A stretch of DNA of 64,000 nucleotides, taken from a virus. Positions 1 through 64,000 of this stretch are shown piece by piece. Made by a program: the position numbers and the translations under genes. The stretch lies in IMG/VR virus record IMGVR_UViG_3300045988_131126. One strand, given 5' to 3'. The notes under the pieces are model-generated. The model was given only the letters and a program-made list of their open reading frames with translations, was not told where the DNA came from and did no database searches. Position 1 is the first letter of the stretch. The number at the start of each line of letters is the position of its first letter.

Positions 1-397
1 CTTGAGTATTTGATCCATATTCATGAGATGGATTTGGTTTAGACATAGCATTAGAAAAATATCTTTGAACAGAATCTCTATCAGGAGTTCTATTTGCTCT
101 TTCTGATATTTTATGCGAATCATAACGAGATGCGTCAGGGGATTTTAACGATCTTTCTGATATAACAGGTTTATCATATTTTGTGTTATTATCAAATACT
201 GATATACTTCTATTTGTAATATTATCATTATATTCTTTAGCAGGAATTGCAGCGTGTCCTCTTTCTGATATTTTAGGTGAATCGAATACACTAGTTTTAG
301 CAGCATAATTACCTCTATTAGATATTTTCGGATTATCTGTTACTGAGGTTTTAGATACTGCATTTCCTCGATTTGATATATTTGGAGTATCACTCAT
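1..397 (-). CDS. Partial CDS (N-terminal part; the gene continues past the window start). The protein carries five tandem P-[KN]-I-S-[NE]-R-G type repeats.
   Basis: I hand-translated the minus strand from the ATG at 397-395 (GGAGG at 410-406, 8-nt spacer). It is stop-free to position 2: MSDTPNISNRGNAVSKTSVTDNPKISNRGNYAAKTSVFDSPKISERGHAA..KPVISERS..SHKISERANR. It is absent from the ORF track because no stop lies inside the window. Confidence 0.6.
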   Translation of the reverse strand, partial: MSDTPNISNRGNAVSKTSVTDNPKISNRGNYAAKTSVFDSPKISERGHAAIPAKEYNDNITNRSISVFDNNTKYDKPVISERSLKSPDASRYDSHKISERANRTPDRDSVQRYFSNAMSKPNPSHEYGSNTQ

Positions 398-490
398 TCC
401 TAATACCTCCATTCTTGGTATAATTACTTTATTGTTTCGGGGCTTTAATATGTATAATAATTGTATATAATAAATATGAAAATAAGATAA

Positions 491-508
491 ACTTGTATAG
501 ATTCACCA
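491..508. repeat. Left arm of an 18-bp perfect inverted repeat (acttgtatagattcacca)
   Basis: It is the exact reverse complement of 895-912. Confidence 0.9.
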
Positions 509-615
509 TTATAAAATCAAAATGAGTTATATTTAAAGACTCCCTGACCTCACCGTATAGGCACACTTCATAATGATTTGTAACATTTCATCTAGGAAAG
601 AGGAGGATAATAATT

Positions 616-879
616 ATGACAACTAATGATTTTATGAAAGCGATTTTACCAGTAGCAGGAGACATCGTAAAGGATGTGGTTATGAATAAAATGGGTAATG
701 GTGAAAATAATAATATAGAAAAAACAAAAGTCGATATAGATAAGAAAAAATCTGGAATAGACATATTTTCTAAACCTGACAAGATTGTAGTTAATGTAAA
801 TATTTATATGAATATTTATAGTGGTTTAGGATCAAATGCTTTGTCTATGACAGGTAAAAATTACATAGAAGAATATTAA
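616..879 (+). CDS. Hypothetical small protein (87 aa)
   Basis: ORF track. GAGGAGG Shine-Dalgarno (SD) site about 7 nt upstream. No domain recognised. The gene is bracketed by an 18-bp perfect inverted repeat. Confidence 0.6.
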   Translation: MTTNDFMKAILPVAGDIVKDVVMNKMGNGENNNIEKTKVDIDKKKSGIDIFSKPDKIVVNVNIYMNIYSGLGSNALSMTGKNYIEEY

Positions 880-891
880 TTCTTCTATGTA
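862..891 (+). terminator. 13-bp perfect hairpin spanning the stop codon of 616-879 (no U-run)
   Basis: tacatagaagaat / attcttctatgta. Confidence 0.3.
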
Positions 892-894
892 ATT

Positions 895-912
895 TGGTGA
901 ATCTATACAAGT
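895..912. repeat. Right arm of an 18-bp perfect inverted repeat (tggtgaatctatacaagt)
   Basis: It is the exact reverse complement of 491-508. Confidence 0.9.
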
Positions 913-932
913 CCTTTATTTTTTGCGTTTAG

Positions 933-944
933 AACAATTGAGTA
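933..944 (+). promoter_or_regulatory. Late-type promoter word AACA-N6-TA (aacaattgagta)
   Basis: 41 nt upstream of ATG 985. Member of a nine-copy set. Confidence 0.4.
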
Positions 945-984
945 ATTATAATATTAATATGGACAGAAATGGAGGCACGTCTGT

Positions 985-2379
985 ATGATGAATCCTAAAG
1001 CTATTCATGAATCAATATTGGATACTATTATCAATGGTATACAAGACTTTCCAAAAAACTTAAAGAAAAGTATTGATAGTGGTGATCGAAAGAAATTAGC
1101 TAAAACTATAGATAATAAAGTGGCCAGTGCCACTTCTATTGCTAGAGCATCTGCTGGATTGATATTTACATATCCGGTATTATGTAGTTCATCTTTGGGA
1201 ATCAAATCATGTACTATGGTTTCTAAAGCTTTGGAACGTAGAAATGTTACAATGCTGCAGATATTATTAGCGGCAAATCAAAGAACAAATCAAAATATTA
1301 TGGATTATTTAAAAGATTTCCATACTAATTTAGATTTTGACAAAATGTCTTTAGAAGATTTTGTTGATGTAATTACAGAATCAGGGACTTATGCTAAAAT
1401 GATTAGCAAACCTGAATATTTATTAGAAATGATGCCATTAAGAGAAAAGAATGTGGCATTAGAAGATTTCAGAGAAAATACAAATTATTTTTTCGAAGAA
1501 GATGTGAATGAGAATTATATTGGAAGATTTAAATTATTAAAAAGAAACGGATATGATACTATTATAGAAGCTGATAGTAATACAGATTCCGATGATGATA
1601 AGAAAAAAAATCAAACTCAGACTAAAGATAAAGCTTTCAAAACCATAAATGTATCTGGAAGAGATTATACATACGACAGTGATGCTGATGATGTAAATAA
1701 AATGACTTCACCCAATATAGATTCAAACAGATTACTTAGTTCTGAAATTAAAAAAGCGAATGAAATGGTACCAACTTTAATGCTTATTAATACTATCGAT
1801 CCATCTACAGGTGCTAATATGCAGTCTGTAGTAGGTGTTAAGAGTAGAATGATATCAGTACCATCTGGAGAAGTTGTTGGAAGAATCCTTGCCAATTATC
1901 AGGATTCTAATAATCTTCTGAAATTTATAAAACTTACTACAAGAGAAACAAGTTTTATTAAAGATTTCTTACTTGCTGTAGATAATGCTAAATTAGACGC
2001 TATTAATAATTCTAAGAAAGGCTCTGCTACAGCATTATTTAATGCTCTTGAAAGAAGATCTCAAAACGGTAAAATCAGAAAAATGGCTAAAACCGAAAAG
2101 CAATTCGCCAAAGCTATTGCTACATTAGTTATTTCTCAGGAAGATGTAGAAGATCTTAAGAAAATGAATGGTATAGATGTAGAATCTATCAGAATAATTA
2201 AACCTATTATGGAAAAATTGAATTTATTGTATTTTGTAATTATAGACGAATCTTCTGAATCTATAAAGATTCTTATAGATGGATCTGATGATTATGAAGT
2301 ATATCCATTCAGTGCTCTGGAAAAAGAAAATAAAGATGATACATATAAAAAAGTAATAAATCTTATGGCTAAGATGTAA
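985..2379 (+). CDS. Hypothetical protein; first gene of the co-directional block 985-9767 (possibly virion or internal proteins)
   Basis: ORF track. GGAGG upstream. A late-type AACA-N6-TA motif lies at 933-944. Confidence 0.75.
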   Translation: MMNPKAIHESILDTIINGIQDFPKNLKKSIDSGDRKKLAKTIDNKVASATSIARASAGLIFTYPVLCSSSLGIKSCTMVSKALERRNVTMLQILLAANQRTNQNIMDYLKDFHTNLDFDKMSLEDFVDVITESGTYAKMISKPEYLLEMMPLREKNVALEDFRENTNYFFEEDVNENYIGRFKLLKRNGYDTIIEADSNTDSDDDKKKNQTQTKDKAFKTINVSGRDYTYDSDADDVNKMTSPNIDSNRLLSSEIKKANEMVPTLMLINTIDPSTGANMQSVVGVKSRMISVPSGEVVGRILANYQDSNNLLKFIKLTTRETSFIKDFLLAVDNAKLDAINNSKKGSATALFNALERRSQNGKIRKMAKTEKQFAKAIATLVISQEDVEDLKKMNGIDVESIRIIKPIMEKLNLLYFVIIDESSESIKILIDGSDDYEVYPFSALEKENKDDTYKKVINLMAKM

Positions 2380-2404
2380 AATAATTTTCTGGAGGTTTAT
2401 AAAA

Positions 2405-3559
2405 ATGATTAAAAAATATGCTGATATAGTATATGAATATTTTGATCCATCTAATAGTACAGAATTTCGTACTTTGATGAATCTTAATGAAGAACAACAA
2501 GATCGTGTATTAGCTAACTTAGCTACTAAATTATACGATCATATTGTAAATGAAATTACTGATATTGATTTTGGAGATATTCCAACTTCCAAAGGAGATA
2601 TCACAAGAATTCCAAATTATTTGGATATGGTAGATTGTATTAATATTATACATGATATATGTGTAAGATTTAAACAGCCTACAACTGCTACTGATACATT
2701 ATTTAAAGCAATTCAAAACTTAAAAGATACTAAAGAAATATGGAGAAAGTCATTTGATATTAAAGCTGGGCTAGGCATGAATACTTATAATACTTTAGCT
2801 TTAGGTATCGTATGTAGTGTTTCTCTATTGATTTCTTCTGCTATCGAATTTATTAAGAATCAAGAAGGAGACTTTGAATTCTTAATAAATAAAGTTGGTA
2901 TGCAGAAATCTTTAGATTCTGTATTATTTAAATCATTAAAAGAATTTAACGATGGATGCGCTGATGGTACATTCATGAAGGCTATTATTATTGCCAATAA
3001 TTCTAAAGTAAATATATCTGAAGCTGAAGTTGTATCATTCGACGAAGCTGCTATGATTGATACTTTAGTAAGAACAGCTAAAGAATTTATTAATTCGCAT
3101 GGACCAGGTTTCATGAAAAATGGATTTAATAAAGCAAAAGCCTTTGCTAGTGATATTGCTAAGGGAGCAGATGCTACTATGACAGGTGCTGGTATTGTAA
3201 CTGGTATTGGCGGATTAATTGTGATAGTTGCTGTATTATTACCTACAATAAGAAATGCTGTTCATTGGTTTTTCTCATCAAAACAAAAACTTTCTGATTA
3301 TTTTGCGATTCAGGCTTCATTGTTAGAGATCAATGCTAATAATGTAAAATATATGAATTCTAAATCTTCTACAGAAAGAGAAAAGATTGCTGAAAAACAA
3401 ATGAAATGGGTTTCCAGATTTAGAGAAATTTCTAATAAATTATCTGTAAATATGAGTAAAGCAGAAAAGAGTGCTAAAAATAAATTAGAGCAAGAATCTA
3501 ATCAAAAATTAACTATGAATGACGTAGAAAAGCCAAGTAATGTGTCTGCTTTATTTTAA
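2405..3559 (+). CDS. Hypothetical membrane-anchored protein
   Basis: ORF track. GGAGG SD. Hydrophobic segment GAGIVTGIGGLIVIVAVLLPTI followed by a charged helical tail. Confidence 0.75.
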   Translation: MIKKYADIVYEYFDPSNSTEFRTLMNLNEEQQDRVLANLATKLYDHIVNEITDIDFGDIPTSKGDITRIPNYLDMVDCINIIHDICVRFKQPTTATDTLFKAIQNLKDTKEIWRKSFDIKAGLGMNTYNTLALGIVCSVSLLISSAIEFIKNQEGDFEFLINKVGMQKSLDSVLFKSLKEFNDGCADGTFMKAIIIANNSKVNISEAEVVSFDEAAMIDTLVRTAKEFINSHGPGFMKNGFNKAKAFASDIAKGADATMTGAGIVTGIGGLIVIVAVLLPTIRNAVHWFFSSKQKLSDYFAIQASLLEINANNVKYMNSKSSTEREKIAEKQMKWVSRFREISNKLSVNMSKAEKSAKNKLEQESNQKLTMNDVEKPSNVSALF

Positions 3560-3565
3560 ATGCTC

Positions 3566-3577
3566 AACAAATAAGTA
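3566..3577 (+). promoter_or_regulatory. Late-type promoter word (aacaaataagta)
   Basis: 37 nt upstream of ATG 3614. Confidence 0.35.
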
Positions 3578-3613
3578 AATAATGAAAACTTTATCCCATA
3601 AGGAGGACTAAAA

Positions 3614-4768
3614 ATGTTTTTTGAAAGTATTTTAGAGGAAGTAAATATAGATGAGCCTGTATCTGAATCTACTATGGAAGAGATCAGACAGCTCAGTATT
3701 CCGAATTTTATGGAGTCAGCTTTATCTCCATTCGATCTTGTAGATAAAGGTATATATGAAAATGCTAAAGCCTATAATGATATGGTTTCAAAAATTAGTA
3801 AAATTGAACTTAATTATTTAAGAGAAAATGGTGAAGAACCAGTATGGGAAGCATCTGATCATCAGTCTATTTTTGCTAGATTTATTGCTGGAATAAAACA
3901 TATTATCCAGGTTATTGCTGGAGCATTCCAGAAACTTATCAAATCTATTGATGATATGATTACAAATCGGTATAAAAAGCTTGGTGCTGAATTTGTAAAA
4001 CAAATGCAAAGTGCTGAGATTCGTGGTGTCGATCTTAGTAATAAAACATTTACACTTATAAAATATGAACCTGAAGTAGGTATCAGACTTCTTCATAATG
4101 CCGAAAATGTTCAGGGAAATATTAATAAGGTAGATGCTTATAAGAAAGCATGGTCTTATGTATTCACTGGTGAATCAACGAGATCTTCAGAAGGACTTAA
4201 AGAAGTAGAAGGTAATGCAGTAGATTCTTTGAGAAAAGTATTATTCAATCACTCTGCAATTGATACTTCCAAATTAAATAGCAATGCTGCTGCTAGAGAC
4301 GCATTAAGATCTGCTATGTGTCCTGCAAGAGGAAGTGCTTCTTTTGGTGAAGCTATGTATTATGTAAAAGCTTATAGAGCTGATCCTAGAGCGCAGAAAC
4401 TTAAAGCTGGACTTAAACAAATGTACCAGCGAATCAACAAAGTTTTAGGAAAACAGATCGACGTTGCTAAATCTTTACAGAAATCTATTGATGGTAAAAA
4501 AGAACCTGTACCATCTCAGGTTACAGGAAGCATCGTTTCTGGACTTAATGCATACTCTTCAATGGTAACTAGTATTTATAACGAAACAGTTAGATGCGCA
4601 TCTAAGAGATGGTCCCAGTCTTGTACTCTTACATCTAAACTTCTTAAATCTGCAAAAGGTGAATTAAAAGGTAACGCTAAAGAACAGAAATCTGCAGCCA
4701 AAGATATGAAGAATTTCGATAAAGATCAGGAAAAGAAAGCATCTAAAGCTACAAAAGAAAACAAATAA
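3614..4768 (+). CDS. Hypothetical protein
   Basis: ORF track. AGGAGG SD. AACA-N6-TA at 3566-3577. Confidence 0.75.
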   Translation: MFFESILEEVNIDEPVSESTMEEIRQLSIPNFMESALSPFDLVDKGIYENAKAYNDMVSKISKIELNYLRENGEEPVWEASDHQSIFARFIAGIKHIIQVIAGAFQKLIKSIDDMITNRYKKLGAEFVKQMQSAEIRGVDLSNKTFTLIKYEPEVGIRLLHNAENVQGNINKVDAYKKAWSYVFTGESTRSSEGLKEVEGNAVDSLRKVLFNHSAIDTSKLNSNAAARDALRSAMCPARGSASFGEAMYYVKAYRADPRAQKLKAGLKQMYQRINKVLGKQIDVAKSLQKSIDGKKEPVPSQVTGSIVSGLNAYSSMVTSIYNETVRCASKRWSQSCTLTSKLLKSAKGELKGNAKEQKSAAKDMKNFDKDQEKKASKATKENK

Positions 4769-4845
4769 TATATAATTGCAAGCATTAAGGAATCCTTTTA
4801 TAGGGTTCCTTAATGCCCTATTTAATAAATTGGAGGTTTAAAGAT

Positions 4846-7218
4846 ATGAGTAATATATTTGATATAAATACATTACTTCAAGAGAATACTTTAGCTAGTG
4901 AATTATTAGCTAAAACTTTTCCAAAAGAAACGTATATGTATTCTGCTATTAACTCATTAAATTCTTTTAATGAGTCTGTAATCGGATTTAACAAAGATCT
5001 TTATAAATCTTTAAACGAAGCAAACTCCAAATCAGAAGAGAATGCTGTTTTTGGAGATTTCTATAATAAATATGGATCTGTATTAGAAAAATATATCAAT
5101 GAGATCAATTCTATGGTTGGTAGATTTTCTATTACATTAGATAATTTGGTAGACGCTAATGCTGCTCTTTTAAAAGATCAGAATATATTAAGCTCTACGA
5201 CAGAGTTTACTGTACCTGCTAAGAAATATAAAAATCTTACAGGTGGAAAGTATCCTAAATTTAATCCATTAGAATTATATCAAAAAGAATTTGATTATAT
5301 TGGTCAGATGATGCAAGACTTAGGCCCTGTAGCAACTGATATTGCTAAGATGGAAGTATTAGCAACTGTATCAAATTCATTTTGCAATAAAATGAAAAAT
5401 AAATGGTTAGAAAAATGCATTGAGATGATCACTGGAGAAGAAGATTGTGAAAATCTTACATGCTATGCAAAAATTCTTCAAGGGATTTTTATTGAAGAAG
5501 ATACAGCTGATATTACCATAAATAGAGGTACTATTTATGCAATGAAATCTGAGATAGATGGATACGAGAAATATAAAGATAGTATTCTTGGTATTGCGAA
5601 TAAACTTATATCAGATTTCTCATATATGTCTAAGAATATAGGATCAATGTTCTACAGAAATAAAGATAACGTTCTTGCTATAAGAAGCGATTCTAATGAT
5701 GTAGAAAGTAGAGATTATAAACTTAATACATATGGAATGAATCAGTTAGATATCTTTATGAAATCCAAAGTAAATCAGGTATCCCAGTTATGTAGTTTAT
5801 ATGTAATTGCGTTATCTGTAATGATGGATAGTATAATTGGATATGTAACTCAGTGCAAAGAAATTCTTGAAAAAGTTCAGGAGGAAGTTAACAAACCTGA
5901 AGTTGAAGAAGAACCGAAAGAATGCGAATCTATGGAAACAGATTCTGATATCGAGAATAATGATGATATAGAAGAAGAGCCTGAGGAGTCTGATGAAGAT
6001 GAAGAAACAATCGACATCGACGATGATGAAGAATTCGAAGGATCTGTATCTGACGATAACGACGAACCTGCTTTTGAAGGTGAAGAAATGCCTAAGGAGT
6101 CAGAACTTGAAGGAGATGAACCTGAAACTCCTGATGATACACAGGTAGAAGAACCAGTAGAACTTGAAATGGATGAAGATTCTGCTGATTTTGAAAATGA
6201 ATCTTATTTATTTGAATATATGGATTATGCTGTCCAGAATATGCTTGAGCAGAATTCTTTGATTGAATATGTACACAAAGAAATTCTTAAAGAAGCAGAC
6301 CTTCCGAATAGCCCAGGATTAAGTAAAGATAATTCATTTATTGAAAATATACTTATAGCATTCACTAATATTATTTCTAAATTCCAGCAATTATTCCAGA
6401 AAAAGAGATCAGCTCAAGCAGAGTTTATCAAAAATAGCCAGAATAATATTAAGGAATGCAATAATTTTGGTGGATCTAAGTGTACAAGATATAACCAGAT
6501 TCAAAAACTTTATGGAATTAAACTTTATCAGTTTAATTATGAGCAATTTAAAGATTGCCTAAACTCACAAGAAGATTTTCTTGCTAAGAAATTTACACCA
6601 ATCAGCGATGCAATGAAAGCTGCCGGAGAAAATAAAATATCCATTAAAGAAGCTGTAATGAAAATGATTGGTGATGATGGATCTGAAAATCCGCCTGCAG
6701 TAGATGCCGGAAGTCTTAGTGATATGGTATCATATTGTGTAGAATATGGTAATAGAATTAAAGACGTTATGGAAGACAATAAAGCCATAAATAATTCTAA
6801 GAATACAACAAAAACTATTGTTAAGCAAGTACAACAGCAAACTGCCCAACAGAATAATACACAGGCTCAACAACAAGGAAGTAGCAATAATCTTCCAGCT
6901 CCGCAGAATGCATCTGCTTATATGACTGCTGATGATTATTTGAACGAAGCTATTGTAAAACCTGATACATCACAAGCTCCTAAACAGACAGGAAGCACTA
7001 ATGGAGATATTACTAAACAAGTACAATTATTCTTTAGTGTATCTACCAAAGTATCAAGTGCAAGAATGACAGCATACAATAAAGTATTTACAGAATACTT
7101 TACAATAATTAATGATATACTTAAACTGAACGGAAAACCTACTTATAGTAGTAAGGCTGGTAATGCTGATCAAAATAACAATAATCAGCAAACATCTCAG
7201 ACCGCCGCTACTAAATGA
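4846..7218 (+). CDS. Hypothetical large protein with a D/E-rich block of about 110 aa and a Q/N-rich C-terminus
   Basis: ORF-track frame 4813..7218. I moved the start to ATG 4846, which has TGGAGG about 8 nt upstream. Confidence 0.75.
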   Translation: MSNIFDINTLLQENTLASELLAKTFPKETYMYSAINSLNSFNESVIGFNKDLYKSLNEANSKSEENAVFGDFYNKYGSVLEKYINEINSMVGRFSITLDNLVDANAALLKDQNILSSTTEFTVPAKKYKNLTGGKYPKFNPLELYQKEFDYIGQMMQDLGPVATDIAKMEVLATVSNSFCNKMKNKWLEKCIEMITGEEDCENLTCYAKILQGIFIEEDTADITINRGTIYAMKSEIDGYEKYKDSILGIANKLISDFSYMSKNIGSMFYRNKDNVLAIRSDSNDVESRDYKLNTYGMNQLDIFMKSKVNQVSQLCSLYVIALSVMMDSIIGYVTQCKEILEKVQEEVNKPEVEEEPKECESMETDSDIENNDDIEEEPEESDEDEETIDIDDDEEFEGSVSDDNDEPAFEGEEMPKESELEGDEPETPDDTQVEEPVELEMDEDSADFENESYLFEYMDYAVQNMLEQNSLIEYVHKEILKEADLPNSPGLSKDNSFIENILIAFTNIISKFQQLFQKKRSAQAEFIKNSQNNIKECNNFGGSKCTRYNQIQKLYGIKLYQFNYEQFKDCLNSQEDFLAKKFTPISDAMKAAGENKISIKEAVMKMIGDDGSENPPAVDAGSLSDMVSYCVEYGNRIKDVMEDNKAINNSKNTTKTIVKQVQQQTAQQNNTQAQQQGSSNNLPAPQNASAYMTADDYLNEAIVKPDTSQAPKQTGSTNGDITKQVQLFFSVSTKVSSARMTAYNKVFTEYFTIINDILKLNGKPTYSSKAGNADQNNNNQQTSQTAATK

Positions 7219-7233
7219 CAGGGGGTGGCTCCT

Positions 7234-8097
7234 ATGGATATTTATGAATCTAAGTTAATTGATGTATTTAACGAGAATCAATTAATCAATAATTCAGATA
7301 TTATAGTTAACGAATTATCGTTACCGAAAGAAATAAATGCTGCCGATAAAGCAAGATACACCGATATTATCATAAGAGCTAATAAAGTATTGGAAGATAA
7401 CGGTGGCTCTAAAGAAACAAGAACAGAAACTACCATTACTAATATTATATTGGACGCATTGAAGTTTTTAGTTGGTGTATATGCGTCTGGGATAAGTGGA
7501 GTTAAAATAAACGCTGCTACTCCGAACGCGCTTAAAATAAATATGAAAGTGAATACTGCTCAAGGAAAAAAGACTTTAAGATTCAATCCTTTAAAGTATA
7601 TACTTGGGTTTGTGATAGATAGACTAGTCAATAAATTATTTGAGATCGTAGTTGCTCCAGCTCGTAGAGCGTCTATGATAAATAACTATAGAAAAATGGT
7701 GGATTCTTTACAAAAAATAAAAAGAACTTGCAAAGATGATTCTGTAGAAAAAAAATGTGATAGATTAATTGAACGTATAAATAAAGAAATACTAAAAATC
7801 TCTAATCAGAAAGGAGACAAAAATATGAATACAATTGAAGAAATGTTACAGGATGAAGATTTTGGTTTAAGTTTTGCTGAATCTAGCGATGACAGTTTAA
7901 ACGAAGCTGAATCTATTATAGAAGATACTTTACAGGAATTAGAAGAGGCTTGTGGTTCTTGCAATAAGTCTGTAAAGAAAGAAACTGCAGATGACGAAGA
8001 TGGTGAAGATGATATAGATGTGGATCCAGAAGATGAATCTGCTGAAATTGAAAATGAATCATCAGTTATTGATATAGAAGATGATTTTGAATTTTAA
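7234..8097 (+). CDS. Hypothetical protein with an acidic C-terminal module
   Basis: ORF-track frame 7225..8097. I moved the start from GTG 7225 to ATG 7234 (G-rich SD 8 nt upstream). An internal in-frame SD plus ATG sits at 7811-7827. Confidence 0.7.
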   Translation: MDIYESKLIDVFNENQLINNSDIIVNELSLPKEINAADKARYTDIIIRANKVLEDNGGSKETRTETTITNIILDALKFLVGVYASGISGVKINAATPNALKINMKVNTAQGKKTLRFNPLKYILGFVIDRLVNKLFEIVVAPARRASMINNYRKMVDSLQKIKRTCKDDSVEKKCDRLIERINKEILKISNQKGDKNMNTIEEMLQDEDFGLSFAESSDDSLNEAESIIEDTLQELEEACGSCNKSVKKETADDEDGEDDIDVDPEDESAEIENESSVIDIEDDFEF

Positions 8098-8115
8098 TTA
8101 GGAGGTAAATATACA

Positions 8116-8907
8116 ATGATTTACAGTACTAATTTTGACAATGATATGCTTGTGAATGAGGCTGTTGATGAACTGAGAGATGCCTCCATTGATTATATTT
8201 TAGCAAAAGAATCTGGTGATGCAAATTTATCAGAGCTTGCAGAATTATTAATCGAAGCAGAGCAGAAAGTTGAAAATACTAAAAAACTTTCTCTTATCAA
8301 AAGAATACAAGCTTATATTGCACGTACAAAAAAGAATAAAGAAATAATTGAAAAATATAAAGAAAAAGCGTTAAGTGCTGATGTCTCTGGATTAACTGTA
8401 AAGGTTTATGACACTAGTGATGCAAGTATTAATAAGTATATAAAAGCTTGTAATGCAGCTACAGCTAAACTTAAGCCGTTACTGAAAAAGTCATCTGGAG
8501 ACTATAATAAAGAAACAGATAAAGAAATTAAAGCTCAGATTAAAGAAATTTTAGCTGAAAGAAATAAAATTGTTAAAGAAGTGGAATCTACTACAGAAAG
8601 AAAAAGTACGGAGATGACTATTTCTAATACTGAAGTAAAGAAAGCTATTAATTTTATTGAATCTGGAAAAGCTGAGAAGATGATTAATAAAGTTTCTCAT
8701 GATCTTAATACAGCTGTAGTCGATAATAAAGATGACCAAAGAAAACTGAAAAATGGTACTCATTATGACGTAATCAATGCTATCAATGGTAATAGATATA
8801 TGATTTCTTGCGTTAAACTTATGGCAGCATATCACGCTCAGGATAATGCTAAAACTATTATCACTACAGCTGCATATGCATCCGGAAAAAAGAAAAAAGA
8901 CGAATAG
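8116..8907 (+). CDS. Hypothetical protein (coiled-coil rich)
   Basis: ORF track. TAGGAGG SD. Confidence 0.75.
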   Translation: MIYSTNFDNDMLVNEAVDELRDASIDYILAKESGDANLSELAELLIEAEQKVENTKKLSLIKRIQAYIARTKKNKEIIEKYKEKALSADVSGLTVKVYDTSDASINKYIKACNAATAKLKPLLKKSSGDYNKETDKEIKAQIKEILAERNKIVKEVESTTERKSTEMTISNTEVKKAINFIESGKAEKMINKVSHDLNTAVVDNKDDQRKLKNGTHYDVINAINGNRYMISCVKLMAAYHAQDNAKTIITTAAYASGKKKKDE

Positions 8908-8918
8908 GAGGTCTTGTT

Positions 8919-9767
8919 ATGACTATCGATGAAATGATGAATAGCATTGATGAAGATTTTGAAATTGATCCTAAAGTCGAAGAATTCACAAATAGAATTA
9001 CAGAATTTGCTTCAGAATTACCGGAGGTAGATGAAGATTTTTTATCTGAAAGTACCGAAGATGAATCATCTGAGATAAATATCACAAAATTCTATGATTT
9101 GTGTGAATCTGTACAAGAATATTTTGAAAATGTTTCAGAAGCTGCAGAAGAACTTGAAATTTCCACAGTTCTCGAAACAACTTCAAAAGAAATGCTCAAC
9201 GAATATAAAGCCAAGAAAAAAGAATATAAAGAATGTATAAAGACAGTCAAGAAATCTATTAAATCTGGAGATATTGCTACGGCAAAGAAATCACTCAAAG
9301 ATGCTCAAGATATTATTTCTGATTTTGAAAAATTAATAAAATCATACGATGCCGAGCATCAGAATGATTCTTTCTCACAAGCTTTGCTCAGTTCGTGGTA
9401 TGCTACCGTAGCACAAATTGGAACATTTACAGTCGAAGCATTGAAATGGGTGGGAATCTCAAAAGCTGCAAGAATAATATTTCCTGTTAGCAATATCGCC
9501 AAGAGCGCACTTGTAATTGGAACTTGTGTTTCTGGACTTATGATGACTATAAAAGCTAACAGCAATGCTAAAGAAGCAGAGAAAAATAAGACAATCAAAT
9601 CCAGTACTAAAATTGACGACATGACTAATGCTTCACTTAGTCTTCTTGCAAAAATGAAAGAGGCACTTTCTAAGTTAGAATCAAATTTAAGATTAAAAGA
9701 GAAAAAGACAGTAGAAGAATCTTTTGATTTATACAATTCTGATCTTTTTGGATTTCCTACAATGTAA
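8919..9767 (+). CDS. Hypothetical protein with an acidic N-terminus and hydrophobic segments
   Basis: ORF track. TAGGAGG SD. The N-terminus MTIDEMMNSIDEDFEI resembles the internal MNTIEEMLQDEDFGL of the gene at 7234-8097. Confidence 0.75.
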   Translation: MTIDEMMNSIDEDFEIDPKVEEFTNRITEFASELPEVDEDFLSESTEDESSEINITKFYDLCESVQEYFENVSEAAEELEISTVLETTSKEMLNEYKAKKKEYKECIKTVKKSIKSGDIATAKKSLKDAQDIISDFEKLIKSYDAEHQNDSFSQALLSSWYATVAQIGTFTVEALKWVGISKAARIIFPVSNIAKSALVIGTCVSGLMMTIKANSNAKEAEKNKTIKSSTKIDDMTNASLSLLAKMKEALSKLESNLRLKEKKTVEESFDLYNSDLFGFPTM

Positions 9768-9776
9768 TTAAAATAT

Positions 9777-9805
9777 AGGACTAGTAGAATTATTCTACTA
9801 GTCCT
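9777..9805. terminator. Bidirectional hairpin between convergent genes
   Basis: aggactagtagaat-t-attctactagtcct. Confidence 0.6.
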
Positions 9806-11036
9806 CTTTTACTGGATCAACTTTGGTTAAATCAAAGCTCATCGCTGATATAAATATACCTTCTTGCTTTAATAATATTTCTTTCTTAGATACCAATAAG
9901 TATCTACCGTCGTATTTTCTATTTTCAGTTTTATTTTTTACTATATATTCTTTATTAGGTGTAAGCATACTACCATCTAACTCAGTTTTAACTATCTTCA
10001 TCATTACATTAGTTCTTTCTAATGTATTCTTTTGAGCAGATATACTTCTAGTATTTTCATTATTCACCCTTTGAATCTTTACTTTTTCTGTAGAATATTT
10101 GTTTTTCGGAATATTTATATCGTATTGAGATACTTTTCCGTCTGTTGTGACACCGACAATTTTGTTATAGCTTTTTTCTTTAGTAGTATTAGTATCTATA
10201 GTGACTCTACTAGAATCTATTGTTATAACGTAAGAATTGTCTTCTATATTAATTTGCGTAGAATTTATGTTTCCTTCTACATCTACATTATCTGCTATTT
10301 TAATAATAATAGTATTAATGGAATTAGTTCCATCACTAACAGGATTTCCATCACACGATAATAGATAAGTTTTATCAAAGTCTCTAAAATATCTATATCC
10401 AGAATTATATATAGCATAATTAAGATCTAGATATTCTAGAAATTTAGTTATACTATCCATAGGTGGTAAAACTAATTGACTTATATTTACATTATTTGAT
10501 ATAGGTTCTATAACCATATTCATATGCTTTGTATAAGTATATATAAGAGAAGATAAATTAATATTTCGTACTATACCATTAATTATTTGCTTCTTATTGT
10601 CATTTAGTGACTGTATCTTTATTAAAGCTATATATCCCTTTTTATAAGCTTGACCGGTAGAATCAGAACCTTTAAAAGTTTCATTTACCAAAGTAGTATT
10701 ATAAGAAGTATCTTTATTCATTTCATAAACAAAGTTATCTTCTATATAAGGTTTCTGTAATTGAGTAGTAGAGTTCTTATTGTATTTATATATAGATAAT
10801 TTAATAGTAGCATCATTTTTATTTTTTACTAATTTATTATATAACTTAGTATTTACTTTTATACCTATATAAATAGTAGGCATATGCTTAGTCCCATATT
10901 CAAAATTTAATAATACATCAGATATAGTTTCTGTTATAAGATCTTCTACATCATCATTTGTTATAAGAGAAGCTTTTACGGTATAATTATATGCTGCAAT
11001 GATAGCATCTTTATTATCTTTAGCAACACTAGTCAT
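9798..11036 (-). CDS. Hypothetical protein (412 aa)
   Basis: ORF track. GAGGAG SD lies inside the end of the upstream gene. Confidence 0.75.
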   Translation of the reverse strand: MTSVAKDNKDAIIAAYNYTVKASLITNDDVEDLITETISDVLLNFEYGTKHMPTIYIGIKVNTKLYNKLVKNKNDATIKLSIYKYNKNSTTQLQKPYIEDNFVYEMNKDTSYNTTLVNETFKGSDSTGQAYKKGYIALIKIQSLNDNKKQIINGIVRNINLSSLIYTYTKHMNMVIEPISNNVNISQLVLPPMDSITKFLEYLDLNYAIYNSGYRYFRDFDKTYLLSCDGNPVSDGTNSINTIIIKIADNVDVEGNINSTQINIEDNSYVITIDSSRVTIDTNTTKEKSYNKIVGVTTDGKVSQYDINIPKNKYSTEKVKIQRVNNENTRSISAQKNTLERTNVMMKIVKTELDGSMLTPNKEYIVKNKTENRKYDGRYLLVSKKEILLKQEGIFISAMSFDLTKVDPVKED

Positions 11037-11042
11037 TAGTTA

Positions 11043-11903
11043 TCACTCCTCTCTATCATCAGTTTTAAATTTATTCAATATACGATTTTCCATATCATCT
11101 ATAGACTTTATAGCGCCGTATATATTAGAATCTCTTATCAATCTTGTATAATGCTGCAATAGTCTAACCAGAGCTATTTTGGTTTCGCTATCATAATTAT
11201 TACAGTTTTTATTTATCATACTTTTCATTTTATTCACATCTACCATTATCTTATTCGTGACATTAGTAAAATATTCTATTGCCCATTCTTTTATATCAGA
11301 TATAAGTTTTAAATCTTTGCCTAATTGAGTGGAATATAAATCGCCATTAGAAGATCTCAATTCTGCTTTAATTTGGCTTGTTTTCAAAAAACGTGTGATA
11401 CTTCTATCACTCATGATATATGATAAGCATTTATTTAAATCCTCTTTATCTTTACATTCACGTTTGAACACTCTAGACAAATAATTGCTTATACCAAGCA
11501 AATAATTATTATTATCGGAATAAGTATCACAAGGATACTTACCGAATAATTCTATATACATTTCTTTGGTTTTCCCTTGATTAGCCATCATAATGGATTT
11601 CATTACAATACCATTATAAGATTCTGTGTATATAGAATTTAAATATAATTGTATAGATGGTTTATTCGGTATATAATAATCAAAGTCGGCCTTTATTTTT
11701 TCCAAATCTATCTTTTTCAATTTATTATTTAATCTTTTAAGGCTAGATTCTTTCCTAAATTCTCTAATCTGCAATCTGAGTTTTCGCAAAAGATTTATAA
11801 TTTTTTCTGCAAGTTTATCCACGATATTCCAGAATCCATCAATTATCTTGGATTCGTTTATATAATTAATATCAAAAGACATCATTAATTCATTATCTAT
11901 CAT
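11043..11903 (-). CDS. Hypothetical protein (286 aa)
   Basis: ORF track. AAGGAG SD. Confidence 0.75.
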   Translation of the reverse strand: MIDNELMMSFDINYINESKIIDGFWNIVDKLAEKIINLLRKLRLQIREFRKESSLKRLNNKLKKIDLEKIKADFDYYIPNKPSIQLYLNSIYTESYNGIVMKSIMMANQGKTKEMYIELFGKYPCDTYSDNNNYLLGISNYLSRVFKRECKDKEDLNKCLSYIMSDRSITRFLKTSQIKAELRSSNGDLYSTQLGKDLKLISDIKEWAIEYFTNVTNKIMVDVNKMKSMINKNCNNYDSETKIALVRLLQHYTRLIRDSNIYGAIKSIDDMENRILNKFKTDDREE

Positions 11904-11948
11904 AACTTATCTCCTTAATAAAAAATAAATGTCATATTAATAAAATGT

Positions 11949-11980
11949 AGGGAATATGGATTTTTATCTCCATATTCCCT
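11949..11980 (-). terminator. Hairpin downstream of 11993-13102
   Basis: agggaatatgga / tccatattccct. Confidence 0.5.
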
Positions 11981-11992
11981 TATAATTAAACT

Positions 11993-13102
11993 TTATAAAT
12001 TATTAAGATCTATCTCATGATTTACAAATACTTTACTTACTATCTCCTTAACGGCTGCTGGATTATATAGATTTATCATTCTACCATATTGATTAATATC
12101 CATTTGATCTCCAATTATATTATTAAAGAAAAACATAGATTGCATAGCTGCACTTAAACAATTAAATCTATCTACAATCTGTTTATTATTAATTGCTCTT
12201 TTTGGATACATAGATGATATCAGCATTATAACTCTATCAACACTGGTAGGATTTCCTGGTGAAATTAATCCATCAGAAAATAATTTGTTGATAGCCGATA
12301 CGGTCTGAGATATAGAATATATAGATTTAAACCCTCTATTTTTACATCCCGACATAGCACCCATTAATGGTATATAAAAATACGGATCAGATTCAAATAA
12401 AGCTGCACTTGATATTCTTTTCTTAGATATATAATAAGATACAGCATCTTTTTGACCTAATAACGCAGAATTATCTTCACTACCACTTTTAGATGGTATT
12501 AATACGCATACATCTTTAGGAGTAGTTGCACATAATTGAAGATTTATCATATCATCAGATATGATCATTGCTGGTATATCATCATTTTGCCTCATATTCA
12601 TTATATATAATGCTTTAGAATTGAAATCGTAATTGGTCCGTACTATTTCCATATTCGGCACATACAATATGACATCGTTAATTATATCCATATTATAATT
12701 AAATATAGTTGTCCAAGCTTCGCTAGCCATACCTCTGTCATATTCAACACAGTTTATTAGTCTTCTAAATTCACTCCCATTGTTTCCGATATCTCTACAA
12801 ATTAAGAATATTGTAGTTTCTACACTATATCTAGTTCTAAAGAACCGTCTATAGTGTGCACACATATTGAGTATCCATGCAGAAATAAATAGATTATCAC
12901 CAGTATTTATTTTATTCTGCATTTGATCAGCTTTCTTAATGAGCTGATCAATAAAACTAGATACGTCTATATATAATTCTATTTGATTAGAATCTGAATT
13001 TTTATAATAATCATTTATCAAATTAGATAAACGTTCATATTTAACCATAGACTTATAACACAAATATTTCTCAGGTTCTAGTATATAAGAATTATTATTC
13101 AT
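11993..13102 (-). CDS. T4 RNase H / FEN-like 5'-3' nuclease (tentative)
   Basis: By eye, LYIDVSS, TTIFLICRD and AMIISDDMINLQL line up with T4 Rnh CLIDFSQ, KIVLCID and LIISSDGDFTQL. The acidic cluster equivalent to YEADD is not obvious. The start overlaps the stop of the upstream gene (TAATG). Confidence 0.5.
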   Translation of the reverse strand: MNNNSYILEPEKYLCYKSMVKYERLSNLINDYYKNSDSNQIELYIDVSSFIDQLIKKADQMQNKINTGDNLFISAWILNMCAHYRRFFRTRYSVETTIFLICRDIGNNGSEFRRLINCVEYDRGMASEAWTTIFNYNMDIINDVILYVPNMEIVRTNYDFNSKALYIMNMRQNDDIPAMIISDDMINLQLCATTPKDVCVLIPSKSGSEDNSALLGQKDAVSYYISKKRISSAALFESDPYFYIPLMGAMSGCKNRGFKSIYSISQTVSAINKLFSDGLISPGNPTSVDRVIMLISSMYPKRAINNKQIVDRFNCLSAAMQSMFFFNNIIGDQMDINQYGRMINLYNPAAVKEIVSKVFVNHEIDLNNL

Positions 13103-13497
13103 TACTCAAACATCTCCTCTGGATTATATAACTTTTCATCTGTTTCATCTTCTAAATCGTCATCTGGAATTTCAATAGTTCCATCAGATAATTTCTTTGC
13201 TAATCTTTTAAGAATGTCTTCTCTTTTTTCTGATATCGCTGTAGCTAATTCTTCAGCGTCGCCATATCCATTTTCTATTAATACTTTAGCTAATTCTCCA
13301 GGTCCTTCTTCGGTAAGGAATGATACTCCTTTACCCATTTGCTCACCATTTTCTGTAGATATATATTTTCTTAAATCTAATCTATAATCTCCTTTATTAT
13401 TCCATTGAATCTTTCTTAAAGATATAAAAGAGTTACCTTTTTCATCTATAGGAAAATTAAAATCTGGATCTACATTATAGCTAAATTCTTTACTCAT
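13102..13497 (-). CDS. PC4 / YdbC-like ssDNA-binding protein
   Basis: FISLRKIQWNNKGDYRLDLRKY..GEQMGKGVSFLTEEGPGELAKVL fits the bacterial YdbC/PC4-like pattern as I remember it (isWn...ydLR.w....mgKGitl..eE...L). AAGGAG SD. Confidence 0.6.
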   Translation of the reverse strand: MSKEFSYNVDPDFNFPIDEKGNSFISLRKIQWNNKGDYRLDLRKYISTENGEQMGKGVSFLTEEGPGELAKVLIENGYGDAEELATAISEKREDILKRLAKKLSDGTIEIPDDDLEDETDEKLYNPEEMFE

Positions 13498-13510
13498 TTT
13501 ATTATCTCCT

Positions 13511-13557
13511 TTATATTAAAAAATAATTGGATAGGTGGAATTTCTCCACCTATCCAA
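13511..13557 (-). terminator. Intrinsic terminator after 13571-14356
   Basis: 13-bp stem ttggataggtgga / tccacctatccaa, followed on the minus strand by TTATTTTTT. Confidence 0.7.
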
Positions 13558-13570
13558 CTTGATAGTTTGT

Positions 13571-14356
13571 TTATACAGTGATGAATCTGTTACGAATTGT
13601 AGGATCTTGCACGCCAACACCGCATTCTCTTAATACGTTATTCATAGCCGTAAGATCATACTGTGTAATGGATAACAGATAGTTTGATCCTCCAAAGTTT
13701 CCGAATGATGGGATATAGTTTACAGGTTTAATTTCATAAACTACTTTATTACCTTTTTCATTCTTCTCTGGAAGAAGCGCTTTCATTAATACGTTGACAT
13801 CGATGCATCTTACATATTCGTGAATAACATTTACTACTCTACTAAATCCTCCAGCAGTAGGTGTAGCAACTACATCTTCTACGTAGATTCCTTTGGATTG
13901 GAAAGATCTTGGATCTGCTTTCATTCTAGATCTGATATCTGGAATGATTAAATCATATAACAGATCTGCAGCATCCTGTGTAATTACGAATGATTCTTTT
14001 GTGTCGATCATCTGGTTATGTGCTTTCATACTCTCGATGATAGGGCCAGCTCCCCTTTTACCATCTTCTTCTGTAATTTTTCTGAATGCTTCGAATTCAG
14101 CATCAGAATTATTAATACTTCCTGGGGTGAAATCCATTACTACAGAAATAGGCACTTCCTGCTGACTGATGTTTCCTACTTCGATATAGCATCCGTGATA
14201 ATCTTTAAAAAGATTTTTAAAGATCGAATTAATGGTTGATGCTAATGTGTTTGAGGATCTGTAATCAGTGTAAGTAGTACCGGTAAAATCCTCTTTCTGC
14301 TCGATGTTGAGAGTTAATTTTTCTCTCTCCTGTTTCTGGTTGTTCTGTTCGCTCAT
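13571..14356 (-). CDS. Hypothetical protein, probably abundant (261 aa)
   Basis: ORF track. AAGGAGG SD. Visibly GC-richer codon usage than its neighbours. Both an early-type and a late-type promoter word lie upstream, and a strong terminator lies downstream. Confidence 0.8.
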   Translation of the reverse strand: MSEQNNQKQEREKLTLNIEQKEDFTGTTYTDYRSSNTLASTINSIFKNLFKDYHGCYIEVGNISQQEVPISVVMDFTPGSINNSDAEFEAFRKITEEDGKRGAGPIIESMKAHNQMIDTKESFVITQDAADLLYDLIIPDIRSRMKADPRSFQSKGIYVEDVVATPTAGGFSRVVNVIHEYVRCIDVNVLMKALLPEKNEKGNKVVYEIKPVNYIPSFGNFGGSNYLLSITQYDLTAMNNVLRECGVGVQDPTIRNRFITV

Positions 14357-14399
14357 GGTATGAGTCCTCCTTTTTATTTTTATGATTAAACTCTAGTTC

Positions 14400-14411
14400 T
14401 ACCTAATTGTT
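14400..14411 (-). promoter_or_regulatory. Late-type promoter word (aacaattaggta on the minus strand)
   Basis: About 44 nt upstream of ATG 14356. Confidence 0.4.
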
Positions 14412-14428
14412 ATGAATCAGGTACAAGT

Positions 14429-14447
14429 TTATCTCTTATATAATATA
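14429..14447 (-). promoter_or_regulatory. Early-type promoter word (tatattatataagagataa on the minus strand)
   Basis: Member of the family of about 14 TATATTAT..TGA(A/T)AA words. Confidence 0.4.
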
Positions 14448-14466
14448 TATTTATTGATAAATTTAA

Positions 14467-15489
14467 TTAAATGTATTTTGACTTATTAAATACAATATGG
14501 TCATAAGCCTGTTTGATATTATTATCATGCTTGCCAGCTTTGGTCATAATATTATTCATCTTTATTACATTTTCTTCACCAAGACTTTCGATATTAACTA
14601 CATATGGTTTAGTTCTATCTTCAGTATACGCTATAGCATATAACTTAGCATTCTTGTCTGCTACTAATATGACACTATTTGATAAGTTTGTCAAATCTAT
14701 ATCGTATCCGTATTTTACTATAACCGATGAATTAATATTTTTACAAAGCAAAGCAGATACAACTTCAGCTTCTTCATTAGTTAGAGCTGTATTATCTCTA
14801 TCTGTAAAATCGAAGTCAAGATTATAGATATTAAAAGCTCTATAAAAGTCGTGCATGAAGTTATTAGTTTCTAATAATATTTTCAAAGACTTGCAATATC
14901 CATTATAGCAATCTTGATTGATAATATTATTATACATGAAATTACCAAATTTATCTGATTGATGTTTAGCATAATCCATCATTGTGGCATATAATGTATT
15001 ATCAAAATCTTTAGTTTTAATAAATGATAATATTTTATCTAAACTATAATCAAGATAAACTGCTATCATAGTTCCGCTATGGACTTTATCACAACTAAGC
15101 ATGTAACTAAAATCTACGTTAGCTGGACAAGTATCTTTGCTTACGCTTATACCAAGCATTTCAGATCTAGGATCAATCTGTTGATAGATAAAGTCTACTA
15201 TACATTGTCTACATATAGCATATGGAATAGCTGGAGTTTCTTCCAAATCTTCTGGTTTGAAAAGAGATACAATTACATCCTGTAGATTAGCTTTTAGATC
15301 TACTATATTAAATCCTATATATCCTACTGGATTCAATAAAGTATACTTCTCCACAATATCTTTTACAAGAAGTGTTTTCTTTTCTCCTGTTTCTAAGTTT
15401 CTTACATTCGCGTTTTCTCTGTTTTTGAATGACAATATCTCGTATGTGCTTTCTGAATCATATACGATATGTCCTGGAAATAAGTTCAT
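14467..15489 (-). CDS. Hypothetical protein (340 aa)
   Basis: ORF track. AAGGAGG SD. Early-type promoter word at 15510-15529. Confidence 0.75.
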   Translation of the reverse strand: MNLFPGHIVYDSESTYEILSFKNRENANVRNLETGEKKTLLVKDIVEKYTLLNPVGYIGFNIVDLKANLQDVIVSLFKPEDLEETPAIPYAICRQCIVDFIYQQIDPRSEMLGISVSKDTCPANVDFSYMLSCDKVHSGTMIAVYLDYSLDKILSFIKTKDFDNTLYATMMDYAKHQSDKFGNFMYNNIINQDCYNGYCKSLKILLETNNFMHDFYRAFNIYNLDFDFTDRDNTALTNEEAEVVSALLCKNINSSVIVKYGYDIDLTNLSNSVILVADKNAKLYAIAYTEDRTKPYVVNIESLGEENVIKMNNIMTKAGKHDNNIKQAYDHIVFNKSKYI

Positions 15490-15509
15490 TGCAAAATTCC
15501 TCCTTTTAT

Positions 15510-15529
15510 TTATTCGTATATATAATATA
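15510..15529 (-). promoter_or_regulatory. Early-type promoter word (tatattatatatacgaataa on the minus strand)
   Basis: About 20 nt upstream of ATG 15489. Confidence 0.45.
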
Positions 15530-15533
15530 TACT

Positions 15534-16100
15534 TTATATTATTTTTGACATTTTTAAAGCGGTCAAATGTTCAGGCTTTAGTATATGTAGAACGTCATCT
15601 AATACATAAAATTTACCTTGATGATGCATATTATAATCATATACAGTTTCGTTTACACGTCCTCTATATAGATGATCATATTCTGCTAAATATACTTCAT
15701 TATAAGTTCCATGCCATGACATTCTTTTGTTCGATGGTTTAGTGTATCTACTAAATATAGTTACATAACTAAGTCCAGTATAGTATATATTTTTCGATAT
15801 TATTTTAGCTTCTTCTTTAATTTCATTATACACTTGATCTGTATGAGATCTTCTTATATCAAAAGATCCACCCGGTATTCTATATCTTTGCTCATTGATA
15901 TCCATATATATCTTATTATCTTTAAATAGAAATACTTCTACTCTTCCACGAAATATTTTATCTGGATATCCTTCTACTGTTACAATACTATTCCAATTAT
16001 TATTTACGTCATAATATCCCCCGTATCGTATAAATTTTTCAATATTAACCTGTTTAGATCTAGGTATTCTTTTTTGATGCTCATATTCCGTATAGTCCAT
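15534..16100 (-). CDS. Nudix-like protein (degenerate Nudix box)
   Basis: GRVEVFLF...RIPGGSFDIRRSHTDQVYNEIKEEAKI resembles a Nudix beta-strand plus REUxEExGU box, with N replacing R and K replacing G. It is a paralog of the C-terminus of the 35407-37731 protein. I moved the start from 16115 to ATG 16100 (GGAGGA 8 nt upstream). Confidence 0.5.
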   Translation of the reverse strand: MDYTEYEHQKRIPRSKQVNIEKFIRYGGYYDVNNNWNSIVTVEGYPDKIFRGRVEVFLFKDNKIYMDINEQRYRIPGGSFDIRRSHTDQVYNEIKEEAKIISKNIYYTGLSYVTIFSRYTKPSNKRMSWHGTYNEVYLAEYDHLYRGRVNETVYDYNMHHQGKFYVLDDVLHILKPEHLTALKMSKII

Positions 16101-16122
16101 AATAGCATCCTCCATACATAAT

Positions 16123-16134
16123 TACGTGATTGTT
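16123..16134 (-). promoter_or_regulatory. Late-type promoter word (aacaatcacgta on the minus strand)
   Basis: 23 nt upstream of ATG 16100. Confidence 0.35.
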
Positions 16135-16164
16135 TCCGTATTTGTAAAATACGGAAATTTCAGT

Positions 16165-16184
16165 TATATAATATTATAGTGAAA
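16165..16184 (+). promoter_or_regulatory. Early-type promoter word (tatataatattatagtgaaa)
   Basis: In the intergenic region upstream of 16306. Confidence 0.45.
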
Positions 16185-16305
16185 TAGTAGCAAGAGTATA
16201 AAGAACAAGATCTATTATTGACAACTAAAGATGTACCTGGACACGCCAGGGTAAACAAATCTAAATTAAAAAGTCCCTGAAGAAGGGCAGAAAGAGGTAT
16301 TTAAT

Positions 16306-16716
16306 ATGTCAGCACAGAACACAAACGGAACAACAGAAAATGTAACAATGGAACAGATCTTAGCAGCAATTAACGGTGTTAATACAAAAATTGATACCAT
16401 GCAAAAAGATATTGACTCAATGAAAGAAGATATGATCAATCTCAAAAAGCGCCAGAACGACACTGACGAGAGGTTTGAGAAAATGGAATCTGTTATTAAT
16501 GAGGCTGTTGAAGAGGAGAAATCATCAGATCGGTCAGCTCCAGCAGCAAAAGAAACAATCAAAGATAAAATCAAGGGCAACCTTAAGTTTATCATTCCAG
16601 CAGGTGTCGTTCTTACAGCTGCTGGCGGGGCACTGGCGTACGCAATCTATAAAAATAAGAATGCGTCTGTTGATGTTATCGATGACGTCGATGGAGGCGA
16701 CGTTATCGACATGTAA
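16306..16716 (+). CDS. Hypothetical coiled-coil protein with a C-terminal TM anchor
   Basis: ORF track. AAAGAGG SD. TM segment FIIPAGVVLTAAGGALAYAIY. Noticeably GC-richer than its surroundings. Confidence 0.75.
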   Translation: MSAQNTNGTTENVTMEQILAAINGVNTKIDTMQKDIDSMKEDMINLKKRQNDTDERFEKMESVINEAVEEEKSSDRSAPAAKETIKDKIKGNLKFIIPAGVVLTAAGGALAYAIYKNKNASVDVIDDVDGGDVIDM

Positions 16717-16725
16717 TATAAAAAG

Positions 16726-16753
16726 AAGAGATACCCAGAAATGGGTATCTCTT
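16726..16753. terminator. Bidirectional hairpin
   Basis: aagagataccca-gaaa-tgggtatctctt, between convergent genes. Confidence 0.6.
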
Positions 16754-16764
16754 CAAATTCAATA

Positions 16765-16881
16765 TCATGAATATTTTTTTATAAATTCATCTATTTCTTT
16801 TTTGTATTCTGGATAAGCTTCTACTACTGTAGAATATTCCATTTTACCAGATACTATCTGTTTAGCAAAATACTCTGCCAT
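16765..16881 (-). CDS. Unannotated small ORF (38 aa): MAEYFAKQIVSGKMEYSTVVEAYPEYKKEIDEFIKKYS
   Basis: Hand translation. AAAGGAGG SD 8 nt upstream of ATG 16881. It sits 19 nt downstream of the 16900-17283 gene and is below the ORF-track size cut-off. Confidence 0.5.
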   Translation of the reverse strand: MAEYFAKQIVSGKMEYSTVVEAYPEYKKEIDEFIKKYS

Positions 16882-16899
16882 TTTGTATGATACCTCCTT

Positions 16900-17283
16900 T
16901 TAATCTATCAAAGAAGTCAATAATTCGTATACATCGCATAATGCAGTTTGAACTTCTGTAACCTGTTTATTAGTATCATCTTTATTTTTTTGATATTTTA
17001 ATAGAAATTCGTTTAAAGCATTCTCCATATATGATATCTTATCATCAGCAGAATCAGGAATTAATACATATTCATACGATACTTTCTTTGTATATATATC
17101 ATAATATGCAATAGCTCTCTTTCCTTCTACTAATTTAGGTTCTGGAAAATCTTCAATAAGGAATCCTTCTTTCAATAACTCAGCTCTTGATTTATTTAAA
17201 CCATTTACAGGATCGAATGGACAAGAATGAATGAAAGTAATCATTCCTTTATTAGCTCTATCTATTCTTATGAATGTCTCCAT
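16900..17283 (-). CDS. Hypothetical protein (127 aa)
   Basis: ORF track. AAGGAGG SD. Confidence 0.75.
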   Translation of the reverse strand: METFIRIDRANKGMITFIHSCPFDPVNGLNKSRAELLKEGFLIEDFPEPKLVEGKRAIAYYDIYTKKVSYEYVLIPDSADDKISYMENALNEFLLKYQKNKDDTNKQVTEVQTALCDVYELLTSLID

Positions 17284-17335
17284 AATACGAAACCTCCTTT
17301 AAATTACTTATTTGTTTCACTTATATTTATTTAGG

Positions 17336-17415
17336 TTCTGAATCCCTCAGAATGTAAAACTAAACACTCTGAATGATATATTATTACAATGAATAAGTTC
17401 AGAATGATTCTGAAC
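17336..17415. promoter_or_regulatory. Cluster of TCWGAAT half-sites, including the perfect palindrome GTTCAGAAT-G-ATTCTGAAC
   Basis: tctgaat at 17337-17343, tcagaat at 17347-17353, tctgaat at 17368-17374, palindrome at 17397-17415. Confidence 0.55.
17377..17396 (+). promoter_or_regulatory. Early-type promoter word (tatattattacaatgaataa)
   Basis: Upstream of 17484 and flanked by TCWGAAT sites. Confidence 0.55.
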
Positions 17416-17483
17416 TTATAAACTATTAAAATCTTATGTAAGAGCTATGGCGCCATCATTCCATAGCGAGAAAGGAGAACATT

Positions 17484-18188
17484 ATGGGAACAAAATTAGG
17501 ATTTGAAGATTCAATTAGAGGGCTGGACGAATCAAAAAGAAACGGATATGGCCCGATCGTAAACTCCATAAATAGAAATGGAGGTTTAAAAAGAGACCGA
17601 TATAATTTTGGTAAATATGGAGAGAAACCATATTTACCGGAACTTGAAAGAAGATCTAACCAAGAATTTATGCCAGAACCTTACGATCCAGATTACAAGC
17701 TTTTCATTAAAGCTATGATAGATGATATCATTGGTTTACACAAACCAGTATCTGGATACATTTTGAAATTGATTTTTGATGAATATCAGAGAGGTAAAAC
17801 CTCTACAGATATTTATACTAATTTCTATACCAATTACATTAGTGGGAAGAATGATTCCACTCACTGTAATATAGCAAATAATAATCTTTATTTACTTTTT
17901 ATAAATACTTGGAATGATATTATCCCAAGAAGAGTATTAAAAGAATCAGACATAGTACTGCCTATCTTGCAGAGTTTATCAGGAGAAACAAAATTACCTG
18001 AAAAAGAAATATTTGCGAGAGAAATTGCAATTAGGATACACAATAAAGTTCCTGGTGATGATTGGAGAGAAGAAATGGACGGTAATATCCATTTATGGGA
18101 TAAACCAATCCATATTAAATATCTTTTAATTGCAAAAGATATCATCTCTTGGAATATATTCAATAAAGCAGAAGATGAGGAGGAATAA
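17484..18188 (+). CDS. Hypothetical early protein (234 aa)
   Basis: ORF track. AAAGGAG SD. Early promoter word and TCWGAAT sites upstream. Confidence 0.75.
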   Translation: MGTKLGFEDSIRGLDESKRNGYGPIVNSINRNGGLKRDRYNFGKYGEKPYLPELERRSNQEFMPEPYDPDYKLFIKAMIDDIIGLHKPVSGYILKLIFDEYQRGKTSTDIYTNFYTNYISGKNDSTHCNIANNNLYLLFINTWNDIIPRRVLKESDIVLPILQSLSGETKLPEKEIFAREIAIRIHNKVPGDDWREEMDGNIHLWDKPIHIKYLLIAKDIISWNIFNKAEDEEE

Positions 18189-18191
18189 ACG

Positions 18192-19019
18192 ATGGCAGAA
18201 GTAAGAGAAATGGTAGAAAATCCACAAGTTACAGCTGACGATATACAGAAGAACTATGAAAGAGTTTTGAAACTTATGAAAGAAGTTGCTGGTCCATTCA
18301 TTGATGAAAACTATAGATATATGAATGGTTTAGGAAGTACAGGTTGGAACTCAACCTGTACTAATAAAGTAATCGAAACTATTTTAAAGAAGTGGGGAAT
18401 AGATGAAGATATTTATTCCATCACCGGAGAAGAGAAAGATACTACTTTTATTAGTGGTCTTATCCTTATCGAAGACTTATTAAAGAATTTCTCTGTAAAT
18501 GAAATTCTTTTAATGTTTTACAGAACTTTTGATCTTCTGTCATATGACGATCTTATGTCTGATTATTCCGAAGAAATACAGGAGCAATTATACTCTGAAT
18601 TATCTAATAAACTTAGAAGGTTCATTATGGGTATGATGAATAAGTTTAATATAGATAAAAGTATATTAAAACTTCTTCCTGATTTTCATAATGCTAGATA
18701 TACATCAGAAGATCAGGTGCGTATCTTGTGGTTTAATCATTGTACTCATATTAACGTAATGGTCAGATACGGTCATCTTTATTCAGAAGAATTTACAGAT
18801 TATCTTATTGATCATATGGTTAAAAAGATGAAAAGTGTAAAAACTGATAGAGAAAGAAACGATATTCTGTTGATGATACATACGTTAATGGAAAGTCGAA
18901 GATTTATGCCTATAAGTGAAATGTTTAAAAAGAAACATGCGGAAATTATTGATAAAGCTGAAAAGAGAGTAATTTCTAATTGCTATTCTTTAAAAGAAAT
19001 TTTTAACGATTATATTTAA
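18192..19019 (+). CDS. Hypothetical protein (275 aa)
   Basis: ORF track. GAGGAGG SD. Confidence 0.75.
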   Translation: MAEVREMVENPQVTADDIQKNYERVLKLMKEVAGPFIDENYRYMNGLGSTGWNSTCTNKVIETILKKWGIDEDIYSITGEEKDTTFISGLILIEDLLKNFSVNEILLMFYRTFDLLSYDDLMSDYSEEIQEQLYSELSNKLRRFIMGMMNKFNIDKSILKLLPDFHNARYTSEDQVRILWFNHCTHINVMVRYGHLYSEEFTDYLIDHMVKKMKSVKTDRERNDILLMIHTLMESRRFMPISEMFKKKHAEIIDKAEKRVISNCYSLKEIFNDYI

Positions 19020-19038
19020 TACTAAGGAGAAAATGATT

Positions 19039-19272
19039 ATGGATACAAAAGAACTAGACAGAATCTATATAGAATTACAGAAAAGATGTGATTCAAGAAG
19101 GATTACAAAAGAACAGATCGACAATATTACAAAAAGATTCAATAAAGCTTATGATAGCTATATCGAATTTAGAAAGATATCATATATGACACCGGTTTAT
19201 ACAAACGAACTCAAAGCTATGTGTACAAACTTTTCTTCATTAAGAAGAAAAGCATTAGAGATGGTTATATAG
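19039..19272 (+). CDS. Hypothetical small protein
   Basis: ORF-track frame 19033..19272. The second ATG (19039) has better spacing to the AAGGAGA SD. Confidence 0.65.
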   Translation: MDTKELDRIYIELQKRCDSRRITKEQIDNITKRFNKAYDSYIEFRKISYMTPVYTNELKAMCTNFSSLRRKALEMVI

Positions 19273-19284
19273 GAGGGATGTGAT

Positions 19285-19557
19285 ATGAGAAAACTAGATT
19301 ATTTACGTAATAAATTAAAAACTGTAAAAACGGTTTATGATATAGATCCAAAACCGTTTTTGAAACCGAACGATTATGATATCTATCTAGCTCCTTTGAT
19401 AGATATCAACACCCATCTTAATATTGGTATTGTTATTCAGCATTACAAAATATATGATGACGGATCCGGACAGGGTAGTTATATTGATGAAGCTGAGAAG
19501 TATCTTCTAGACTTTCCAGACCGACTCAAAAAAGATAATCCGTGGTTTTGGCGTTGA
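19285..19557 (+). CDS. Hypothetical small protein; its N-terminus is paralogous to the 50867-51130 product
   Basis: ORF track. AGGAGGG SD. MRKLDYLRNKLKTVKT compared with MRRLDTMRNILKKAKT. Confidence 0.7.
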   Translation: MRKLDYLRNKLKTVKTVYDIDPKPFLKPNDYDIYLAPLIDINTHLNIGIVIQHYKIYDDGSGQGSYIDEAEKYLLDFPDRLKKDNPWFWR

Positions 19558-19562
19558 AAAGA

Positions 19563-19606
19563 AACCAGCAGAGAATATTCTCTGCTGGTTTTATCTTTTA
19601 TTTTTT
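19563..19606 (+). terminator. Intrinsic terminator after 19285-19557
   Basis: aaccagcagaga / tctctgctggtt followed by a T-rich run. CTACGATAC follows at 19607-19615. Confidence 0.75.
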
Positions 19607-19618
19607 CTACGATACCGA

Positions 19619-20392
19619 TTAAATAGTAAACATGATCGGTTGATTTTTATTAGAAGCACTTACATAAGAGTCTTTAATATAATTTAATATTTCTTCACGT
19701 TTACCAGCTTCTGTTTCAAGATCTTGCAATTTAAGATCTACATTAGCGTATACGGTTTCCATACCATCAAAATACTTAAGATTCTTATATAAGAAGTTTG
19801 CTACATCCGCTTGTGCAAGTGCTTCAAATGTTTCCATTTGAGTTGCACTAATAGTAGTTAAGCTAGGATTATGCTCTACGAATATATATATTGGATAAGC
19901 ATTAATTCTAGTACTTATATTTCCACCACCAGCACTCATTAATCTAACTCTATTAGGCGGTTCAAAGTCTACATATATACTATTATTATATAATGATAAT
20001 GAATCTGCTCTCATTTGAAGCATAAGGATATCATCTGTATTATAATAACCATTGGCTACATCGTACATACCATATCCACTTACAACATTTTGAGCCACCC
20101 CGTTACCATTAAATTTTTCCCAGTCTATATCTTTTACACCTAATATTTTATTATCTCCAATAATATCTTCATCTAAATAATACCATCCATTCTTATATGG
20201 GGTTACTCCTTGATGAAGTATATATCGTACTTGATGAGGATAATATCTAGAGAAAGTAACAAGTGTATCCTTTATTATAATATCAGCCCATTTATCCTTT
20301 CCTAAATAGTCAGGAAGGTTCAATTGTTGGGTCCCTAATCTCCATTCTATTTTTTCTAATAAAAGGGTCATATTATTAGAATATCCATTCAT
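19619..20392 (-). CDS. Hypothetical protein (257 aa), possibly structural
   Basis: ORF track. AAGGGG SD. Confidence 0.7.
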   Translation of the reverse strand: MNGYSNNMTLLLEKIEWRLGTQQLNLPDYLGKDKWADIIIKDTLVTFSRYYPHQVRYILHQGVTPYKNGWYYLDEDIIGDNKILGVKDIDWEKFNGNGVAQNVVSGYGMYDVANGYYNTDDILMLQMRADSLSLYNNSIYVDFEPPNRVRLMSAGGGNISTRINAYPIYIFVEHNPSLTTISATQMETFEALAQADVANFLYKNLKYFDGMETVYANVDLKLQDLETEAGKREEILNYIKDSYVSASNKNQPIMFTI

Positions 20393-20412
20393 AAAACGTC
20401 ACCCCTTATTTC

Positions 20413-21069
20413 CTATTCTTCAATAAAAGATTCAGACACATACTCTCCAGTCTTTTTGTTTATTTTCTTTTTCTCTTTGTTTATTTCAAGGAATATATAT
20501 CCCATAGATAGATATACTCTGTAATATGGAACAGTTGTTCCTTTTCTATTAAATATTTTTCCTTTTTTAACAAACCCTCCAAGCTCGGATAATGCTTCGT
20601 TAGCTTCTTGTACTATTTTTCTTACAACAGCTTCGCATTTTCTATATTCATCGGATTTAGTTGTTGTTGTAGAAGTGGTTAAATTGCCATTTAAATCTGT
20701 ACCTACAGTTCTCTGATAATCTTCACTTATATTGAAAGTATACAAAACCATATAATCTGCAGTTTGTTTTAAGAAGTCTGCCTTTTTATTGCCAGATTTT
20801 AATACAGCATAATCGTACTCTTTATATTTACCATTTAAAGCTTTATCGAAAACACCTTGGGCTATATTGTAAGCCTCTTCTCTAGAAACTTCTGGTTCAA
20901 CTTTTACATTTTTATATTTGAATAATTCTTGCAAAGATTCTTCTGTACAATCATAACTTACATCTTCGTCAAGCATGTCTCCGACTGTAAAAGTTTCAGG
21001 TTCATTAACCTCTTCTTTTATAGAATCGATATAATTGTTATCATCTAATAAATCACCTATATTGTTCAT
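20413..21069 (-). CDS. Hypothetical protein with repeated [IV]GD[LM]LD[DE] N-terminal motifs
   Basis: ORF-track frame 20413..21105 (TTG start). ATG 21069 (MNNIGDLLDD) is an alternative start, so the start is uncertain. Confidence 0.65.
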   Translation of the reverse strand: MNNIGDLLDDNNYIDSIKEEVNEPETFTVGDMLDEDVSYDCTEESLQELFKYKNVKVEPEVSREEAYNIAQGVFDKALNGKYKEYDYAVLKSGNKKADFLKQTADYMVLYTFNISEDYQRTVGTDLNGNLTTSTTTTKSDEYRKCEAVVRKIVQEANEALSELGGFVKKGKIFNRKGTTVPYYRVYLSMGYIFLEINKEKKKINKKTGEYVSESFIEE

Positions 21070-21105
21070 ACCAACACTCTCTTTCTGTGTATCATTATAC
21101 ACCAA

Positions 21106-21272
21106 ATCTATTATATAATCGTCCTAATCTCCATCAGTATCTAAGCTATATTCTTTTGGTAAAAGGTTTTTATTATTTATATCTTTTACTGTTTTGAAAA
21201 TTGGTTCTAATTTTTATCGGTTTCATTCAAAGATTCATCACAATTACTTTCTAATAAATCTCCTACTGTCAT
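21106..21272 (-). pseudogene. Decayed 5' gene fragment, or a recoded leader, upstream of 20413-21069
   Basis: SD plus ATG at 21272 gives MTVGDLLESNCDESLNETDKN then a stop. The -1 frame then reads KLEPIFKTVKDINNKNLLPKEYSLDTDGD, a single TAG (21126-21124), and continues in frame into the downstream ORF. Confidence 0.4.
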
Positions 21273-21283
21273 AAAAATCTCCT

Positions 21284-22150
21284 TTATAAATATTTTTTAG
21301 TACAGAAATCTATTATTTCATCTCTTACATGATCTTCTATATTAACCATTGCTATATCTCCGGTAGTTTTATTTACCAATCTTACTTGATTAGCATTTTC
21401 TGTAAGAGATATATCATTATACTCAAATTCTAATGATTCTGTAAACATTTTAAGATTAGCGGATTCCTGTTTGACGAAATCTATCACTCCTGGAGTAATA
21501 ATAGGAATAAGCAAACCAGAATCATTTTCTGTAAGATATAATCTGTTTCCATTATCGCATATTCCAGATTCTTGAATACAAGCACCTTCAGATACAATCT
21601 TTTCTGTATATGCTTTATCATGGGATGGATAAATTACTCTATCATAAGTAATTAATTTAAGACCTTTTACCTCTCCACCTCTAGCAGTCTGTTCTATTCT
21701 ACCTAAAGCGCGTAAAGACCAAGATGGAAGAAATCCATCAAGCAAATCTTGATTAAATTCTGCTCCTTTAGCATTATTAGTTCCTCTATATCTACCTTTA
21801 ACAAAATTACCTTCTGTCCATAAAGCTGTAAATATAGCAACTGTATTGTTCGGATCAATAGTTTGCTGTCTTTGTAAACTACTATCCATAGGATGACCAT
21901 TTTCTGCTCTCATATTACCAGTTTTAACTAATTCTTGTGTTCTTGAACAAGTAATCTGAGGGAATAATTCGTTATCACTATACCACCTTAAGTTTCTATT
22001 TCTCATATTAGCTTCCTGCAAAATACCTTCTGCAGTAACCTTATTAGTACCATTTCTATCTACGTCTATTTTTACGGGAAATTCCTTGTTCGTAAGACCC
22101 GTTTCAATGATTATATAACCCATATTTTTTAAAGGATTAGTACGAATCAT
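21284..22150 (-). CDS. Prohead core protease, T4 gp21-like
   Basis: By eye, QEANMRNRNLRWY, RAENGHP and LPSWSLRALG align with T4 gp21 QAEVVNRNKRLY, GELNHP and IPGVSSRGLG (the catalytic His and Ser regions). AAGGAGG SD. AACA-N6-TA upstream. Confidence 0.75.
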   Translation of the reverse strand: MIRTNPLKNMGYIIIETGLTNKEFPVKIDVDRNGTNKVTAEGILQEANMRNRNLRWYSDNELFPQITCSRTQELVKTGNMRAENGHPMDSSLQRQQTIDPNNTVAIFTALWTEGNFVKGRYRGTNNAKGAEFNQDLLDGFLPSWSLRALGRIEQTARGGEVKGLKLITYDRVIYPSHDKAYTEKIVSEGACIQESGICDNGNRLYLTENDSGLLIPIITPGVIDFVKQESANLKMFTESLEFEYNDISLTENANQVRLVNKTTGDIAMVNIEDHVRDEIIDFCTKKYL

Positions 22151-22179
22151 GACTCTAATTCCTCCTTTTAATATTCAAT

Positions 22180-22191
22180 TAATAAATTGTT
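22180..22191 (-). promoter_or_regulatory. Late-type promoter word (aacaatttatta on the minus strand)
   Basis: 30 nt upstream of the protease ATG at 22150. It is divergent with the word at 22223-22234. Confidence 0.45.
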
Positions 22192-22222
22192 TCGGATCAT
22201 AGCCTATAAATGTACCAGGGTA

Positions 22223-22234
22223 AACAATATTATA
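22223..22234 (+). promoter_or_regulatory. Late-type promoter word (aacaatattata) with the upstream ATGTACCAGGGTA element
   Basis: 30 nt upstream of ATG 22264. Confidence 0.45.
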
Positions 22235-22263
22235 ATTATTGAACTAAATGGGAGGAATAAGGT

Positions 22264-24756
22264 ATGCATAGATATATCCCAATGCAAACGGTAGTATTCA
22301 GAAAACAATCTCTGACTGGTATGAATAATTTGGTATATATGAATGAAAGCAGATTTATCAATTATGCTTTCATTGAACCGAAGAAGAACAGTCCTTACAA
22401 AGCCAAAAAAGAATATCTAAATGCTTGCGATAATTCCAAATTTTTAAATGAAACTGGAAGTATATCAAAAGTTACAAAAGTAATTAATAGTATAATGGAA
22501 TCGGGAAGCAATAGTCAAAAAGAAGAAACTATGAGATATATAAATAATAACTTGATTCCAAAATTAAACAGAGATGCTACATCTATATTTGTAAATCAGA
22601 TTAATAAAAAGTTTTTGAACGAAAATTACACTAATAGTATTAATGATACTATTAGTATTTATAAAGAATGTGATCGTGTATTAAATAATGACAAGAAATT
22701 AGCAAAGAGATTTAATTTTGATAAATTTATTCAGGAGAATTACAATAGGAAAACTCCTAAAGAATTGGTCTTCTCTTTATGTGAAATGATAGATACATAT
22801 AATATCAGTCCAAAACAAAAATATTATATAGCTTTAGAGTCTGTACAATACGCTTTATATAATTCTCCAGTAAAAATGGATAATGTGGCTAAAGATATAA
22901 CTGATTATTTTTTATTGAGGGAATCAATTATACCGGATAGTATAATGTCTGGCTATATATCTTGTGCTAAAGATAACCAATTTTTAAGCCCAGAAGAATT
23001 ATCCAAATTAAAAATAATCAAAAATGATTATAGGGATTCGTATTTAACAAAGATAAATTATATTTCATCTACATTAGATAACGAAAGAGCAAGAAATATG
23101 CTCAATAGAATTCAAAATATTAGTACGGAGGAAGATGCTTCCCAGTATATAAAAGATGTATATAATTCTATTATGAATGACGTTACATTATCAGATTCGG
23201 ATAAAACAGAATTGGAGAATTCTATATATATGATACCATTAGTATCTGGTATAGATCAATTATTTATTGACTACGAGATTAAGAAAATAGATGGAGCACT
23301 ACTGGCAACAAGAGATTTAACTGAAACTGTAAACTATATAAACGAATATTTTGAGGATACTGGAATGGTAAGTGCTCCGAATATTCGTGATACTATAGAA
23401 AGTTTCAAATGCTCACAAGATAAGACACCGAAAAGATTTGCAAGATTAATCGGTAAGTTTAATATAAACAGCGAATATGCTATTGATGTACTTATAGAAT
23501 CTTTGCCTGAATTATATCTTATAATGAGATCTATATATGTAGCGGTATATTCTAATTCTGATTTAGAATATGTAATGCAAGAATATTTGTATTTATTCGA
23601 TAGAATTGACGAATATGCTGATCAGAAGCAATATGCCGATATATATAAAGCAATATCTAAAGAGATATCATGTGTTGATAAGATATTAAACGATGGAATA
23701 CCAGACCAAGAGATATCTGAAAGATATATAGAATATAAATCTACTCTCGATAAATCTTTACAAAAAATAGATAAATTGATGAGTACCCACCACGATATTT
23801 TATCGGAAAATACAAGTTTATTTAATGATATGAGTATAGAAGAATGTGAAAGTCTAATTACTACTTTAGCTAATGGAATGGATTCAGTAAATAGATTAAA
23901 TAAAGAAGAATTGCTATCATCTATATCCGATAATATAAGATTATTTACTATAAATTCTGATAATCTTAGAAATCTTTCTAATATATTGATGATAAGCAAA
24001 TGTGTAGATAAATCTGCCTATCAAAGTTGTTTGATTCAAAGAGCTTCTAATGATGATTGTACCAAAGCTGAAAATCTTATTATTGCAAATGAATTATCTT
24101 ATCTTAAAGATTATTGCTATCCAAAAGTAGACGAGATAACCGAATGTGTAATGATAATAGAATCAGTAAAATTATTAGAAGAATGCTTTTTTGAAGATAT
24201 AGTAAATGAAGCCACAGGAAAACCAATTGGTAAAAAGAAAAAGAAGAAATTGACATTTAATGACCTTCAGATAGCCATGAAAGCATTTGGAGCTAAATTA
24301 AGACAAATAAATACTAAAGCTGCGTCTATGTGGCAAAATATAGATGCTAAAGCAGCTAATATAACCAAAGGAATGCAGAGGGCGTTGACATCAGATAGAA
24401 GAGAAGCCATTATAAAAGGATCTATTATACCATCGATGTCTTCTTGCATTAAATCTATTATAGCTATATCTGGTACAACATTAGTCGGATCATTCTTTGG
24501 CGCACCATATGTAGGAATATTAACAGCTGTAGGTATATTTGCAGTTAATAAAAAATTAAACGATAGAGAGAGACTTTTAATTTATGATGAAATAGATACA
24601 GAGTTAAAAGTTGTAGATAAAGAAATAGAGATGGCACTTCAAGATGGGGATACTAAGAAGTATAGATTTCTATTAAATTATCAGAAAAAATTAAATAGGG
24701 AAAAAACTAGAATAAAATATCACACTACACCAATAGCCAGAAAGATTCCAGTATAA
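22264..24756 (+). CDS. Hypothetical large head-module protein with C-terminal TM segments
   Basis: ORF track. GGGAGG SD. AACA-N6-TA at 22223-22234. It lies between the protease and the acidic / major-capsid genes. Confidence 0.75.
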   Translation: MHRYIPMQTVVFRKQSLTGMNNLVYMNESRFINYAFIEPKKNSPYKAKKEYLNACDNSKFLNETGSISKVTKVINSIMESGSNSQKEETMRYINNNLIPKLNRDATSIFVNQINKKFLNENYTNSINDTISIYKECDRVLNNDKKLAKRFNFDKFIQENYNRKTPKELVFSLCEMIDTYNISPKQKYYIALESVQYALYNSPVKMDNVAKDITDYFLLRESIIPDSIMSGYISCAKDNQFLSPEELSKLKIIKNDYRDSYLTKINYISSTLDNERARNMLNRIQNISTEEDASQYIKDVYNSIMNDVTLSDSDKTELENSIYMIPLVSGIDQLFIDYEIKKIDGALLATRDLTETVNYINEYFEDTGMVSAPNIRDTIESFKCSQDKTPKRFARLIGKFNINSEYAIDVLIESLPELYLIMRSIYVAVYSNSDLEYVMQEYLYLFDRIDEYADQKQYADIYKAISKEISCVDKILNDGIPDQEISERYIEYKSTLDKSLQKIDKLMSTHHDILSENTSLFNDMSIEECESLITTLANGMDSVNRLNKEELLSSISDNIRLFTINSDNLRNLSNILMISKCVDKSAYQSCLIQRASNDDCTKAENLIIANELSYLKDYCYPKVDEITECVMIIESVKLLEECFFEDIVNEATGKPIGKKKKKKLTFNDLQIAMKAFGAKLRQINTKAASMWQNIDAKAANITKGMQRALTSDRREAIIKGSIIPSMSSCIKSIIAISGTTLVGSFFGAPYVGILTAVGIFAVNKKLNDRERLLIYDEIDTELKVVDKEIEMALQDGDTKKYRFLLNYQKKLNREKTRIKYHTTPIARKIPV

Positions 24757-24772
24757 GGAGGTGTATATAAAC

Positions 24773-25705
24773 ATGGGACTTATTAGCAACTTATTTACAG
24801 AATCTGAATTTGACGATTATAGATTTATCGAAAAAGTATTAAGAGAAGCAGATAATGATGATGAAGATAACTTTGATATGCCTGACGATAATACTGACGA
24901 TAACGAAAACCAACCTGATAATACCCCAGAACCTGAAGATGGTAATGCATCAAACGATGATAATGCTGGGGATGAATCTAGCGATGAAGATAACTTCGAT
25001 ATGCCTGATGATACAACGGATCCCCAAAGTGACGAAGGCGTAGATACGCAGTCTATGGATAATCCCGACTCACAATCTACCGATACACCGGACACACAAT
25101 CGAATGATACATCGGGCGAGAGCGGAGAAGAAGATAACTTTGACTTACCAGACGATGACACTGGTGGGCAAGCTCAAGACGCTAATGGTGGGGATACAAC
25201 AGGAGATCAATCTACTGATGACGATATGTCTGGAGGAGACGATGATAACTTCGATATGGATGATAGTACTGCTGATAGCGGAGATGGAACTGCCGATGAT
25301 ATGTCTGGAGATAATGCAGGAGATATGTCAGGCGGAGAAGATCCAGATCAAGATTTAAAAGATGCAGAAAATGATATATTCAATGGATTATCAGATCAAG
25401 ATAAAGTTATCAAGATTAATGAATTAAAAGATCTATATCAAGATTTATATAATCGTATAATAACCTTATATGATAAAGTAAATGATATACCTAAAGACGA
25501 TGAATTGATTAAAGTATATAATTTTGTCATAGATAATCTTAGTGATCTTAAGCAATTTGTTTATGATTACCTTACAAATACATTTGATAATAAAACTTAT
25601 CTTGAGAATATGGTTAATTATAAAAAGTATCTTAGCACTTTGAACGTTATAAATGGTATTCTTGAAGAGATAAGAAAAGGGCTATATAAAGAGTCAGGTA
25701 ATTAG
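24773..25705 (+). CDS. Highly acidic repeat protein (4 x [DE]DNFD[ML]PDD); scaffold-like by position
   Basis: ORF-track frame 24761..25705. I moved the start to ATG 24773 (TAAGGAGG SD). It lies immediately upstream of the capsid gene. Confidence 0.7.
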   Translation: MGLISNLFTESEFDDYRFIEKVLREADNDDEDNFDMPDDNTDDNENQPDNTPEPEDGNASNDDNAGDESSDEDNFDMPDDTTDPQSDEGVDTQSMDNPDSQSTDTPDTQSNDTSGESGEEDNFDLPDDDTGGQAQDANGGDTTGDQSTDDDMSGGDDDNFDMDDSTADSGDGTADDMSGDNAGDMSGGEDPDQDLKDAENDIFNGLSDQDKVIKINELKDLYQDLYNRIITLYDKVNDIPKDDELIKVYNFVIDNLSDLKQFVYDYLTNTFDNKTYLENMVNYKKYLSTLNVINGILEEIRKGLYKESGN

Positions 25706-25715
25706 GTCTTTATAT

Positions 25716-25727
25716 AACAATTTAGTA
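25716..25727 (+). promoter_or_regulatory. Late-type promoter word (aacaatttagta) upstream of the capsid gene
   Basis: 59 nt upstream of ATG 25786. Confidence 0.45.
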
Positions 25728-25785
25728 AATATTTAAGTAAAATATTATGTTATATTTGATATAAATTTGAAAGGAGATTCCCGAA

Positions 25786-27558
25786 ATGATCGCAGGAAAT
25801 ACTACTAATACAGTCATGGGTGGTTCTTATAGTGCTGATCACGCACTTTATAACTTCTCAGAACAAGTTAAAAACTTATTTGAAGATATGGAGCAGACAT
25901 CTCAGCACAACATTCTCAGTGAGACATGTAAAGTGCTTAAAGATGATCTTGCTTCTGATCAGCTCAAGAAATTCTTCGTTGAAAATTCTTGTGATGTAAA
26001 CGAATACGTTGAAAGACCTCAGGCTCTTGAGGAACACTACAACGATATGGAACAGCTGTATGAAAACGATAAGAAAGCTCTTATGGAGAATACAGCTATG
26101 GGAACAATCAACCCTATCGTTGGTCTTACATTCCCAATGCATAAACTTATTCTTATGAATATGGTTTTTGATAAAGGTGCTATTCAGAAAATGATCGCTC
26201 CACAGCAAGCATTCACTGTTGCTATGGAAAGACGTATCATGATTGATACTGAAGGAAATGAGCTTGACCTTTACAAAGATCAGAATAAACTTACTGCAGC
26301 TATTAAGAAAACTGCAGCTGTTAAAGAGATCGAACTTCAGCTTCCTGTAACTGATGATACAGAAATTGTAAATCAGTATCTTGATGGTATGGCTGGTGTT
26401 GATCATCTTAACGTTGAAACATATGTATGTGCTGTTAAAGTACCTAACGTATATTTCGAAAAAGGTGATATTCTTCCGGATGAAAATGGATATCTTGGAG
26501 AGGGAGAAGAAGCTACAGAAGCTACAACAAAAGATGTTTGGGTTCGTACAAAAGCTAACTTCGTTCCGATCTATGATGATGACGGAAGAGGACTTACACA
26601 TAAATTCAAATTCACCCACAAAGTACTTGAGGGTTCAGAAGTAAAAATTAAAGATGACTGTGATGTACTGACAGGTTATATGAAGAAAGACCGTCTGATG
26701 ATCCAGTCTAACAAGGGTGTTGTTACAGCTGTTAAGGTATATGCAAGACTTGATACATCTTCTGCAAACCTTACTACATGCTCTGCATCCTGGAAACAGA
26801 TCACAAGCCTTGTAGAGATTCCTGAAGGTATGCCAATCAATACCACAATCTCTCCGCAGGAAGTTAAAGATATTGCAGCAATGTATAATATCAACCAGAT
26901 TACAAAAGTTCTGGATATTACAAAAACATTACTTGCAAACTATAAAGATGATGATATTAAAGAATCCCTTGATACGTCTTATCTTGGATTATCTGAGGAC
27001 GAGAAATTCTTTAATACATACGATTTTGCTCCAAGAGCATCTTACTACAGTGACCATGTAAATTGGAGACGTGATACATTCTTCGATTTCTTCGATGAAT
27101 TCGTTGAAAGAATGCTTCGTGTACTCAATGATCCGAACGTTACTGTTACTATCTTCGGTGATGCTTCCATCATCAGAAAGATTGCTCCGGTAGAATATAG
27201 CTATCAGTCTCCATCCAACATTGGACCAGTAGAACTGGATTATGTTAAGACTGTAACTACATCTCACCATAGAGTATATCAGTTCATCGCATCTGATAAG
27301 ATGAGATTCTCTAATGATCTTATTGTAATTCTCTGCCCAAGAGGAACAGATAGAATCATATACAGAATCTATGATTATCAGACATATGTATCCAATGAGA
27401 TCCGTAATGCAAATAATCCATCCCTGCCAGCTATTCATGCATTTGAAAGATACAAATTCTATGAATATCAGCCAGTTCAGGGACGTATTAAGATTAAGAA
27501 TCCTACAGGTCTTATTCCAGAAACATATGATGTTGTTCCGGTTAAACATATTGCTTAA
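25786..27558 (+). CDS. Major capsid protein, T4 gp23-like (putative)
   Basis: INPIVGLTFPMHKLILMNMVFDKGAIQKMIAPQQAFTV resembles gp23 GPAVMGMVRRAIPNLIAFDICGVQPMNSPTGQVF. C-terminal NPSLPAIHAFERYKF resembles DPKNFQPVMGFKTRYG. Biased codon usage, a late motif upstream and a strong terminator downstream. Confidence 0.7.
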   Translation: MIAGNTTNTVMGGSYSADHALYNFSEQVKNLFEDMEQTSQHNILSETCKVLKDDLASDQLKKFFVENSCDVNEYVERPQALEEHYNDMEQLYENDKKALMENTAMGTINPIVGLTFPMHKLILMNMVFDKGAIQKMIAPQQAFTVAMERRIMIDTEGNELDLYKDQNKLTAAIKKTAAVKEIELQLPVTDDTEIVNQYLDGMAGVDHLNVETYVCAVKVPNVYFEKGDILPDENGYLGEGEEATEATTKDVWVRTKANFVPIYDDDGRGLTHKFKFTHKVLEGSEVKIKDDCDVLTGYMKKDRLMIQSNKGVVTAVKVYARLDTSSANLTTCSASWKQITSLVEIPEGMPINTTISPQEVKDIAAMYNINQITKVLDITKTLLANYKDDDIKESLDTSYLGLSEDEKFFNTYDFAPRASYYSDHVNWRRDTFFDFFDEFVERMLRVLNDPNVTVTIFGDASIIRKIAPVEYSYQSPSNIGPVELDYVKTVTTSHHRVYQFIASDKMRFSNDLIVILCPRGTDRIIYRIYDYQTYVSNEIRNANNPSLPAIHAFERYKFYEYQPVQGRIKIKNPTGLIPETYDVVPVKHIA

Positions 27559-27571
27559 TCAAACAAAAAAT

Positions 27572-27610
27572 AAACCACATACGGGAAATCCCGTATGTGG
27601 TTTTTCTTTC
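27572..27610 (+). terminator. Intrinsic terminator after the capsid gene
   Basis: 15-bp stem aaaccacatacggga / tcccgtatgtggttt followed by tttttcttt. Confidence 0.8.
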
Positions 27611-28197
27611 TACTTAGTGTCCGGATATAATACATATTTGAATATATCCTGAATTGAATCTTTTAGAATATTCGATATTGAATAATTCAAATATTCTTTT
27701 ACCTCCTCTGGAAGGTTGGATACACTGTTTAATCTGTTATTAGCGTCGCATTCCAGTTTATTTATCAGGAATTCTTTTTCAAACTGAATTGCATCAGATT
27801 TTTGTGTATCCTTATCTTTCTTATTTACTTCGTGCAATAAATAAGATGAGCAAGCTCCTACGAATTCTAAATTCGTCGGTTTGTTCATCTTTTTGTAGTA
27901 TTTGAAGACTGCATCAAAAGTTTCAGTATGTGGTTCCTTCCACAATTTTTCTACTACAAACCTTAAATTTCTTTCGGACTTATTCATAGTCCTGATTTCT
28001 GTATCGTTATATTTAGAAACATATTTTGTTGTTTCTATGTATAAAGCCATCATCTTTGGTCTTTCCTTGTTATTGACCAAACTTTCACAATATCTTTTAA
28101 GTATATACTTAAAAGATATTTCTCCTTTGTACGCATTAGGTATTATACCTAATCTTTCAGTAAATTCATTAATTTCATTTTCTGTCGGTACTCTCAT
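27610..28197 (-). CDS. Hypothetical early protein (195 aa)
   Basis: ORF track. GGAGGA SD. Early promoter word and a TCTGAAT palindrome upstream. Confidence 0.75.
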   Translation of the reverse strand: MRVPTENEINEFTERLGIIPNAYKGEISFKYILKRYCESLVNNKERPKMMALYIETTKYVSKYNDTEIRTMNKSERNLRFVVEKLWKEPHTETFDAVFKYYKKMNKPTNLEFVGACSSYLLHEVNKKDKDTQKSDAIQFEKEFLINKLECDANNRLNSVSNLPEEVKEYLNYSISNILKDSIQDIFKYVLYPDTK

Positions 28198-28239
28198 TTT
28201 GTTTCCTCCATTCTTTTATCCAATTATCCAAGCAAAATA

Positions 28240-28278
28240 GAATAACGTGTAGATATATAATGTATCTACACGTTATTC
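28240..28278 (-). terminator. 16-bp hairpin. It is either a terminator for 28333-28977 or a leader hairpin of the 28197 transcript.
   Basis: gaataacgtgtagata / tatctacacgttattc. It overlaps the 3' end of the early promoter word. Confidence 0.4.
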
Positions 28279-28292
28279 ATTATAATAATATA
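28273..28292 (-). promoter_or_regulatory. Early-type promoter word (tatattattataatgaataa on the minus strand)
   Basis: Upstream of 28197 and next to the TCTGAAT palindrome. Confidence 0.55.
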
Positions 28293-28303
28293 CAATTCAA
28301 TAC

Positions 28304-28330
28304 TCTGAATTATTCAGAATGGTTCTGAAT
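28304..28330. promoter_or_regulatory. TCTGAAT-T-ATTCAGA palindrome plus an extra TCTGAAT half-site
   Basis: Palindrome at 28304-28318, half-site at 28324-28330. It is adjacent to the minus-strand early promoter word. Confidence 0.55.
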
Positions 28331-28332
28331 GT

Positions 28333-28977
28333 CTACTTTTGTGTATCTCTACAATGCATAGAAGTCCTGTGAAGGTATTTATTAAAGGTTACCAATGGAG
28401 ACGTAGTGCTGCCACATTTAGGGCACACCATATTGTTTATATGAGTTTTTAAATCTGGTACATCAGATAGTCTTTGATCAGAAATACATCCGCAATTAAG
28501 ACAAAGTACATCATCTTCTGTCATTATAGCTATAATATTTTCTTTATCTGAAATACTATACTTTTTACTATAATAATTAGCAATCATTTCTGGATCTTTT
28601 TCCATAGTATCATATGTAGCTTTATATGGTTTAGCCACTATTTTTTGTTTAGATTCTTTCCTTGGAGATTTATCTAAATCTCTTTGTAAAGTTAAGAACT
28701 TGTAATTATTTCTTTTAGCATTAATAAAATAGTAGATATCATCTTTAATAGCTTTAGGGCCTGTGCAGTATTTCGTAAAGAATTTTTGTATACCGTTATA
28801 ATCTATTGCTATATTCCCAACAGGTTTAGGTATTCTATCAGGATTTTCTGCAGATATTGCTGTCATCGTTATACTCGTAGTTGGTGGGTAATTCATCATA
28901 TACTCTTTAATGTATTTACCTTTTACACTAAACTTGTCTATACAGTTTAAATCGAACCCAAAATCGTTTTCTTCCAT
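28333..28977 (-). CDS. Hypothetical protein with a C-terminal zinc ribbon
   Basis: ORF track. CLNCGC...CPKCGS near the C-terminus. AAGGAG SD. Confidence 0.7.
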   Translation of the reverse strand: MEENDFGFDLNCIDKFSVKGKYIKEYMMNYPPTTSITMTAISAENPDRIPKPVGNIAIDYNGIQKFFTKYCTGPKAIKDDIYYFINAKRNNYKFLTLQRDLDKSPRKESKQKIVAKPYKATYDTMEKDPEMIANYYSKKYSISDKENIIAIMTEDDVLCLNCGCISDQRLSDVPDLKTHINNMVCPKCGSTTSPLVTFNKYLHRTSMHCRDTQK

Positions 28978-29054
28978 ATTTTTAACTCCTTTTCTTTATC
29001 CTCTTAGGTGTGAAAACCTATTATTTTATATAAGAGTTACGGATAGAGTAATAG

Positions 29055-30854
29055 TTAAAACTTAGGATCTGTAAGCTTTACTTTATCCTCATTCAATACT
29101 TTAGTTAAATTATATATGGCTTGTACTGCTTCATTTGTAGAAACTTTAATATTATTTCCACCAAGATCTATATATACTGCTTTAGAATTAATCTGCTCCC
29201 TTAACTCTCTATTGGCTTCTTCTGACCAAACAGCTTTTACAGAACACTGGTCACCATCATAGTCACCACCAATGGATTTAAGATAAACATTACTGAATAC
29301 TAATGTATCAATGAACTTATTGGAAGTATCACTTCCAATATCAGATTCTCTAATCTTTGGATAGAATGGATAATATGTATTATTTACATATATCTTTTCG
29401 GTTTCTTTTGTTGTACTTACTCTTACTAGTATCGGAAACTCGTTGAAGTAAGAATCCATAGGGAATCGAGTAATAAGAATGGTTTTATCCTTACATGCTT
29501 CACATGCTGCCATATATAATACATCACACCATGTAAGCGGCCTATTAATAAGAGAAGATTCTCCCATTATATCACCGCCAGTTTTAGCATACTTAGCTTT
29601 AGATACTTTCTTACCTTTAAATACTAATCCTAAAGTTCTTCCTGTCTTTTGATCGGTTAATGTAACTGGTTCTAATCTCTTAGAGAAAGAGAAGATAAAT
29701 TTATCTATTTGAGAATCTATCTCTTCATCAGAAAAAGTTATAAGTGGATCTTTAGGTTCAAACGGTACTAATTTTTTAGCTTTCGGATCGTAGACTTGCA
29801 TCAATTCTACATTTTGAAATAGATTTTCAAATAATCTTTTAGTCTGGAATATAATAAATGGCTTAAAGTTTACCAATGCAGATGCTAATGGTAATGCTGC
29901 ATGGTCTGTATCTACCATTAAATCTTCCATAGCTTCTACTTTTAAATCTGGAGCTGATAATACCAAACGTGTACCCATATCTGTAGATTTACTTAATACA
30001 GCTTCACGTATAATACCTGTCTTACCAGCTAATCCAATGCCATCATCTTTATTTTTAGAAGTACCAAATAAAGCATTAGATATATTTAATAAAGTTTCTT
30101 GTATTCTAGCATTAGTAGTATTCTCTATAGATAATCCGTAATCCTGAGTTTCTTGTATAGCTTTAGATGATATTATTAATGATTGATAATACTTATTAAT
30201 ACCACCAGCTCCAACAGCACCTTTAACCTTAGTATCCATATCTCTATAGAACGGAGGTATTACAAGAAATTTATCAAGAAACATCATTTTCTTGCATTTA
30301 TATAAGAATTGTATCTTTGTTGATCTAGTTCTTGTACCAGTTTCTTTTATTTTTATTTTATTTATATTTTTTCTAAGGAATTCTATACCAGTATCACCGC
30401 CAGATTGTACCTCTTGAATTAAACCATCCTGGTCTACTTTATAGAATCCTATCCCTGATACTATATTTCTAATTCTTTTATCTATACTGCACCATACTTT
30501 GTAGCAAAATGGATGCATGAACCACCCATGTAAATCAATATAACCAAATATATTAGCTCTATCATCTTTAGTTATACCGAATATTTCTTGAGATAATAAT
30601 CCTTTCGGAGCAGGATAGCCATCTCTAATAAATAATAAAGTATCTGTGATCTCTTCTACATTATTTTTCTTTATAAAATCTTGATAATCTAATAAGTCTA
30701 CCTTAAGGTGATTCATTTCTGCTTCATTCAAAACTCTACGACCATTGGTAGACACCCCATGAACAACAAGATTTACTATATTAAACTCTTCTTTAGTTAA
30801 AGTGAATTGTCCAGATTTACGCTGATAGTTTAGTGCACCTAAAATACCTGTCAT
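29055..30854 (-). CDS. RNA polymerase beta-prime subunit, N-terminal half (phage multisubunit RNAP)
   Basis: FLVIPPFYRD (compare VLPPDLRP), GKTGIIREAVLSKSTDMGTRLVLSAPDL (compare [24 protein letters not shown]), ITRFPMDS (compare NRAPTLH), IGGDYDGDQCSV (compare NADFDGDQMAVH). Confidence 0.85.
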   Translation of the reverse strand: MTGILGALNYQRKSGQFTLTKEEFNIVNLVVHGVSTNGRRVLNEAEMNHLKVDLLDYQDFIKKNNVEEITDTLLFIRDGYPAPKGLLSQEIFGITKDDRANIFGYIDLHGWFMHPFCYKVWCSIDKRIRNIVSGIGFYKVDQDGLIQEVQSGGDTGIEFLRKNINKIKIKETGTRTRSTKIQFLYKCKKMMFLDKFLVIPPFYRDMDTKVKGAVGAGGINKYYQSLIISSKAIQETQDYGLSIENTTNARIQETLLNISNALFGTSKNKDDGIGLAGKTGIIREAVLSKSTDMGTRLVLSAPDLKVEAMEDLMVDTDHAALPLASALVNFKPFIIFQTKRLFENLFQNVELMQVYDPKAKKLVPFEPKDPLITFSDEEIDSQIDKFIFSFSKRLEPVTLTDQKTGRTLGLVFKGKKVSKAKYAKTGGDIMGESSLINRPLTWCDVLYMAACEACKDKTILITRFPMDSYFNEFPILVRVSTTKETEKIYVNNTYYPFYPKIRESDIGSDTSNKFIDTLVFSNVYLKSIGGDYDGDQCSVKAVWSEEANRELREQINSKAVYIDLGGNNIKVSTNEAVQAIYNLTKVLNEDKVKLTDPKF

Positions 30855-30909
30855 TATATTAGACCTCCTAATATTAATATTATAATAAAGTTACAGATAG
30901 CAGAAAATA

Positions 30910-30937
30910 AGCTAGTATGGGTTAACCCATACTAGCT
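30910..30937 (-). terminator. Hairpin overlapping the stop of 30922-31239
   Basis: agctagtatgggt / acccatactagct, followed on the minus strand by a T-rich tract. Confidence 0.5.
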
Positions 30938-31239
30938 GTATTTAAAATATTTATTCGTATTGATTTATCATCAACTACACTGTTTATGAAATACTTATCT
31001 CCATAAATATGTAGAAAGGTTCCATTAATTAATCCTTGCATTTCATTAGCGTCTTTTTTGTTCTTAAATGCTATTACGAAAGGATTAATTATTTTATTAT
31101 CAACAGATATATTCACAGTATCACAGTTACCAAATAGATTATATAGAAGCATAACCTCTTCAAAATGATTAAGTATATATTCTTCTATACTTATATCAGA
31201 GGAACTGGACAACGAGTTTATGAATCTACATCTATCCAA
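30922..31239 (-). CDS. Hypothetical protein (105 aa, TTG start)
   Basis: ORF track. AAGAGGAGG SD 9 nt upstream of the TTG. Confidence 0.65.
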   Translation of the reverse strand: MDRCRFINSLSSSSDISIEEYILNHFEEVMLLYNLFGNCDTVNISVDNKIINPFVIAFKNKKDANEMQGLINGTFLHIYGDKYFINSVVDDKSIRINILNTASMG

Positions 31240-31439
31240 AATCTTAATCCTCCTCTTTTACATGTCTCCATTGACAGCATCTTCTAATACTTCGGCTTGT
31301 TTAGCTTGCTGTGCTCTCTTACTTCTAGATTCACGATCTATTATATATTTCAATGTATTGACATGCCCAAAAGGTATATTAGTCAATTCAAATATAGTAG
31401 TTCTTCCTCTAAAATAAGTAGCTATACCGACACACTCTC

Positions 31440-32990
31440 CTATAAAGCCGCCAGTGCTGCCAATCTGTGACGCGTAAAAACCAATTCATCTGCAGAGATA
31501 GCTGTAGCTGGAATAACTGCATTACATTCAATACATGTTGTTTCAGGAATCTGATAAGAGATAGATTCGTCACGTTTACTGATCTCCTGAATATACATAA
31601 GAATTGCATGATACTGGTCAGAAGACAGTTTACGAATAGTCTTACCAAACTGAATGATTTTAGATTTAGCTGTTTTAGCTGTATTATTTGTATAATGACG
31701 ATACTCGATAGGATCAAGAGTCATTGTATTCTTATTAATATAATAAATAGAATCAATATAAGATACAAGTGCAATAATATCTCTATATTTCTCTACGAAT
31801 GCTGTATCAAGCATAGCAATTTCAAATACCATATTGAAGATAGATGGTTCTCTAAATCCAATAGCAAAATCTTCAGATACAGGTACAACCTCAGATTTAT
31901 ATAATCCTTTAGGTTTAGCGATATTTCCATTATAAATATTATAGAATTTTGTTTTAGCTTCATCATTCTCAAACTTAACGAAATCCATAATATCAAGATT
32001 ATCAGTTAAGAATACATGCTTATTATCTGTAGGACAGTTTGTAATCGGCATATATGCTTCTCCTTCAAATGTAGCACGAAAAGCACCAAACCAATAATGC
32101 TCGATATCGAAGAAGCTTGTGCACTTAGCCCACTCTTCCATTGAAGCAGGCTTATCTCTATCAATAATATGATCATAAAGCATTTTATATCTTACAGATT
32201 CAGAATTCATTCTACTTCCGCCAGGATTATTGAGCTTATCAATTTCTGCACCTGTGAAACCAAGCATTCTAAATCTGTTACCTGTATTATATGCTACCCA
32301 ATCTGCAGCTTTTCTATTAGGATTTTCTACTGTATCAAGTACAGCATTTAATGCTACTGGCTTCTTAGATATTGTAAATGCAGAAAGGTCATATTTTTTA
32401 GCTACAACCTTAATTTTGGATTTTACTGAAGCTTTTAATTTCTCATTGATAATTTCATCATCTCTTGTTTCCTGAGTAGTGGTTGCAGTATTTTCATCTT
32501 CATCCTCGTCGTCATCAGGAAATTCGATATCATCAAGATTAGTAGGAATATTATACTCTTCTTTTTTAGGAGCATTATCAAATCCAATTATTTTCTCAGG
32601 ATCTGCATCTACTTTTACATCTGCCATTTCTTTAAGTTCATCGTTTGATGTAGGAGTCGCAGACGTTGTTAATACTGGCTTTTCTTCTTCATTCGTATGA
32701 TCTGATTCAATTTCAAATTCTTCTTCATTTGTATATTCATCATCTTCTATGATATTAGAATAACCTGTTGTGTATTTAACGGTTTTTTCTACTTCTTCTT
32801 GCTGATCTGGTTCTTTTTTAGCTACGCTTTTTGTTACTGATCTACCAGTAATAGCACTAGCTACTGTTTCTTCGTCTCTTTCCTGCGGATAAGCATAATG
32901 TACTTCGTTTCCATCATTCTTAAGATCACTAAGAGATACGGAATCTTCTGGTCTTGCGTTGTCTGTAAAAACTTTGTTTTCTGTGGACAT
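31440..32990 (-). CDS. Hypothetical protein (516 aa) with an acidic N-terminal third; possible -1 frameshift extension
   Basis: ORF track. AAGGAGG SD. See the finding on 31258-31482. Confidence 0.75.
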   Translation of the reverse strand: MSTENKVFTDNARPEDSVSLSDLKNDGNEVHYAYPQERDEETVASAITGRSVTKSVAKKEPDQQEEVEKTVKYTTGYSNIIEDDEYTNEEEFEIESDHTNEEEKPVLTTSATPTSNDELKEMADVKVDADPEKIIGFDNAPKKEEYNIPTNLDDIEFPDDDEDEDENTATTTQETRDDEIINEKLKASVKSKIKVVAKKYDLSAFTISKKPVALNAVLDTVENPNRKAADWVAYNTGNRFRMLGFTGAEIDKLNNPGGSRMNSESVRYKMLYDHIIDRDKPASMEEWAKCTSFFDIEHYWFGAFRATFEGEAYMPITNCPTDNKHVFLTDNLDIMDFVKFENDEAKTKFYNIYNGNIAKPKGLYKSEVVPVSEDFAIGFREPSIFNMVFEIAMLDTAFVEKYRDIIALVSYIDSIYYINKNTMTLDPIEYRHYTNNTAKTAKSKIIQFGKTIRKLSSDQYHAILMYIQEISKRDESISYQIPETTCIECNAVIPATAISADELVFTRHRLAALAAL

Positions 32991-33010
32991 ATTTTACTTC
33001 CTCCTTAAAA

Positions 33011-33436
33011 TTATAAATCGTCTTCATCATCGAAGTCATCTTCAAATCCAGTTTTAACTGAACCCAAGATATTATCTATTTCATCAGCAGACTGTTTAGT
33101 TTCTGCTGCAATTTTCTCTTTGTTTTTATTTCGAGCTTTTATAACTCTTTCCATAGGTTTAGTATTTAATGGAATAGGTTTATCACCTAATAAGACATTA
33201 GCATATCCATATCCAAGCAATTCATTCATTTCCTGTTTAGAAATATTACCATCTGTCTCTTCCATAATTTCATTAAATTTTTTAGCTTCCGCTATTTTCT
33301 TAGGAATAATAACTTTATCGAACACATCCAAAGCTCTATCAGCATCATCTTCTTTTTCTGGATGAAGCATTGGATCATCTTCCTTAGGAGCAGGTTTGAA
33401 ACCGAGTTCTTCAGGAGTCATTTCTACTAAAGCCAT
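33011..33436 (-). CDS. Hypothetical acidic protein (141 aa)
   Basis: ORF track. AAAGGAG SD. Confidence 0.7.
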   Translation of the reverse strand: MALVEMTPEELGFKPAPKEDDPMLHPEKEDDADRALDVFDKVIIPKKIAEAKKFNEIMEETDGNISKQEMNELLGYGYANVLLGDKPIPLNTKPMERVIKARNKNKEKIAAETKQSADEIDNILGSVKTGFEDDFDDEDDL

Positions 33437-33454
33437 AAATATATCTCCTTTCTT

Positions 33455-33841
33455 TTATCCGTTATATAATTCGGTTAAAGTAACTTCATTATTTTTGGAT
33501 ATATTAGCTTTTAATGTATAAATAGAATCATCAATATCTAATTCTATTAAAAGAATTTTGTTTTCTTGTAAACTTATATTTACGTCTACTTGAGTAAAAT
33601 ACGGAAGAAATCTATTTATTTGATCCTCAATATTTTCTTCTAAGTCAACAATAGTTTCAGAATTCATATATCTATATTTACTAACCAGTCCTACTCCAGC
33701 TTCTGGGGCAATGGAAATAGTACCTGGTTCTAATAATATTAATCTACATACTAAAGTTAGTATTGCATCTTTATCTTTTATAACTAGAGGTTTATTGAAC
33801 GTACTTGTCGTAAACAAGTGATCTGTAAAAGTTTGCATCAT
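33455..33841 (-). CDS. Baseplate wedge protein, gp25 / GPW-like
   Basis: AILTLVCRLILLEPGTISIAPEAGVGLVSKY...LEENIEDQINRFLPYFTQVDVNIS follows the gp25 pattern (sIknsLlgiitTrkGsRpfdPeFGcdL....ve.nIesav..yEPRi....V.v). Confidence 0.6.
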   Translation of the reverse strand: MMQTFTDHLFTTSTFNKPLVIKDKDAILTLVCRLILLEPGTISIAPEAGVGLVSKYRYMNSETIVDLEENIEDQINRFLPYFTQVDVNISLQENKILLIELDIDDSIYTLKANISKNNEVTLTELYNG

Positions 33842-33885
33842 TTACCTCCTTTAAATCTTACTATAAAGTTATTCAAATACAATTA

Positions 33886-33904
33886 TATATTATAATAGTG
33901 AATA
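33886..33904 (+). promoter_or_regulatory. Early-type promoter word (tatattataatagtgaata)
   Basis: About 33 nt upstream of ATG 33937. Confidence 0.5.
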
Positions 33905-33936
33905 CGAAGACAAAAATATAAAAGGAGGAAGTCAAT

Positions 33937-34656
33937 ATGAAAAATATATTAGCCGTATTTAATTGTGTACTTAAAGTTATGCATACAGAAGAAGATTGGA
34001 CGGAAGATGACAGATATTTTATGATATCACGTCAGGATTTATTTGCTGCTTTAGAAGAAGCAGAACAGTATATTTCAGACGTGTTTAATGAAGTGTATGG
34101 GAAAATCAATAATACCGAATGGCCATATAAACTGGTGAATGATGAGTATGATATTTATATAAAAATACTTAATGATAAATTTGAGTCGACCGGATATGAA
34201 CCAGATTCTGTAGATATGCTGACATTTGACCATGATATTAGATCAAATGATGAGTATCTGAAATATGTAGATTATGTGGAATATAGGTATGACTTCAAAA
34301 CAAGAAAAAGCAAAAGATATGAGAATGTTTATGGATGTGAACCTATAAGGCGGGATATTGGAGATAGCAAAAAATATCCAAGCTTTAAAATAGGCGATAT
34401 AGTAAAGCTTCAATATTCTGATAAATTATATGTTGTAAGCGGTGCTCCAACTATTAACAGTTTAAATAGAACTGTATGGAATCTGACATATTGTATACTT
34501 CCGTATATATGTGGTAAAGAAACCGATTTGTTTGTTGATGGTGAAAAAGAAGGAGTACATGAAAGCGAATTAGAACTTGTGTCTAAAGGTAATAATAAAC
34601 ATTTGCATTTAGATTATAAAAAGGGTACGTATATTATAACTGATAAGGAGAATTAA
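33937..34656 (+). CDS. Hypothetical protein (239 aa)
   Basis: ORF track. AAGGAGG SD. Early promoter word at 33886-33904. Confidence 0.75.
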   Translation: MKNILAVFNCVLKVMHTEEDWTEDDRYFMISRQDLFAALEEAEQYISDVFNEVYGKINNTEWPYKLVNDEYDIYIKILNDKFESTGYEPDSVDMLTFDHDIRSNDEYLKYVDYVEYRYDFKTRKSKRYENVYGCEPIRRDIGDSKKYPSFKIGDIVKLQYSDKLYVVSGAPTINSLNRTVWNLTYCILPYICGKETDLFVDGEKEGVHESELELVSKGNNKHLHLDYKKGTYIITDKEN

Positions 34657-34657
34657 A

Positions 34658-35098
34658 ATGCGTATGAATTACTTAGAATTAGCTGATAAATTAAAAGAAA
34701 ACACTATAACTCGTTTAAAAGAGGAAGTGATCCCATTAAATGAATTTACAGTAAGTAAAGATATAACCGGACTGGATCATAATATAATGATGGGAAATGC
34801 AAGCGAAAATCATCCAAACAGAATCAAAATATTTATTGGCAAGAAACCGGCCATTACTATAGCTTCTACTGGAGGAGAGGATGAACCTGCTGAAGTAAAA
34901 ATATTACCAAATAAACAAAGAGCCGAAGGATTAATTGGAGGTCCGAAAGAATTAAATAAATATATAAAATTTTTCAAAGAAAACTATGATCTTGTATTGC
35001 GTATAACTGATGACATGATGAATTCGGTAGATAAAGGAATTAGTAAACAATTGGAAAATGAAATTAAAGAAGAATTAAAAAGAAGGAGCAAAAAATAA
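34658..35098 (+). CDS. Hypothetical protein (146 aa)
   Basis: ORF track. AAGGAG SD. A terminator follows. Confidence 0.75.
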   Translation: MRMNYLELADKLKENTITRLKEEVIPLNEFTVSKDITGLDHNIMMGNASENHPNRIKIFIGKKPAITIASTGGEDEPAEVKILPNKQRAEGLIGGPKELNKYIKFFKENYDLVLRITDDMMNSVDKGISKQLENEIKEELKRRSKK

Positions 35099-35104
35099 TT
35101 TAAG

Positions 35105-35149
35105 CAGTATGAGATGGAGTAAAACCCGTCTCATACTGTTTTATTTTTT
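35105..35149 (+). terminator. Intrinsic terminator after 34658-35098
   Basis: cagtatgagatgg / ccgtctcatactg (one G-U pair) followed by ttttatttttt. Confidence 0.8.
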
Positions 35150-35318
35150 GTGATATTTTAATAAAATATAAATTTTAGCAAATGAGAAATATATTATGTA
35201 TTTAGGAACAAACCAAAATAGAATACAAAGAAGTACAGTATTCCTTAAATGATGTAAAAATTTACAAAAGATGATCTAAATTATATTTGCAAATGTATAG
35301 AAAATGACTAAATATATG

Positions 35319-35354
35319 GTAGTAAGACCGAATATTCGGTCTTACTACTTTTTT
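35319..35354 (+). terminator. Second, orphan intrinsic terminator
   Basis: gtagtaagaccgaa / ttcggtcttactac followed by tttttt. No ORF lies between it and the previous terminator. Confidence 0.7.
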
Positions 35355-35406
35355 GTATATCTGAAACATTTCAGTAATTAATCAAATAAAGGAGAGTACA
35401 GTTATT

Positions 35407-37731
35407 ATGAACGAAATAGCATTAATGGAAGCAGCCTCTTCTGTATATAAAAGAAAATATCAATGCCCTTACTGTAACGAAAAATATGATAGAATTAAAC
35501 TTGTGGATCATATAGAAAAGAAACATTCGGAATTCATTCCAAAAGACTTTACTGCATCTAGAATAGTATTTAATACCGTAAATAAAAAAGAAAAAGGCAA
35601 ATGCACTATATGTGGAAAAGAATCTCCATGGGACGAAGATAAATGTAGATACGATAGATTTTGCAGTGATAAATGTAAAAAAGCTTACGAGCAACTAGCT
35701 GCAGAAAGATTAAAAAGGGTAAGAGGAATGACTAAGCAAGAAATGCTTAAAGATCCAGAATATCAAAATAATGTAATGCTTGCCAATAGAAGTATATCAG
35801 GAAAATATAAATTTCAAGATGGAACCATAAGAACTTATGTAGGTTCTTATGAGCATAAGTTTTTGGAATTTATGGATAAATTTTTAAATGTAAAAAGCGA
35901 GGACCTAGAAACTCCTGGGCCTATAATAGAATATAAGTTTAAAGGAGAAACTCATAAGTGGATTACTGATGCTTATTATGCTCCATATAACTTAGCATTT
36001 GATATTAAAGATGGCGGAGATAATCCAAATAAAAGAGAAATGCCTGAATATAGAGCTAAACAAATAGCAAAAGAAGATGCTATTAGAAAACAAGGTAAAT
36101 ATAATTATATAAGATTAACCGATAACAAGTTTGAGCAATTGATAGAATTAATGCTTGAATTAAAAGAATTATATATAGAGAATAATGGAGAATATAATCC
36201 TATTATAAGAATCAATGAATCTACTGTATTAGAAAGCAAGAAAGCCAAAGACTTAGGACCTAAAGTATGTAGTAAATGTGGATCTAAAAACATAGGAGTA
36301 TTTTTCCAAGGAGAACCTATCTACAAATGTAAAGATTGCGGAGAATATTTAGGAGTAGTACCATTTAACGAATCTGCTTCAAACGATATAATCCAAAATG
36401 CGTTTAATTCAGTAATTCATACTATTAAATGGTGCAGAATGGATGACTCTGCTTTTTGCAGTATAAATGAATATAACAAGCCAAAGATAATTAGCGATAA
36501 TTCATTCTCTGCTGGTAAATTTGCGTATGAATCTGGAATTGATGCTGTAGTAAAAACTATTAACTATAACAATATTTTCGAAAATGGAAAATATTCTGCA
36601 AGATGTGATAATAATGAATTAATTATCACGATTGATAAATTGAATAACATGAATGAATCATATATTATAGATGAAATATATAAAGGAGATAATAATATGA
36701 TTCGTGAAAATAAATCTACACTTGATCCAAATCATAAAACTAAAAAGACTGATACAACTTTTAAGTTTATAGATCTTAAAGATCCTAGCGTAGATAAATA
36801 TTTAAAACAAGACAAATATTGTACAGAGTATTGGGATTATATTCATAAAAGTTGCATAGGTGAAATAGTTATAGATGCTGATAGCGATTGTATAGCAGGA
36901 TATGTATTCTTAGATAATAAGAAATATCCGGGATTTATAACTCCGGTTGTAGTGATTAAGAAATATAGAGGATATGGATTATCTTCTAAGCTTGTAAAAG
37001 ATGCCATAAATAAATATAAGGCCATAGATTTAACTGTAACGAAAGATAACGAAGTTGCTATTAAATTATATAAAGATAACGGGTTCGTTATAATTGGAGA
37101 CGGTAATTCCAAAAATGAGTATTGGATGAAGCTCAAAAGCAAGCTTACTGATGAAGAGAAATCTAAATCACTAAAAGAATTTTCTATAATAACTCCATCA
37201 TCTGATAAACCTTCTCAAGAAGGATTTATTGGTCATGGATCTTGGAATGCTATTAAGAAAGTTAATGGAGAACCATATAGAGAGCGTGTAGAAGTAATTA
37301 TATTTAATAAGGAATTAGATAAAGTACTTATTGGTACTAGAAAATCTGATGGTAGTGTTAAACTACCTGGAGGTGGTACTGATAAGAATTCTTCATTAGA
37401 GTCTCAAGCTGCTAAAGAATGTCAAGAAGAAGTAAAGGTAAATATAGATAATCTTAAGTATATCGGAAGTTATTCTATGTCTAATGAACAGGCTAGGTAT
37501 AAGGATGATGTATATAAAGGACAATACACGTATCTATATTTAGCAATTTATGATTCTGATTATACTGGATATATTAGACCAGAAGATCTTGATTCTTTAT
37601 ATGATACAGCTGAATGGATGAGTATTTATGATGCTAAAAAATTATTAAAGAAGAGATCTGTAGATTTATACAACTTATTTAACTATAATTATAAATTATA
37701 TATTAATGATTTATCGTATTTAAAATTATAA
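35407..37731 (+). CDS. Multidomain protein: C2H2 and FCS-type zinc fingers, PD-(D/E)xK-like nuclease, zinc ribbon, GNAT acetyltransferase, Nudix-like domain
   Basis: - Zinc fingers: CPYCNEKY..HIEKKH and RFCSDKCKKAY.
- Nuclease: SYEHKFLEFMD..IEYKFKGETHKWITDAYY..LAFDIKD (D..DxK).
- Zinc ribbon: CSKCGS..CKDCG.
- GNAT motif A: VVIKKYRGYGLSSKLV..
- Nudix-like: RVEVIIF..LPGGGTDKNSSLESQAAKECQEEVKV. Confidence 0.6.
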   Translation: MNEIALMEAASSVYKRKYQCPYCNEKYDRIKLVDHIEKKHSEFIPKDFTASRIVFNTVNKKEKGKCTICGKESPWDEDKCRYDRFCSDKCKKAYEQLAAERLKRVRGMTKQEMLKDPEYQNNVMLANRSISGKYKFQDGTIRTYVGSYEHKFLEFMDKFLNVKSEDLETPGPIIEYKFKGETHKWITDAYYAPYNLAFDIKDGGDNPNKREMPEYRAKQIAKEDAIRKQGKYNYIRLTDNKFEQLIELMLELKELYIENNGEYNPIIRINESTVLESKKAKDLGPKVCSKCGSKNIGVFFQGEPIYKCKDCGEYLGVVPFNESASNDIIQNAFNSVIHTIKWCRMDDSAFCSINEYNKPKIISDNSFSAGKFAYESGIDAVVKTINYNNIFENGKYSARCDNNELIITIDKLNNMNESYIIDEIYKGDNNMIRENKSTLDPNHKTKKTDTTFKFIDLKDPSVDKYLKQDKYCTEYWDYIHKSCIGEIVIDADSDCIAGYVFLDNKKYPGFITPVVVIKKYRGYGLSSKLVKDAINKYKAIDLTVTKDNEVAIKLYKDNGFVIIGDGNSKNEYWMKLKSKLTDEEKSKSLKEFSIITPSSDKPSQEGFIGHGSWNAIKKVNGEPYRERVEVIIFNKELDKVLIGTRKSDGSVKLPGGGTDKNSSLESQAAKECQEEVKVNIDNLKYIGSYSMSNEQARYKDDVYKGQYTYLYLAIYDSDYTGYIRPEDLDSLYDTAEWMSIYDAKKLLKKRSVDLYNLFNYNYKLYINDLSYLKL

Positions 37732-37736
37732 ATTGT

Positions 37737-37767
37737 AACCCCATAATCTGTATTGGATTATGGGGTT
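37737..37767 (+). terminator. Hairpin after 35407-37731
   Basis: aaccccataatc / gattatggggtt. Confidence 0.55.
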
Positions 37768-37777
37768 TCTTAATGGC

Positions 37778-37811
37778 TCTGAATATATTCAGAATATGAT
37801 AGATTCAGAAT
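37778..37811. promoter_or_regulatory. TCTGAAT-AT-ATTCAGA palindrome plus a TCAGAAT half-site
   Basis: Palindrome at 37778-37793, half-site at 37805-37811. It sits directly upstream of the promoter of the HTH protein gene. Confidence 0.55.
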
Positions 37812-37820
37812 ATATAATTG

Positions 37821-37840
37821 TATATTATTACTGTGAATAA
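37821..37840 (+). promoter_or_regulatory. Early-type promoter word (tatattattactgtgaataa)
   Basis: 34 nt upstream of ATG 37874 and next to the TCTGAAT palindrome. Confidence 0.55.
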
Positions 37841-37873
37841 ATAAAATTTTTCAACACTAAGGAGGAAAAACTT

Positions 37874-39034
37874 ATGAAGAGATCTAAAACAAACACATAC
37901 TATAATTTTAACGCTCCAACAGTAGAAGAACTGGATCCCGTCAGTAAAAAGATTTATGATGGGTTATGTAATGGTGAAAACAAAAAGGTACTTTCGAATA
38001 AGTATAAAGTACCAATGACTGCAATCATCGCATTGCAGAAAAGGTTTAAAACCGGTACAATTGCAAATTCGCAGTTACCTGAAATGGTGCAGAAAACGGA
38101 AACTACTGACAAATCCAAAGTAATTCAAATCGGAAACGATTCAGATTCTAGCAAAGATAGTGTAGAAACTAAATCTAGAAAGAAGAGAAAAACTGTTAAC
38201 GAGGATGATATAGATTTAGTTATCGAATTTGTCAAAGATGGATATACATCTAAACAAATCGCTGAATTGACAAATTTATCAATATCTACAATATCTAGGA
38301 TACGAACCAATAATCGGTCAGAGTGTCAGTCTTCCAAAACAAACACCGAGAATACTATCAGCACTACTGAAGATCATAAAACTCATTCAGATATAGTACC
38401 TATAGGTACTTCTATCAGAGTTGGGTTAGTAGCTGACAGGCATAATATGCCTGTAAATGATTTTATCTTCAAGACATCTTTATCTAAGTCGATCATGTTC
38501 GATTATGATAAAATTGAAGATATCTGTAGAGAATACATCGACGAGATGGTTGATTTCATCAATGGAGAAGCTCAACAGAAGTTAGTAGTGTACGTGACTG
38601 GTATTCAGTGTGTATTATCTTCTTTGATCAAAGTAGCTAATGAAAAGAAGGTAAATTTAACACTGAGACACTATGACTCAGACACTAATACTTATCACAC
38701 TCATGTGATATGGGATCAATTTGGTGGTTCCACACCTGTAGAGATAGATGAGTTATTAGTAAACTCAAAAAGTTCTTATACATATAAGTGTGATATAAAA
38801 GAACTTATTGAGAATAAATCATGCATAAAGATAGTAGAGGTTCATTATAATAATGATACCGTGGTCTATCAAGATGCATACTTGGTAAAAAATACTGATG
38901 ATATGTTTATGCTTGTGTCTGACATGATGAAGAAATCAGACAAAGATGTATCAATCTATGCCAAAGGCTATGATTTGATTAAAGGTCGATTCGTGTTAAA
39001 CGGAATTGATCTTAAGTTAAAAAATAAAAATTGA
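37874..39034 (+). CDS. Putative transcription regulator with two HTH-like segments
   Basis: KKVLSNKYKVPMTAIIALQKRF and DGYTSKQIAELTNLSISTISRIR look like HTH motifs. TCTGAAT palindromes and an early promoter word lie directly upstream. Confidence 0.5.
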   Translation: MKRSKTNTYYNFNAPTVEELDPVSKKIYDGLCNGENKKVLSNKYKVPMTAIIALQKRFKTGTIANSQLPEMVQKTETTDKSKVIQIGNDSDSSKDSVETKSRKKRKTVNEDDIDLVIEFVKDGYTSKQIAELTNLSISTISRIRTNNRSECQSSKTNTENTISTTEDHKTHSDIVPIGTSIRVGLVADRHNMPVNDFIFKTSLSKSIMFDYDKIEDICREYIDEMVDFINGEAQQKLVVYVTGIQCVLSSLIKVANEKKVNLTLRHYDSDTNTYHTHVIWDQFGGSTPVEIDELLVNSKSSYTYKCDIKELIENKSCIKIVEVHYNNDTVVYQDAYLVKNTDDMFMLVSDMMKKSDKDVSIYAKGYDLIKGRFVLNGIDLKLKNKN

Positions 39035-39064
39035 GGAATTAGGTCCTCATTTGTGTCCAAACGG

Positions 39065-39106
39065 AAACCCAGGTACTAATATTAGTACCTGGGTTTATTT
39101 TTTTTT
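39065..39106 (+). terminator. Intrinsic terminator after 37874-39034
   Basis: aaacccaggtacta / tagtacctgggttt followed by a run of nine T. Confidence 0.85.
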
Positions 39107-39150
39107 AGGAATACATTAAAATAAAGAGAAATCGAAGGTAGGTGATATAA

Positions 39151-42100
39151 GTGCCAATATTTGTTGACGATACAGAAGCTGTTAATGAAAAAGTTAACAG
39201 TTTCTCAGCATTCATATCTACTAAAATAATAATTGATGAAAAAGAAAATAAGATATTTATCAAAGGAATTAATTATGATAAATTTCTTATAAGAATAAAA
39301 GATATGTATGAAACTAAATCGGTAAATAAATTATTTACAAAAAACTATACTCCATTTACACAAAAATTATGGGAGAAAAAGAAAATACCTGGATATAAGA
39401 GAAAAGTTACAAATTTAGAAGTAGATTTATTTTTTGCTAGCGAATTATATAATATATTAATGCAATTAGCTGATTATTATAATCTCAGATATTATCGTAG
39501 AATGGCAGAATATATAAAGAAAAATACTTATTTGGATAATCTCGATAAAAATATTGATGTAAAAGTTGATATAAATAGACTAAATAGTATATTGAACGAA
39601 GATTACAAGCCTAAAGATTTTCAAGAAGAATTTATCAAAAAATATTTCGAATATAAAGAAATATATGATCTAGATGGGTATATATTATCGTTTGATCAAG
39701 GTTTGGGAAAGACATTTACCGCAGCTTGTATATCGGAACTTATACATCCAGATCAAACAATAATAGTATGTATGAATACGCTTAAAGAGAACTGGGCTAA
39801 TGAATTAAGATTATATTTCAAAAAATATAATGATATCGAAAGATTCAAAAGAGAAGTATATGTATATGGAGTTTCTAAACCAAAAGAATACTCCAACGAT
39901 ACAAGATATATTATCGTAAATAATGAATCAATAAATAAAATATTTCCATTAGTTAAGAATACAAATTCTACTATGATAATAGTCGATGAATGCCAAAATT
40001 TTAGAAATTTAGATTCATTGCAAACCAAAAACATGCTCAAATTAAAGCAAATAACTAAGTCCAAAGACAATCTTATGATGTCCGGTACACCTATAAAAGC
40101 TAATCCGAGCGAAATAGTACCAGCTATGATGATGATTGATAGAACCTTCACTTTAGATTTAGCCAAACTATATATAAAAGCATTTACAAGTAATACCGAT
40201 ACATTGTCTGATGTGGTTCAGACAAGGTTTAATAGAACTATATATAGAAAAACAAAAGATCAAGTTTTGGATTTACCATCTAAAACTGTAACTAATTTTA
40301 AATTAGAGTATAAAGATGAAGATCCTTATTTGATGATAAATGTAAAAAAGAAAGTAGCGGATAGATTTCAAGAAATACTTGAAAGCTATAAAGACGAGGT
40401 AGATTCTGTTAAAGATGAATTTAGAGAAACGACTTTAAAATATTCATCACAAGATAGAACTACTACGTTAGACTATATAAAATTTGTTGATAAAGGACAA
40501 GATTATGAATCTGTACATGATTCGTTATATGACTTATATGATGGATTTATCAAGAATAATGTATATCCTAATATAAAAGATAAAGATGAATTAAAAAGAT
40601 ATAAATACGTAGTAAGTGTATATGTATATATAACTCAAAAATGTTTTTTCTTAGCTATGGGAGAAGTTCTACCAAAAATAAAAGCTAAAGCATTTAATGA
40701 GTTATATGATAATAATAAAGATCTTATATATAAAATGATCAATAATAATCCAAAGAAAACAGTTATTTTTTCTACTATAGTAGAAGTTGTAGATCATATT
40801 TGTGATGATCTTAATAAAAACGATATAAAAGCTGTAAAGATAACTGGATCTGTAAAAAATCGAATGAATATTATTAATCAATTTAGAGAAGATGATACTG
40901 TAGATGTATTAGTAGCAACCTCTCAAACTATGGGAACTGGTGTTACATTAGTAGAAGCAAACCAAATGATGGTATTTTGTCCTCCGTATAGAAAAGCAGA
41001 TTTTGATCAAGCCTGTGATCGTATATATAGAATAGGACAAACTCATCCGGTAAATATTTATAATATAATAGGATCTACTTCATCTAAAGACATAACTACA
41101 AGAATGACAGATATATTAGATTGGTCAGATCAAATGGTTTCTTCTGTATTAGATAATATAGTTAATGAAGAAGCTTTAATAGAAAAATATAAAGGAGAAG
41201 ATACTAATATGATCATGTTTGAAGAAGCTATATATGATTCTAAACATACAGAACCGGTATATATAGTATTGATGCATACCGGAACTATGCTGGCTAATAC
41301 CATAAAGGCTGTAACAAAAGATGAATTTTCCCATTCATGTATATCATTTACAAGTAAACTTGATCCGATGTTTTCTTTTGGTAACAAGAAAACGTCATAT
41401 ATTGCCGGGCAACCTGGATTTGTTCAGCAAAATACCAAGGACGAGTTTTTTAAGAAGAAAAAATCTGTTTATGAAATATATGTAATGTTTGTAAGCAAAA
41501 GTCAAAAACAGAAGATGATAGATAGATTAAAATGGTTCAAAGAAAAAGATAAATATTTAGGGTATGATATTATAGGATTAATTAAATATAAATTAGGCAT
41601 ATCTAGCGATGATAATCTTAAAAAATGGTTCTGTTCAAGATTTGTAGCAGAATTATTAGGCCAAGCTGAAGATTTGGGCAGGGATGCTAGTTTATTTAGT
41701 CCTCAAGATTTTAAAAATGATTTGAATTTTATTTCTTTAGTTAATAAAGGCGATGATTTATATAATTATGATTACAAAGTGACAGAGCGAAACTTAAAAA
41801 AAATAAAGGAAGGAGATTATTCGTATAACGAATCTGATGCAAATATGGGAATAATAGAAAAAGCTTTACTAGAAATGGACAATACAGATGATATTAAAGA
41901 ATCAACTTTATTAACTGAGACACTAGAAGATTTTCTTAATAACGGTATGACTGTAAGTGAATCTTTAGCATTAAATGAAGCCACATTATCTTCTAAAGAA
42001 AGAAAATCTTTACCTGATAAAACATTTGGTTTACCAGAAAAAAGAAAATTTCCTTTAAACGATTACGATCATGTAATTTTAGCTATTAAATTCTTCAATA

Positions 42101-43737
42101 GATGCGACAAGAAAGATCAAGAGGAATTAGCTAAAAATATAATTAAAGCTATGAAAGTATATAAAGTTCCTACTGATAAGATAGGTAAAAATAATAAATT
42201 AAGAAATTATATAAATGGGTCTTTAAAGGAATTTGCTATTCATGAAGGATTGCTTAGTAAATATAAAACAGAAAAAAGAGAGATAACTCCTAAAGTTTCT
42301 AAAAAAGAAGCTGCTAATAAAATGGTGAATTATTTAAATAGCTTACTGAATGGAAAATATAAGCAATTTAAAAAGTATATAGAAATTGCAATTGATGATA
42401 AATATATAACCAATTTTATTAAAGATTCAGATTCTAGATATGTTCATATAGATTTATACTATTTCAATGTACCTGAAAAAGATCAGGATATACAGATTAT
42501 ATCATACGGAAAATGCAAAACATTTGATGATTATGAAGATAAGCTTCCTAAAAACATGATAGACGATCTATTTGGAGACCTCGAAAAATTTGCGAAAAAT
42601 TTATCCGGAGACGGTGTATATGATGTATACAGTATTCCCGATCAAGGATGGTCTTTAGAAGGAACCGTAGGATTTGATTATACAAAAAAATATGAAACTG
42701 TTAAAGTTAATAAGAAAACAGGAGAAGTAATGAAAGAATCAGTTTTGGATGAGGGATTATTCAAAAAAGATCCTTACAAAGATACAATTAAGAAATACAG
42801 AAAATATAATCCTTCAAGACCAGATTGTGATAAAACGATGAAAGACATAGAAAATACTCTGGTTAACGATATAGCTAAAAATATTAGAACGAAATTAATT
42901 AAAGTTGAAAATAATGAAGACGACACTGTATCTGTAATATTTAAAACAGATAAAGTATCTGGGTTAAATAAAAGATGTTTTGACGCTGTTATTAGATCTA
43001 AAGGAGTAACACTTCTAAATGAATCGTATAAGCTAATTACAGTTAAATATAAAGATTGTATTTTACTTGTATCGACTAGTGATGAAGATGATGACGATAT
43101 CGAATCAATTTTTAGAATAGATCTATCTGTTTTATATTGTAAAGAGTATTCTGATGCTTGCAAGATTTCTATATCATCTATAGAGGTTTTATGTAAAAAT
43201 GTAAATATAACATATACGTCTTTAGTAAATCCTGCGTTTGTGTCATTCTCCGTAGCCGGAGGAGGAAATGCTTATACAGATAAATATCCGAATATAGAAA
43301 AAAATACCGGATGTAAAATAATACCTAAAGCATTCGCGATATATGTATTTTCTAATAATGCAATACATGAATCTGTAGGAGTTCCTGTTGTAGGTCTTAC
43401 TAGCAAAACACCAGTAATAGTAGATAATATGTATAATAATGCATTTACTTCATTAGAAATGGATGAAGAAATAATACGTAATTGCATGATGTCTTCTACT
43501 AAAGCATTACTAAATAAAGAGGATAAATTCTACGTTCCTTATATTCCATATATACAGGAATCTTTAAATATAGATCCTAACATAGGATTTTATAGAGATA
43601 GAAATGGTATATTTGTAATGAACGAGAATACCAAATTAAGATCTCCTTCATATAATGACGTAGATGATATAGATGATAGAACTATATTATATGTAACATA
43701 TGGAGAATTAAACGATTCTAAATTAAACGATTTATAA
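39151..43737 (+). CDS. SNF2-family helicase fused to a permuted papain-like (YiiX/YaeF, C92-type) domain and a long C-terminal region
   Basis: SNF2 motifs: FDQGLGKTFTA, IIVDECQNFRN, MSGTPIKANPSEI, TGVTLVEANQMMVFCPPYRKADFDQACDRIYRIGQ. Then FSHSCISF...KWFCSRFVAELL, with His before Cys as in permuted NlpC/P60. GTG start. Confidence 0.8.
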   Translation: MPIFVDDTEAVNEKVNSFSAFISTKIIIDEKENKIFIKGINYDKFLIRIKDMYETKSVNKLFTKNYTPFTQKLWEKKKIPGYKRKVTNLEVDLFFASELYNILMQLADYYNLRYYRRMAEYIKKNTYLDNLDKNIDVKVDINRLNSILNEDYKPKDFQEEFIKKYFEYKEIYDLDGYILSFDQGLGKTFTAACISELIHPDQTIIVCMNTLKENWANELRLYFKKYNDIERFKREVYVYGVSKPKEYSNDTRYIIVNNESINKIFPLVKNTNSTMIIVDECQNFRNLDSLQTKNMLKLKQITKSKDNLMMSGTPIKANPSEIVPAMMMIDRTFTLDLAKLYIKAFTSNTDTLSDVVQTRFNRTIYRKTKDQVLDLPSKTVTNFKLEYKDEDPYLMINVKKKVADRFQEILESYKDEVDSVKDEFRETTLKYSSQDRTTTLDYIKFVDKGQDYESVHDSLYDLYDGFIKNNVYPNIKDKDELKRYKYVVSVYVYITQKCFFLAMGEVLPKIKAKAFNELYDNNKDLIYKMINNNPKKTVIFSTIVEVVDHICDDLNKNDIKAVKITGSVKNRMNIINQFREDDTVDVLVATSQTMGTGVTLVEANQMMVFCPPYRKADFDQACDRIYRIGQTHPVNIYNIIGSTSSKDITTRMTDILDWSDQMVSSVLDNIVNEEALIEKYKGEDTNMIMFEEAIYDSKHTEPVYIVLMHTGTMLANTIKAVTKDEFSHSCISFTSKLDPMFSFGNKKTSYIAGQPGFVQQNTKDEFFKKKKSVYEIYVMFVSKSQKQKMIDRLKWFKEKDKYLGYDIIGLIKYKLGISSDDNLKKWFCSRFVAELLGQAEDLGRDASLFSPQDFKNDLNFISLVNKGDDLYNYDYKVTERNLKKIKEGDYSYNESDANMGIIEKALLEMDNTDDIKESTLLTETLEDFLNNGMTVSESLALNEATLSSKERKSLPDKTFGLPEKRKFPLNDYDHVILAIKFFNRCDKKDQEELAKNIIKAMKVYKVPTDKIGKNNKLRNYINGSLKEFAIHEGLLSKYKTEKREITPKVSKKEAANKMVNYLNSLLNGKYKQFKKYIEIAIDDKYITNFIKDSDSRYVHIDLYYFNVPEKDQDIQIISYGKCKTFDDYEDKLPKNMIDDLFGDLEKFAKNLSGDGVYDVYSIPDQGWSLEGTVGFDYTKKYETVKVNKKTGEVMKESVLDEGLFKKDPYKDTIKKYRKYNPSRPDCDKTMKDIENTLVNDIAKNIRTKLIKVENNEDDTVSVIFKTDKVSGLNKRCFDAVIRSKGVTLLNESYKLITVKYKDCILLVSTSDEDDDDIESIFRIDLSVLYCKEYSDACKISISSIEVLCKNVNITYTSLVNPAFVSFSVAGGGNAYTDKYPNIEKNTGCKIIPKAFAIYVFSNNAIHESVGVPVVGLTSKTPVIVDNMYNNAFTSLEMDEEIIRNCMMSSTKALLNKEDKFYVPYIPYIQESLNIDPNIGFYRDRNGIFVMNENTKLRSPSYNDVDDIDDRTILYVTYGELNDSKLNDL

Positions 43738-43746
43738 AAAATAAAA

Positions 43747-43772
43747 CGGAATACTCCATATGGAGTATTCCG
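43747..43772 (+). terminator. Hairpin after the SNF2 fusion gene; first module of an early cassette
   Basis: cggaatactcca-ta-tggagtattccg. Confidence 0.55.
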
Positions 43773-43793
43773 TAATATCTTTATTTTTTGATC

Positions 43794-43813
43794 GTATACT
43801 ATCATATTGAAAA
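43794..43813 (+). promoter_or_regulatory. Early-type promoter word, divergent copy (gtatactatcatattgaaaa)
   Basis: It occupies the same cassette position as the copies at 50791 and 58507. Confidence 0.4.
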
Positions 43814-43870
43814 AATAAATAATAATATAAATCATACTTATTTAAATAAGTGTGTAGAAAGAGGTATGAT

Positions 43871-44089
43871 ATGAGAAGAGATGAATTCATGAACGCGCAC
43901 GAAGTAAGAATGAGCGAGCTTGAAAAAGCTTGCGAGGATCTTAACGAGATTCTCGGCTCCGATCCTGTAGAAGGATTTGAAGATGATATCCTGGATCCTT
44001 CCCTAGAAAGCGAAAGAGGAATCCAGGATATCCAGACAAAGAATTCTCAAGATTTGGATGACTTATTGAAGGGTCTTGAGAATTTATAA
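43871..44089 (+). CDS. Hypothetical small acidic protein (72 aa) in an early cassette
   Basis: ORF-track frame 43850..44089. ATG 43871 follows the conserved TAGAAAGAGG block. Confidence 0.7.
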   Translation: MRRDEFMNAHEVRMSELEKACEDLNEILGSDPVEGFEDDILDPSLESERGIQDIQTKNSQDLDDLLKGLENL

Positions 44090-44098
44090 AAAATAAAT

Positions 44099-44124
44099 AA
44101 CGGATAAGTAAATGCTTATCCGTT
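44099..44124. terminator. Bidirectional hairpin
   Basis: aacggataag / cttatccgtt, between convergent genes. Confidence 0.55.
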
Positions 44125-44848
44125 ATTCTTTCCCAAAAGCTGATTTATTTTTTCTTGCTCCAGGTATCTGTCTTCCCTTAGATGCTTTTACTGGAGCACT
44201 CATAGCTTTTTCTGATTTTTGTTGATCTCTTTCAAAATCTGATAAATTAAATCCGTTCTCCGGTCTACCTAAATAATTTACCATATTTTGAGCATATCCA
44301 AACATATCTACTGTATCTATTAGATATTTAAATCCTAGAAATAGATCTGATATCATATCTACATATATAGATGGATCTGATATAGTTATTCTTACTCCTT
44401 GATTTTGGATATTATTCCATTCGATCACTACTGGATCGAACCATAAATATTTACCATCTGGTAATGACATTTTTAATGTATTTCTTCTTTTACAAGTTAA
44501 ATTACCATCTTTAACTTCAAAAGTATTATCTATCATCCATTTAGATGCCATACTTACTAATTCTCTTAATATAATAATATCTTGTATACGGATCATTACA
44601 CTTCGATCCCAATTGTCACCTCCTACGTCTATAGACATATAATACGAAAAACATCTTTTAATAGTTACTGCTACCTGAGTATCGTCATATTTCGATTCAT
44701 AACGATACTCACTGTGAAAAAACCTTCTACTATTATCTATACTTGAATTCTTTTTGGATAATAGTACATTAAATCGCAGATTAATATTATTCCCTAAATA
44801 CATCATATCATCTGTGATTTTATCATAATCTACGTATTCAACTTGCAT
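44123..44848 (-). CDS. Hypothetical protein (241 aa)
   Basis: ORF track. GGGAG SD. Confidence 0.7.
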   Translation of the reverse strand: MQVEYVDYDKITDDMMYLGNNINLRFNVLLSKKNSSIDNSRRFFHSEYRYESKYDDTQVAVTIKRCFSYYMSIDVGGDNWDRSVMIRIQDIIILRELVSMASKWMIDNTFEVKDGNLTCKRRNTLKMSLPDGKYLWFDPVVIEWNNIQNQGVRITISDPSIYVDMISDLFLGFKYLIDTVDMFGYAQNMVNYLGRPENGFNLSDFERDQQKSEKAMSAPVKASKGRQIPGARKNKSAFGKE

Positions 44849-44897
44849 ATTAACTGTTTAACTCCCTATTATTTATAAAAATATATTATTAAACAGT

Positions 44898-45641
44898 TTA
44901 TCTGGATATAAATTTCCAATTAAGATCTTTCTTCCAACTGATATCATAAGTTCCATTAGATACAGCTATAATTACATCATCTGTCATTCTTCCATAAGAA
45001 TCTAATGATGACAGCATGAAAGAATCCGGATTATTATATATTTTTAACCCAAAATATAAATCTGGGTTTCTAGAAACTTTTCTGGCTTTTTCTACTAAAG
45101 GTATATAACCAGCCAATACGTCAGTAAATGTAATAATCTCCTCTCCCCATTTATCTTCATAAAACTTTATCGGTATTTTATAATAAGGCTCAAGCCTTAT
45201 ATCTGATCCATGCTTTGGACCATTCTGCCTGAATCTAAATACAGAACTTCCAAATATATTATCCCCATCTGGAGATTCTGATAATCTAACTATTGGATAT
45301 TCTGTATCAAGCTCTAATCTTTCTGACGGATATTCTGAAGTATCTCCAGTATACGTGACATATTCCGTAACTTCCTTATCTTTGCACTTATCATTAATAT
45401 CACGTACAATGCTCGGTAATGATTCTTCTACTATAGCATCTGCTACCTTTGTTGCCGTTTTAACAGCACTATTTAATATTGTATCTGCTATACTTGGTTC
45501 TTCTTTCCTCTCCTCCTTAAGTTCTTCATTATCAGAAAAGCACTCTGATAATCTTTGTAATTTTGTTTTGTTATTTACGGAATTACCCTCATAAAAAGTT
45601 TCATAAATTTTATCCGTAAGTGCATCAATAAAAATTCCCAT
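44898..45641 (-). CDS. Hypothetical protein (247 aa)
   Basis: ORF track. AAGGAGAG SD. Early promoter word at 45662-45681. Confidence 0.75.
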   Translation of the reverse strand: MGIFIDALTDKIYETFYEGNSVNNKTKLQRLSECFSDNEELKEERKEEPSIADTILNSAVKTATKVADAIVEESLPSIVRDINDKCKDKEVTEYVTYTGDTSEYPSERLELDTEYPIVRLSESPDGDNIFGSSVFRFRQNGPKHGSDIRLEPYYKIPIKFYEDKWGEEIITFTDVLAGYIPLVEKARKVSRNPDLYFGLKIYNNPDSFMLSSLDSYGRMTDDVIIAVSNGTYDISWKKDLNWKFISR

Positions 45642-45661
45642 TGTTTTCTCTCCTTTTCATT

Positions 45662-45681
45662 TTATTCATCTATATAATATA
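45662..45681 (-). promoter_or_regulatory. Early-type promoter word (tatattatatagatgaataa on the minus strand)
   Basis: 21 nt upstream of ATG 45641. Confidence 0.5.
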
Positions 45682-45698
45682 TAAAGAAAAGAAATTTT

Positions 45699-45724
45699 GG
45701 AAGTATACTTTTCAGTATACTTCC
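45699..45724 (-). terminator. Hairpin overlapping the helicase stop codon
   Basis: ggaagtatac / gtatacttcc. Confidence 0.5.
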
Positions 45725-47256
45725 GATTCATAATCATGATATAATATTTTTCCTTTTTCTTTTTTAGACTCTAATCTAGCATGTCTATTTATTAATTCCA
45801 AATCACCTATCTCTACTTCTGTACATCTAGTAGCATATTTATCGAATATAGGTTTCTTATAATTATAATATTTCTTTATCTGATGAAAACTTTTATCTAC
45901 TATTTCTATATACATAGTATTATTTGCTCTGGTTCTACCTAATGTCTGTCTAGCCAAAACCTCTGATTTAAATGGTTCTGCTAATACTACAGTCATCTTT
46001 AATCCATCTATATCTACTGCAGCTCCTGCTGATTTAGTTGTAGATAATATTAATCTTTTATTTAAAGCTTGTTGTTTTTCTTCTTCTGATACCATAGAAG
46101 TATATACACCGACGTTATTTCTAAATTCCTGATGGTTTTCTATGATCCAGTTGTATACTTCTGATATGGCATTATTTGTACCTATATATACCAGGCATTT
46201 TTCATATAATCCAACATTTTCTTCTATTATTTCGAATAATATATCAAGCATCATATAGAAATTATCATTAGTTACTATTAGATTAGTGTACTTATTTCTG
46301 TCTAATCCATATTGGTTTTTACAGCTCGATATCTGTTGCGGAGTAGGTTTACTACTATACAATATACTTAAATATTCAGTATGAGGATCAGTTTCAGGAT
46401 CAAATAAATCTATTGCTAATACATTTTTAAATGATAATTGATAAATATTGTTTTCAAATTCATTTGATCTTAATGCTGTTGCAGTAATATAATAATTCTT
46501 ATAGGTATTTGTATAGTAATCTATTTTCATCATATTATCAAAATTTTGATGAGCCTCGTCGTAGAATTTCAATCCTATTCTTAAATATTGAAATAATTCA
46601 GTTATTTTATCCCATCCATGAGTATCACCATAACTCTTTAATGTAGAATGAGTTACTGTAAAATATTTGATTTTCCTTATTTCTTCTGGTGTTTTGGTTA
46701 ATAATCTATATATACAACCAGAGCCTTTTATATTATATATCTCCTTATCTGTTACATTCGTGTACTGCTTAATTCTATCTATCCATTGAGTTAACCAAGA
46801 ACTTTGCGAGGTTATAATGATAGATTTAATACCTAAATAAGCACTAGTAGCTATAGCTATATAAGTTTTACCTTTACCTGTATATAGATTTAATTGTAAT
46901 TGAGATTTAGTAGCTGTATCTCTATATTCTTCTTTACCTATAGTAAATCTTAATGCTTCTTTTTGTACATCGTTTCTTGGTAAAGTCTTTATCATAATAT
47001 CATTATACATATCGAACTCATCACTCATATTACGTTCTACAATAGCTTTTTGCTCCATTATTTTTTCGACAAAATAAACGTCTATACCTCTCGGGAGATA
47101 TAGAGTACGATTTTCCGTGTCATAAAATAATCCCTGATAGTAATATTGGTGATTCGTTGGGTTAAACATTAAGAAATATTTCTCTAAATCTGGATGTGAT
47201 CCAAATTCATAATCAGTTATTTTTATACATGTATTTTTAACTATTATTTTACTCAT
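45712..47256 (-). CDS. SF2 DEAH-box DNA helicase (UvsW/RecG-like class)
   Basis: LYTGKGKTYIAIA (motif I), KFYDEAHQNF (motif II), YYITATALR (motif III), LSTTKSAGAAVDIDGL (motif V), RQTLGRTRA (motif VI). Confidence 0.8.
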   Translation of the reverse strand: MSKIIVKNTCIKITDYEFGSHPDLEKYFLMFNPTNHQYYYQGLFYDTENRTLYLPRGIDVYFVEKIMEQKAIVERNMSDEFDMYNDIMIKTLPRNDVQKEALRFTIGKEEYRDTATKSQLQLNLYTGKGKTYIAIATSAYLGIKSIIITSQSSWLTQWIDRIKQYTNVTDKEIYNIKGSGCIYRLLTKTPEEIRKIKYFTVTHSTLKSYGDTHGWDKITELFQYLRIGLKFYDEAHQNFDNMMKIDYYTNTYKNYYITATALRSNEFENNIYQLSFKNVLAIDLFDPETDPHTEYLSILYSSKPTPQQISSCKNQYGLDRNKYTNLIVTNDNFYMMLDILFEIIEENVGLYEKCLVYIGTNNAISEVYNWIIENHQEFRNNVGVYTSMVSEEEKQQALNKRLILSTTKSAGAAVDIDGLKMTVVLAEPFKSEVLARQTLGRTRANNTMYIEIVDKSFHQIKKYYNYKKPIFDKYATRCTEVEIGDLELINRHARLESKKEKGKILYHDYESEVY

Positions 47257-47370
47257 TGCACCTAATTCCCTTCTTTGAGAGCTTTATTTACTTATTTGTA
47301 CGTACAAAAATGATTCCGTAATATCTTTATTTTTGTCAAAATTATAGATCTTAATAAATCCTAATACAAA

Positions 47371-47390
47371 TATATATTATATAGGTGAAA
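47371..47390 (+). promoter_or_regulatory. Early-type promoter word (tatatattatataggtgaaa)
   Basis: Followed by AATAAAAAGAAAGGAG, a leader shared with the copy at 48154. Confidence 0.5.
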
Positions 47391-47414
47391 ATAAAAAGAA
47401 AGGAGCCGATAATT

Positions 47415-47720
47415 ATGGCTAAATTTATAACAGACGATACCAAAGATTCATTGGCAAAAGATTTTTATGATTTTTGTAACGGGATAATTTCTCAAGTTGA
47501 AAGTTTACATGGTATTTTTAATGACGATGTGTATAGTAATATTATACACGAATTTATCAACGTAGTTAAAAAAGAATATGAATTATACGATAAGTTTGTA
47601 GGACCTATTAATCACGTAAGAAGATTCTATCCAAATGCTACTTATAAAAATACCATTAATAAACTAAATAAACTAGATCCCGAAGTAATACGTAAAGAAA
47701 TAGAACGATACGGAGATTAA
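47415..47720 (+). CDS. Hypothetical small protein (101 aa)
   Basis: ORF-track frame 47385..47720. I moved the start to ATG 47415 (AAAGGAG SD). The GTG at 47385 lies inside the promoter word. Confidence 0.7.
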   Translation: MAKFITDDTKDSLAKDFYDFCNGIISQVESLHGIFNDDVYSNIIHEFINVVKKEYELYDKFVGPINHVRRFYPNATYKNTINKLNKLDPEVIRKEIERYGD

Positions 47721-47760
47721 TACAAAATATATAATTACAAGAAAGGGGTATTATGTTTAT

Positions 47761-48093
47761 ATGGGACGTTATCGTAATATTAATGTGTGTGAAAATTTTG
47801 GCTGGATATCTGATTCTATTGTACTGAAAGCCGAAGAAGAATTGCTAGACTATATAAATAAAACGATAGAATATTTGGACAATCTCTGGAAAAGCGGAAA
47901 AATATCAGCTGAAGACTTTAAATCAATTATACTCAACTATGAAGTTCAATATGATTTATATACAAAAACTTTTCTTGATACTTTTGGTTATTCCATAGAA
48001 GTAGAAGAGGATAAATGTAGCTTTGTCAAATATTTTAATAAAGCTATAGATAACGATTATTATACCTATTCATATGGATATATAAAAATATAA
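47761..48093 (+). CDS. Hypothetical small protein (110 aa)
   Basis: ORF track. AAAGGGG SD. Confidence 0.7.
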   Translation: MGRYRNINVCENFGWISDSIVLKAEEELLDYINKTIEYLDNLWKSGKISAEDFKSIILNYEVQYDLYTKTFLDTFGYSIEVEEDKCSFVKYFNKAIDNDYYTYSYGYIKI

Positions 48094-48153
48094 TTAATGA
48101 CGAAAACAAGCTACCTGAATAGCTTATTTTCAGTTTATTATTTTTATGAGTTA

Positions 48154-48174
48154 TATATATCATATATGTGAAAA
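48154..48174 (+). promoter_or_regulatory. Early-type promoter word (tatatatcatatatgtgaaaa)
   Basis: Upstream of the MazF-like gene. Same leader as the copy at 47371. Confidence 0.5.
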
Positions 48175-48196
48175 TAAAAGAAAGGAGTATTATATT

Positions 48197-48853
48197 ATGG
48201 ATAATACAAAATATTTAAAAAGTGATATTGTTTCTAAACCAGTTATTAGAAGATGGGATCTTCATTATTGCTCATTAGATCAGGATATACTTCCTGATTC
48301 TGGTTCTGTTTTAATTGGGAAAGCTAATAGGCCATGCTTAATAGTTAGCTCTAATGAATATAATCAGATGTCAGATAAAGTATTAGTAATGCCTTATTGC
48401 AGTAATAACAGAGATGATTTAACAGATGAAGAGTACGTAAAGCAGGCTGCAGAAAGAGGAGAAACTTTAATACCAATGGTATTAAATAGAAATGCCAGAT
48501 CATTTCTTATCATTGATCAACCTAGATTAATTGCAAGAAAGATGCTCAGAGGATATGTAGGAACACTTGATGTAGAAGCAAACGAAAAATTAGCAATTAA
48601 AGTAACGGAAGCTGTATTTAATTATATGATTGATCCTGAAGTGTTTACGAAAACAGAAATATTCAAATCAATGGTTAACGAATACTTTGCTAATAATTTT
48701 ACTGTTGATGCTACAGACGAAAGTATTTCAACTCCTCCAAAAGATGTCGATGAAAAACCAAAGTCGGTCCCTAATACTATTCAGGAAGATTACGGAATAA
48801 TATGCATGAGAAGATCTAAAGAGGAAAATGCTAAATATGCATTAGCAATTTAG
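48197..48853 (+). CDS. MazF/PemK-like (CcdB/MazF fold) protein with a C-terminal extension of about 90 aa
   Basis: RRWDLHYCSLDQ..GSVLIGKANRPCLIVSSNEYNQMSDKVLVMPYCSN...FLIIDQPRLIARKMLRGYVGTLDVEANEKLAIKV parallels E. coli MazF GDLIWVDFDP..GSEQAGHRPAVVLSPFMYNNKTGMCLCVPCTT...LADQVKSIAWRARGATKKGTVAPEELQLIKAKI. I moved the start to ATG 48197 (AAAGGAG SD). Confidence 0.65.
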   Translation: MDNTKYLKSDIVSKPVIRRWDLHYCSLDQDILPDSGSVLIGKANRPCLIVSSNEYNQMSDKVLVMPYCSNNRDDLTDEEYVKQAAERGETLIPMVLNRNARSFLIIDQPRLIARKMLRGYVGTLDVEANEKLAIKVTEAVFNYMIDPEVFTKTEIFKSMVNEYFANNFTVDATDESISTPPKDVDEKPKSVPNTIQEDYGIICMRRSKEENAKYALAI

Positions 48854-48883
48854 ATTAATTAAATACGAAAGAAGGAAGTATAA

Positions 48884-49447
48884 ATGTTAAAGGGAGAGGG
48901 AAAGTACGGATTGAAGGAATTTGTAAAGAAAGAAGGTGTAAATTATCATAATAGAAATTTAAAAACTGGAGCATGTTTTGAGCAATATGATAGACAGGGT
49001 AACCTTATATATTATAATTGCTCATTCTTGCTTGCATCTAATGCTGTATTAAATTATAAACAGGAATATGCTTATAATCATATAGCACATATAGTATCAT
49101 ATAGAGATTCTGATGGGGTTAAATGGGAAAAGCAGTATACTCCAGAGGGATTTGATATTGTATACAAAAATAAAATATTTAAAGTAGCTTTTAGATTTAA
49201 ATATAAAACCAATAAAATCATAGCTATAGAAAGCAATGGTCATAAAGATATTATAGATATATCCAAATGTAAATCTATATCAATAATAAACGGAATAGAT
49301 TTTTCTGATAGATTCTTATTAGAAAACAAAAGTTTATTCGATTATTTTATATCAGATTTACCAGCGACCGATTTACAAGAAAAAATAATAGCTTTTAAAG
49401 ATGATGAATTATCCGATAAAGTATTAAATTATTTGAAAGAGGTATGA
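48884..49447 (+). CDS. Hypothetical protein with one YD-repeat-like unit
   Basis: ORF track. FEQYDRQGNLIYY and SYRDSDGVKWEKQY. Confidence 0.6.
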   Translation: MLKGEGKYGLKEFVKKEGVNYHNRNLKTGACFEQYDRQGNLIYYNCSFLLASNAVLNYKQEYAYNHIAHIVSYRDSDGVKWEKQYTPEGFDIVYKNKIFKVAFRFKYKTNKIIAIESNGHKDIIDISKCKSISIINGIDFSDRFLLENKSLFDYFISDLPATDLQEKIIAFKDDELSDKVLNYLKEV

Positions 49448-49450
49448 CTA

Positions 49451-49645
49451 ATGGAACATTCAAAATCTACTAAAAAAGATCTAATGAAACAAATGATCAA
49501 GAAATTAAATAAGCAGGATAAAGAAATAAACCAATTAAAATTGCTACTCTATAATAATATTCAAACTAAGAGATTAATTCAAGATGAAAAACCTTCTCGC
49601 CAAATTAGTTTTCTTAGAGGGGAGGATGAAACATTTTATGATTAA
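49451..49645 (+). CDS. Hypothetical small basic protein (64 aa)
   Basis: ORF track. AAAGAGG SD. Confidence 0.6.
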   Translation: MEHSKSTKKDLMKQMIKKLNKQDKEINQLKLLLYNNIQTKRLIQDEKPSRQISFLRGEDETFYD

Positions 49646-50354
49646 ATCATTCTATGCTGTTTTGGATTTAAAGAATCCAGATTTAGTTATTCAGAAAATA
49701 GATCCAGTAAATTTTAAACTATATAGAAAATGGAAGAATGGAGTAGAAGAATGGATCACATTCTATTATCTTGCAGATGGAAAACGTATTCTTATTAAAG
49801 AATATAAAAACTCTACTGGATACGAATTTAAGATTGATACCGAAAATAAAGAATTCATGTATAATGATAATCTTGGTAATTGGTATAAATATAATATAAT
49901 TACCCATGATTACGAATCTGTAGACTTAACTCATAGATATGATAATAATGGAAATCTTATATATTATAAGTCTCCAGAAGGAGTAGAAGAATCTTATCAG
50001 TACGATGACAATAACCTGATACAGAAATATGAAAAGAGAGTAGATGGAGAAATAGTATTAACCCGTACATATCAAAGATACATAGCGAGAGGTTCATCAG
50101 AAGAATATTTTATGGATGAACCTTTAACTCAAATTCAAGAGAATACTAAAGATTTATACTCTGAAAGAACTTATGATATGAAAGGAAGAGAGATTCTTTA
50201 TGAAGACGAAGATAGAAACGGAGATAGAATAATGGTTGGAACTAAATATGAAGATAAAAGAGCACATGTAATGGTGTGGAAGAATGGAAAGTTTATTTAC
50301 GAATACTATGTCAAAGAAGGAGACGAAAATTATGGAAAAGGATTCAAAAAATAA
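49638..50354 (+). CDS. YD-repeat-like protein
   Basis: ORF-track frame 49584..50354. The start is probably ATG 49638 or 49626, after GGGGAGG. Repeat units: HRYDNNGNLIYYKSPEGVEESYQYDDNNLIQKYE and RTYDMKGREILYED. Confidence 0.6.
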   Translation: MIKSFYAVLDLKNPDLVIQKIDPVNFKLYRKWKNGVEEWITFYYLADGKRILIKEYKNSTGYEFKIDTENKEFMYNDNLGNWYKYNIITHDYESVDLTHRYDNNGNLIYYKSPEGVEESYQYDDNNLIQKYEKRVDGEIVLTRTYQRYIARGSSEEYFMDEPLTQIQENTKDLYSERTYDMKGREILYEDEDRNGDRIMVGTKYEDKRAHVMVWKNGKFIYEYYVKEGDENYGKGFKK

Positions 50355-50718
50355 TATGGTTATAGATGATAAGCCAGGACAGGCATTTTCTATGGTTTCA
50401 CCATACGGAGTTATGCCACACGATGTTTTGTGTAAACCACGTAAAAGAATAGAATATATTTTATCTCCTAAAAACTGTCCTGATGAGGGAATTATACCGT
50501 TACCGTTTTTACTTAAAATAAAAGATGAAGACAATTATTTAATATTTAAAGGTTTACAAACTGTAAAATTATCTAGCGAAGAATCTTATGATAAAATAAC
50601 AAATAAAAACATCATAAGATATATACTAAAAGAGCACATTGCTGCAGTATTTCGAGCAAGCTATAAAAATAATATCGATTTTTTAAAAGCACAAGAATAC
50701 GGAGAATTAACAGATTAA
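50332..50718 (+). CDS. Hypothetical protein (128 aa)
   Basis: ORF-track frame 50284..50718. ATG 50332 has AAGGAG 9 nt upstream. Confidence 0.65.
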   Translation: MEKDSKNNMVIDDKPGQAFSMVSPYGVMPHDVLCKPRKRIEYILSPKNCPDEGIIPLPFLLKIKDEDNYLIFKGLQTVKLSSEESYDKITNKNIIRYILKEHIAAVFRASYKNNIDFLKAQEYGELTD

Positions 50719-50725
50719 AAAACGA

Positions 50726-50756
50726 GAAAGCTATCCAATGGATAGTTTTCTTTTTT
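50726..50756 (+). terminator. Intrinsic terminator; first module of an early cassette
   Basis: gaaagctatcc / ggatagttttc (one G-U pair) followed by tttttt. Confidence 0.8.
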
Positions 50757-50790
50757 CTACGATACGCGTAATATCTTTATTTTTTGATCA

Positions 50791-50809
50791 TATAATATTA
50801 TAGTGATAA
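50791..50809 (+). promoter_or_regulatory. Early-type promoter word (tataatattatagtgataa)
   Basis: Inside the modular cassette 50726-50866. Confidence 0.55.
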
Positions 50810-50866
50810 TAATAAAAAATAATACATAAATCCTATATAATAAATATAGGTAGAAAGAGGAACAAT

Positions 50867-51130
50867 ATGAGAAGACTTGATACCATGAGAAACATTTTAA
50901 AGAAAGCTAAGACCAACGATCTAACAAAAATAAAATCGAAAGCGCTTACGCCGCTTATGTATGATAAAGATAAGCATACATTTTTACAACTCTCTCCATT
51001 GTGGGAGGGACATGGATGGAACTCAAAACTAATAGGTGTGAGAGTACCTCACACCTATTGGATTGGGGAAGTACTTGTAACAAAATATGAGGATTTTAAA
51101 TTAACACTTCCTCGGAGATACTATAGATAA
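50867..51130 (+). CDS. Hypothetical small protein (87 aa) in an early cassette
   Basis: ORF track. The conserved TAGAAAGAGG block lies 6 nt upstream. Confidence 0.7.
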   Translation: MRRLDTMRNILKKAKTNDLTKIKSKALTPLMYDKDKHTFLQLSPLWEGHGWNSKLIGVRVPHTYWIGEVLVTKYEDFKLTLPRRYYR

Positions 51131-51135
51131 ATTAT

Positions 51136-51169
51136 AAAGAGGTGTAAGGATTATACCTTACACCTCTTT
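51136..51169. terminator. Bidirectional hairpin
   Basis: aaagaggtgtaagg / ccttacacctcttt, between convergent genes. Confidence 0.7.
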
Positions 51170-51194
51170 ATACCCAAAACTATTTTATTTTTTA

Positions 51195-53315
51195 TTAAAT
51201 ACTCATTATATTACTATATGGAATATTGTTGTTTCCGTTAGTCTGAATATTTACAGACTTAAGCGGGAAATTACCAATATTATCATTTATAATAGTTGTA
51301 TAATCAATAAACTCTACAACCCATTTAGGTACTGCTACATCTAACGGTATTGCTAATGATGTAAATTCATTACCTTTACTTGTAGCTTTTCCTTTAAAAA
51401 TACTTGTATCCTTTAATACGTTCTTTATCTTTTCGTATGTTTCTGGATAAGTATCTTTTATTTTTTCTACAGTTTCTTCATTTACAACTACTTTTACAAT
51501 ATCCATACTATTTCTAGCTGTTAAGTCAAATCCTTCAAGACCATCATCTTTAATATCATTCCATATAACCGCAGCTTTTATACCTTGTATACCCATAGGA
51601 TCATCATAATGATCCATAGATTTTACATTTACCGGTTTATAGAATTCTTTTTCTCCATTATTAAGAGATCTAAATATCTTTTTATCTAATATCGCTAATC
51701 TCTTTATAATTCTAACTTGATCTATTACATCTGTATCAAGTATCTCTTCATATAATATCTTAGATAAAGCTGACTGTATAGATTTATTTAAGGTTACCTT
51801 TCTAATTTGTAAACCTTTAATATCCATACTTTCTTCTTCTGGTACTTTATGACCTTCCTGAAGTTCCTGTTTAGATGCATAGTTCTTCATACCTTCTGTT
51901 AATAATGCTCTTTTCATAAGAAACTCATTTTTCATATAGATAAGACATTTTCTATCTTCTCCATAAGAATGATTAGCTTTAGTATATTCTACCATATAAT
52001 CATTTACCAAAGCACCTACTATATAAGCCATAATATTAACCAATGAATATCTTAAATTATCAGAACCAGTTTGCTTATTAGGATTTACCAATCTTTTTCT
52101 AATTACAATATCATCATTAATGAAATCATAATCTTCATAATCTTCTTCAATAGGTTTAGTTTCTCCTAATACTGGATTATCTATTTCATTTAAGATTTTG
52201 AATTTGTGACCTTTACATTTCTCAAGACCAAATCTGAACCAAGCTTCAAGACTAATAATAGCACTATCTGTATCAGAGATACCAGCAATATTTTTAATCA
52301 TATTATCGCATCTATCAACTTTATCCATATATTGATATTTAAAATATACAAACTCTTTTAAGATATCTACTAAAGTATCTATCTCTACTTTGATTTCTTT
52401 TGGTGGCTCGTTTGGATCCATAAATGGTTGATCTAATTTTTCCAATAAAATTAATAATGCATTCGTCATTGATGCATTATCCATGAACTCGTAAAGGTTA
52501 TTTTTGTAATACAGTCTATTTATATCTTCTTGATCAAGTCTATTAATAATATCCCATATGATCTGTAAATCCATTTCATCAGGTAACCATTTTATTAATC
52601 CTTGCTTATAATCACCTATAGTAAGTACAATTTTATTGAAACATTCTTCTTTAGAAATATTACGATCTAATATATCGCAGTCTCTATATCTTCTTTCTTT
52701 TCTTTCACTTACTACACTATCAATAAACCATACAACTTCTTCAAGAGAAGCAAATTTAACGTTATTAGATAGAAAGCTTTCGAAAAACATAGTTGCTGTA
52801 CTAATGAGTTCTCTACCTGTTGTAGTAATGGATTCTGCTACAAAGATATTATAAAACATTGCTTGACATTGACCAAGTACACCGTATATTCCATTACAGT
52901 CAATTTTATCAAGTAATTGCAATAGATTATATTTCACAAACATTTCAGATCCTTTTGGATACTTAAACATTTCTGCTTTATGAACACCTCGCATTTCCAT
53001 AAATCCTCTAATCATTTCTATTAAAGGATTAGGAACTGTTCCATGTCTCATAAACATTACTCCAGATGGAGTACATATTGGTTGCTGAGATGCTATATAA
53101 TTTGTAAACTCTGATAATAACATCTCATGTTCTTTCTTATTGTAGTTATTGACTATTTTACATTTAGTATCAACAAATCTTTTCTTTACAGAATAATCAA
53201 TAGCATCTTTTATCTCTTGATTATTTAGGCTTGGATATATTAAAGACATTACTGTATGCATTTGCTGCATATATCTCATAACGCCAGCCGAATTATCTAC
53301 TGCTGAATTAACCAT
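51195..53315 (-). CDS. Family B DNA polymerase, polymerase (palm/fingers/thumb) part only
   Basis: MSLIYPS (motif A-like) at residues 23-29, KIDCNGIYGVLGQ (motif B, KxxxNSxYG), GISDTDSAI (motif C, DTDS). It has its own SD, AAAGGAAG. No exonuclease motifs are present. Confidence 0.75.
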   Translation of the reverse strand: MVNSAVDNSAGVMRYMQQMHTVMSLIYPSLNNQEIKDAIDYSVKKRFVDTKCKIVNNYNKKEHEMLLSEFTNYIASQQPICTPSGVMFMRHGTVPNPLIEMIRGFMEMRGVHKAEMFKYPKGSEMFVKYNLLQLLDKIDCNGIYGVLGQCQAMFYNIFVAESITTTGRELISTATMFFESFLSNNVKFASLEEVVWFIDSVVSERKERRYRDCDILDRNISKEECFNKIVLTIGDYKQGLIKWLPDEMDLQIIWDIINRLDQEDINRLYYKNNLYEFMDNASMTNALLILLEKLDQPFMDPNEPPKEIKVEIDTLVDILKEFVYFKYQYMDKVDRCDNMIKNIAGISDTDSAIISLEAWFRFGLEKCKGHKFKILNEIDNPVLGETKPIEEDYEDYDFINDDIVIRKRLVNPNKQTGSDNLRYSLVNIMAYIVGALVNDYMVEYTKANHSYGEDRKCLIYMKNEFLMKRALLTEGMKNYASKQELQEGHKVPEEESMDIKGLQIRKVTLNKSIQSALSKILYEEILDTDVIDQVRIIKRLAILDKKIFRSLNNGEKEFYKPVNVKSMDHYDDPMGIQGIKAAVIWNDIKDDGLEGFDLTARNSMDIVKVVVNEETVEKIKDTYPETYEKIKNVLKDTSIFKGKATSKGNEFTSLAIPLDVAVPKWVVEFIDYTTIINDNIGNFPLKSVNIQTNGNNNIPYSNIMSI

Positions 53316-53400
53316 TTAAATATCTTCCTTTCTTTTAGAATTATTCTTATGTGTTCGCAAAGATAATATATCATTAAAACTAGTATAAGGTTAAAATAAG

Positions 53401-53412
53401 AACATATGTGTA
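53401..53412 (+). promoter_or_regulatory. Late-type promoter word (aacatatgtgta)
   Basis: 64 nt upstream of ATG 53476. Confidence 0.35.
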
Positions 53413-53475
53413 AAAATGGCTTGTTAAAGTTATGATTCTAAAAATAAAGATTATGAATTTAAGGAGGACAATATC

Positions 53476-53946
53476 ATGTCATTATTTGATACAGGTTCTG
53501 AAAAGATTACTTTAGAAAATACATTTGATGAAGATCAGAAAGATTTAGTTATTGAAGCTCTTATTTATGACGAAGTTTCTCATCTTCCTCAAGAGAAAAT
53601 TGAAGAGTTCTGTAAACCGAATGGAGTTGGAGAAGAACTTGTTATGGAAGGTAAGATCTCTAAGAAAACTATTGTACGTCTTAATAGACAGGACGACCTT
53701 GCTAGACGTAAAAAGATTATGGCTCTTAATCTTGCTAAAGAAGCTAATGATCCATTATATGCTAAATCTGTTATGTTTCGCCAGAAACAGAAAGAATATG
53801 TAGCAAAGATTATGCAGAAATATGGAAATAAAGCTGAGAGACTTGCTAAGCAGGCTCAGCAGGAATTCTTACATCCTGCATCTGATAAGAAAGTTCTTCC
53901 AGCATCCTTTATGAAAGCTGGCGGAGCTGAACGTGTTGGCCAATAA
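53476..53946 (+). CDS. Hypothetical protein, probably abundant late protein (156 aa)
   Basis: ORF track. AAGGAGG SD. AACA-N6-TA at 53401-53412. GC-richer codons. A terminator lies downstream. Confidence 0.75.
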   Translation: MSLFDTGSEKITLENTFDEDQKDLVIEALIYDEVSHLPQEKIEEFCKPNGVGEELVMEGKISKKTIVRLNRQDDLARRKKIMALNLAKEANDPLYAKSVMFRQKQKEYVAKIMQKYGNKAERLAKQAQQEFLHPASDKKVLPASFMKAGGAERVGQ

Positions 53947-54010
53947 TTAATATAAACATATAAGTAATTCTGATAAGTAAAATACCTTCAATAATAATCA
54001 ACGAAAGATA

Positions 54011-54059
54011 TGAGAGTAAGTGGATTAATTTCCACTTACTCTCATTATTTGTTTTATTG
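54011..54059 (+). terminator. Intrinsic terminator after 53476-53946
   Basis: atgagagtaagtgga / tccacttactctcat followed by a T-rich tract. Confidence 0.7.
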
Positions 54060-54149
54060 ATATATTATAAAAATAATTAAGTTATAGGATTTTGAAAAAT
54101 ACATACAGTTCTACAACTTAATAAGTATAAATAGGGAGGATTAGAACTT

Positions 54150-56357
54150 ATGGACGAATTATTTAATGATCTTTTAAATCCGGAGCCATTTATATCAAAG
54201 ATTCAATCTCGATTTAATGAGATACAACCTTTGATAATTGATGATCTGACGCACTATGAAAATTATGGTGAATATGTACCGCTAGTTAATACTGGAGCGA
54301 TCAGTATTAACACTTCTAATTTGAGTAAAGAGAATATTGATTCTCATTTTACTTGGATTTATAATATCATTGCTGATGGCATTGAGCAGAAAAAAGTTCA
54401 TGATATGATAGTATATATTACATTTATGGATAATGTACAAATTAGATTATCTATATTTGATTATATGCTTAATCTTATTATGTGGAAACTACCTTTGCAA
54501 GCCGGAGATTCTTTAACAAGTAATTTCCTATTCTTTGATGATTGCATCACGCAGGATTCTATCAAAGATTATATTGATTTTAAATTCATTGATATTCACA
54601 GAAGAGATTTTAATAACTGTGATATGAATCAAATGATTGATGAGACAATATACAAATTTATGTATATTGATGACTTTGCTTATTATCTTATCAATACTAT
54701 CAATGAAAAAGATACTATTGATTTAATGAAGAAGTCCCAAGTAGCATGGGATACATTGCATTTTTCTACGGTACAATATCCGTTGGAAGACAAGAAAGAT
54801 GCTGCTATGGATATGACAAACAAATTAATTGCAGTAATAAAAGCACCTGATTCTGAGCATTGTTTAAGGGATTCGTTCAGAGCTAGAGAAGGTGTTAACC
54901 CAAAACAGTTCAGGGAAATGATTTGCAATATTGCAACTAAACCCGATGGTAATGGAAGTATCTTTAGTATCGACCTCGATACAAACTATATGCAAGAGGG
55001 TGTAGCAAAACCTGAATATTATACTATTGATAGTAGTGCAGCAAGACAAGCACAGATCTTAAATAAAGAGAATGTAGGACAATCTGGAGCATTTTCTAGA
55101 AAATTAAGATTAAATAATATGCACGCTAAAATTCATCCAAACCCAAAATACGTTTGTAATTCAAAAAGATTCTTGCCAATATTTATTAAAGATATGAAAG
55201 TATTAGTAAGATTCAAAAACAGATATTTCAGATTTAATCCAAAAGGAATGGAGTATAAAGTATCTCCACATCCAGAAAGAGATAATGTAAATCTTATAGG
55301 AAAGACTTTATATTTTAGATCTCCGGAAACATGTGCTTCACATGCTAGAGGAGAAGGGATTTGTTATAGATGCTATGGGGATTTGGCATATACGAATGCA
55401 GATATTAACCCAGGATGTATGGCATCAGAGTTATTGTCTTCTGTATTAACCCAGCGATTATTGTCTGCTAAGCACTTATTAGAGACAAATGTAAAAGCAT
55501 TAAACTGGGTTCCGGAATTCAAAGATATTTTTGCTGTAAACTGGAATATGATTATGATTATGGATGATTTCATTCCAAAGAAATGGAAACTTATTATATC
55601 ATCAGATGATATTTATCAGGAATCAGAATATGATGAGTTTGATTATAACTCATGCATAACTACTTTCAATGTAATGGATCCTGATGGAAATACCATTCTT
55701 ATCAAAACAGAGGATTTAGACAACTTATATATTTCTCCAGAGTTAAGAAAAGTAATGGATAATCAGAAACTTGTAGATGATCAGTATATAATCGATTTCT
55801 CTGATATTATGGGGATTCATTTATTTATGGTCAATATTACAAATAATGGATTATCTGCAACTCTTGAACGATGCAAAGCTACTCTTGATAAACAAGCTAT
55901 TATTAAAGAGTATAAAAATGATATCGGATTATTTACACAAGGATTTATCAATACTATTATTGAGGGTGGACTTGATACAGATGCAGTTCATTGTGAAGTA
56001 CTTATATCAAATCAGTTACGTAGAGTCACAGACGATTTAGGAGATTCTATGTTACAACCTGAGTGGGAATATCCAAATGAACCATACAAGATCGTAACTC
56101 TTGATACAGCGTTAAAAGAGAACCCAAGTATCACTACATCATTGAATTATCAGTATATACAGAAACAGTTATTCAAACCAATTACATTTAAGAAAAATAA
56201 ACCTGGTATGATGGATTTATTCTTTATGGAAAAACCACAAGAATATATGAATGTAGAATTGGATTATAACCCGAAATTCAAAGATGACGTTGATGATGCA
56301 ATTGATGGATTTATTAATCCTATTTATCACGTAGATGAAAATGGTAATAAATTATAA
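54150..56357 (+). CDS. RNA polymerase beta-prime subunit, C-terminal half (phage multisubunit RNAP)
   Basis: SAARQAQILNKENVGQSGAFSRKLRL (compare [27 protein letters not shown]). RSPETCASHARGEGICYRCYGDLAYTNADINPGCMASELLSSVLTQRLLSAKH (compare RSxxTCxxxxGVCxxCYGRDLAxGxxVxxGEAVGxIAAQSIGEPGTQLTMRTFH). Confidence 0.8.
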   Translation: MDELFNDLLNPEPFISKIQSRFNEIQPLIIDDLTHYENYGEYVPLVNTGAISINTSNLSKENIDSHFTWIYNIIADGIEQKKVHDMIVYITFMDNVQIRLSIFDYMLNLIMWKLPLQAGDSLTSNFLFFDDCITQDSIKDYIDFKFIDIHRRDFNNCDMNQMIDETIYKFMYIDDFAYYLINTINEKDTIDLMKKSQVAWDTLHFSTVQYPLEDKKDAAMDMTNKLIAVIKAPDSEHCLRDSFRAREGVNPKQFREMICNIATKPDGNGSIFSIDLDTNYMQEGVAKPEYYTIDSSAARQAQILNKENVGQSGAFSRKLRLNNMHAKIHPNPKYVCNSKRFLPIFIKDMKVLVRFKNRYFRFNPKGMEYKVSPHPERDNVNLIGKTLYFRSPETCASHARGEGICYRCYGDLAYTNADINPGCMASELLSSVLTQRLLSAKHLLETNVKALNWVPEFKDIFAVNWNMIMIMDDFIPKKWKLIISSDDIYQESEYDEFDYNSCITTFNVMDPDGNTILIKTEDLDNLYISPELRKVMDNQKLVDDQYIIDFSDIMGIHLFMVNITNNGLSATLERCKATLDKQAIIKEYKNDIGLFTQGFINTIIEGGLDTDAVHCEVLISNQLRRVTDDLGDSMLQPEWEYPNEPYKIVTLDTALKENPSITTSLNYQYIQKQLFKPITFKKNKPGMMDLFFMEKPQEYMNVELDYNPKFKDDVDDAIDGFINPIYHVDENGNKL

Positions 56358-56366
56358 TTAAATATT

Positions 56367-56395
56367 GTCTCACTAGTATATCATACTAGTGAGAC
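56367..56395 (+). terminator. Hairpin after the beta-prime C-terminal-half gene
   Basis: gtctcactagtat / atactagtgagac. Confidence 0.55.
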
Positions 56396-56422
56396 TTTAA
56401 TCTAGAAAGGAGAATTTAATTT

Positions 56423-57442
56423 ATGAGCAACGTATCTATGTTTTTATTTAATGATGATGAGGAAATGAAACCTAAACCATCAGAAATTAAACGTTTACAG
56501 GAAGGTAGTGTGAAATGTATTGAAAAGAAGAAAGAACCATATGTAGAAGGAATGATCTTCGTATTACAAATGGATAGAGAGATTGATAAAGATAAGCATT
56601 GCATTATATCTCCAGGAGGATATGAGTTTAAATCCAGTAAAAGTGAAAAATCTTTACAGTTTGATTTCTTTGACTATGCAGGATATATAGATTCAAATGA
56701 TAAGACAAAGATATTATTTGAAACTGAAGTATTAGACAGACAGTCTTTTCCAGGAACTATAGATAAATTAAATAAATCATTTTGTGAAGATATAAACGAA
56801 ATTACAGAATTTTATGTTTATACTGGAGAAGATGAAGATCCAGAACTAAACTTATCTAAAATTATAGACATAAGTTTATTATTTACAGATGGTACTAAAA
56901 TTGATATCAAAGAAGAAGTTATAAATAAATACAACGAAAAGATTACTAAAACTAAAGAAAAGAAGAAGATGCCGATGATTAATAGATTATCGAGCATGTC
57001 TTTAACATTAAAATTTAAAAATCTTCCAGATGATATTATGTATAAATCTTTAAGTGAAAGTAAATCTATAACTATATTTGACATAATACAATTATCATCA
57101 TCAAGATTAGGAAAATCTGCAAAGTTTGCATTCTGTGGAGAGGTGGAAAATCATTTCTTCGAGCATGACAAATCCATATTAATAGAAAAGCAGAATTATT
57201 TGGATAATAGTGCATTCTATGATGACATAGATATACTTACAGAAGATTTTATCAAATCGGTTGATGTAATAAATTATATATCCTTCGATGATGTATTATT
57301 AATGCCGAATCTTCCGATACAGTCTATTCTTACAATTAAATATGAATTCGAAAATGGCGATGAATACTACGCAAATGATTATGTAATAGACGAGTTCAAT
57401 AGAAGAATTAAAGAAAATATGAACTTAATCCATATTAATTAA
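56423..57442 (+). CDS. Hypothetical protein (339 aa)
   Basis: ORF track. AAAGGAG SD. Confidence 0.75.
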   Translation: MSNVSMFLFNDDEEMKPKPSEIKRLQEGSVKCIEKKKEPYVEGMIFVLQMDREIDKDKHCIISPGGYEFKSSKSEKSLQFDFFDYAGYIDSNDKTKILFETEVLDRQSFPGTIDKLNKSFCEDINEITEFYVYTGEDEDPELNLSKIIDISLLFTDGTKIDIKEEVINKYNEKITKTKEKKKMPMINRLSSMSLTLKFKNLPDDIMYKSLSESKSITIFDIIQLSSSRLGKSAKFAFCGEVENHFFEHDKSILIEKQNYLDNSAFYDDIDILTEDFIKSVDVINYISFDDVLLMPNLPIQSILTIKYEFENGDEYYANDYVIDEFNRRIKENMNLIHIN

Positions 57443-57461
57443 TAAAAGGAGAATGATTACA

Positions 57462-58106
57462 ATGAAAAGCAATGAAAATAAAGAAATTTGTAGCAAATGT
57501 AGAGGAATTTGTTGTAGAAACATGCCGGGACAATACGTCCCGGATGATCTCTTTGATCATGAAATGACGAAAGAAGAGTTGAAGAAATTTATATTAGAAG
57601 TTGGGAATATATCTATAGACTGCTGGGAGCCAGATGAAGAATCAGGTTACGAATCATATTATTATTTAAGACCAATGAGAAGAAAATTAACTCTTGAAGA
57701 AGCAAAGCAAAATGTAATAACGATAGACGAGAAGGATCCTGATAATTTATCATTAGAAGATAAAGAGAAAATAGCAGAAGTGTGGGCAAATATACTCAGT
57801 TATTCGATCAAGAATTTCAGAAATCAGGATCTTACGGTTGATTATGGATATAACGAAGTTGCACTAGTATGCTGTCATTTAACCGAAAATGGGTGTGATT
57901 TAAAGTTTGATAAAAGGCCTACCAATTGCAAAGAATTAATCCCAGCAAGAGATACGGAATGCTATATAGAAGGATTATCCGAAAATGATTCAGCGAAATT
58001 ATATTATGCTAAGAAATGGGAGAAATATAATGATATGCTGAATGATATAGCAAATGAAATTGAATTCGGAAAAGACTATAAAGAATATATTGGAGAGGAA
58101 GAATAA
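57462..58106 (+). CDS. YkgJ-type CxxCxxxCC zinc/iron-chelating domain protein
   Basis: CSKCRGICCRNMPG near the N-terminus and VCCHLTENGCDLKFDKRPTNCKEL later, as in the UPF0153/YkgJ family. I moved the start from 57453 to ATG 57462 for SD spacing. Confidence 0.55.
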   Translation: MKSNENKEICSKCRGICCRNMPGQYVPDDLFDHEMTKEELKKFILEVGNISIDCWEPDEESGYESYYYLRPMRRKLTLEEAKQNVITIDEKDPDNLSLEDKEKIAEVWANILSYSIKNFRNQDLTVDYGYNEVALVCCHLTENGCDLKFDKRPTNCKELIPARDTECYIEGLSENDSAKLYYAKKWEKYNDMLNDIANEIEFGKDYKEYIGEEE

Positions 58107-58107
58107 T

Positions 58108-58455
58108 ATGATACAGGTATTTCCTAAAGATGAAAATGTAAATATGAATCTAGAAGTTCCTACATTTGTAAATACTAGGAAAAATGATTACATATTATCT
58201 AAGAAATATACTAAAGAAAAGGAGGGTCTTACAATGAAAAGACTCAATAAGAAAATCGAAACTATAAACAATATTATTCTGGCAGTTGCCATTGCCGGAA
58301 TAATATTCTGGCTCCTTGGAGATGGCCTTTTTGGTCATCTCGGAGGACTTATAGTTACTATTATAGTAACTATAAGCATTTCCTTATTGACAGTAAGGAA
58401 ACTTCAATTGAAGAATAAGAAACTTCAATTGAAGTTAATGAAAGCAAGACGATAA
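58108..58455 (+). CDS. Small membrane protein with two TM helices and a basic tail (holin-like topology; function unproven)
   Basis: ORF-track frame 58054..58455. ATG 58108 follows GGAGAGG. The internal ATG 58234 has a very strong AAGGAGGG SD. TM segments IILAVAIAGIIFWLL and LGGLIVTIIVTISISLL. Confidence 0.6.
   Translation: MIQVFPKDENVNMNLEVPTFVNTRKNDYILSKKYTKEKEGLTMKRLNKKIETINNIILAVAIAGIIFWLLGDGLFGHLGGLIVTIIVTISISLLTVRKLQLKNKKLQLKLMKARR
58398..58434. repeat. Two copies of GAAACTTCAATTGAAG, each containing the 12-bp palindrome CTTCAATTGAAG, 21 bp centre to centre
   Basis: Copies at 58398-58413 and 58419-58434, inside the 3' end of the membrane-protein gene. Confidence 0.9.
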
Positions 58456-58472
58456 GTCTTGCTTTCTTTTTT
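58441..58472 (+). terminator. Intrinsic terminator; first module of an early cassette
   Basis: aaagcaagac / gtcttgcttt followed by cttttttt. Confidence 0.75.
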
Positions 58473-58506
58473 CTACGATACTCGTAAAATCGTTTTTTTT
58501 TGAGTG

Positions 58507-58525
58507 TATATTATTATAGTGATAA
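58507..58525 (+). promoter_or_regulatory. Early-type promoter word (tatattattatagtgataa)
   Basis: Inside the modular cassette 58441-58574. Confidence 0.55.
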
Positions 58526-58574
58526 ATAATAATAAATCCTACTTTTAAAATAAGTAGGTAGAAAGAGGTATAAT

Positions 58575-58802
58575 ATGTGGAATTTATTTGGCATAGATGA
58601 TTTTTTAACAGACCAATTTTCTGAGGAGGCTTCTGCATTATTAGAAGACCCTCAGGAAGGGGATTTAGAAAAACTAAAAGATATTTTTAAGAAATATTCC
58701 TGCAACGCTATGTGGTGGGAGATAAAACCGGTGTATGACCGGTATTATTCTGAGATTGAATATAAGCTCAGAAAAATAAAAAATAAATTAGAAGAAAGCT
58801 AG
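58575..58802 (+). CDS. Hypothetical small protein (75 aa) in an early cassette
   Basis: ORF track. The conserved TAGAAAGAGG block lies upstream. Confidence 0.7.
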   Translation: MWNLFGIDDFLTDQFSEEASALLEDPQEGDLEKLKDIFKKYSCNAMWWEIKPVYDRYYSEIEYKLRKIKNKLEES

Positions 58803-58820
58803 TAATGCTAGCTTTCTTCT
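58790..58820 (+). terminator. Hairpin after 58575-58802
   Basis: agaagaaagctag / ctagctttcttct. Confidence 0.6.
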
Positions 58821-58854
58821 AATTATACTAATTTACGTATACTCTTTATTTTTT
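58818..58854 (+). repeat. 37-bp direct repeat, copy 1 (tctaattatacTaatttacGtatactctttatttttt)
   Basis: Matches 59090-59126 with 2 mismatches. Confidence 0.9.
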
Positions 58855-58904
58855 CTACGATACTATGGCAAAATTGTATTTGTAATATCTTTATTTTTTA
58901 ATTA

Positions 58905-58923
58905 TATATTATTATAGTGATAA
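58905..58923 (+). promoter_or_regulatory. Early-type promoter word (tatattattatagtgataa), identical to 58507-58525, with no ORF downstream
   Basis: Inside the ORF-less cassette upstream of the terminase gene. Confidence 0.5.
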
Positions 58924-59089
58924 GAATAGAAAATCTATATCTTATCCGGTAGTATGTCCGAAACATACATAAAAGGAAAGAGCACTTCATAGTGCTCATT
59001 ATATTACTTTACTTTATTAAGGCGGGCTTAGGTTGCGATCTTTTTGGTCGTAACCTAGGCTCAAAATCAAATAATAATATTTTATTTTT
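58924..59089 (+). ncRNA. Candidate structured non-coding RNA downstream of an orphan early promoter
   Basis: There is no SD-preceded ORF. Hairpin gagcact-tcat-agtgctc lies at 58980-58997. A 15-bp stem at 59026-59040 / 59046-59060 has three G-U pairs that form only in the plus-strand transcript. Confidence 0.35.
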
Positions 59090-59126
59090 TCTAATTATAC
59101 CAATTTACATATACTCTTTATTTTTT
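59090..59126 (+). repeat. 37-bp direct repeat, copy 2
   Basis: Matches 58818-58854 with 2 mismatches. Confidence 0.9.
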
Positions 59127-59132
59127 GTCTAA

Positions 59133-59144
59133 AACAACACTGTA
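59133..59144 (+). promoter_or_regulatory. Late-type promoter word (aacaacactgta) upstream of the terminase gene
   Basis: 26 nt upstream of TTG 59170. Confidence 0.4.
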
Positions 59145-59169
59145 ATATTGATTGAGGAGATGATGTAAA

Positions 59170-61386
59170 TTGGTAATACCTGCTGAGAAACAACAAGTAC
59201 AACCTATTACTATATATTATCAGACATCTACTACTAATCAAAGTTTCATGGATATGCATTTTCAATTAAAACAACAAGGACGTGTTAATAATAGATTTTT
59301 CCTTGCATTATACGATAGAGACTTGATAGGAGTAGATCCAAGGGATCCTAGACTTCCACAATATATGAAAGCTAAAGTGCTTAATGAATGTGCACATAAC
59401 TATTGGTATTTTATTAGAGAAGTAATACGTATTCCAGATCAAGGTGGTGCTGCTAACTCTGGTGTAAGGTACAAATTACATAGAGGAAACTTAGCATTAT
59501 CTTTTTGCTTATTAAATAACTGGAATATTTTTTTGGAATTACCTCGTCAGCATGGTAAAACCATGGCTGCGTTATGTTGGTATTTATGGGTATTTAACTT
59601 TAGAACTACCAACTCAGAAATTATGTTTATGAATAAGAAACATGATGACTCTAAAATGAACTTACAGAGATTAAAGATACTTAGAGCTGCTCTTCCTACA
59701 TATTTACAATTTGCAAATCAATATGGTAAAGATGGTACAAAATTAAGAGCATCTAATACATTAGAGACAATTACTCATATTATAAATAATAACAAGATTA
59801 CTACTAAACCTAGTGCTAGAAGTAAGACTATAGCTAATAACCTTGGTCGTGGTTGTACTATGCCTATGCATTGGTATGACGAGTATGCATTTATTGTATA
59901 CAATAAGATCATATATCAAGCTGCTACTCCTGCATACAAGACAGCATCAGAAAATGCTAAAAAGAACCATGCACCATATGGTATTCTTATAACAACAACA
60001 CCTGGCGATTTAAGTACCGATGAAGGAATGGATGCTTATGAAACAAGAAACTCTGCTACGCCATTCCTGGAAGAATTCTATGATTATACTCCACAGCAAT
60101 TAAAAGAAGTTGCTGAAGCTAATACGGATTCTTCTTTCTTTTATATAAGATTTACTTATCAACAATTAGGTTCTTCCGAACAGTACTTCAAAGAAATGGT
60201 TCGAGATCTTAAGAAAGATTGGGCTGCTATCAGACGTGAAGTTTTACTTGAGTGGTCTCTTACATCTGATAATTCTCCATTTGATCCTAATGACCTTGAG
60301 CTTATTGCTACTATGGTAAGAGAACCTATTAGAAGAATAGTATTAAGAAAAGGATTCGCTATTGATCTTTATAAACAAATAGAAGATCCTCATTATCCTC
60401 CTATTATAGGTGTCGACGTTTCTGGTGGTTATAGTAGGGACTCTTCTGCTGTAACTATTATAGATAGCAAGACTACAGATGTGGTAGGAGACTTTAACTG
60501 TAACTATATATCTACTAATGATTTGGCTCATTTACTGTATGAATTAGTAGTTAAGTTTATGCCTAATGCTATAGTAAATGTAGAGCGAAATGGTGGTTTT
60601 GGTGCTTCTGTATTATCAACACTAAAAGAAACCAAAATAAAACGTAATCTATATTATGAAATCAAAGATAGAATATTCGAGGAACGAACGTTTGGTGGAA
60701 TGAATCAAACTATAAAACATACTCAGAAATGTAAAGTATACGGATTCGATGAAACAAAGAATAGTCGAGATCTGTTAATGCAGATATTAAGAGAAAGGGT
60801 AGATAACCATAAATCTAAATTCTTATCTCCTAAGATATTAGCAGAATTACGTACATTGGAATATAAGAAGAATGGTAGAATTGAGCATACTGCTCAAGGA
60901 CACGATGACCAGATATTCTCTTATCTAATGGCTATGTATGTATGGTATGAAGGAAAAGAACTTACTGAAAGATATGGTTTACAGAAAGTAACTATACATA
61001 CGGATGAAGATGATGAAGATAGAATTGATATTGATAATAACTATACAGATATATCTGAAGCTATTAATGAAGAATCTGATATGGTTCAAGAGCAATTAGA
61101 TGTACTATCTTCTAATAAAGCTATACTATATGATGAATGGAGAGCGCAAGAAAAAGCTAAAGACCAAGAAGCTGTAAATAGGTTATTACAGACTAAAGTT
61201 GGTCAGCAAGCTTATATCGAAAAATATCATATAGATCCAGATGATCTTCCGATATTAGGGCAAGCCTATTCTATTCCACAGGATGTATTTGATGATTATT
61301 ATGATGATTTTCAAGTAGATCCATTAACTAAACAAAAGTTAGTAGAAGAAGAAAGATTAAGTAAAATATATAGTATGAAATATTAA
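59170..61386 (+). CDS. terL: Terminase large subunit, T4 gp17-like
   Basis: LPRQHGKTMAA (compare gp17 SRQLGKT, Walker A), MHWYDEYAF (Walker B, DE), ILITTTPGD (coupling motif). Nuclease part: IGVDVSGGYSRDSSAV, NVERNGGFG, GHDDQIFS. TTG start after GAGGAG, so the start is uncertain. Confidence 0.85.
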   Translation: MVIPAEKQQVQPITIYYQTSTTNQSFMDMHFQLKQQGRVNNRFFLALYDRDLIGVDPRDPRLPQYMKAKVLNECAHNYWYFIREVIRIPDQGGAANSGVRYKLHRGNLALSFCLLNNWNIFLELPRQHGKTMAALCWYLWVFNFRTTNSEIMFMNKKHDDSKMNLQRLKILRAALPTYLQFANQYGKDGTKLRASNTLETITHIINNNKITTKPSARSKTIANNLGRGCTMPMHWYDEYAFIVYNKIIYQAATPAYKTASENAKKNHAPYGILITTTPGDLSTDEGMDAYETRNSATPFLEEFYDYTPQQLKEVAEANTDSSFFYIRFTYQQLGSSEQYFKEMVRDLKKDWAAIRREVLLEWSLTSDNSPFDPNDLELIATMVREPIRRIVLRKGFAIDLYKQIEDPHYPPIIGVDVSGGYSRDSSAVTIIDSKTTDVVGDFNCNYISTNDLAHLLYELVVKFMPNAIVNVERNGGFGASVLSTLKETKIKRNLYYEIKDRIFEERTFGGMNQTIKHTQKCKVYGFDETKNSRDLLMQILRERVDNHKSKFLSPKILAELRTLEYKKNGRIEHTAQGHDDQIFSYLMAMYVWYEGKELTERYGLQKVTIHTDEDDEDRIDIDNNYTDISEAINEESDMVQEQLDVLSSNKAILYDEWRAQEKAKDQEAVNRLLQTKVGQQAYIEKYHIDPDDLPILGQAYSIPQDVFDDYYDDFQVDPLTKQKLVEEERLSKIYSMKY

Positions 61387-61390
61387 AATA

Positions 61391-61420
61391 TACCCCATAG
61401 ATATTAATATCTATGGGGTA
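61391..61420 (+). terminator. Hairpin after the terminase gene
   Basis: taccccatagata / tatctatggggta. Confidence 0.6.
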
Positions 61421-61478
61421 ATTATTTATGGATAATTAAACCATATTATAATTTAAAATAGATAAGGAGAGAAAATCT

Positions 61479-62243
61479 ATGGGAAGTAAAATAGGGTTAT
61501 GCACCATTTATAAAAGCGATAGCGGTTATAATAGAGAAACCGCAACTTGGTATACAAGTTCCGAACCGAAATTTGTATTATTCGAGCTATTACTAAATAA
61601 TTATTGTGCAATAATGGTAGAAGATAAAAAAACATTAGAAAAACCGATCAACTATACTTATCGATTATTAACAGTAGAACACGCCGAATTATATAAACTT
61701 GCAATCTCAGCAGCCTCTGATATACATGGTATATTGAAATATAATGGGTATTTTAAAAAAGAAGCTGAAGATGCAAAAATGAATGGAATATCTAATGGAG
61801 ATAAAAGAAAAATGATGAATGAAATATGGAAAGAACTTGATATTGTAAATGTCAATTCTTCTATATATGATTTAGCAGTCGATCAAAAAGTATCTATACT
61901 TGCAAAAGGTGAATCTGGTATGCATTTATATTTGTACAATAGCGCTATTAAAGATATTTTAAATTCTGATTTCTGCGCAAAAATAGCCGGAATATATAGT
62001 GAAACATATGACTTGGGATATATTTCTGATATTGATGATTTGAAAAAAGAATTGGGCCAGTATGCCAAAGAAGTATTATGTCCCATAGACGATTATATAA
62101 GAGTAATATCATCTTCAATAGATCAAATCAAAGACGCTTTAAATGAAGATAATAAAAAAGAATTTTTAGAGAAAGTAAAATTAATTATGAATTTACCTGA
62201 AAACTTTTTGGAGGAATATAAAGATGGCGTTCAAGAGCAATAG
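61479..62243 (+). CDS. Hypothetical protein (254 aa)
   Basis: ORF track. AAGGAGAG SD. Confidence 0.75.
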   Translation: MGSKIGLCTIYKSDSGYNRETATWYTSSEPKFVLFELLLNNYCAIMVEDKKTLEKPINYTYRLLTVEHAELYKLAISAASDIHGILKYNGYFKKEAEDAKMNGISNGDKRKMMNEIWKELDIVNVNSSIYDLAVDQKVSILAKGESGMHLYLYNSAIKDILNSDFCAKIAGIYSETYDLGYISDIDDLKKELGQYAKEVLCPIDDYIRVISSSIDQIKDALNEDNKKEFLEKVKLIMNLPENFLEEYKDGVQEQ

Positions 62244-62997
62244 TAACGATTACACAATTATTACAGAAGGAGAATTAGGTGCTGTATTACAGAACTTTGA
62301 TCCTGATATGGTATTCTCTGTATTAGAGAATAATCTTGAAAATAAATACAGAGAATATGAATTAAATTTAACTAATTTGGTTACTTCATACGAATATCAG
62401 TTTAAAGAATTAGCTGATCAGTATGGACAAGATAATCAGATATTTGTAACTAGAGATCAGACATATGGAATTATCATAGAAAGAATATGTAGATTCCATG
62501 ATTTAGATATGCCTATCACTACAGATAATGTAGATATTTATACGTTAGCTTCTATAATGTATGAATTCTTTGTATCAAGTTTCACTAAATATATATCAAG
62601 ATTTTTTATCTCTTATATTTATAGGGAGAAAGATTCTATATATAAAATGATTCTTAGTTTTGATGAGGATAAAAAAGTTAAAAATAACAGTATAACTTAT
62701 GCTAAAAAGATATACGACAACGATCCTCAATTAGCAGCTATTCATGCATATATACCTAAGGTTGTAGAAAGTATATGCCAATTTCCTATTACATTACACG
62801 AATACATATCTGGTGTATATAAAACAGAGCCTCAGAAAGCTGATTTTTTAAGATCGGTATTACCCGACAATGAATATTTTTATTCTAATTTTGTAGTACC
62901 GTTTATTAATAACCACAGTAGTAGAATCATTATGGATATTAGATTTGCATTACAATCTGATGTATGTCCTACTTTAAGTTTTCCACAAAATCAATAG
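62224..62997 (+). CDS. Hypothetical protein (257 aa)
   Basis: ORF track. GGAGGA SD. 20-nt overlap with the upstream gene. Confidence 0.75.
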   Translation: MAFKSNSNDYTIITEGELGAVLQNFDPDMVFSVLENNLENKYREYELNLTNLVTSYEYQFKELADQYGQDNQIFVTRDQTYGIIIERICRFHDLDMPITTDNVDIYTLASIMYEFFVSSFTKYISRFFISYIYREKDSIYKMILSFDEDKKVKNNSITYAKKIYDNDPQLAAIHAYIPKVVESICQFPITLHEYISGVYKTEPQKADFLRSVLPDNEYFYSNFVVPFINNHSSRIIMDIRFALQSDVCPTLSFPQNQ

Positions 62998-63009
62998 AGG
63001 TGATATTTT

Positions 63010-63219
63010 ATGAAGAAAAATGAGTTGGTCGTATACAGACCACCCGAATATTATTTGAATTACTCTAAAACTACTAATATTAGTCTTATTTGTAATTCAA
63101 ATCGAATGGAAAATGTAGTATTACCAATATTAACTCTTTATAATTTACTACAAAGACTACGAGGTGGAACAAATGAACAAACGACAGAAAAAGAAACTGA
63201 AGAAAAGACATACACCTAA
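63010..63219 (+). CDS. Hypothetical small protein (69 aa)
   Basis: ORF track. AGAGGTGA SD. Confidence 0.55.
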   Translation: MKKNELVVYRPPEYYLNYSKTTNISLICNSNRMENVVLPILTLYNLLQRLRGGTNEQTTEKETEEKTYT

Positions 63220-63436
63220 TATAATCACAGAATTTAGAGATACAACTCGAATAGAAGGGGCTTCTTTACCAGATGAAATATTACAAGAAATATCAGATAG
63301 TATTAAAAAGATTATGGGTACATTCAAACCAATTTCATTTAAAGATATACCATATATAGTACCTGTTATTCTAGATGAGGATACCAAAATTGAAGTATAC
63401 GATATAATTATTCAGGAGGATAATAAAAATGAATAA
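63173..63436 (+). CDS. Hypothetical small protein with a basic N-terminus
   Basis: ORF-track frame 63164..63436. ATG 63173 follows GAGGTGG. It overlaps the preceding ORF by about 47 nt. Confidence 0.55.
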   Translation: MNKRQKKKLKKRHTPNIITEFRDTTRIEGASLPDEILQEISDSIKKIMGTFKPISFKDIPYIVPVILDEDTKIEVYDIIIQEDNKNE

Positions 63437-64000
63437 CGAGAATTTAAAAACAGTATTAACAGATGAGCAAGTAGATCAAATTGCAGAGAAATTAGAAGAA
63501 AGTAGATCAGAAGATAATAGAAAGATTGAAAATCTTCCTTCTAATAAAGATACTAATGAAAGAGTACCAGAAGATCCAAATGCTTATGAATCAGAAACAG
63601 TAACAGCCTATGTAGATCCTATGACAGGAGAAAAGAAACCGGTTCCTACAGAGATCGAACCATTGACTAATATTGATTTAGATACTTCTGGATTTGATAA
63701 TTTATTAAATATGAGTGACGATGAAATCAGAAACTTAGAGATATCCGATGAGGAACTTAAAGAATCTTTACCAGTAAAAGCATCTAAAGAAGATTTCGTT
63801 ACTTTCAGAAAAGTATTCGATAGATATAGAAAAGGAGAAGACTTCTCTGTATATAATGCATTACCACCATCATTTAAGAGATTCGTAGATGAAAGCATTG
63901 CATCTATTTCTATGGAGAGTCTATCCAAAGCACAGATTAAAGATGTAAGATCAGTTATTACTAAATCCATCTTTGATGAGATTATCCAAGATACTTATCA
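63429..64000 (+). CDS. Partial CDS (N-terminal 190 aa; continues past the window end)
   Basis: Hand translation from ATG 63429 (CAGGAGGA SD) is stop-free to the window end: MNNENLKTVLTDEQVDQIAEKLEESRSEDNRKIENLPSNKD... Confidence 0.65.
   Translation, partial: MNNENLKTVLTDEQVDQIAEKLEESRSEDNRKIENLPSNKDTNERVPEDPNAYESETVTAYVDPMTGEKKPVPTEIEPLTNIDLDTSGFDNLLNMSDDEIRNLEISDEELKESLPVKASKEDFVTFRKVFDRYRKGEDFSVYNALPPSFKRFVDESIASISMESLSKAQIKDVRSVITKSIFDEIIQDTY

What the first reader, a model, noticed from the sequence alone, without database searches (positions are those of the whole stretch)
31258..31482. A stop-free -1 frame fills the 200-nt gap behind a GGTTTTT run: candidate programmed frameshift extension of the 516-aa protein
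The ORF track leaves 31240-31439 empty. On the minus strand, however, the -1 frame relative to ORF 31440-32990 is open for 72 codons.

It opens right after a TGA at 31491-31489. It passes the heptamer G-GTT-TTT (31482-31476), which lies 11 codons before the zero-frame TAG. It ends at TAA 31260-31258, only 18 nt before the TTG of the next gene.

A -1 slip on GGTTTTT would replace the last 11 residues with a 72-aa tail: YASQIGSTGGFIGECVGIATYFRGRTTIFELTNIPFGHVNTLKYIIDRESRSKRAQQAKQAEVLEDAVNGDM.

With stop-codon frequencies typical of such AT-rich DNA, a random 72-75 codon open stretch is improbable. This one fits the gap exactly, and no ATG or GTG start with an SD is present inside it.

From memory, T7 capsid gene 10 makes its extended 10B form by a -1 shift on a very similar G-GUU-UUC site near the end of the gene.
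Basis: partly seen in the sequence, partly recalled or inferred. Interest (0 to 1): 0.7.

Follow-up and report, generated by a model that had tools for sequence, protein, structure and literature searches.

The report
Conserved −1 frameshift in baseplate-hub gene
A tail-assembly (baseplate hub) gene of a large group of giant bacterial viruses almost certainly makes a second, longer protein when ribosomes slip back one base on GGTTTTT near its end; genome annotations have missed this, or recorded the extension as a tiny separate gene.

Summary
On the minus strand, the 516-aa ORF (31440-32990) carries G_GTT_TTT at 31482-31476. The −1 frame is open from 31485 to the TAA at 31260-31258.

The heptamer alone is not unusual: 12 copies in the window against 9.8 expected. 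The comparative evidence is what carries the case.
- In 19 clusters of relatives (down to ~25% identity), a T-run sits at the same Leu/Met-Val/Leu-Phe site. These include the cultured phages AR9/PBS1, BpSp, Staphylococcus jumbo phages and Yersinia phiR1-37.
- The −1 frame stays open across the overlap in every cluster, then encodes a conserved 69-148-aa tail ending just before the next gene.
- Tail dN/dS is 0.11-0.21.
- Synonymous choices preserve the slippery site (P≈1e-7) and the open frame (≈1e-10.6).
- No conserved start codon or SD exists.
- No homologue carries the tail in frame.

The zero-frame C-terminus is itself conserved, so this is not a sequencing error. No stimulatory RNA structure was found.

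The protein has the fold of T4 gp26/gp51 baseplate-hub proteins and lies beside a gp25-like gene.

Verdict: an unannotated, conserved −1 programmed frameshift, and a new member of a known kind. No protein-level evidence is available.

The parts
31440..32990 (-). Zero-frame gene: a 516-aa protein. The N-terminal ~175 aa are acidic and disordered. Residues ~220-516 form a conserved domain with Cys motifs and a C-terminal helix LVFTRHRLAALAAL. It has the fold of T4 gp26/gp51 baseplate-hub (assembly) proteins.
   Evidence: ORF list. 59 homologues, all ending at the same motif. AF2 pLDDT >90 for residues 220-516. 41 Foldseek BFVD hits with E<=1e-3, including 'Baseplate hub subunit', 'hub assembly protein, T4-like' and 'hub assembly chaperone'. 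phrog_18873.
31476..31482 (-). Slippery heptamer G_GTT_TTT (zero-frame codons TTG GTT TTT = Leu-Val-Phe). This is the proposed −1 shift site.
   Evidence: Sequence. 18 of 19 clusters keep NTT-TTY here, P=7e-8. The preceding Leu codon ends in G in 10 of 10 cases, P=1.6e-7. It is the only slip-prone motif in the 34-136-nt window through which the −1 frame can be entered.
31486..31488 (-). TGA stop in the −1 frame, one codon 5' of the heptamer. It limits entry into the −1 frame to 31485-31443.
   Evidence: Translation; upstream-open lengths.
31443..31475 (-). Dual-coding overlap: the last 11 zero-frame codons (TRHRLAALAAL) are read in the −1 frame as the tail's linker (YASQIGSTGGF).
   Evidence: The −1 frame is stop-free here in 19 of 19 clusters; the product of synonymous-resampling probabilities is 10^-10.6. 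Synonymous changes are suppressed in close pairs, e.g. 10 same / 1 different against 8/8 upstream.
31258..31476 (-). −1-frame tail: 72 codons (31476-31261) plus TAA (31260-31258). It contains a conserved motif (..fIxxLxxIxxYFRGRtTIxELxNxP..) followed by a charged helix with an acidic end. The predicted trans-frame product is 505 + 72 = 577 aa.
   Evidence: alignment A5. dN/dS is 0.11-0.21 in this frame against ~1 in the other frames. No conserved start codon or SD. In the AF2 fusion model the helix at 369-401 has pLDDT ~85 and the motif region has pLDDT <50.
31258..31386 (-). 42-aa TTG ORF listed by the ORF finder and annotated as a protein in the public record of this phage. It is most likely a mis-annotated 3' part of the tail.
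   Evidence: P0070 = UniRef A0A8S5UF73, Myoviridae sp. ctcyQ27. The TTG is TTA in L003/L004, and it starts inside the conserved motif.
30922..31239 (-). Next gene (105 aa, TTG start, SD GAGGAGG at about 31255-31249). A gene in this position, starting just after the tail's stop, is present in all relatives.
30910..30937 (-). Terminator-like hairpin with a T tract after the 105-aa gene. There is none in the 200-nt 'gap', so the gene, the tail and the next gene are probably co-transcribed.
33455..33841 (-). gp25-like baseplate wedge gene upstream. It supplies the synteny context (T4 genes 25 and 26 are also adjacent).
   Evidence: Pfam GPW_gp25, E=8e-4, below the cutoff. The neighbouring gene is annotated 'baseplate wedge subunit' in AR9, BpSp, SA1 and MarsHill. 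T4 gene map.

Best explanation
The 516-aa gene encodes a T4 gp26/gp51-like baseplate-hub (assembly) protein of an AR9/PBS1-related jumbo phage, and it is decoded in two ways.

Most ribosomes read to the TAG. They produce the 516-aa form, which ends in a conserved amphipathic helix (LVFTRHRLAALAAL).

A fraction slip back one nucleotide on G_GUU_UUU. tRNA-Phe re-pairs perfectly from UUU to UUU. tRNA-Val re-pairs from GUU to GGU at two of three positions. These ribosomes continue in the −1 frame to the TAA at 31260-31258. They produce a 577-aa form in which the last 11 residues are replaced by a 72-aa tail: a linker, a conserved ~30-aa motif, and a charged helix with an acidic end.

Shown: the frame structure, its conservation, purifying selection on the tail, selection on the slippery site and on the open frame, and the absence of an independent start.

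Inferred: that the event is ribosomal. Its efficiency is probably low (a few per cent), because no cis-stimulatory RNA structure was found. The two isoforms may act at a fixed ratio in hub or tail assembly, with the tail's conserved motif serving as a partner-binding peptide, by analogy with lambda G/GT.
For: 1. The −1 ORF runs from the shift site to just before the next gene in all 48 distinct metagenomic relatives. It does so also in cultured AR9, BpSp, DC4, SA1, MarsHill, AH12 and phiR1-37. Together these form 19 clusters at 60% identity.

2. The tail is a conserved protein sequence (alignment A5). Its dN/dS is 0.11-0.21 in six evaluable comparisons (0.40 in a seventh, near-identical pair with only 5 differences), against ~1 in the other frames.

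3. The site is conserved at synonymous positions. NTT-TTY occurs in 18 of 19 clusters (P=7e-8). G at position 1 occurs in 10 of 10 Leu codons (P=1.6e-7).

4. The −1 frame is stop-free across the overlap in 19 of 19 clusters (10^-10.6). A −1 stop lies 1-15 codons upstream of the site in all but one cluster (31 codons in L061). The T-run is the only slip-prone motif in the entry window.

5. There is no canonical in-frame start before the conserved motif in 10 of 21 representatives; five more have one only at or within the conserved motif. Where a start exists it usually has at most 3-4 nt of SD (one has 5 nt), against 4-7 nt for the next gene. Gene callers and annotators placed starts at many non-homologous positions: CTG in AR9, TTG in DC4, MarsHill and phiR1-37, ATG in BpSp, SA1 and AH12. 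MarsHill's annotators gave this ORF no RBS.

6. The zero-frame C-terminus is conserved, and the protein ends 0-5 aa after the profile end in 200 of 200 family members.

7. G_GU-type heptamers are established bacterial −1 shift sites, as in T7 gene 10 (PMC5009743).
Against: There is no direct evidence for the trans-frame protein. No proteomic detection of either product was found: BpSp's virion proteome lists the gp25-like neighbour but not this protein.

No stable or conserved RNA structure lies 3' of the site (mean z≈0 over 21 representatives). No SD-like stimulator was seen 5' of it by inspection of the upstream sequences.

P-site re-pairing is imperfect for G_GUU and poor for the x_CUU_UUU variant found in AR9-like phages.

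One clade (L038/L039) has a displaced, weaker site, AUU_UUG.

No natural homologue with the tail fused in frame was found to confirm that both parts belong to one polypeptide.
Confidence: 0.8

Rival explanations
1. Transcriptional slippage. The phage or host RNA polymerase adds one U in the T-run, producing a subpopulation of mRNAs in which the tail is in frame.
For: The common denominator of all site variants is a run of at least 4 T. BpSp has T8. These phages encode their own multisubunit RNA polymerases, whose slippage behaviour is unknown.
Against: Runs of only 4-5 T (GGTTTTC, CTTTTC, ATTTTG) are shorter than known bacterial slippage sites, which have about 7-9 or more (established knowledge; reviewed in PMC5009743). 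The G 5' of GTT is selected at a synonymous position (P=1.6e-7). That matters for tRNA re-pairing, not for polymerase stuttering.
Confidence: 0.07
2. The tail is a separate small gene. It is translated by its own initiation (non-canonical start, or termination-reinitiation after the upstream stop), not as an extension of the 516-aa protein.
For: Some relatives have an in-frame ATG within the first part of the tail (L005, L006, L018, L036, L038, L061). Databases annotate small ORFs here. No in-frame fused homologue was found.
Against: - There is no conserved start. Ten of 21 representatives have no ATG/GTG/TTG before the conserved motif, and five more have one only at or within it.
- Candidate starts usually have at most 3-4 nt of SD (one has 5 nt), whereas the neighbouring genes have 4-7 nt.
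- Annotated starts cut into the conserved motif at different places.
- The −1 frame is kept open upstream of the zero-frame stop in 19 of 19 clusters (10^-10.6), which an independent downstream start would not require.
- The slippery site is conserved at synonymous positions.
Confidence: 0.08
3. Sequencing or assembly error in the T5 run. The true gene is a single 577-aa ORF.
For: Homopolymer runs are error-prone, and the shift needed is exactly one base.
Against: The same arrangement occurs in more than 60 independent assemblies and in finished genomes of cultured phages. The zero-frame residues after the site (TRHxLaaLa-stop) are among the most conserved in the family: R507 and L510 are invariant. 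None of 200 family proteins has an in-frame extension.
Confidence: 0.01
4. The −1 ORF is conserved for a reason other than translation (for example an RNA element), or it is a relic that is no longer expressed.
For: No expression data exist. The conserved motif is modelled with low confidence.
Against: The substitution pattern is that of a protein: third-position changes dominate and dN/dS is 0.11-0.21 in this frame only. Tail length varies from 69 to 148 aa while the frame stays open. No RNA structure signal was found.
Confidence: 0.04

Closest known systems
Bacteriophage T7 gene 10 (capsid proteins 10A/10B): −1 frameshift on G_GUU_UUC
   Same: The heptamer is of the same G_GU type; relatives L007/L013 carry exactly G_GTT_TTC. 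The site lies a few codons before the zero-frame stop. The product is a C-terminally extended minor form of a morphogenetic protein. There is no nearby classical stimulatory hairpin. (PMC5009743.)
   Different: The protein here is a baseplate-hub-type protein, not a capsid protein. T7's frameshift depends on a distant element in the terminator more than 200 nt downstream; nothing equivalent was tested here. The window's terminator lies about 540 nt downstream, beyond another gene.
Lambda gpG/gpGT and the conserved frameshift in tail-assembly-chaperone genes of tailed phages
   Same: A −1 frameshift near the 3' end of a tail-morphogenesis gene yields a minor long form. The long form shares the body of the short form and adds a C-terminal domain. 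The frameshift is conserved across very divergent phages while the sequence diverges. There is no strong RNA stimulator. (Established knowledge; this work.)
   Different: - The gene is not between the tail-tube and tape-measure genes. It lies next to a gp25-like baseplate gene.
- The protein is 390-730 aa rather than about 100-150 aa.
- The fold is gp26/gp51-like. Foldseek matches to tail assembly chaperones are not significant (ranks 45-46).
- Here the frameshift also removes a conserved C-terminal helix.
T4 gp26 / gp51 baseplate hub and hub-assembly proteins (Pfam PF12322 T4_baseplate)
   Same: Predicted fold (41 BFVD hits with E<=1e-3, many named baseplate hub subunit or assembly protein). 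The same order of motifs: Cys pair, h-K/R-F-R-x-P-x-I-F, then CxxCG close to a short C-terminal helix. Adjacency to the gp25 gene. T4 gene 26 also yields two products (26 and 26', an internal start).
   Different: Sequence similarity is below Pfam's threshold. The jumbo-phage proteins have a long acidic N-terminal extension. T4 makes its two gene-26 products by internal initiation and has two paralogues (26 and 51), with no frameshift. The tail profile does not match gp51's C-terminal extension.
Cardiovirus 2B* frameshift on G_GUU_UUU
   Same: The heptamer is of the same G_GU type; PMC5009743 names cardioviruses among G_GU-type sites. That the cardiovirus heptamer is exactly G_GUU_UUU is from my own knowledge.
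   Different: That system works on eukaryotic ribosomes and depends on a viral protein bound to a 3' stem-loop (my own knowledge). No 3' structure is conserved here.

Membership tests
−1 programmed ribosomal frameshift (tandem-slippage type, X_XXY_YYZ and its G_GU variants) | Slippery heptamer in the correct register relative to the zero frame | tested here: met
   G_GTT_TTT with zero-frame codons TTG GTT TTT. G_GU-type sites are accepted variants (PMC5009743).
−1 programmed ribosomal frameshift (tandem-slippage type, X_XXY_YYZ and its G_GU variants) | An overlapping −1 ORF without its own initiation signal, conserved and under purifying selection | tested here: met
−1 programmed ribosomal frameshift (tandem-slippage type, X_XXY_YYZ and its G_GU variants) | Shift site conserved beyond what the encoded amino acids require | tested here: met
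   P=7e-8 for NTT before TTY. P=1.6e-7 for G at position 1. One clade (L038/L039) deviates.
−1 programmed ribosomal frameshift (tandem-slippage type, X_XXY_YYZ and its G_GU variants) | Cis stimulator (3' hairpin or pseudoknot, or 5' SD-like sequence). Common but not obligatory. | tested here: not met
   For 45- and 70-nt segments 3' of the site in 21 representatives, mean z≈0 and there is no shared helix. No SD-like sequence was seen 8-14 nt upstream by inspection of the sequences. An unexplained CGN preference lies 2 codons downstream.
−1 programmed ribosomal frameshift (tandem-slippage type, X_XXY_YYZ and its G_GU variants) | Trans-frame protein demonstrated | not testable with these tools
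   No proteomic or ribosome-profiling data could be found.
T4 gp26/gp51 baseplate hub family (Pfam PF12322) | Match to the family HMM above the curated cutoff | tested here: not met
   The window protein and 32 homologues give no PF12322 hit. BpSp gp286 scores 17.4 bits against a cutoff of 24.5. hhalign against single T4 sequences finds only short local matches.
T4 gp26/gp51 baseplate hub family (Pfam PF12322) | Same fold | tested here: met
   Foldseek against BFVD: E of 1e-7 to 1e-4, probability 1.0, target-normalised TM 0.5-0.6 to proteins named baseplate hub subunit, assembly protein or chaperone. No solved structure matched.
T4 gp26/gp51 baseplate hub family (Pfam PF12322) | Genomic association with baseplate genes | tested here: met
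   Immediately downstream of a gp25-like gene in the cultured relatives examined (AR9, BpSp, SA1, MarsHill); in the metagenomic relatives a small gene occupies the same upstream position but was not tested for gp25-likeness, and in the window's closest relatives a 141-aa gene intervenes. T4 genes 25, 26 and 51 are adjacent.
T4 gp26/gp51 baseplate hub family (Pfam PF12322) | Role in hub assembly | not testable with these tools
   The only indirect evidence is that the protein is not listed among virion proteins of BpSp and is not flagged as structural in phiR1-37, unlike its neighbours g239 and g240.
Lambda G/GT-type tail assembly chaperone | Small gene pair located between the tail-tube and tape-measure genes | tested here: not met
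   The neighbours are a gp25-like gene upstream, then a small gene plus RNAP beta' (window) or GroEL (AR9 group) downstream.
Lambda G/GT-type tail assembly chaperone | Tail-assembly-chaperone fold | tested here: not met
   Only non-significant Foldseek matches to tail assembly chaperones (E of about 0.1 or higher).
Lambda G/GT-type tail assembly chaperone | −1 frameshift near the 3' end giving a minor extended form | tested here: met
   As inferred above. The efficiency is unknown.

The most novel reading that the evidence does not exclude
One gene plus a frameshift may do in AR9-like jumbo phages what two paralogous genes (26 and 51) or an internal start (26') do in T4. The two isoforms would differ in a switchable C-terminus: a conserved helix versus a partner-binding tail. 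Their ribosome-set ratio would control hub and tape-measure assembly. That would make this the long-missing functional counterpart of lambda G/GT for T4-type and giant contractile tails.

A further possibility follows from the absence of any cis RNA stimulator and from the unexplained selected 3' context (ACN-CGN). The shift may be stimulated in trans, or by the nascent peptide.
Probability: 0.2. Interest if true: 0.75.

Novelty: new member of a known kind. Interest (0 to 1): 0.6.

Why it matters
1. Annotation. Genomes of model jumbo phages (AR9/PBS1, phiR1-37, Staphylococcus and Bacillus jumbo phages) and several hundred to about a thousand metagenomic lineages list an orphan 40-120-aa 'hypothetical protein' with arbitrary starts. 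Others leave a 200-nt gap. The real product is probably a trans-frame fusion.

2. Recoding. It adds a new gene family, gp26/gp51-like baseplate-hub proteins, to the short list of phage genes with deeply conserved recoding. It also gives an evolutionary series of site variants for studying minimal, structure-independent −1 shifting in Firmicutes-type and enterobacterial hosts: G_GUU_UUU, G_GUU_UUC, x_CUU_UUU, CUU_UUC and AUU_UUG.

3. Assembly. The roles of gp26 and gp51 in hub assembly are still poorly understood. A two-isoform design with a conserved peptide tail offers a concrete handle for pull-downs and mutants.

Tried and rejected
- GenBank phage searches with the DNA, the 516-aa protein and the tail gave nothing at default sensitivity. 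Only a relaxed tblastn with the conserved domain reached AR9/PBS1.
- A single-protein scan of IMG/VR failed, and the 32-sequence alignment was too diverse. Sub-alignments worked.
- PDB sequence and fold searches found no relative.
- The hypothesis that the tail corresponds to T4 gp51's C-terminal extension was rejected: hhalign probability 0.09.
- A search for natural in-frame fusions of body and tail found none.
- A search for a 3' stimulatory hairpin or pseudoknot found none.
- Synonymous-rate suppression in the overlap is seen only between close relatives. The linker peptide itself is therefore not conserved; only its openness is.
- Literature searches for this frameshift in AR9, PBS1, phiR1-37, gp26 or jumbo phages found nothing.
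- Proteome papers on DC4 and BpSp mention neither product.
- Heptamer over-representation in the window: not significant.
Full report
**1. Observation**

On the minus strand, the ORF at 31440-32990 encodes a 516-aa protein ending ...ISADELVFTRHRLAALAAL-TAG. The codons TTG GTT TTT place G_GTT_TTT at 31482-31476, in the register needed for a −1 tandem slip.

The −1 frame has a TGA at 31488-31486. From there the frame is open for 75 codons to the TAA at 31260-31258. That stop lies 18 nt before the TTG start (31239) of the next gene, and those 18 nt contain its GAGGAGG Shine-Dalgarno sequence.

The only canonical start inside the frame is a TTG at 31386, giving a 42-aa ORF without a properly spaced SD.

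GGTTTTT by itself is not unusual: 12 copies in the window against 9.8 expected. The single-sequence observation is real but only suggestive.

**2. Relatives**

No GenBank phage is close. The large protein collection holds 59 homologues. An exhaustive profile search finds 1,056 clusters at 50% identity.

All homologues end at the same conserved C-terminal motif, [VL]F-x-R-x-x-L-...-stop. In 200 of 200 checked proteins, the protein ends 0-5 residues after the end of the profile. The zero-frame stop is therefore genuine, and a sequencing error is excluded.

I fetched the DNA of 9 relatives by exact protein look-up and 52 IMG/VR loci. I then added the cultured phages AR9, BpSp, DC4, SA1, MarsHill, AH12 and phiR1-37.

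In every one of the 48 distinct metagenomic sequences, and in all the cultured phages:
- the −1 frame is open from the Val/Leu-Phe site to a stop that lies just before the next gene in most loci (up to ~70 nt before it in the cultured phages);
- the +1 frame closes within 4-29 codons.

Tails are 69-148 aa long. They share a motif (f-x-x-L-x-x-I-x-x-Y-F/Y-R/K-G-R/T-x-T/S-I-x-E-L/M-x-x-M-P...) followed by a charged segment, which ends in acidic residues in the metagenomic clades but is basic in the AR9-like cultured phages (alignment A5).

**3. Is the tail translated, and from where?**

- *Purifying selection.* For the part of the tail beyond the zero-frame stop, dN/dS is 0.11-0.21 in six evaluable comparisons from several clades (0.40 in a near-identical pair with only 5 differences). 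It is about 1 when the same DNA is read in the other two frames.
- *Site conservation.* The loci fall into 19 clusters at 60% identity. In 18 of them the codon before Phe is GTT or CTT, giving NTT-TTY. The Poisson-binomial P is 7e-8 against each gene's own codon usage.
- *Position 1.* Where that codon is GTT and the residue before it is Leu, the Leu codon ends in G in 10 of 10 clusters (P=1.6e-7). This is the G of G_GUU_UUY, and it matters for P-site tRNA re-pairing.
- *Open overlap.* The −1 frame has no stop across the overlap in 19 of 19 clusters. Resampling synonymous codons of the zero-frame peptide gives a joint probability of 10^-10.6. This links the tail to the slippery site rather than to a start downstream of the stop.
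- *Narrow entry window.* A −1-frame stop lies 1-15 codons upstream in all but one cluster (31 codons in L061). The entry window is therefore 34-136 nt, and its only slip-prone motif is the T-run.
- *No independent start.* Ten of 21 representatives have no ATG/GTG/TTG in frame before the conserved motif, and five more have one only at or within it. Where such a codon exists it usually has at most 3-4 nt of SD complementarity (one has 5 nt), while the downstream genes have 4-7 nt.
- *Inconsistent annotation.* Gene callers and annotators chose starts at many non-homologous positions, often inside the conserved motif. Examples are CTG for AR9 gp229; TTG for DC4_00084, MarsHill_177 and phiR1-37 g242; ATG for BpSp gp285, SA1 and AH12; and the 42-aa TTG ORF of this phage. 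MarsHill's annotators marked an RBS for the flanking genes but none for this ORF.

**4. Site variants and stimulators**

Variants seen are G_GTT_TTT (most clades), G_GTT_TTC (L007/L013, identical to T7 gene 10), G/T_CTT_TTT (L014, L034, AR9, BpSp with T8, the Staphylococcus phages, phiR1-37), A_CTT_TTC (AH12) and ATT_TTG (L038/L039).

In all variants but the last, tRNA-Phe on UUY can re-pair perfectly with UUU one base back; L038/L039 retains only the T-run.

No stable or shared RNA structure follows the site. The window's own 96-nt downstream segment gives z=+0.68, and the mean z is about 0 for 21 representatives at 45 and 70 nt. No SD-like element was seen upstream of the site by inspection.

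One unexplained signal remains. The invariant Arg two codons after Phe is CGN in 15 of 16 clusters, although CGN is rare elsewhere in most of these genes (P=3e-10). Avoidance of a −1-frame stop explains this only in part.

There is no terminator in the 200-nt 'gap'. The nearest is after the next gene, at 30937-30910.

**5. What the protein is**

- AlphaFold models residues 220-516 with pLDDT above 90; the acidic N-terminal ~175 residues are disordered.
- No solved structure matches.
- Against predicted viral structures there are 41 matches with E<=1e-3. Many are named 'Baseplate hub subunit', 'Baseplate hub assembly protein, T4-like' or 'hub assembly chaperone'. There are also uncharacterised proteins of phiKZ-like phages.
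- T4 gp26 and gp51 both belong to Pfam PF12322. BpSp gp286 reaches it only weakly, at 17.4 bits against a cutoff of 24.5.
- hhalign aligns the F-R-x-P-x-I-F motif and a Cys pair. T4 gp26 likewise ends CPECG...FFELL-stop.
- The gene follows a gp25-like baseplate wedge gene here and in the cultured relatives examined; T4 genes 25 and 26 are also adjacent.

I therefore call it a gp26/gp51-like baseplate-hub (assembly) protein on the basis of fold and synteny. It does not pass the Pfam sequence threshold.

In a model of the frameshift product, the body is unchanged. The conserved tail motif has low confidence (pLDDT <50), as expected for a segment that folds on a partner. The last ~30 residues form a confident helix.

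The frameshift also removes the second half of the conserved zero-frame C-terminal helix, so the two isoforms differ qualitatively.

**6. Mechanism and rivals**

The best explanation is a −1 programmed ribosomal frameshift on G_GUU_UUU, yielding a 577-aa minor isoform (confidence about 0.8).

Rivals considered:
- *Transcriptional slippage* is unlikely with 4-5 T, and it does not explain the selected 5' G.
- *An independent small gene* is contradicted by the absence of a conserved start and by the stop-free overlap.
- *Sequencing error* and *a non-translated element* are excluded by conservation and by dN/dS.

Efficiency and function are inferred, not shown. By analogy with lambda G/GT and T7 10A/10B, I expect a low, fixed ratio of long to short form acting in hub or tail assembly.

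**7. Known or new**

G_GU-type heptamers are established shift sites, as in T7 gene 10 and the cardioviruses (PMC5009743). Conserved frameshifts in phage tail-assembly genes are textbook.

I found no report of a frameshift in this gene family or in AR9/PBS1-like phages. Public records either leave the region empty or annotate a small orphan ORF.

It is therefore a new member of a known kind: a previously unrecognised, deeply conserved recoding site in a gp26/gp51-like gene of a very large clade of jumbo phages. All evidence is comparative; protein-level confirmation is needed.

Noticed in passing
window 31470-31472 (minus strand, CGT) and the homologous codon in relatives: The invariant Arg two codons 3' of the shift-site Phe uses CGN in 15 of 16 clusters, although CGN is rare for Arg elsewhere in most of these genes (P=3e-10). 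It may be part of the frameshift context, or a by-product of stop avoidance in the −1 frame.
   Followed up: partly
L062:3951-4151 (AR9 gp229), L063:2550-2690 (BpSp gp285), L064:2556-2756 (DC4_00084), L065:2439-2606 (phiR1-37 g242), L066:2589-2747 (SA1), L068:1836-2033 (MarsHill_177), L069:1881-2033 (AH12): Small 'hypothetical proteins' annotated downstream of the gp26/51-like gene in cultured jumbo phages. Their start codons (CTG, TTG, ATG) are inconsistent, and MarsHill's has no annotated RBS. All lie in the −1 frame that is open back to an x_CTT_TTY site, so they are probably mis-annotated frameshift tails.
   Followed up: yes
L038 and L039, around position 4228: One clade has Ile-Leu-Phe encoded ATT TTG TTC, so the T-run (ATTTTG) sits one codon earlier and the usual heptamer is absent. 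The −1 ORF and the tail motif are nevertheless intact. This may be a weaker or different slip (tRNA-Leu UUG to UUU).
   Followed up: partly
P0060 (92 aa, on an 872-nt ENA contig): In one close relative the −1-frame TGA just upstream of the heptamer is TGG. The −1 frame then extends 20 codons further 5' to an ATG, and a gene caller called it as an overlapping gene. The upstream stop is therefore not universal.
   Followed up: no
window 35407-37731 (+): A 774-aa protein whose homologues in relatives carry zf-Di19, GNAT acetyltransferase and NUDIX hydrolase Pfam hits in one polypeptide (620-1120 aa in different relatives). This is an unusual fusion, divergently transcribed from the baseplate gene block.
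   Followed up: no
window 29055-30854 (-): A 599-aa protein with a DYDGD motif matching phrog_2986 'RNA polymerase beta subunit'. It is 28-31% identical to the split beta' subunits of AR9, Staphylococcus, Listeria, Fusobacterium and phiR1-37 jumbo phages. This places the window in an AR9/PBS1-related jumbo phage (public record: Myoviridae sp. ctcyQ27). In the AR9 group this position holds GroEL instead.
   Followed up: partly
window 33011-33436 (-): A 141-aa acidic protein lies between the gp25-like gene and the gp26/51-like gene. It is present only in the closest relatives (L001-L004). In more distant relatives the two baseplate genes are directly adjacent.
   Followed up: no
L067:7803-8429 (T4 gene 26 and 26'): T4 gene 26 is annotated with a second product, 26', consisting of its C-terminal 95 residues. 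A distant relative of the gene studied here thus also makes two isoforms, but through an internal start rather than a frameshift.
   Followed up: no

Follow-up and report, generated by a model that had tools for sequence, protein, structure and literature searches.

Enzyme modules strung on a conserved zinc-finger nuclease anchor: a putative polyvalent protein of a jumbo phage

The window analysed here is a 64,000-nucleotide stretch of a viral genome (IMG/VR record IMGVR_UViG_3300045988_131126), and the features discussed below are collected in Table 1. A first-pass annotation, made from the sequence alone, had described the gene of interest as a single 774-aa ORF, and this proved correct: the plus-strand frame opens with ATG and contains neither internal stops nor frameshifts. 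An identical protein is encoded on 43 independent contigs from ENA, Logan, JGI and NCBI, the longest being 381,972 bp; among the contigs with this product there are 21 index blocks with a longest contig of 0.2-1 Mb. Since the same protein recurs on 43 contigs, a chimeric assembly, which the annotation had named among the findings that would overturn its reading, is excluded. The NCBI copy (DAF93071.1, Myoviridae sp. ctcyQ27) carries a generic name. The product is best read as a jumbo-phage polyvalent protein, in which a conserved anchor is followed by a string of independent effector modules.

Table 1. Features of the 774-aa gene and related loci in the window (aa numbers refer to the 774-aa protein unless stated otherwise; a slash after Glu marks a candidate cut)
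Feature	Position	Strand	Basis or remark
Prohead protease homologue, T4 gp21-type; candidate processing enzyme	21284..22150	-	
Nudix paralogue, free-standing, 188 aa	15534..16100	-	BLASTP E 4e-13 vs aa 591-774
Late-promoter-like motif AACAATCACGTA, upstream of Nudix paralogue	16123..16134	-	
Major capsid protein precursor; candidate maturation site ...KKALME/NTAMGTINPIVG, aa 98-112 of the precursor	25786..27558	+	PHROG 20655
Baseplate-protein homologue, divergently transcribed	33455..33841	-	tblastn with Madawaska baseplate protein, E 2e-7
Terminator-like hairpin and T-run, end of upstream transcription unit	35319..35355	+	gtagtaagacc-gaatattc-ggtcttactac then TTTTTT, by direct reading
AR9-type late-promoter-like motif AACATTTCAGTA (AACA-N6-TA)	35365..35376	+	Predicted start A35376, 31 nt before ATG
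Ribosome-binding site AGGAGAG of the 774-aa ORF	35390..35396	+	
Putative polyvalent-protein ORF, 774 aa + stop	35407..37731	+	ORF reading, Pfam, PHROG, contig matches
Leader MNEIALME, aa 1-8; ends hydrophobic-x-Glu, then Ala	35407..35430	+	
C2H2 zinc finger, aa 18-41; C20, C23, H35, H40	35458..35529	+	Pfam zf-Di19
Treble-clef (FCS/YacG/MYND-like) zinc finger, aa 64-94; C66, C69, C86, C90	35596..35688	+	
PD-(D/E)xK nuclease core, TnsA / T4 gp4-like, aa 125-260; E149, D188, D199-x-K201	35779..36186	+	
Junction motif I-N-E-S, aa 269-272, anchor end	36211..36222	+	pLDDT 48-59
Zinc ribbon, aa 284-318; C288, C291, C307, C310	36256..36360	+	
Junction motif F-N-E-S, aa 320-323	36364..36375	+	
Alpha/beta domain, aa 322-414; alpha-beta-beta-alpha-beta-beta	36370..36648	+	
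Disordered linker, aa 415-443; M-N-E-S, I-D-E-I, I-R-E-N	36649..36735	+	pLDDT <50
GNAT acetyltransferase module, aa 444-587; Pfam core 475-570	36736..37167	+	
Linker-coding repeat, about 40 nt, imperfect; borders module insertions between GNAT and Nudix	37147..37186	+	
Nudix module, aa 591-774; Pfam core 624-750	37177..37728	+	Pfam; alignment with paralogue
Nudix box, aa 655-678, GGGTDKNSSLESQAAKECQEEVKV; E671, E674, E675 kept	37369..37440	+	
Second polyvalent protein, 1528 aa: SNF2 helicase, YiiX-like module, DUF6582, further modules	39151..43737	+	Pfam

Profile and structure searches upheld every domain that had been called by eye (C2H2 finger, FCS-type finger, TnsA/Vsr-style nuclease, CxxC..CxxC ribbon, GNAT and Nudix) and added a sixth folded module, at aa 322-414, that the original inventory had overlooked. 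The anchor (aa 1-272) begins with a leader that may serve in capsid targeting or as a propeptide; leaders of the same type are present in about 40 of 125 family members, and the AF2 model has pLDDT below 50 at aa 3-12. The C2H2 finger matches Pfam zf-Di19/C2H2 (aa 17-41, E 4.8e-6), and its ligands are invariant in sets of 29 and 67 sequences. For the treble-clef finger the Pfam matches (YacG/DUF2116) are weak and the Foldseek matches include a MYND domain; its four cysteines are invariant or nearly so in the same two sets.

Residues 18-252 match PHROG 15137 ('endonuclease') from end to end (E 5.9e-32). The nuclease core is predicted by AF2 to fold as alpha-beta-beta-beta-alpha-beta; its Foldseek matches are weak, yet are REase-fold nucleases, and E149, D188 and K201 are invariant in both the 29 and the 67 sequences. 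Since these putative catalytic residues do not vary, the anchor is probably catalytically active and more than a packaging handle. A profile of the core aligned with T4 gp4 (PF08722, TnsA-like) so that E, D and ExK stood in register (E 1.9e-6), a marginal similarity of 13.9 bits and 2.7% hhalign probability; Pfam PF08722 itself gave no match in the 774-aa protein. This comparison makes a relationship between the core and the T4 gp4 head-completion nuclease probable. In T4 as in this family, the gene is divergent from a baseplate wedge gene, and it has a nucleotide kinase gene downstream; T4 gp4 is also a late gene product of a virion-associated class (PMC7824862), but it has neither zinc fingers nor cargo.

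The anchor matches AR9 g233 and proteins of PBS1, Staphylococcus jumbo phages, LPJP1 and phiR1-37 (g237), all of them stand-alone and about 235 aa long; S6-type jumbo phages likewise have a stand-alone 'Zn-finger endonuclease' equal to the anchor. AR9 gp233, PBS1 gp124 and phiR1-37 Gp237 are annotated as 'endonuclease fused to N-terminal Zn finger domain', and this group has the zinc ligands, the E-D-(D/E)xK residues, the baseplate-adjacent position and the late-promoter motif in common with the 774-aa protein, which differs in its roughly 500 further residues of cargo. PhiR1-37 g237 is also annotated as 'phage structural protein', and gp4-type nucleases are virion-associated (PMC7824862). The stand-alone homologue was not detected in the virion proteomes of the cultured relatives BpSp (23 proteins) and DC4 (15 proteins), both of which are of limited depth and likewise lack the portal and/or the protease. 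We infer that the anchor is a low-copy virion component of the head-completion type.

Beyond the anchor, the CxxC..CxxC ribbon (aa 288-310) has a weak TFIIB-ribbon match in Pfam and is modelled by AF2 as three-stranded; such a ribbon is a module in 6 of 139 family representatives. The alpha/beta domain is folded with confidence (pLDDT 86-97, AF2) and is rare (1/139 representatives); Pfam and PHROG searches gave no match to it, and PDB and BFVD no significant structural match. The GNAT module exceeds the cutoffs of PF00583, PF13508 and PF13673, with Acetyltransf_1 at aa 475-560 (E 7.7e-9, 36.3 bits against a cutoff of 20.7). Its closest PDB sequences are GNAT, Naa30 and SSAT, and it is best explained as a RimI/NAT-like acetyltransferase.

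Pfam places a Nudix domain at aa 624-750, with E 1.8e-9 and a score of 38.2 bits where the cutoff is 21.1. Its Nudix box had been described as degenerate, which an alignment that includes E. coli MutT and 20 family variants contradicts: it departs from the consensus only at Arg->Lys and Gly->Lys, the Glu-x-x-Glu-Glu triad is present, and the catalytic glutamates are intact in the fused domain, the free-standing paralogue and all relatives. Since the three metal-binding glutamates are kept, the box is not catalytically degenerate, and the fused domain is best explained as a catalytically intact hydrolase, a prediction from sequence. The proposed paralogy with the free-standing protein is confirmed by its alignment to aa 597-748 (29% identity over 168 columns, E 4e-13). 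The 188-aa length given for that protein is also right, since a GGAGGA ribosome-binding site precedes the ATG at 16100; at NCBI it is named 'RNA pyrophosphohydrolase'.

The anchor module was found in at least 940 protein clusters (50% identity), the closest of which are nearly all fused to variable cargo. As many as 136 of 139 family representatives exceed 300 aa, and about 48 architectures occur among 120 relatives. The cargo in 67 representatives comprises GNAT (11), HAD (6), Nudix (4), P-loop kinase-like (4), SNF2, DUF6582 and other modules; in other clades the Nudix domain directly follows the anchor, or HAD and kinase modules are found instead. Among 57 clusters with an N-terminal module at least 95% identical to that of the 774-aa protein, 24 domain line-ups occupy one locus. 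Some lack any GNAT (A-B-C-H-E), others have two GNATs or unrelated inserts between GNAT and Nudix, and 55 of the 57 have the Nudix C-terminus in common. Because so many line-ups, some of them GNAT-less, alternate at a single locus, the modules behave as independent cargo, and we regard swappable modules on a conserved anchor as very probable. The five-module fusion was thus not a meaningful unit; the survey of architectures recommended in the first-pass annotation shows it to be one of many interchangeable line-ups.

The variant loci are flanked by the same genes, at a DNA identity of 96-98%. The linker-coding repeat between GNAT and Nudix aligns to both edges of an 879-nt insert in one relative (L011), the flanks of which are 96.5% and 98.4% identical. 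The linker at aa 415-443 is another insertion site, relatives carrying a second GNAT of 153 aa at aa 435, and a 116-aa module is inserted in relatives exactly at the I-N-E-S junction. The reading frame is kept across every junction. An intergenic site near the locus has gained a 279-aa gene in one relative.

In the I-N-E-S motif that closes the anchor, E271 is invariant, as are the zinc ligands, and N270 is at least 90% conserved across 67 clusters less than 50% identical; past this point the sequences of these clusters diverge completely. The stand-alone AR9 gp233 stops short of the motif. The 774-aa protein has the pattern Phi-[N/D]-E-[S/A] at three places (aa 269, 320 and 415), where 0.23 copies are expected; 4 of 2000 shuffles reach three. 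All three sites fall between folded domains. The model has pLDDT below about 60 at the first and the third, and pLDDT 62 at the second, which borders a confidently folded domain. The motif was defined after viewing the family; an independent test on 49 other ORFs of the window gave 10 copies of Phi-N-E-[S/A] against 3.0 expected (0/500 shuffles), several of them at aa 13-67, and control motifs were not enriched. Phi-S-E-[S/A] is enriched in other ORFs of the window too (8 against 2.7 expected), so the specificity is not sharp. Some relatives (e.g. P0084) lack Phi-N-E-[S/A], and the enrichment in other ORFs could have another cause.

The window encodes both a prohead protease of the T4 gp21 type and a capsid precursor whose candidate maturation site aligns with ...EEILME/SSMGPIQP of the Staphylococcus phage Madawaska precursor, LME/ being conserved. 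In T4 and SPN3US, the prohead protease removes N-terminal targeting propeptides from ejection proteins after x-x-Glu motifs (PMC7411985). The leader (MNEIALME/A) and the linkers of the 774-aa protein fit this pattern, and the T4 internal proteins, Alt and the SPN3US/phiKZ ejection proteins are enzymes or effectors packaged in the head and injected; unlike those single-function proteins with one cleavage, the present one is a multi-module chain with several putative cut sites. Proteolytic release at the linkers is a tentative proposal. Should the anchor behave like T4 gp4, it might attach to heads only once packaging is over and the prohead protease has disappeared, which would argue against cleavage.

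A 12-nt motif of the AACA-N6-TA type, the late-promoter consensus of AR9 (PMC5312081), stands before the 774-aa gene. In the window such motifs are depleted (44 against 103 expected); at 12 of them a same-strand ORF begins 1-80 nt downstream, the capsid and protease genes being among these ORFs. AR9 g233, a single-copy and strictly late gene, is preceded by a promoter of this type, its RNA measuring 0.47, 141 and 1092 at 5, 20 and 40 min. Late expression of the 774-aa gene is therefore likely, on the strength of a motif taken over from AR9, which is only distantly related (about 21% identity between the capsid proteins). The divergent baseplate gene is arranged as in AR9, Staphylococcus phages and T4 (gene 53 and gene 4), and the order guanylate kinase, endonuclease and divergent baseplate gene in AR9, Madawaska and BpSp mirrors dNMP kinase ... 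gene 4 and gene 53 of T4. A g231 homologue is encoded in the window as well.

These observations suggest a late, virion-loaded polyvalent effector protein, an explanation to which we assign a probability of roughly 0.55. The gene would be transcribed late, alongside the capsid genes, and its product loaded into the virus particle, where a gp21-type prohead protease would cut the linkers between hydrophobic-Asn-Glu and Ser or Ala. The freed enzymes would enter the host together with the DNA and act before phage gene expression, the GNAT modifying host proteins and the Nudix enzyme hydrolysing a nucleoside-diphosphate-X compound. For loading and delivery taken by themselves, we see the chances as evenly balanced. 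Cargo is gained, lost and reordered as short repeated linker-coding sequences recombine, giving each strain its own enzyme cocktail. That GNAT and Nudix act on host or nucleotide-derived molecules is plausible: the alpha subunit of RNA polymerase is acetylated by a GNAT, phiKMV Rac, and degradation of ADP-ribose-derived signals has been proposed for Nudix domains of jumbo phages (PMC7824862), although the likeness is at the superfamily level only.

The first-pass annotation knew of no described protein with this combination. The 774-aa protein was already deposited, AR9-type phages have its N-terminal module as a conserved, annotated gene, and polyvalent proteins of phages and conjugative elements had been described by Iyer, Burroughs, Anand, de Souza and Aravind (J Bacteriol 2017, PMC5512222), who proposed that a ready-made enzyme cocktail is delivered with the DNA and processed into separate units. 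As in those proteins, many unrelated effector-type domains are joined in one phage polypeptide, architectures are combinatorial, modules are found as stand-alone genes too, the recurrent cargo includes GNAT (RimI-like) and SWI2/SNF2, and the gene context is late or virion-related. The present family differs in its Zn-finger and TnsA/gp4-like nuclease anchor ('TnsA' and 'head completion' have 0 occurrences each in that survey) and in a cargo leaning to Nudix, HAD and P-loop kinases. The 774-aa protein also lacks an embedded MPTase peptidase, so that any processing would fall to the prohead protease at the linker motif. A further difference is the strain-level cassette shuffling documented here between 96-98% identical genomes.

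It is possible, though we think it less likely, that the protein is a late multi-enzyme that stays in the cytoplasm and does not enter the particle at all. The nuclease would then act on DNA late, in trimming associated with packaging, a role proposed for T4 gp4, or in degrading host or competitor DNA, the attached enzymes would work in the same cell on e.g. nucleotide pools or host proteins, and the linkers would be flexible joints conserved for recombination or folding and not for proteolysis. The probably active nuclease, the non-detection of the stand-alone homologue in the BpSp and DC4 proteomes, the demonstrable use of linker-coding repeats as recombination joints, and a HAD, P-loop kinase and Nudix cargo suited also to nucleotide-pool editing in the infected cell all agree with this. 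The listing of phiR1-37 g237 as a structural protein does not, and enzymes that remodel the host or its nucleotide pools should be of most use at the start of infection, whereas this gene family is late, a timing that would fit production for the following round of infection. Folding hardly explains an invariant Asn-Glu in a low-order segment followed by full divergence, DNA recombination requires nucleotide identity and not a Glu invariant across clusters less than 50% identical, and the proteome-wide enrichment with its near-N-terminal positions fits a protease site.

A single integrated enzyme, as the first-pass annotation had read it, with fingers and nuclease directed at a nucleic acid and with GNAT and Nudix acting jointly on one substrate or pathway, would account for the single frame, the exact protein recurring on 43 contigs and the nearly constant C-terminal Nudix of the close clade (55/57 clusters). 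It is improbable given 24 architectures among near-identical strains, in which GNAT is absent, doubled or separated by inserts, the clades where Nudix directly follows the anchor or is replaced by HAD/kinase, the long linkers predicted to be disordered, and the existence of Nudix as a separate gene. We give still less credence to a selfish element of the homing-endonuclease type with passenger domains. Mobile elements often carry PD-(D/E)xK and zinc-finger nucleases, and the locus is highly polymorphic, down to the gene gained nearby. In Bacillus, Staphylococcus and Yersinia phages, as here, however, the gene keeps the same syntenic spot beside the baseplate gene; it is single-copy and strictly late-regulated in AR9, and it has a constant anchor with variable cargo, whereas a mobile nuclease cassette would show the reverse. 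That separate genes were merged in assembly or gene calling has next to no likelihood; nothing beyond the unusual length and domain count favours it, against the recurrence of the product in independent samples and assemblers, a frame free of interruptions, and variants in frame at every junction.

The linker motif had escaped the first-pass annotation, as had a second polyvalent protein two genes downstream. The latter has modules in common with three relatives of the 774-aa protein (P0066, P0083 and P0092), and in a further relative (P0122) the anchor is fused to SNF2, kinase and HAD domains. In the second protein, hydrophobic-x-E-[S/A] occurs 10 times against 2.8 expected.

The ORF at 35407-37731 (+) runs uninterrupted for 774 codons from its ATG, in a window that is AT-rich (approximately 29-30% G+C) and whose gene blocks switch strand. 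The same 774-aa sequence was found with constant neighbours on 43 contigs from several independent sources, the longest being 382 kb, and on these grounds the mis-assembled fusion of separate genes considered in the first-pass annotation can be excluded. A megablast search of nucleotides 34000-39000 against 50,697 phage records located no near-identical DNA in cultured phages; the phage of the window is uncultured. The protein is deposited as DAF93071.1 (Myoviridae sp. ctcyQ27) under the name "acetyltransferase domain containing protein", and present database names of this sort conceal the architecture of these proteins.

All of the domains that the first-pass annotation had recognized by eye were backed by profile searches against Pfam and PHROG. 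Residues 18-252 behave as one unit under PHROG 15137, "endonuclease" (E = 5.9e-32; profile positions 4-234 of 236). Pfam placed a C2H2-type finger at aa 17-41, and gave weak matches to the treble-clef YacG/DUF2116 families at aa 65-96 and to the TFIIB ribbon at aa 288-312. Three GNAT families, including PF13508 and PF13673, cover aa 475-570 and all exceed their curated cutoffs (36.3 bits versus 20.7 for PF00583); the sequence YRGYGLSSKL aligns with the acetyl-CoA motif A of GNAT proteins in the PDB. The NUDIX match (PF00293) extends over aa 624-750 (E = 1.8e-9; 38.2 bits versus a cutoff of 21.1; profile positions 2-126 of 134). No peptidase family, whether MPTase or other, was matched in Pfam or PHROG.

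The anchor (aa 1-272, comprising the leader, the two fingers and the PD-(D/E)xK nuclease) was modelled by AlphaFold2 with a mean pLDDT of 79, as a disordered leader, two small finger units and a nuclease core of alpha-beta-beta-beta-alpha-beta topology, in which E149 lies on the helix, D188 ends the second strand and D199-x-K201 is on the third. Foldseek analysis of this model against the PDB gave no match below E = 0.02 and hence no close solved relative. The list was taken qualitatively only; it is dominated by REase-fold nucleases (SduA, PvuRts1I/AbaSI, BstEII, Cas4, MUS81, RecE, Exo5 and McrC) and by C2H2/MYND fingers. The model of aa 273-443 contains a three-stranded ribbon, predicted disordered linkers (aa 273-283 and 415-443) and a confident domain at aa 322-414 (pLDDT 86-97; alpha-beta-beta-alpha-beta-beta) which was absent from the first-pass list. 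This domain has no relative in Pfam, PHROG, the PDB or BFVD, and apart from generic zinc ribbons Foldseek of aa 273-443 against the PDB and BFVD returned nothing significant. The polypeptide thus has seven modules or more, namely the two fingers, the nuclease, the ribbon, the domain without relatives, the GNAT and the Nudix.

The free-standing 188-aa Nudix protein at 15534-16100 (-), which starts with the ATG at 16100 preceded by GGAGGA, is a paralogue of the C-terminal module, as had been proposed. The two align over 168 columns with 29% identity (E = 4e-13), and the alignment takes in the extension preceding the Nudix fold. The description of their Nudix boxes as degenerate could not be sustained, since the Glu-x-x-Glu-Glu triad is kept in every sequence aligned (E. 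coli MutT and approximately 20 family variants): E671, E674 and E675 correspond to MutT E53, E56 and E57, and neither the family nor the paralogue departs from them. Relative to GX5EX7REUXEEXGU the only changes are Lys or Asn for the Arg (across the two proteins), Lys for the trailing Gly and Ser for the first Glu. Judged by these residues, the box is divergent and not catalytically degenerate. The nearest PDB sequences of the Nudix module (RppH, ADP-ribose pyrophosphatase and NUDX1) and of the GNAT module (Naa30/NAT, SSAT and streptothricin acetyltransferase) are weak matches (E >= 0.001 in both cases) and mutually inconsistent, and we therefore claim no substrate for either.

By tblastn, aa 18-254 match a stand-alone protein of approximately 235 aa, annotated as "endonuclease fused to N-terminal Zn finger domain", with 32-39% identity. 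It occurs in Bacillus phages AR9 (gp233), PBS1 and BpSp, Staphylococcus jumbo phages S6, Madawaska and others, Listeria phage LPJP1 and Yersinia phage phiR1-37, the identity being 34-39% to AR9, PBS1 and the Staphylococcus phages. Across 67 divergent clusters of anchor-bearing proteins C20, C23, H35, H40, C66, C69, C90, E149, D188 and K201 are invariant. The AR9 gp233-type protein differs from ours, at 774 aa, in standing alone. In the cultured phages its gene is divergent from a baseplate gene and followed by a guanylate kinase gene; the window retains the baseplate and g231 homologues upstream of the 774-aa ORF. The GenBank note for phiR1-37 g237 reads "phage structural protein". Coliphage T4 shows the same arrangement, with gene 4 (head-completion protein) divergent from gene 53 (baseplate wedge) and a dNMP kinase gene downstream. 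T4 gp4 is a TnsA-like nuclease (PF08722; E = 2e-21, 76.8 bits), and gp4-type nucleases have been described as virion-associated and required for packaging (PMC7824862). The core of the 774-aa protein did not match PF08722 even at E <= 10, and AR9 gp233 did so below threshold (E = 0.0057; 17.6 bits versus a cutoff of 26.5). An HMM of the family core matched T4 gp4, a single pre-chosen target, with E = 1.9e-6, pairing YE/WE, ITD/FMD and DvK/EIK in register, and the AlphaFold2 topology is consistent with that of this nuclease class; a dedicated core profile was needed, as hhalign of the long, gappy family alignment assigned gp4 a probability of 2.7%. The nuclease core is probably a head-completion nuclease of the gp4 type, the sequence evidence taken alone being marginal, and the relationship to gp4 is weak and probable rather than proven.

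The AR9 homologue is strictly late (RNA values of 0.47, 141 and 1092 at 5, 20 and 40 min) and has the late promoter AACA-N6-TA. In the window AACA-N6-TR (R being A or G) is depleted, with 44 copies against approximately 103 expected, and 12 of these sit 1-80 nt upstream of ORFs on the same strand, where 3% would be expected. The ORFs so preceded include those for the capsid protein, the protease, the 774-aa protein and the Nudix paralogue (Table). This suggests that the phage uses a promoter like that of the AR9 non-virion RNA polymerase. Since the motif precedes the 774-aa ORF as well as the capsid and protease genes, late co-expression with the head genes is likely, the consensus being that of a distant relative, AR9. 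Besides capsid and protease genes the window carries multisubunit RNA polymerase genes; the beta-like subunits, DNA polymerase and helicase confirm a jumbo phage of the phiKZ/AR9 type. With those of the Staphylococcus jumbo phages and of the dU phages its capsid protein shares only approximately 21% identity, and the lineage is therefore distant from cultured members.

Table. Coordinates of features in the window; "N-E motif" denotes hydrophobic-Asn/Asp-Glu-Ser/Ala near the N-terminus
Feature	Position	Strand	Remarks
Late-promoter-like motif AACATTTCAGTA	35365-35376		31 nt 5' of the ATG of the 774-aa ORF, 3' of a terminator hairpin
Late-promoter-consensus copy (example)	933-944		
Late-promoter-consensus copy (example)	3566-3577		
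Late-promoter-consensus copy (example)	22180-22191	-	
Late-promoter-consensus copy (example)	22223-22234		
Late-promoter-consensus copy (example)	25716-25727		
Late-promoter-consensus copy (example)	59133-59147		
ORF with N-E motif	4813-7218		aa 52 and 67
ORF with N-E motif	8116-8907		aa 13
ORF with N-E motif	11043-11903	-	aa 15
ORF with N-E motif	17484-18188		aa 14
T4 gp21-type prohead protease homologue	21284-22150		E = 2e-21 to DC4 protein
ORF with N-E motif	22264-24756		aa 26
Highly acidic protein	24761-25705	+	Four "EDNFDMPDD"-type repeats; flanked by ORF 22264-24756 and the capsid gene; probable scaffold or core protein
Capsid protein	25786-27558	+	
Multisubunit RNA polymerase beta-like gene	29055-30854	-	N-E motif at aa 42
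Second multi-module ORF	39151-43737	+	1528 aa; SNF2 helicase (aa 174-629), YiiX/permuted-papain-like module ("WFCSRFV"), DUF6582, C-terminal module ending ...FYRDRNGIFVMNENT...
Helicase	45712-47256	-	
DNA polymerase	51195-53315	-	
Multisubunit RNA polymerase beta-like gene	54150-56357	+	

A large protein database contained 1430 relatives of the 774-aa protein. The best 120 of these range from 436 to 1349 aa with differing Pfam content, and a greedy module map resolved them into approximately 48 architectures in which the anchor always comes first and the remainder varies by presence or absence. The 57 clusters with an anchor at least 95% identical to ours display 24 architectures. The same Nudix C-terminus is shared by 55 of them; some lack a GNAT, some have two, and in others up to five additional modules are present. 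The combination, put forward earlier as a distinctive five-module fusion, is therefore one of many line-ups. Clean indels fall at aa 270, 435 and 585, all inter-domain linkers. Forms of 1080 and 1349 aa occupy the identical locus with identical neighbours, the former being itself known from dozens of contigs above 200 kb. An 879-nt insert is flanked by DNA 96.5% and 98.4% identical and bounded by an imperfect repeat of approximately 40 nt which encodes the linker, from which we conclude that modules are swapped through recombination between linker-coding repeats.

When 1.84 billion representative proteins were searched exhaustively, the anchor was present in 940 clusters (50% identity), 593 of them at E <= 1e-30. 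The 139 closest new representatives have a median length of 638 aa (three of at most 300 aa, 16 of at least 1000 aa); some carry the anchor internally. Among 67 representatives surveyed with Pfam, GNAT was found in 11, HAD in six, Nudix and P-loop kinase-like domains in four each, DUF6582 in three and SNF2 in one; the majority of the cargo, that is, the modules following the anchor, has no Pfam family. One relative (P0122) joins the anchor to SNF2 helicase, kinase and HAD domains, whereas in the window SNF2 is separate from the anchor, in the 1528-aa ORF, whose modules are met again among relatives of the 774-aa protein. Solo forms also exist, namely the Nudix paralogue in the same genome and the anchor in the AR9-type phages. 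These properties are those described for the polyvalent proteins of phages and conjugative elements (Iyer et al. 2017; PMC5512222), which unite 2-15 unrelated, mostly enzymatic domains in one polypeptide, in combinatorial and fast-varying architectures whose domains also occur solo, and for which fusion to, or proximity to, virion components implies packaging and delivery with the DNA. An embedded processing peptidase (MPTase or other) is frequent in them, although not universal. The 774-aa protein resembles them in domain number, phage context, combinatorial architecture and solo counterparts and, unlike many of them, has no embedded peptidase. That survey (PMC5512222) makes no mention of a TnsA or head-completion anchor.

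The motif hydrophobic-[N/D]-E-[S/A] begins at aa 269, 320 and 415 of the 774-aa protein, against 0.23 copies expected; three copies were reached in four of 2000 shuffles. All three sites lie between folded domains, the first and third in low-confidence regions and the second (pLDDT approximately 62) on the margin of the confident domain. The first closes the anchor, which ends in [IV]-x-[IV]-N-E across the 139 representatives, with total divergence beyond; E271 never varies in the 67 divergent clusters and N270 is at least 90% conserved there, which puts the two on a level with the zinc ligands and catalytic residues. Stand-alone AR9 gp233, by contrast, ends ahead of this junction. As the motif had been noticed in the family before any test of it, the test was run on the 49 other ORFs of the window, where hydrophobic-N-E-[S/A] occurred 10 times versus 3.0 expected, a count reached in none of 500 shuffles. 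The controls were not enriched in these ORFs (hydrophobic-D-E-[S/A], 0.95-fold; hydrophobic-N-D-[S/A], 0 versus 3.2; the reversed motif, 0.64-fold; the motif minus its hydrophobic residue, 0.54-fold); hydrophobic-S-E-[S/A] was enriched too (8 versus 2.7). The 1528-aa ORF contains hydrophobic-x-E-[S/A] 10 times, against 2.8 expected. Several sites in the other ORFs fall at aa 13-67 (Table), some in structural-gene clusters and one in an RNA polymerase beta-like subunit; perhaps these mark leaders or propeptides which the prohead protease may remove.

Approximately 40 of 125 family members, including the 774-aa protein (MNEIALME/A, the slash marking the candidate cut), begin with a leader of 5-10 residues ending in hydrophobic-x-Glu and followed by Ser or Ala. 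In phages T4 and SPN3US the N-terminal targeting peptides or long propeptides of injected head proteins are cut off by the prohead protease after x-x-Glu (PMC7411985). The window has a gp21-type protease gene, the 774-aa protein has hydrophobic-x-Glu sites at its leader and between its domains, and the capsid precursor of the window (...ALME/NTAMG...) aligns with that of a Staphylococcus phage (...ILME/SSMG...). Because of its conservation and enrichment, the type of leader, the protease gene, the capsid site and the T4 and SPN3US precedents, the linker motif is a good candidate for a prohead-protease site.

The peptide which follows the capsid candidate site, ME/NTAMGTINPIVG (aa 98-112 of the capsid protein), resembles the one after I-N-E in approximately 25 family members, for example INEY/TAVGGMNPVIG in anchor proteins, and IHE/SVGVPVVGLTS in the 1528-aa ORF. 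That these members are fusions of the anchor to a capsid protein was rejected, as a BLASTP search with the capsid protein as query gave no match among the 259 proteins collected; the resemblance is confined to a peptide of approximately 12 residues opening a different, recurrent C-terminal module.

We propose that the 774-aa protein is a polyvalent effector carrier, in which a conserved nuclease anchor is followed by independent cargo modules reshuffled between strains by recombination. In a bolder form of this reading, it would represent a large, hitherto unrecognised jumbo-phage family in which a gp4-like nuclease with two zinc fingers, often led by a short T4-like targeting leader, serves as a loading handle. 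The handle would bring into the capsid a chain of enzymes which recombination has shuffled and which is particular to each strain. The chain would then be cut by the prohead protease at conserved hydrophobic-Asn-Glu/Ser or Ala linkers, and the separate effectors (acetyltransferases, Nudix proteins, HAD phosphatases, kinases, SNF2 helicases and many unknown folds) would enter with the DNA. The linkers would double as protease sites and recombination joints, and the locus would amount to a cassette system, complete in itself, through which injected enzymes that act against the host or its defences evolve. To this bolder form we assign a probability of roughly 0.35. As for the parts of the proposal, the anchor is probably virion-associated, and there is good reason to think that the protein is produced late and is meant for the following round of infection. 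That it is packaged in the particle and delivered along with the DNA is plausible, and we regard this as evenly poised: the late-promoter-like motif, the baseplate neighbour, the "structural" phiR1-37 homologue and the likeness to gp4 speak for it; against it, the stand-alone homologue was undetected in the virion proteomes of BpSp and DC4, both of which are shallow. Cutting of the linkers by the prohead protease is advanced tentatively and is somewhat doubtful, since a gp4-like protein may join heads once the protease is gone.

Foremost among the rival readings is a multi-enzyme of the cytoplasm, made late, for which late expression and the recombination joints would hold equally and the linkers would be merely flexible and recombination-prone; with the conservation of N-E at the anchor end and its enrichment in other ORFs to be set beside it, we consider it rather unlikely. 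One integrated five-domain enzyme, which the constancy of the Nudix C-terminus might recall, is poorly supported and quite improbable beside the many line-ups that follow the same anchor. The nuclease could also point to a homing element, a poorly supported and very improbable explanation, the homing-endonuclease reading having been rejected in view of synteny and the constant anchor. An artefact, equally short of support, has next to no probability given the 43 contigs.

Polyvalent proteins and the AR9 gp233-type anchor gene are both already known, and the finding is therefore not categorically new. What is new, as far as the literature consulted shows, is the recognition that fusion of cargo to this anchor has given rise to a very large protein family in uncultured jumbo phages, together with its probable relationship to gp4, the conservation of the Asn-Glu junction motif and its enrichment across the proteome, and the strain-level shuffling of cassettes at linker repeats. 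If our reading is true, the locus is a natural catalogue of enzymes worth delivering ready-made to the host by gut jumbo phages, and its hundreds of cargo modules, mostly without a Pfam family (the aa 322-414 domain included), offer a well-defined place to look for activities in anti-defence and host takeover. It would add to the polyvalent-protein concept a new type of anchor, a zinc-finger and gp4-like nuclease, and a suggested processing route, by the prohead protease, for which an embedded peptidase is unnecessary. Genomes 96-98% identical in DNA which differ by whole modules at repeated linkers offer a clear and testable case of arms-race cassette shuffling at the strain level in human-associated phages, and the linker motif is a checkable prediction of the specificity of AR9-group prohead proteases and of other proteins with removable leaders.

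Two further features of the family and its locus were observed. A cargo module absent from the window (module G, approximately aa 594-757 of relative P0028, and also in P0032 and P0035) has the look of a transglutaminase or papain-like cysteine peptidase ("...YKGGICWDYV...H..."). One representative matches the transglutaminase-like Pfam family DUF553, and module G may supply certain members of the family with an embedded processing peptidase. In another relative (L010, nucleotides 2077-2819) an extra 279-aa gene is inserted at the intergenic counterpart of window positions 35207-35224, just upstream of the 774-aa ORF, which makes this a second polymorphic site at the locus.

Follow-up and report, generated by a model that had tools for sequence, protein, structure and literature searches.

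A divergent MazF/PemK-like protein of an AR9/PBS1-like jumbo phage, a candidate early endoribonuclease without an antitoxin gene

Nearly everything understood about MazF toxins concerns bacterial toxin–antitoxin pairs, of which they form one half. What such a protein could do in a phage genome, with no antitoxin beside it, is the question raised by a gene at position 48197–48853 (stop codon included) of the virus record IMGVR_UViG_3300045988_131126. The window is the whole stretch of DNA from this record that was analyzed (64,000 nucleotides), and all features given below lie on its plus strand. The gene encodes a 218 aa MazF/PemK-like protein and was delimited using its open reading frame, its ribosome-binding site and a match to the Pfam family PF02452. 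The ribosome-binding site AAAGGAG is located at position 48181–48187, 9 nt upstream of the ATG codon at 48197, and the methionine encoded there is equivalent to the start point in the homologues. The public annotation takes a 235 aa form that begins with the ATG at 48146. The 218 aa form was preferred because of the starts of the homologues, the ribosome-binding site in front of the methionine at 48197 and the predicted transcription start G48170, which lies downstream of 48146. A match in BFVD showed that the 218 aa protein is 100% identical to the UniProt entry A0A8S5UF15, "PemK-like protein" of Myoviridae sp. ctcyQ27. Since this label is already public for the sequence, the gain of the present analysis lies in the context and the architecture and not in the fold assignment.

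A first-pass annotation, made from the letters alone, had quoted several peptides with a MazF/PemK pattern from this reading frame and had proposed the corresponding fold. Every quoted string was present in the translation, and both profile and structure searches recovered the CcdB/MazF fold. The MazF/PemK core domain (aa 19–136, position 48251–48604) was delimited by Pfam, fold matches, residue conservation and dN/dS. It matched PF02452 (PemK_toxin) with E = 5e-8 and 33.6 bits at a curated gathering cut-off of 23.1, and this was the only Pfam model that matched the 218 aa protein. A weak match was found with PHROG 1936, "MazF-like growth inhibitor" (E = 6.6e-6, 27 bits; PHROG positions 9–122 of 188). 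Modeling with AF2 from the single sequence gave a pLDDT of 39; the model built from the 36-sequence family alignment (A3) had a pLDDT of 80–94 across aa 11–170. In a Foldseek search against the PDB, the best 50 of the 97 matches with E ≤ 0.001 were all MazF, EndoA, PemK or MoxT chains, and the matches among those listed had E values of about 1e-6 and TM scores on the target of 0.69–0.78. A phmmer search of the 218 aa protein against the PDB sequences returned no match, the family profile being needed for this, and the PADLOC and NCBIfam searches did not match the protein either. The MazF/EndoA/PemK proteins of Firmicutes, such as B. subtilis MazF (4MDX, 4ME7) and S. aureus MazF (4MZM), have the same fold and belong to PF02452, but they share only about 17–20% identity with the window protein, and bacterial MazF proteins lie beyond the reach of phmmer. 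Compared with them, the window protein has an additional inserted helix (aa 77–86), two C-terminal helices and a disordered tail. The similarity to MazF/PemK is far beyond chance, and the homology is real but very divergent.

The positions of the MazF active site were located in the alignments. Using HMMER with the family profile, R45-P46 was aligned with the catalytic arginine of S. aureus and M. tuberculosis MazF. Using hhalign, the same residues also fell on the catalytic arginine of B. subtilis MazF (BsMazF), and Q108-x-R110 fell on its EQIR motif. The N-terminus of S. aureus MazF (SaMazF) in the HMMER alignment shows the same RP motif as the presumed BsMazF sequence that was used with hhalign. 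The catalytic arginine, R25 in BsMazF and R29 in E. coli MazF (EcMazF), is part of an R-P motif. Residues K42, R45, P46 and C47 were invariant in 35/35 members covering them in the 36-member alignment, in a family otherwise only 20–30% identical overall. P66 is also among the invariant residues of the core, together with K42-x-x-R45-P46-C47 and S69. Position 69 was always Ser (12) or Thr (23) in 35 members, and the Q-x-R motif was kept (25 and 31 of 36 members). The canonical catalytic threonine (BsMazF T48, SaMazF T47, EcMazF T52) falls on position 68 in gapless alignments; this position is Cys in the window clade and Arg in most relatives, with the invariant Ser/Thr one residue after it. The offset may reflect a shift of the register by one residue at the end of a strand, and the assignment of Ser/Thr69 as the second catalytic residue is tentative. 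Judged by these alignments, K42, R45 and P46, together with Ser/Thr69 and Q-x-R, form the pattern of a retained active site.

Comparison with the 86% identical homologue from the related locus L001 gave a dN/dS of 0.027 for aa 1–145, 0.24 for aa 146–218 and 0.077 for the last 23 aa. The MazF domain and the terminal peptide are thus strongly constrained and the linker is not, and purifying selection on the domain is very strong. Since CcdB and MazF have a common fold, the protein might also have been a CcdB-like gyrase poison and not an RNase. This is very improbable: among Pfam models only PemK_toxin matched, the structural matches listed were all MazF-type RNases, and the RP motif with the MazF catalytic arginine is present.

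The genes of the window indicate the kind of virus in which the protein is found. A divergent family-B DNA polymerase, a multisubunit RNA polymerase beta-like protein and helicases are encoded, and the G+C content is 29%. The DNA polymerase is closest to those of the Bacillus phages AR9, PBS1 and Internexus, at 28% identity. The window, phage-like in its genes, belongs to an AR9/PBS1-like jumbo phage. In AR9, the virion RNA polymerase works from early promoters whose consensus is AAATATATATTAT-N6-G(+1) (PMC5312081). The core of this word, TATATATTAT-N6-G, was found in the window in six exact copies. All of them lie between genes and point to a gene further downstream, whose start is 26–77 nt away from five of the copies and 329 nt away from one. 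Seven further intergenic copies carry one mismatch. A sigma-70 promoter scan of the window gave hits no more frequently than in shuffled sequences.

A perfect word, AAATATATATTAT-ATAGGT-G (position 47368–47387), heads the plus-strand gene cluster and lies 800 nt upstream of the MazF-like gene. The gene also has a word of its own, TATATATCAT-ATATGT-G (position 48154–48170), with the predicted +1 at G48170 and the ATG 27 nt further on. This copy, TTATATATATCAT-ATATGT-G in its full form, has one mismatch in the 10-nt core and three against the full AR9 consensus, and its T-to-C change affects a site that does not vary in the other 12 intergenic copies. Thus, the early promoter word described in the first-pass annotation is present as an early-type word at 48154–48170, but the copy is degenerate. 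The promoter word is separated from the upstream ORF by a hairpin followed by a T-rich run (position 48095–48140), a weak terminator-like structure with a folding energy of −10.6 kcal/mol and z = −2.96 in RNA folding; having just two G-C pairs, it escaped the terminator scan.

The related loci were compared in the same respect. In L001 and L002, a perfect word stands directly before the gene and behind a strong terminator, which in L001 is a strong hairpin with a T-run. Near-perfect words were found in L003, L004 and L008, with a terminator in L004 and L008 and none readable in the short contig of L003. The locus L015 has the same promoter variant as the window, L014 carries a deletion across this spacer, and in L010 and L006 the gene is not preceded by its own promoter. 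As predicted from the sequence, early expression in the family has good support, whether it starts at the word before the gene or at one further upstream.

The neighbours of the gene were analyzed for a possible antitoxin. The first ORF behind the perfect early promoter (101 aa, position 47415–47720) had no family matches and is absent at this place in L001. It is followed by a 110 aa ORF (position 47761–48093), a conserved upstream neighbour in the window clade, with no Pfam match above the cut-off; its homologues precede the gene in L001 (49% identity) and in L010 and L011 (26%). The immediate downstream neighbour (187 aa, position 48884–49447) is also conserved in the window clade, with 97% identity in L001, 54% in L010 and 59% in L003, and had no Pfam match. 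AbrB, RHH, PHD or Xre domains were found neither in the upstream 101 and 110 aa ORFs, nor in the downstream 187, 64, 256, 144 and 87 aa ORFs, nor in the gene neighbours of the relatives. The absence of a MazE-type partner, noted earlier for the two upstream ORFs, was therefore borne out for these and for the other neighbours. An adjacent, co-transcribed antitoxin gene, as in a type II toxin–antitoxin system, was not found, the hairpin and the promoter word separating the gene from the upstream ORF.

Two of the neighbours were also compared with the helix-turn-helix (HTH) module that is found in relatives of the protein. The 187 aa ORF was rejected as the missing HTH, with an hhalign probability of 0.6%, no Pfam match and 3.0 bits to the HTH HMM; its coexistence with an HTH-bearing homologue in L010 was also counted against this idea. 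The 110 aa ORF ("LWKSGKISAEDF") was rejected as a displaced HTH or antitoxin, with an hhalign probability of 0.9% and 4.8 bits to the HMM. When the neighbour proteins of distant family members were compared with the window by tblastn, only the MazF-like protein itself was found. As these neighbours have no detectable counterpart in the window, and the 110 and 187 aa neighbours none in the distant clade, no partner gene is conserved across the clades. In the gene contexts compared, the HTH, whether fused or split off, appears to be the only part that travels with the MazF-like gene family-wide.

Exhaustive searching of 1.84 billion representatives with phmmer revealed only 15 relatives, and a profile search revealed 38. 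The family comprises about 40 sequences, all metagenomic and almost all of 170–400 aa, and its members were found on contigs of 205–269 kb. The PemK_toxin match was present in 14/15 relatives and the PHROG 1936 match in 19/36. The usual architecture is a MazF-like domain, a linker that is often, but not in every member, acidic, a basic arm (GGRKP) and one or two HTH modules. These modules matched the Pfam models HTH_24, HTH_23, HTH_28, HTH_29, HTH_7 and Sigma70_r4_2, and the HTH-bearing relatives matched PHROG 125, "DNA invertase" (2.6e-13). In addition, three members contain a Zn-ribbon-like CxH...CxxC insert. In two independent assemblies, L008 and L009, the gene is split into a 172 aa MazF-like ORF and an 81 aa ORF 150 nt further on, and the latter scored 41.7 bits in L008 against the HTH-module HMM. 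Relatives with 50% identity to the window protein (P0033, P0034 and P0038) have a degenerate module with about 5–15 bits (13.7 for P0034). The same HMM did not match the window protein (−0.8 bits). It can be concluded from these comparisons that the window clade has lost the HTH and that the window protein is a family member by its N-terminal domain only. The HTH is thus dispensable, being fused in most members, split in L008 and L009 and absent in the window protein.

Searches for the family outside these contigs were also performed. When 50,697 genomes of cultured or deposited phages were searched with megablast and tblastn, neither the region nor the protein nor the distant member P0015 had a relative among them. 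No relative was found in 185,579 bacterial and archaeal species-representative genomes with two peptide patterns of the window clade (A1), a scan that reaches close relatives only because of the patterns used. The IMG/VR search gave only two near-identical loci. Every context that was read was a jumbo-phage-like contig, and none pointed to a bacterial chromosome, a plasmid or a prophage as the home of the gene.

The part of the protein behind the core was described in the first-pass annotation as an extra C-terminal domain with an acidic, proline-containing tail, in a protein of 218 aa exceeding MazF by about 90 residues. The length and the character of the tail proved correct, and the excess is about 100 aa; the folded domain was not recovered by AF2, which predicts two helices and a disordered tail. 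The MazF C-terminal helix (aa 130–144) is followed by a clade-specific helical extension (aa 146–170, position 48632–48706) with helices at aa 147–150 and 154–167 (pLDDT 74–91), in which D146, E148, V149, F150 and F156 are conserved in the window clade. The disordered tail (aa 171–218, position 48707–48850; pLDDT about 33) is mildly acidic, carries four prolines and ends with the conserved peptide EDYG(I/V)ICMRRSKEENxKYALxI. MAFFT and hhalign placed aa 200–214 on the first columns of the HTH module, the last 20 residues being aligned to its first helix only. Because the tail aligns with the start of the HTH module of the relatives, the extension is a vestige of the DNA-binding module and not a new domain. 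The truncated, HTH-less form was found in six distinct close homologues, one of which represents 139 sequences, and is stable.

The linker and the HTH could, in principle, be the antitoxin that the neighbourhood lacks. The protein would then be a self-regulated fused module similar to a toxin–antitoxin pair, in which the acidic linker or tail folds into the RNA groove like the C-terminus of MazE. The HTH of the relatives would be the DNA-binding, autoregulatory half of the antitoxin, and a trigger such as a rival phage, host defence or a stage of the infection would free the nuclease. Type II antitoxins are described as a DNA-binding domain with a disordered neutralising segment, and the partners of MazF span several DNA-binding folds (PMC3879964, PMC2701414). 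The layout of most family members, with a MazF-like domain, an acidic linker and an HTH, agrees with this plan. The adjacent halves in L008 and L009, toxin first and HTH second, the confident packing of the helices at aa 147–167 on the domain in the AF2 model, and the solitary Myxococcus MazF under the control of a transcription factor (PMC2701414) point in the same direction. However, the window clade has no HTH, yet its MazF domain is under strong purifying selection. Conservation is lowest in the linker (dN/dS 0.24), some members lack its acidic character, the order of the domains is opposite to that of a normal antitoxin, and the two HTHs or the Zn-ribbon-like insert in many members resemble a DNA-targeting array more than a neutraliser. 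We consider this explanation unlikely; self-neutralisation of a fused toxin is plausible for relatives that carry the HTH and less so for the window protein, which lacks it.

The same HTH modules allow the protein to be read as something other than a nuclease. The MazF-like domain may help an early DNA-binding regulator to dimerise or to bind nucleic acid, with the HTH-less form serving as a binding protein or as a decoy, whose target could be, for example, a host antitoxin of the MazE type or a sensor of a defence system. The canonical threonine position is not conserved (Cys or Arg), and the Hin/invertase-type HTH and the GGRKP arm of the relatives are typical of sequence-specific DNA binders. 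Distant members are found in the vicinity of RNA polymerase subunit genes, and in L004 the palindrome TGTAAATTTTACA sits just past the predicted start site. Against this, K42, R45, P46 and Ser/Thr69 are invariant and Q-x-R is kept, and the HTH is dispensable in the window clade. A decoy for an antitoxin should also track the host MazF, yet no bacterial MazF was found by phmmer. A regulator or decoy is therefore regarded as doubtful, and the decoy is the least favoured of the options named in the first-pass annotation because of the invariant arginine with the adjacent Ser/Thr and the very strong purifying selection.

Among these options (host shut-off endoribonuclease, fused toxin and decoy), the best fit is an early RNase, whether it acts in host shut-off or in the turnover of RNA. 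The explanation to which we give about an even chance is that the gene encodes an early, antitoxin-free MazF-type endoribonuclease involved in RNA-level takeover or transcript turnover; the RNase activity, the early timing, the target and the role of the protein are what we infer from the comparisons given above. In this scheme, the phage RNA polymerase delivered with the virion would transcribe the gene early, either from its own variant promoter or from the perfect copy 800 nt upstream. The protein, probably a MazF-like dimer, would cut single-stranded RNA at a short sequence by means of R45 and the neighbouring S69. An antitoxin might be unneeded because a lytic phage does not have to keep the cell alive. 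The likely role would be an RNA-level takeover of the host or a timed turnover of transcripts, functionally analogous to that of T4 RegB. The ancestral form probably consisted of the nuclease domain, the acidic linker and one or two Hin/invertase-type HTH modules; the window clade has lost these modules and kept the helical extension and the short conserved C-terminal peptide.

Several observations weaken the endoribonuclease reading. Position 68 is Cys or Arg, with the invariant Ser/Thr one residue later. The gene's own promoter is degenerate, and the AR9 virion RNA polymerase is reported to be sensitive to single promoter changes (PMC5312081). The sequence-specific DNA-binding modules of the relatives would be superfluous for a simple mRNA interferase. 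In addition, neither UACAU nor any other 4–6-mer is avoided in the sense strands of the window beyond codon and stop-codon effects (TACAT: 86 observed against 78 expected), so that a signature of self-protection is lacking, which counts against this reading. In one extension of the scheme, AR9-like jumbo phages would own a private branch of the MazF superfamily, whose HTH-tethered nuclease would be a DNA-guided or self-regulated RNase working at particular loci early in the infection. The window form, freed from the HTH and independent of an antitoxin, would then shut off the host as an RNase corresponding to RegB but with the MazF fold. We regard this extension as rather unlikely and put it forward only tentatively.

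The protein was compared with several known systems. T4 RegB is an early phage endoribonuclease that cuts mRNA sequence-specifically without an antitoxin, and its relation to the present proposal is one of analogy only. The structure of RegB resembles RelE/YoeB toxins; its fold is not MazF-like and it has no homology to the window protein. The post-transcriptional control of T4 is reportedly the subject of a review. CapRel, an anti-phage defence protein, is a fused toxin–antitoxin in which the toxin domain is N-terminal and the regulatory part C-terminal; it can serve as a model for the fused module discussed above, but its folds are unrelated to that of the window protein. The MazF of Firmicutes is paired with MazE, whereas the window protein is found without MazE, in a lytic-type jumbo phage and behind an early promoter. 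MazF-mx of Myxococcus xanthus is solitary, with no cognate MazE gene, and is controlled by the transcription factor MrpC (PMC2701414). It shares with the phage family the missing MazE and the functional coupling to a DNA-binding regulator. However, MazF-mx is a cellular, developmental protein with a regulator encoded elsewhere, while in the phage family the module is fused, split (L008) or lost (window).

In the literature on phage MazF-like proteins, jumbo-phage MazF and MazF–HTH fusions, we found annotation-level mentions only and no functional tests, and no paper found describes MazF–HTH fusions or a MazF family of jumbo phages. The annotated proteins include long phage "PemK-like" proteins (PHROG 1936; entries of 170–266 aa in BFVD; gp171 of Brochothrix phage A9), which are phage-encoded and have a MazF-like N-terminus and a C-terminal extension; the match of the PHROG 1936 proteins to the window protein is weak. 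The family considered here is a deeply diverged and strongly conserved MazF branch that, in the contexts read, is restricted to uncultured jumbo phages. In AR9 infection, host mRNA reportedly declines (PMC5312081). If active, the protein would be a candidate cause of this unexplained fall in AR9-type infections, and new sequence-specific RNases could be drawn from the family. The HTH, being fused in some members, split off in others and lost in the window clade, also provides a natural experiment on the viral domestication of a toxin domain.

In the public annotation, the MazF-like gene starts at ATG 48146, which gives a protein of 235 aa and adds the stretch encoded by window 48146–48196. We favour ATG 48197 (218 aa) as the start, since it is the one supported by the RBS, by the homologues and by the predicted transcription start site.

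The core of the early promoter of the phage AR9, TATATATTAT-N6-G, was found to be a repeated intergenic word in the window. Exact copies have predicted TSSs at 33900, 47387 and 58919 on the plus strand and at 45667, 15515 and 14433 on the minus strand, and copies with one mismatch have TSSs at 16181, 17391, 37835, 58521 and 48170 (plus strand) and at 53356 and 28278 (minus strand). Every copy points at a gene close by, a divergent DNA polymerase gene among them. The recurrence of this word would allow the early genes of this uncultured phage to be mapped.

A comparison of window 48060–48200 with the corresponding region of a 98%-identical relative (L014:2870–3010) revealed a deletion in the latter. 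The hairpin is missing, as is a portion of the promoter word, and the MazF-like gene's 5' leader follows the end of the upstream ORF almost directly. At another family locus, the palindrome TGTAAATTTTACA (L004:5930–5960) is located just 3' of the start site predicted for an HTH-bearing gene and is a candidate operator; it was not observed at the other loci.

In the relatives, the C-terminal region is a DNA-binding array whose make-up varies: it contains Hin/invertase-like HTH modules in tandem and, in three proteins (P0027, P0031 and P0032), also a zinc-ribbon-like CxH...CxxC insert. Two HTH modules were found in P0026, P0028–P0030, P0035–P0037, P0039, P0041, P0045 and P0046. In one jumbo-phage lineage, represented by two independent assemblies (L008:6001–6914 and L009:579–1492), the family gene is split into a 172-aa MazF-like ORF and an 81-aa HTH ORF separated by a 150 nt gap. 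This pair is a natural two-gene form with the order toxin, then HTH.

Downstream of the MazF-like gene, the ORFs 48884–49447 and 49584–50354 (both plus strand) share a short motif, YD..GNLIYY (BLASTP E = 0.011 over a 14-aa stretch), whose sequence is reminiscent of YD-type repeats; no family match was found for either ORF. An SNF2-type helicase (1528 aa; 39151–43737, plus strand) contains an extra segment, residues 697–858, with a match to an enoyl-CoA hydratase/crotonase-like PHROG. In the 774-aa ORF at 35407–37731 (plus strand), an N-terminal part resembling a phage endonuclease (PHROG 15137) is joined to GNAT acetyltransferase and NUDIX hydrolase domains, an unusual three-way fusion.
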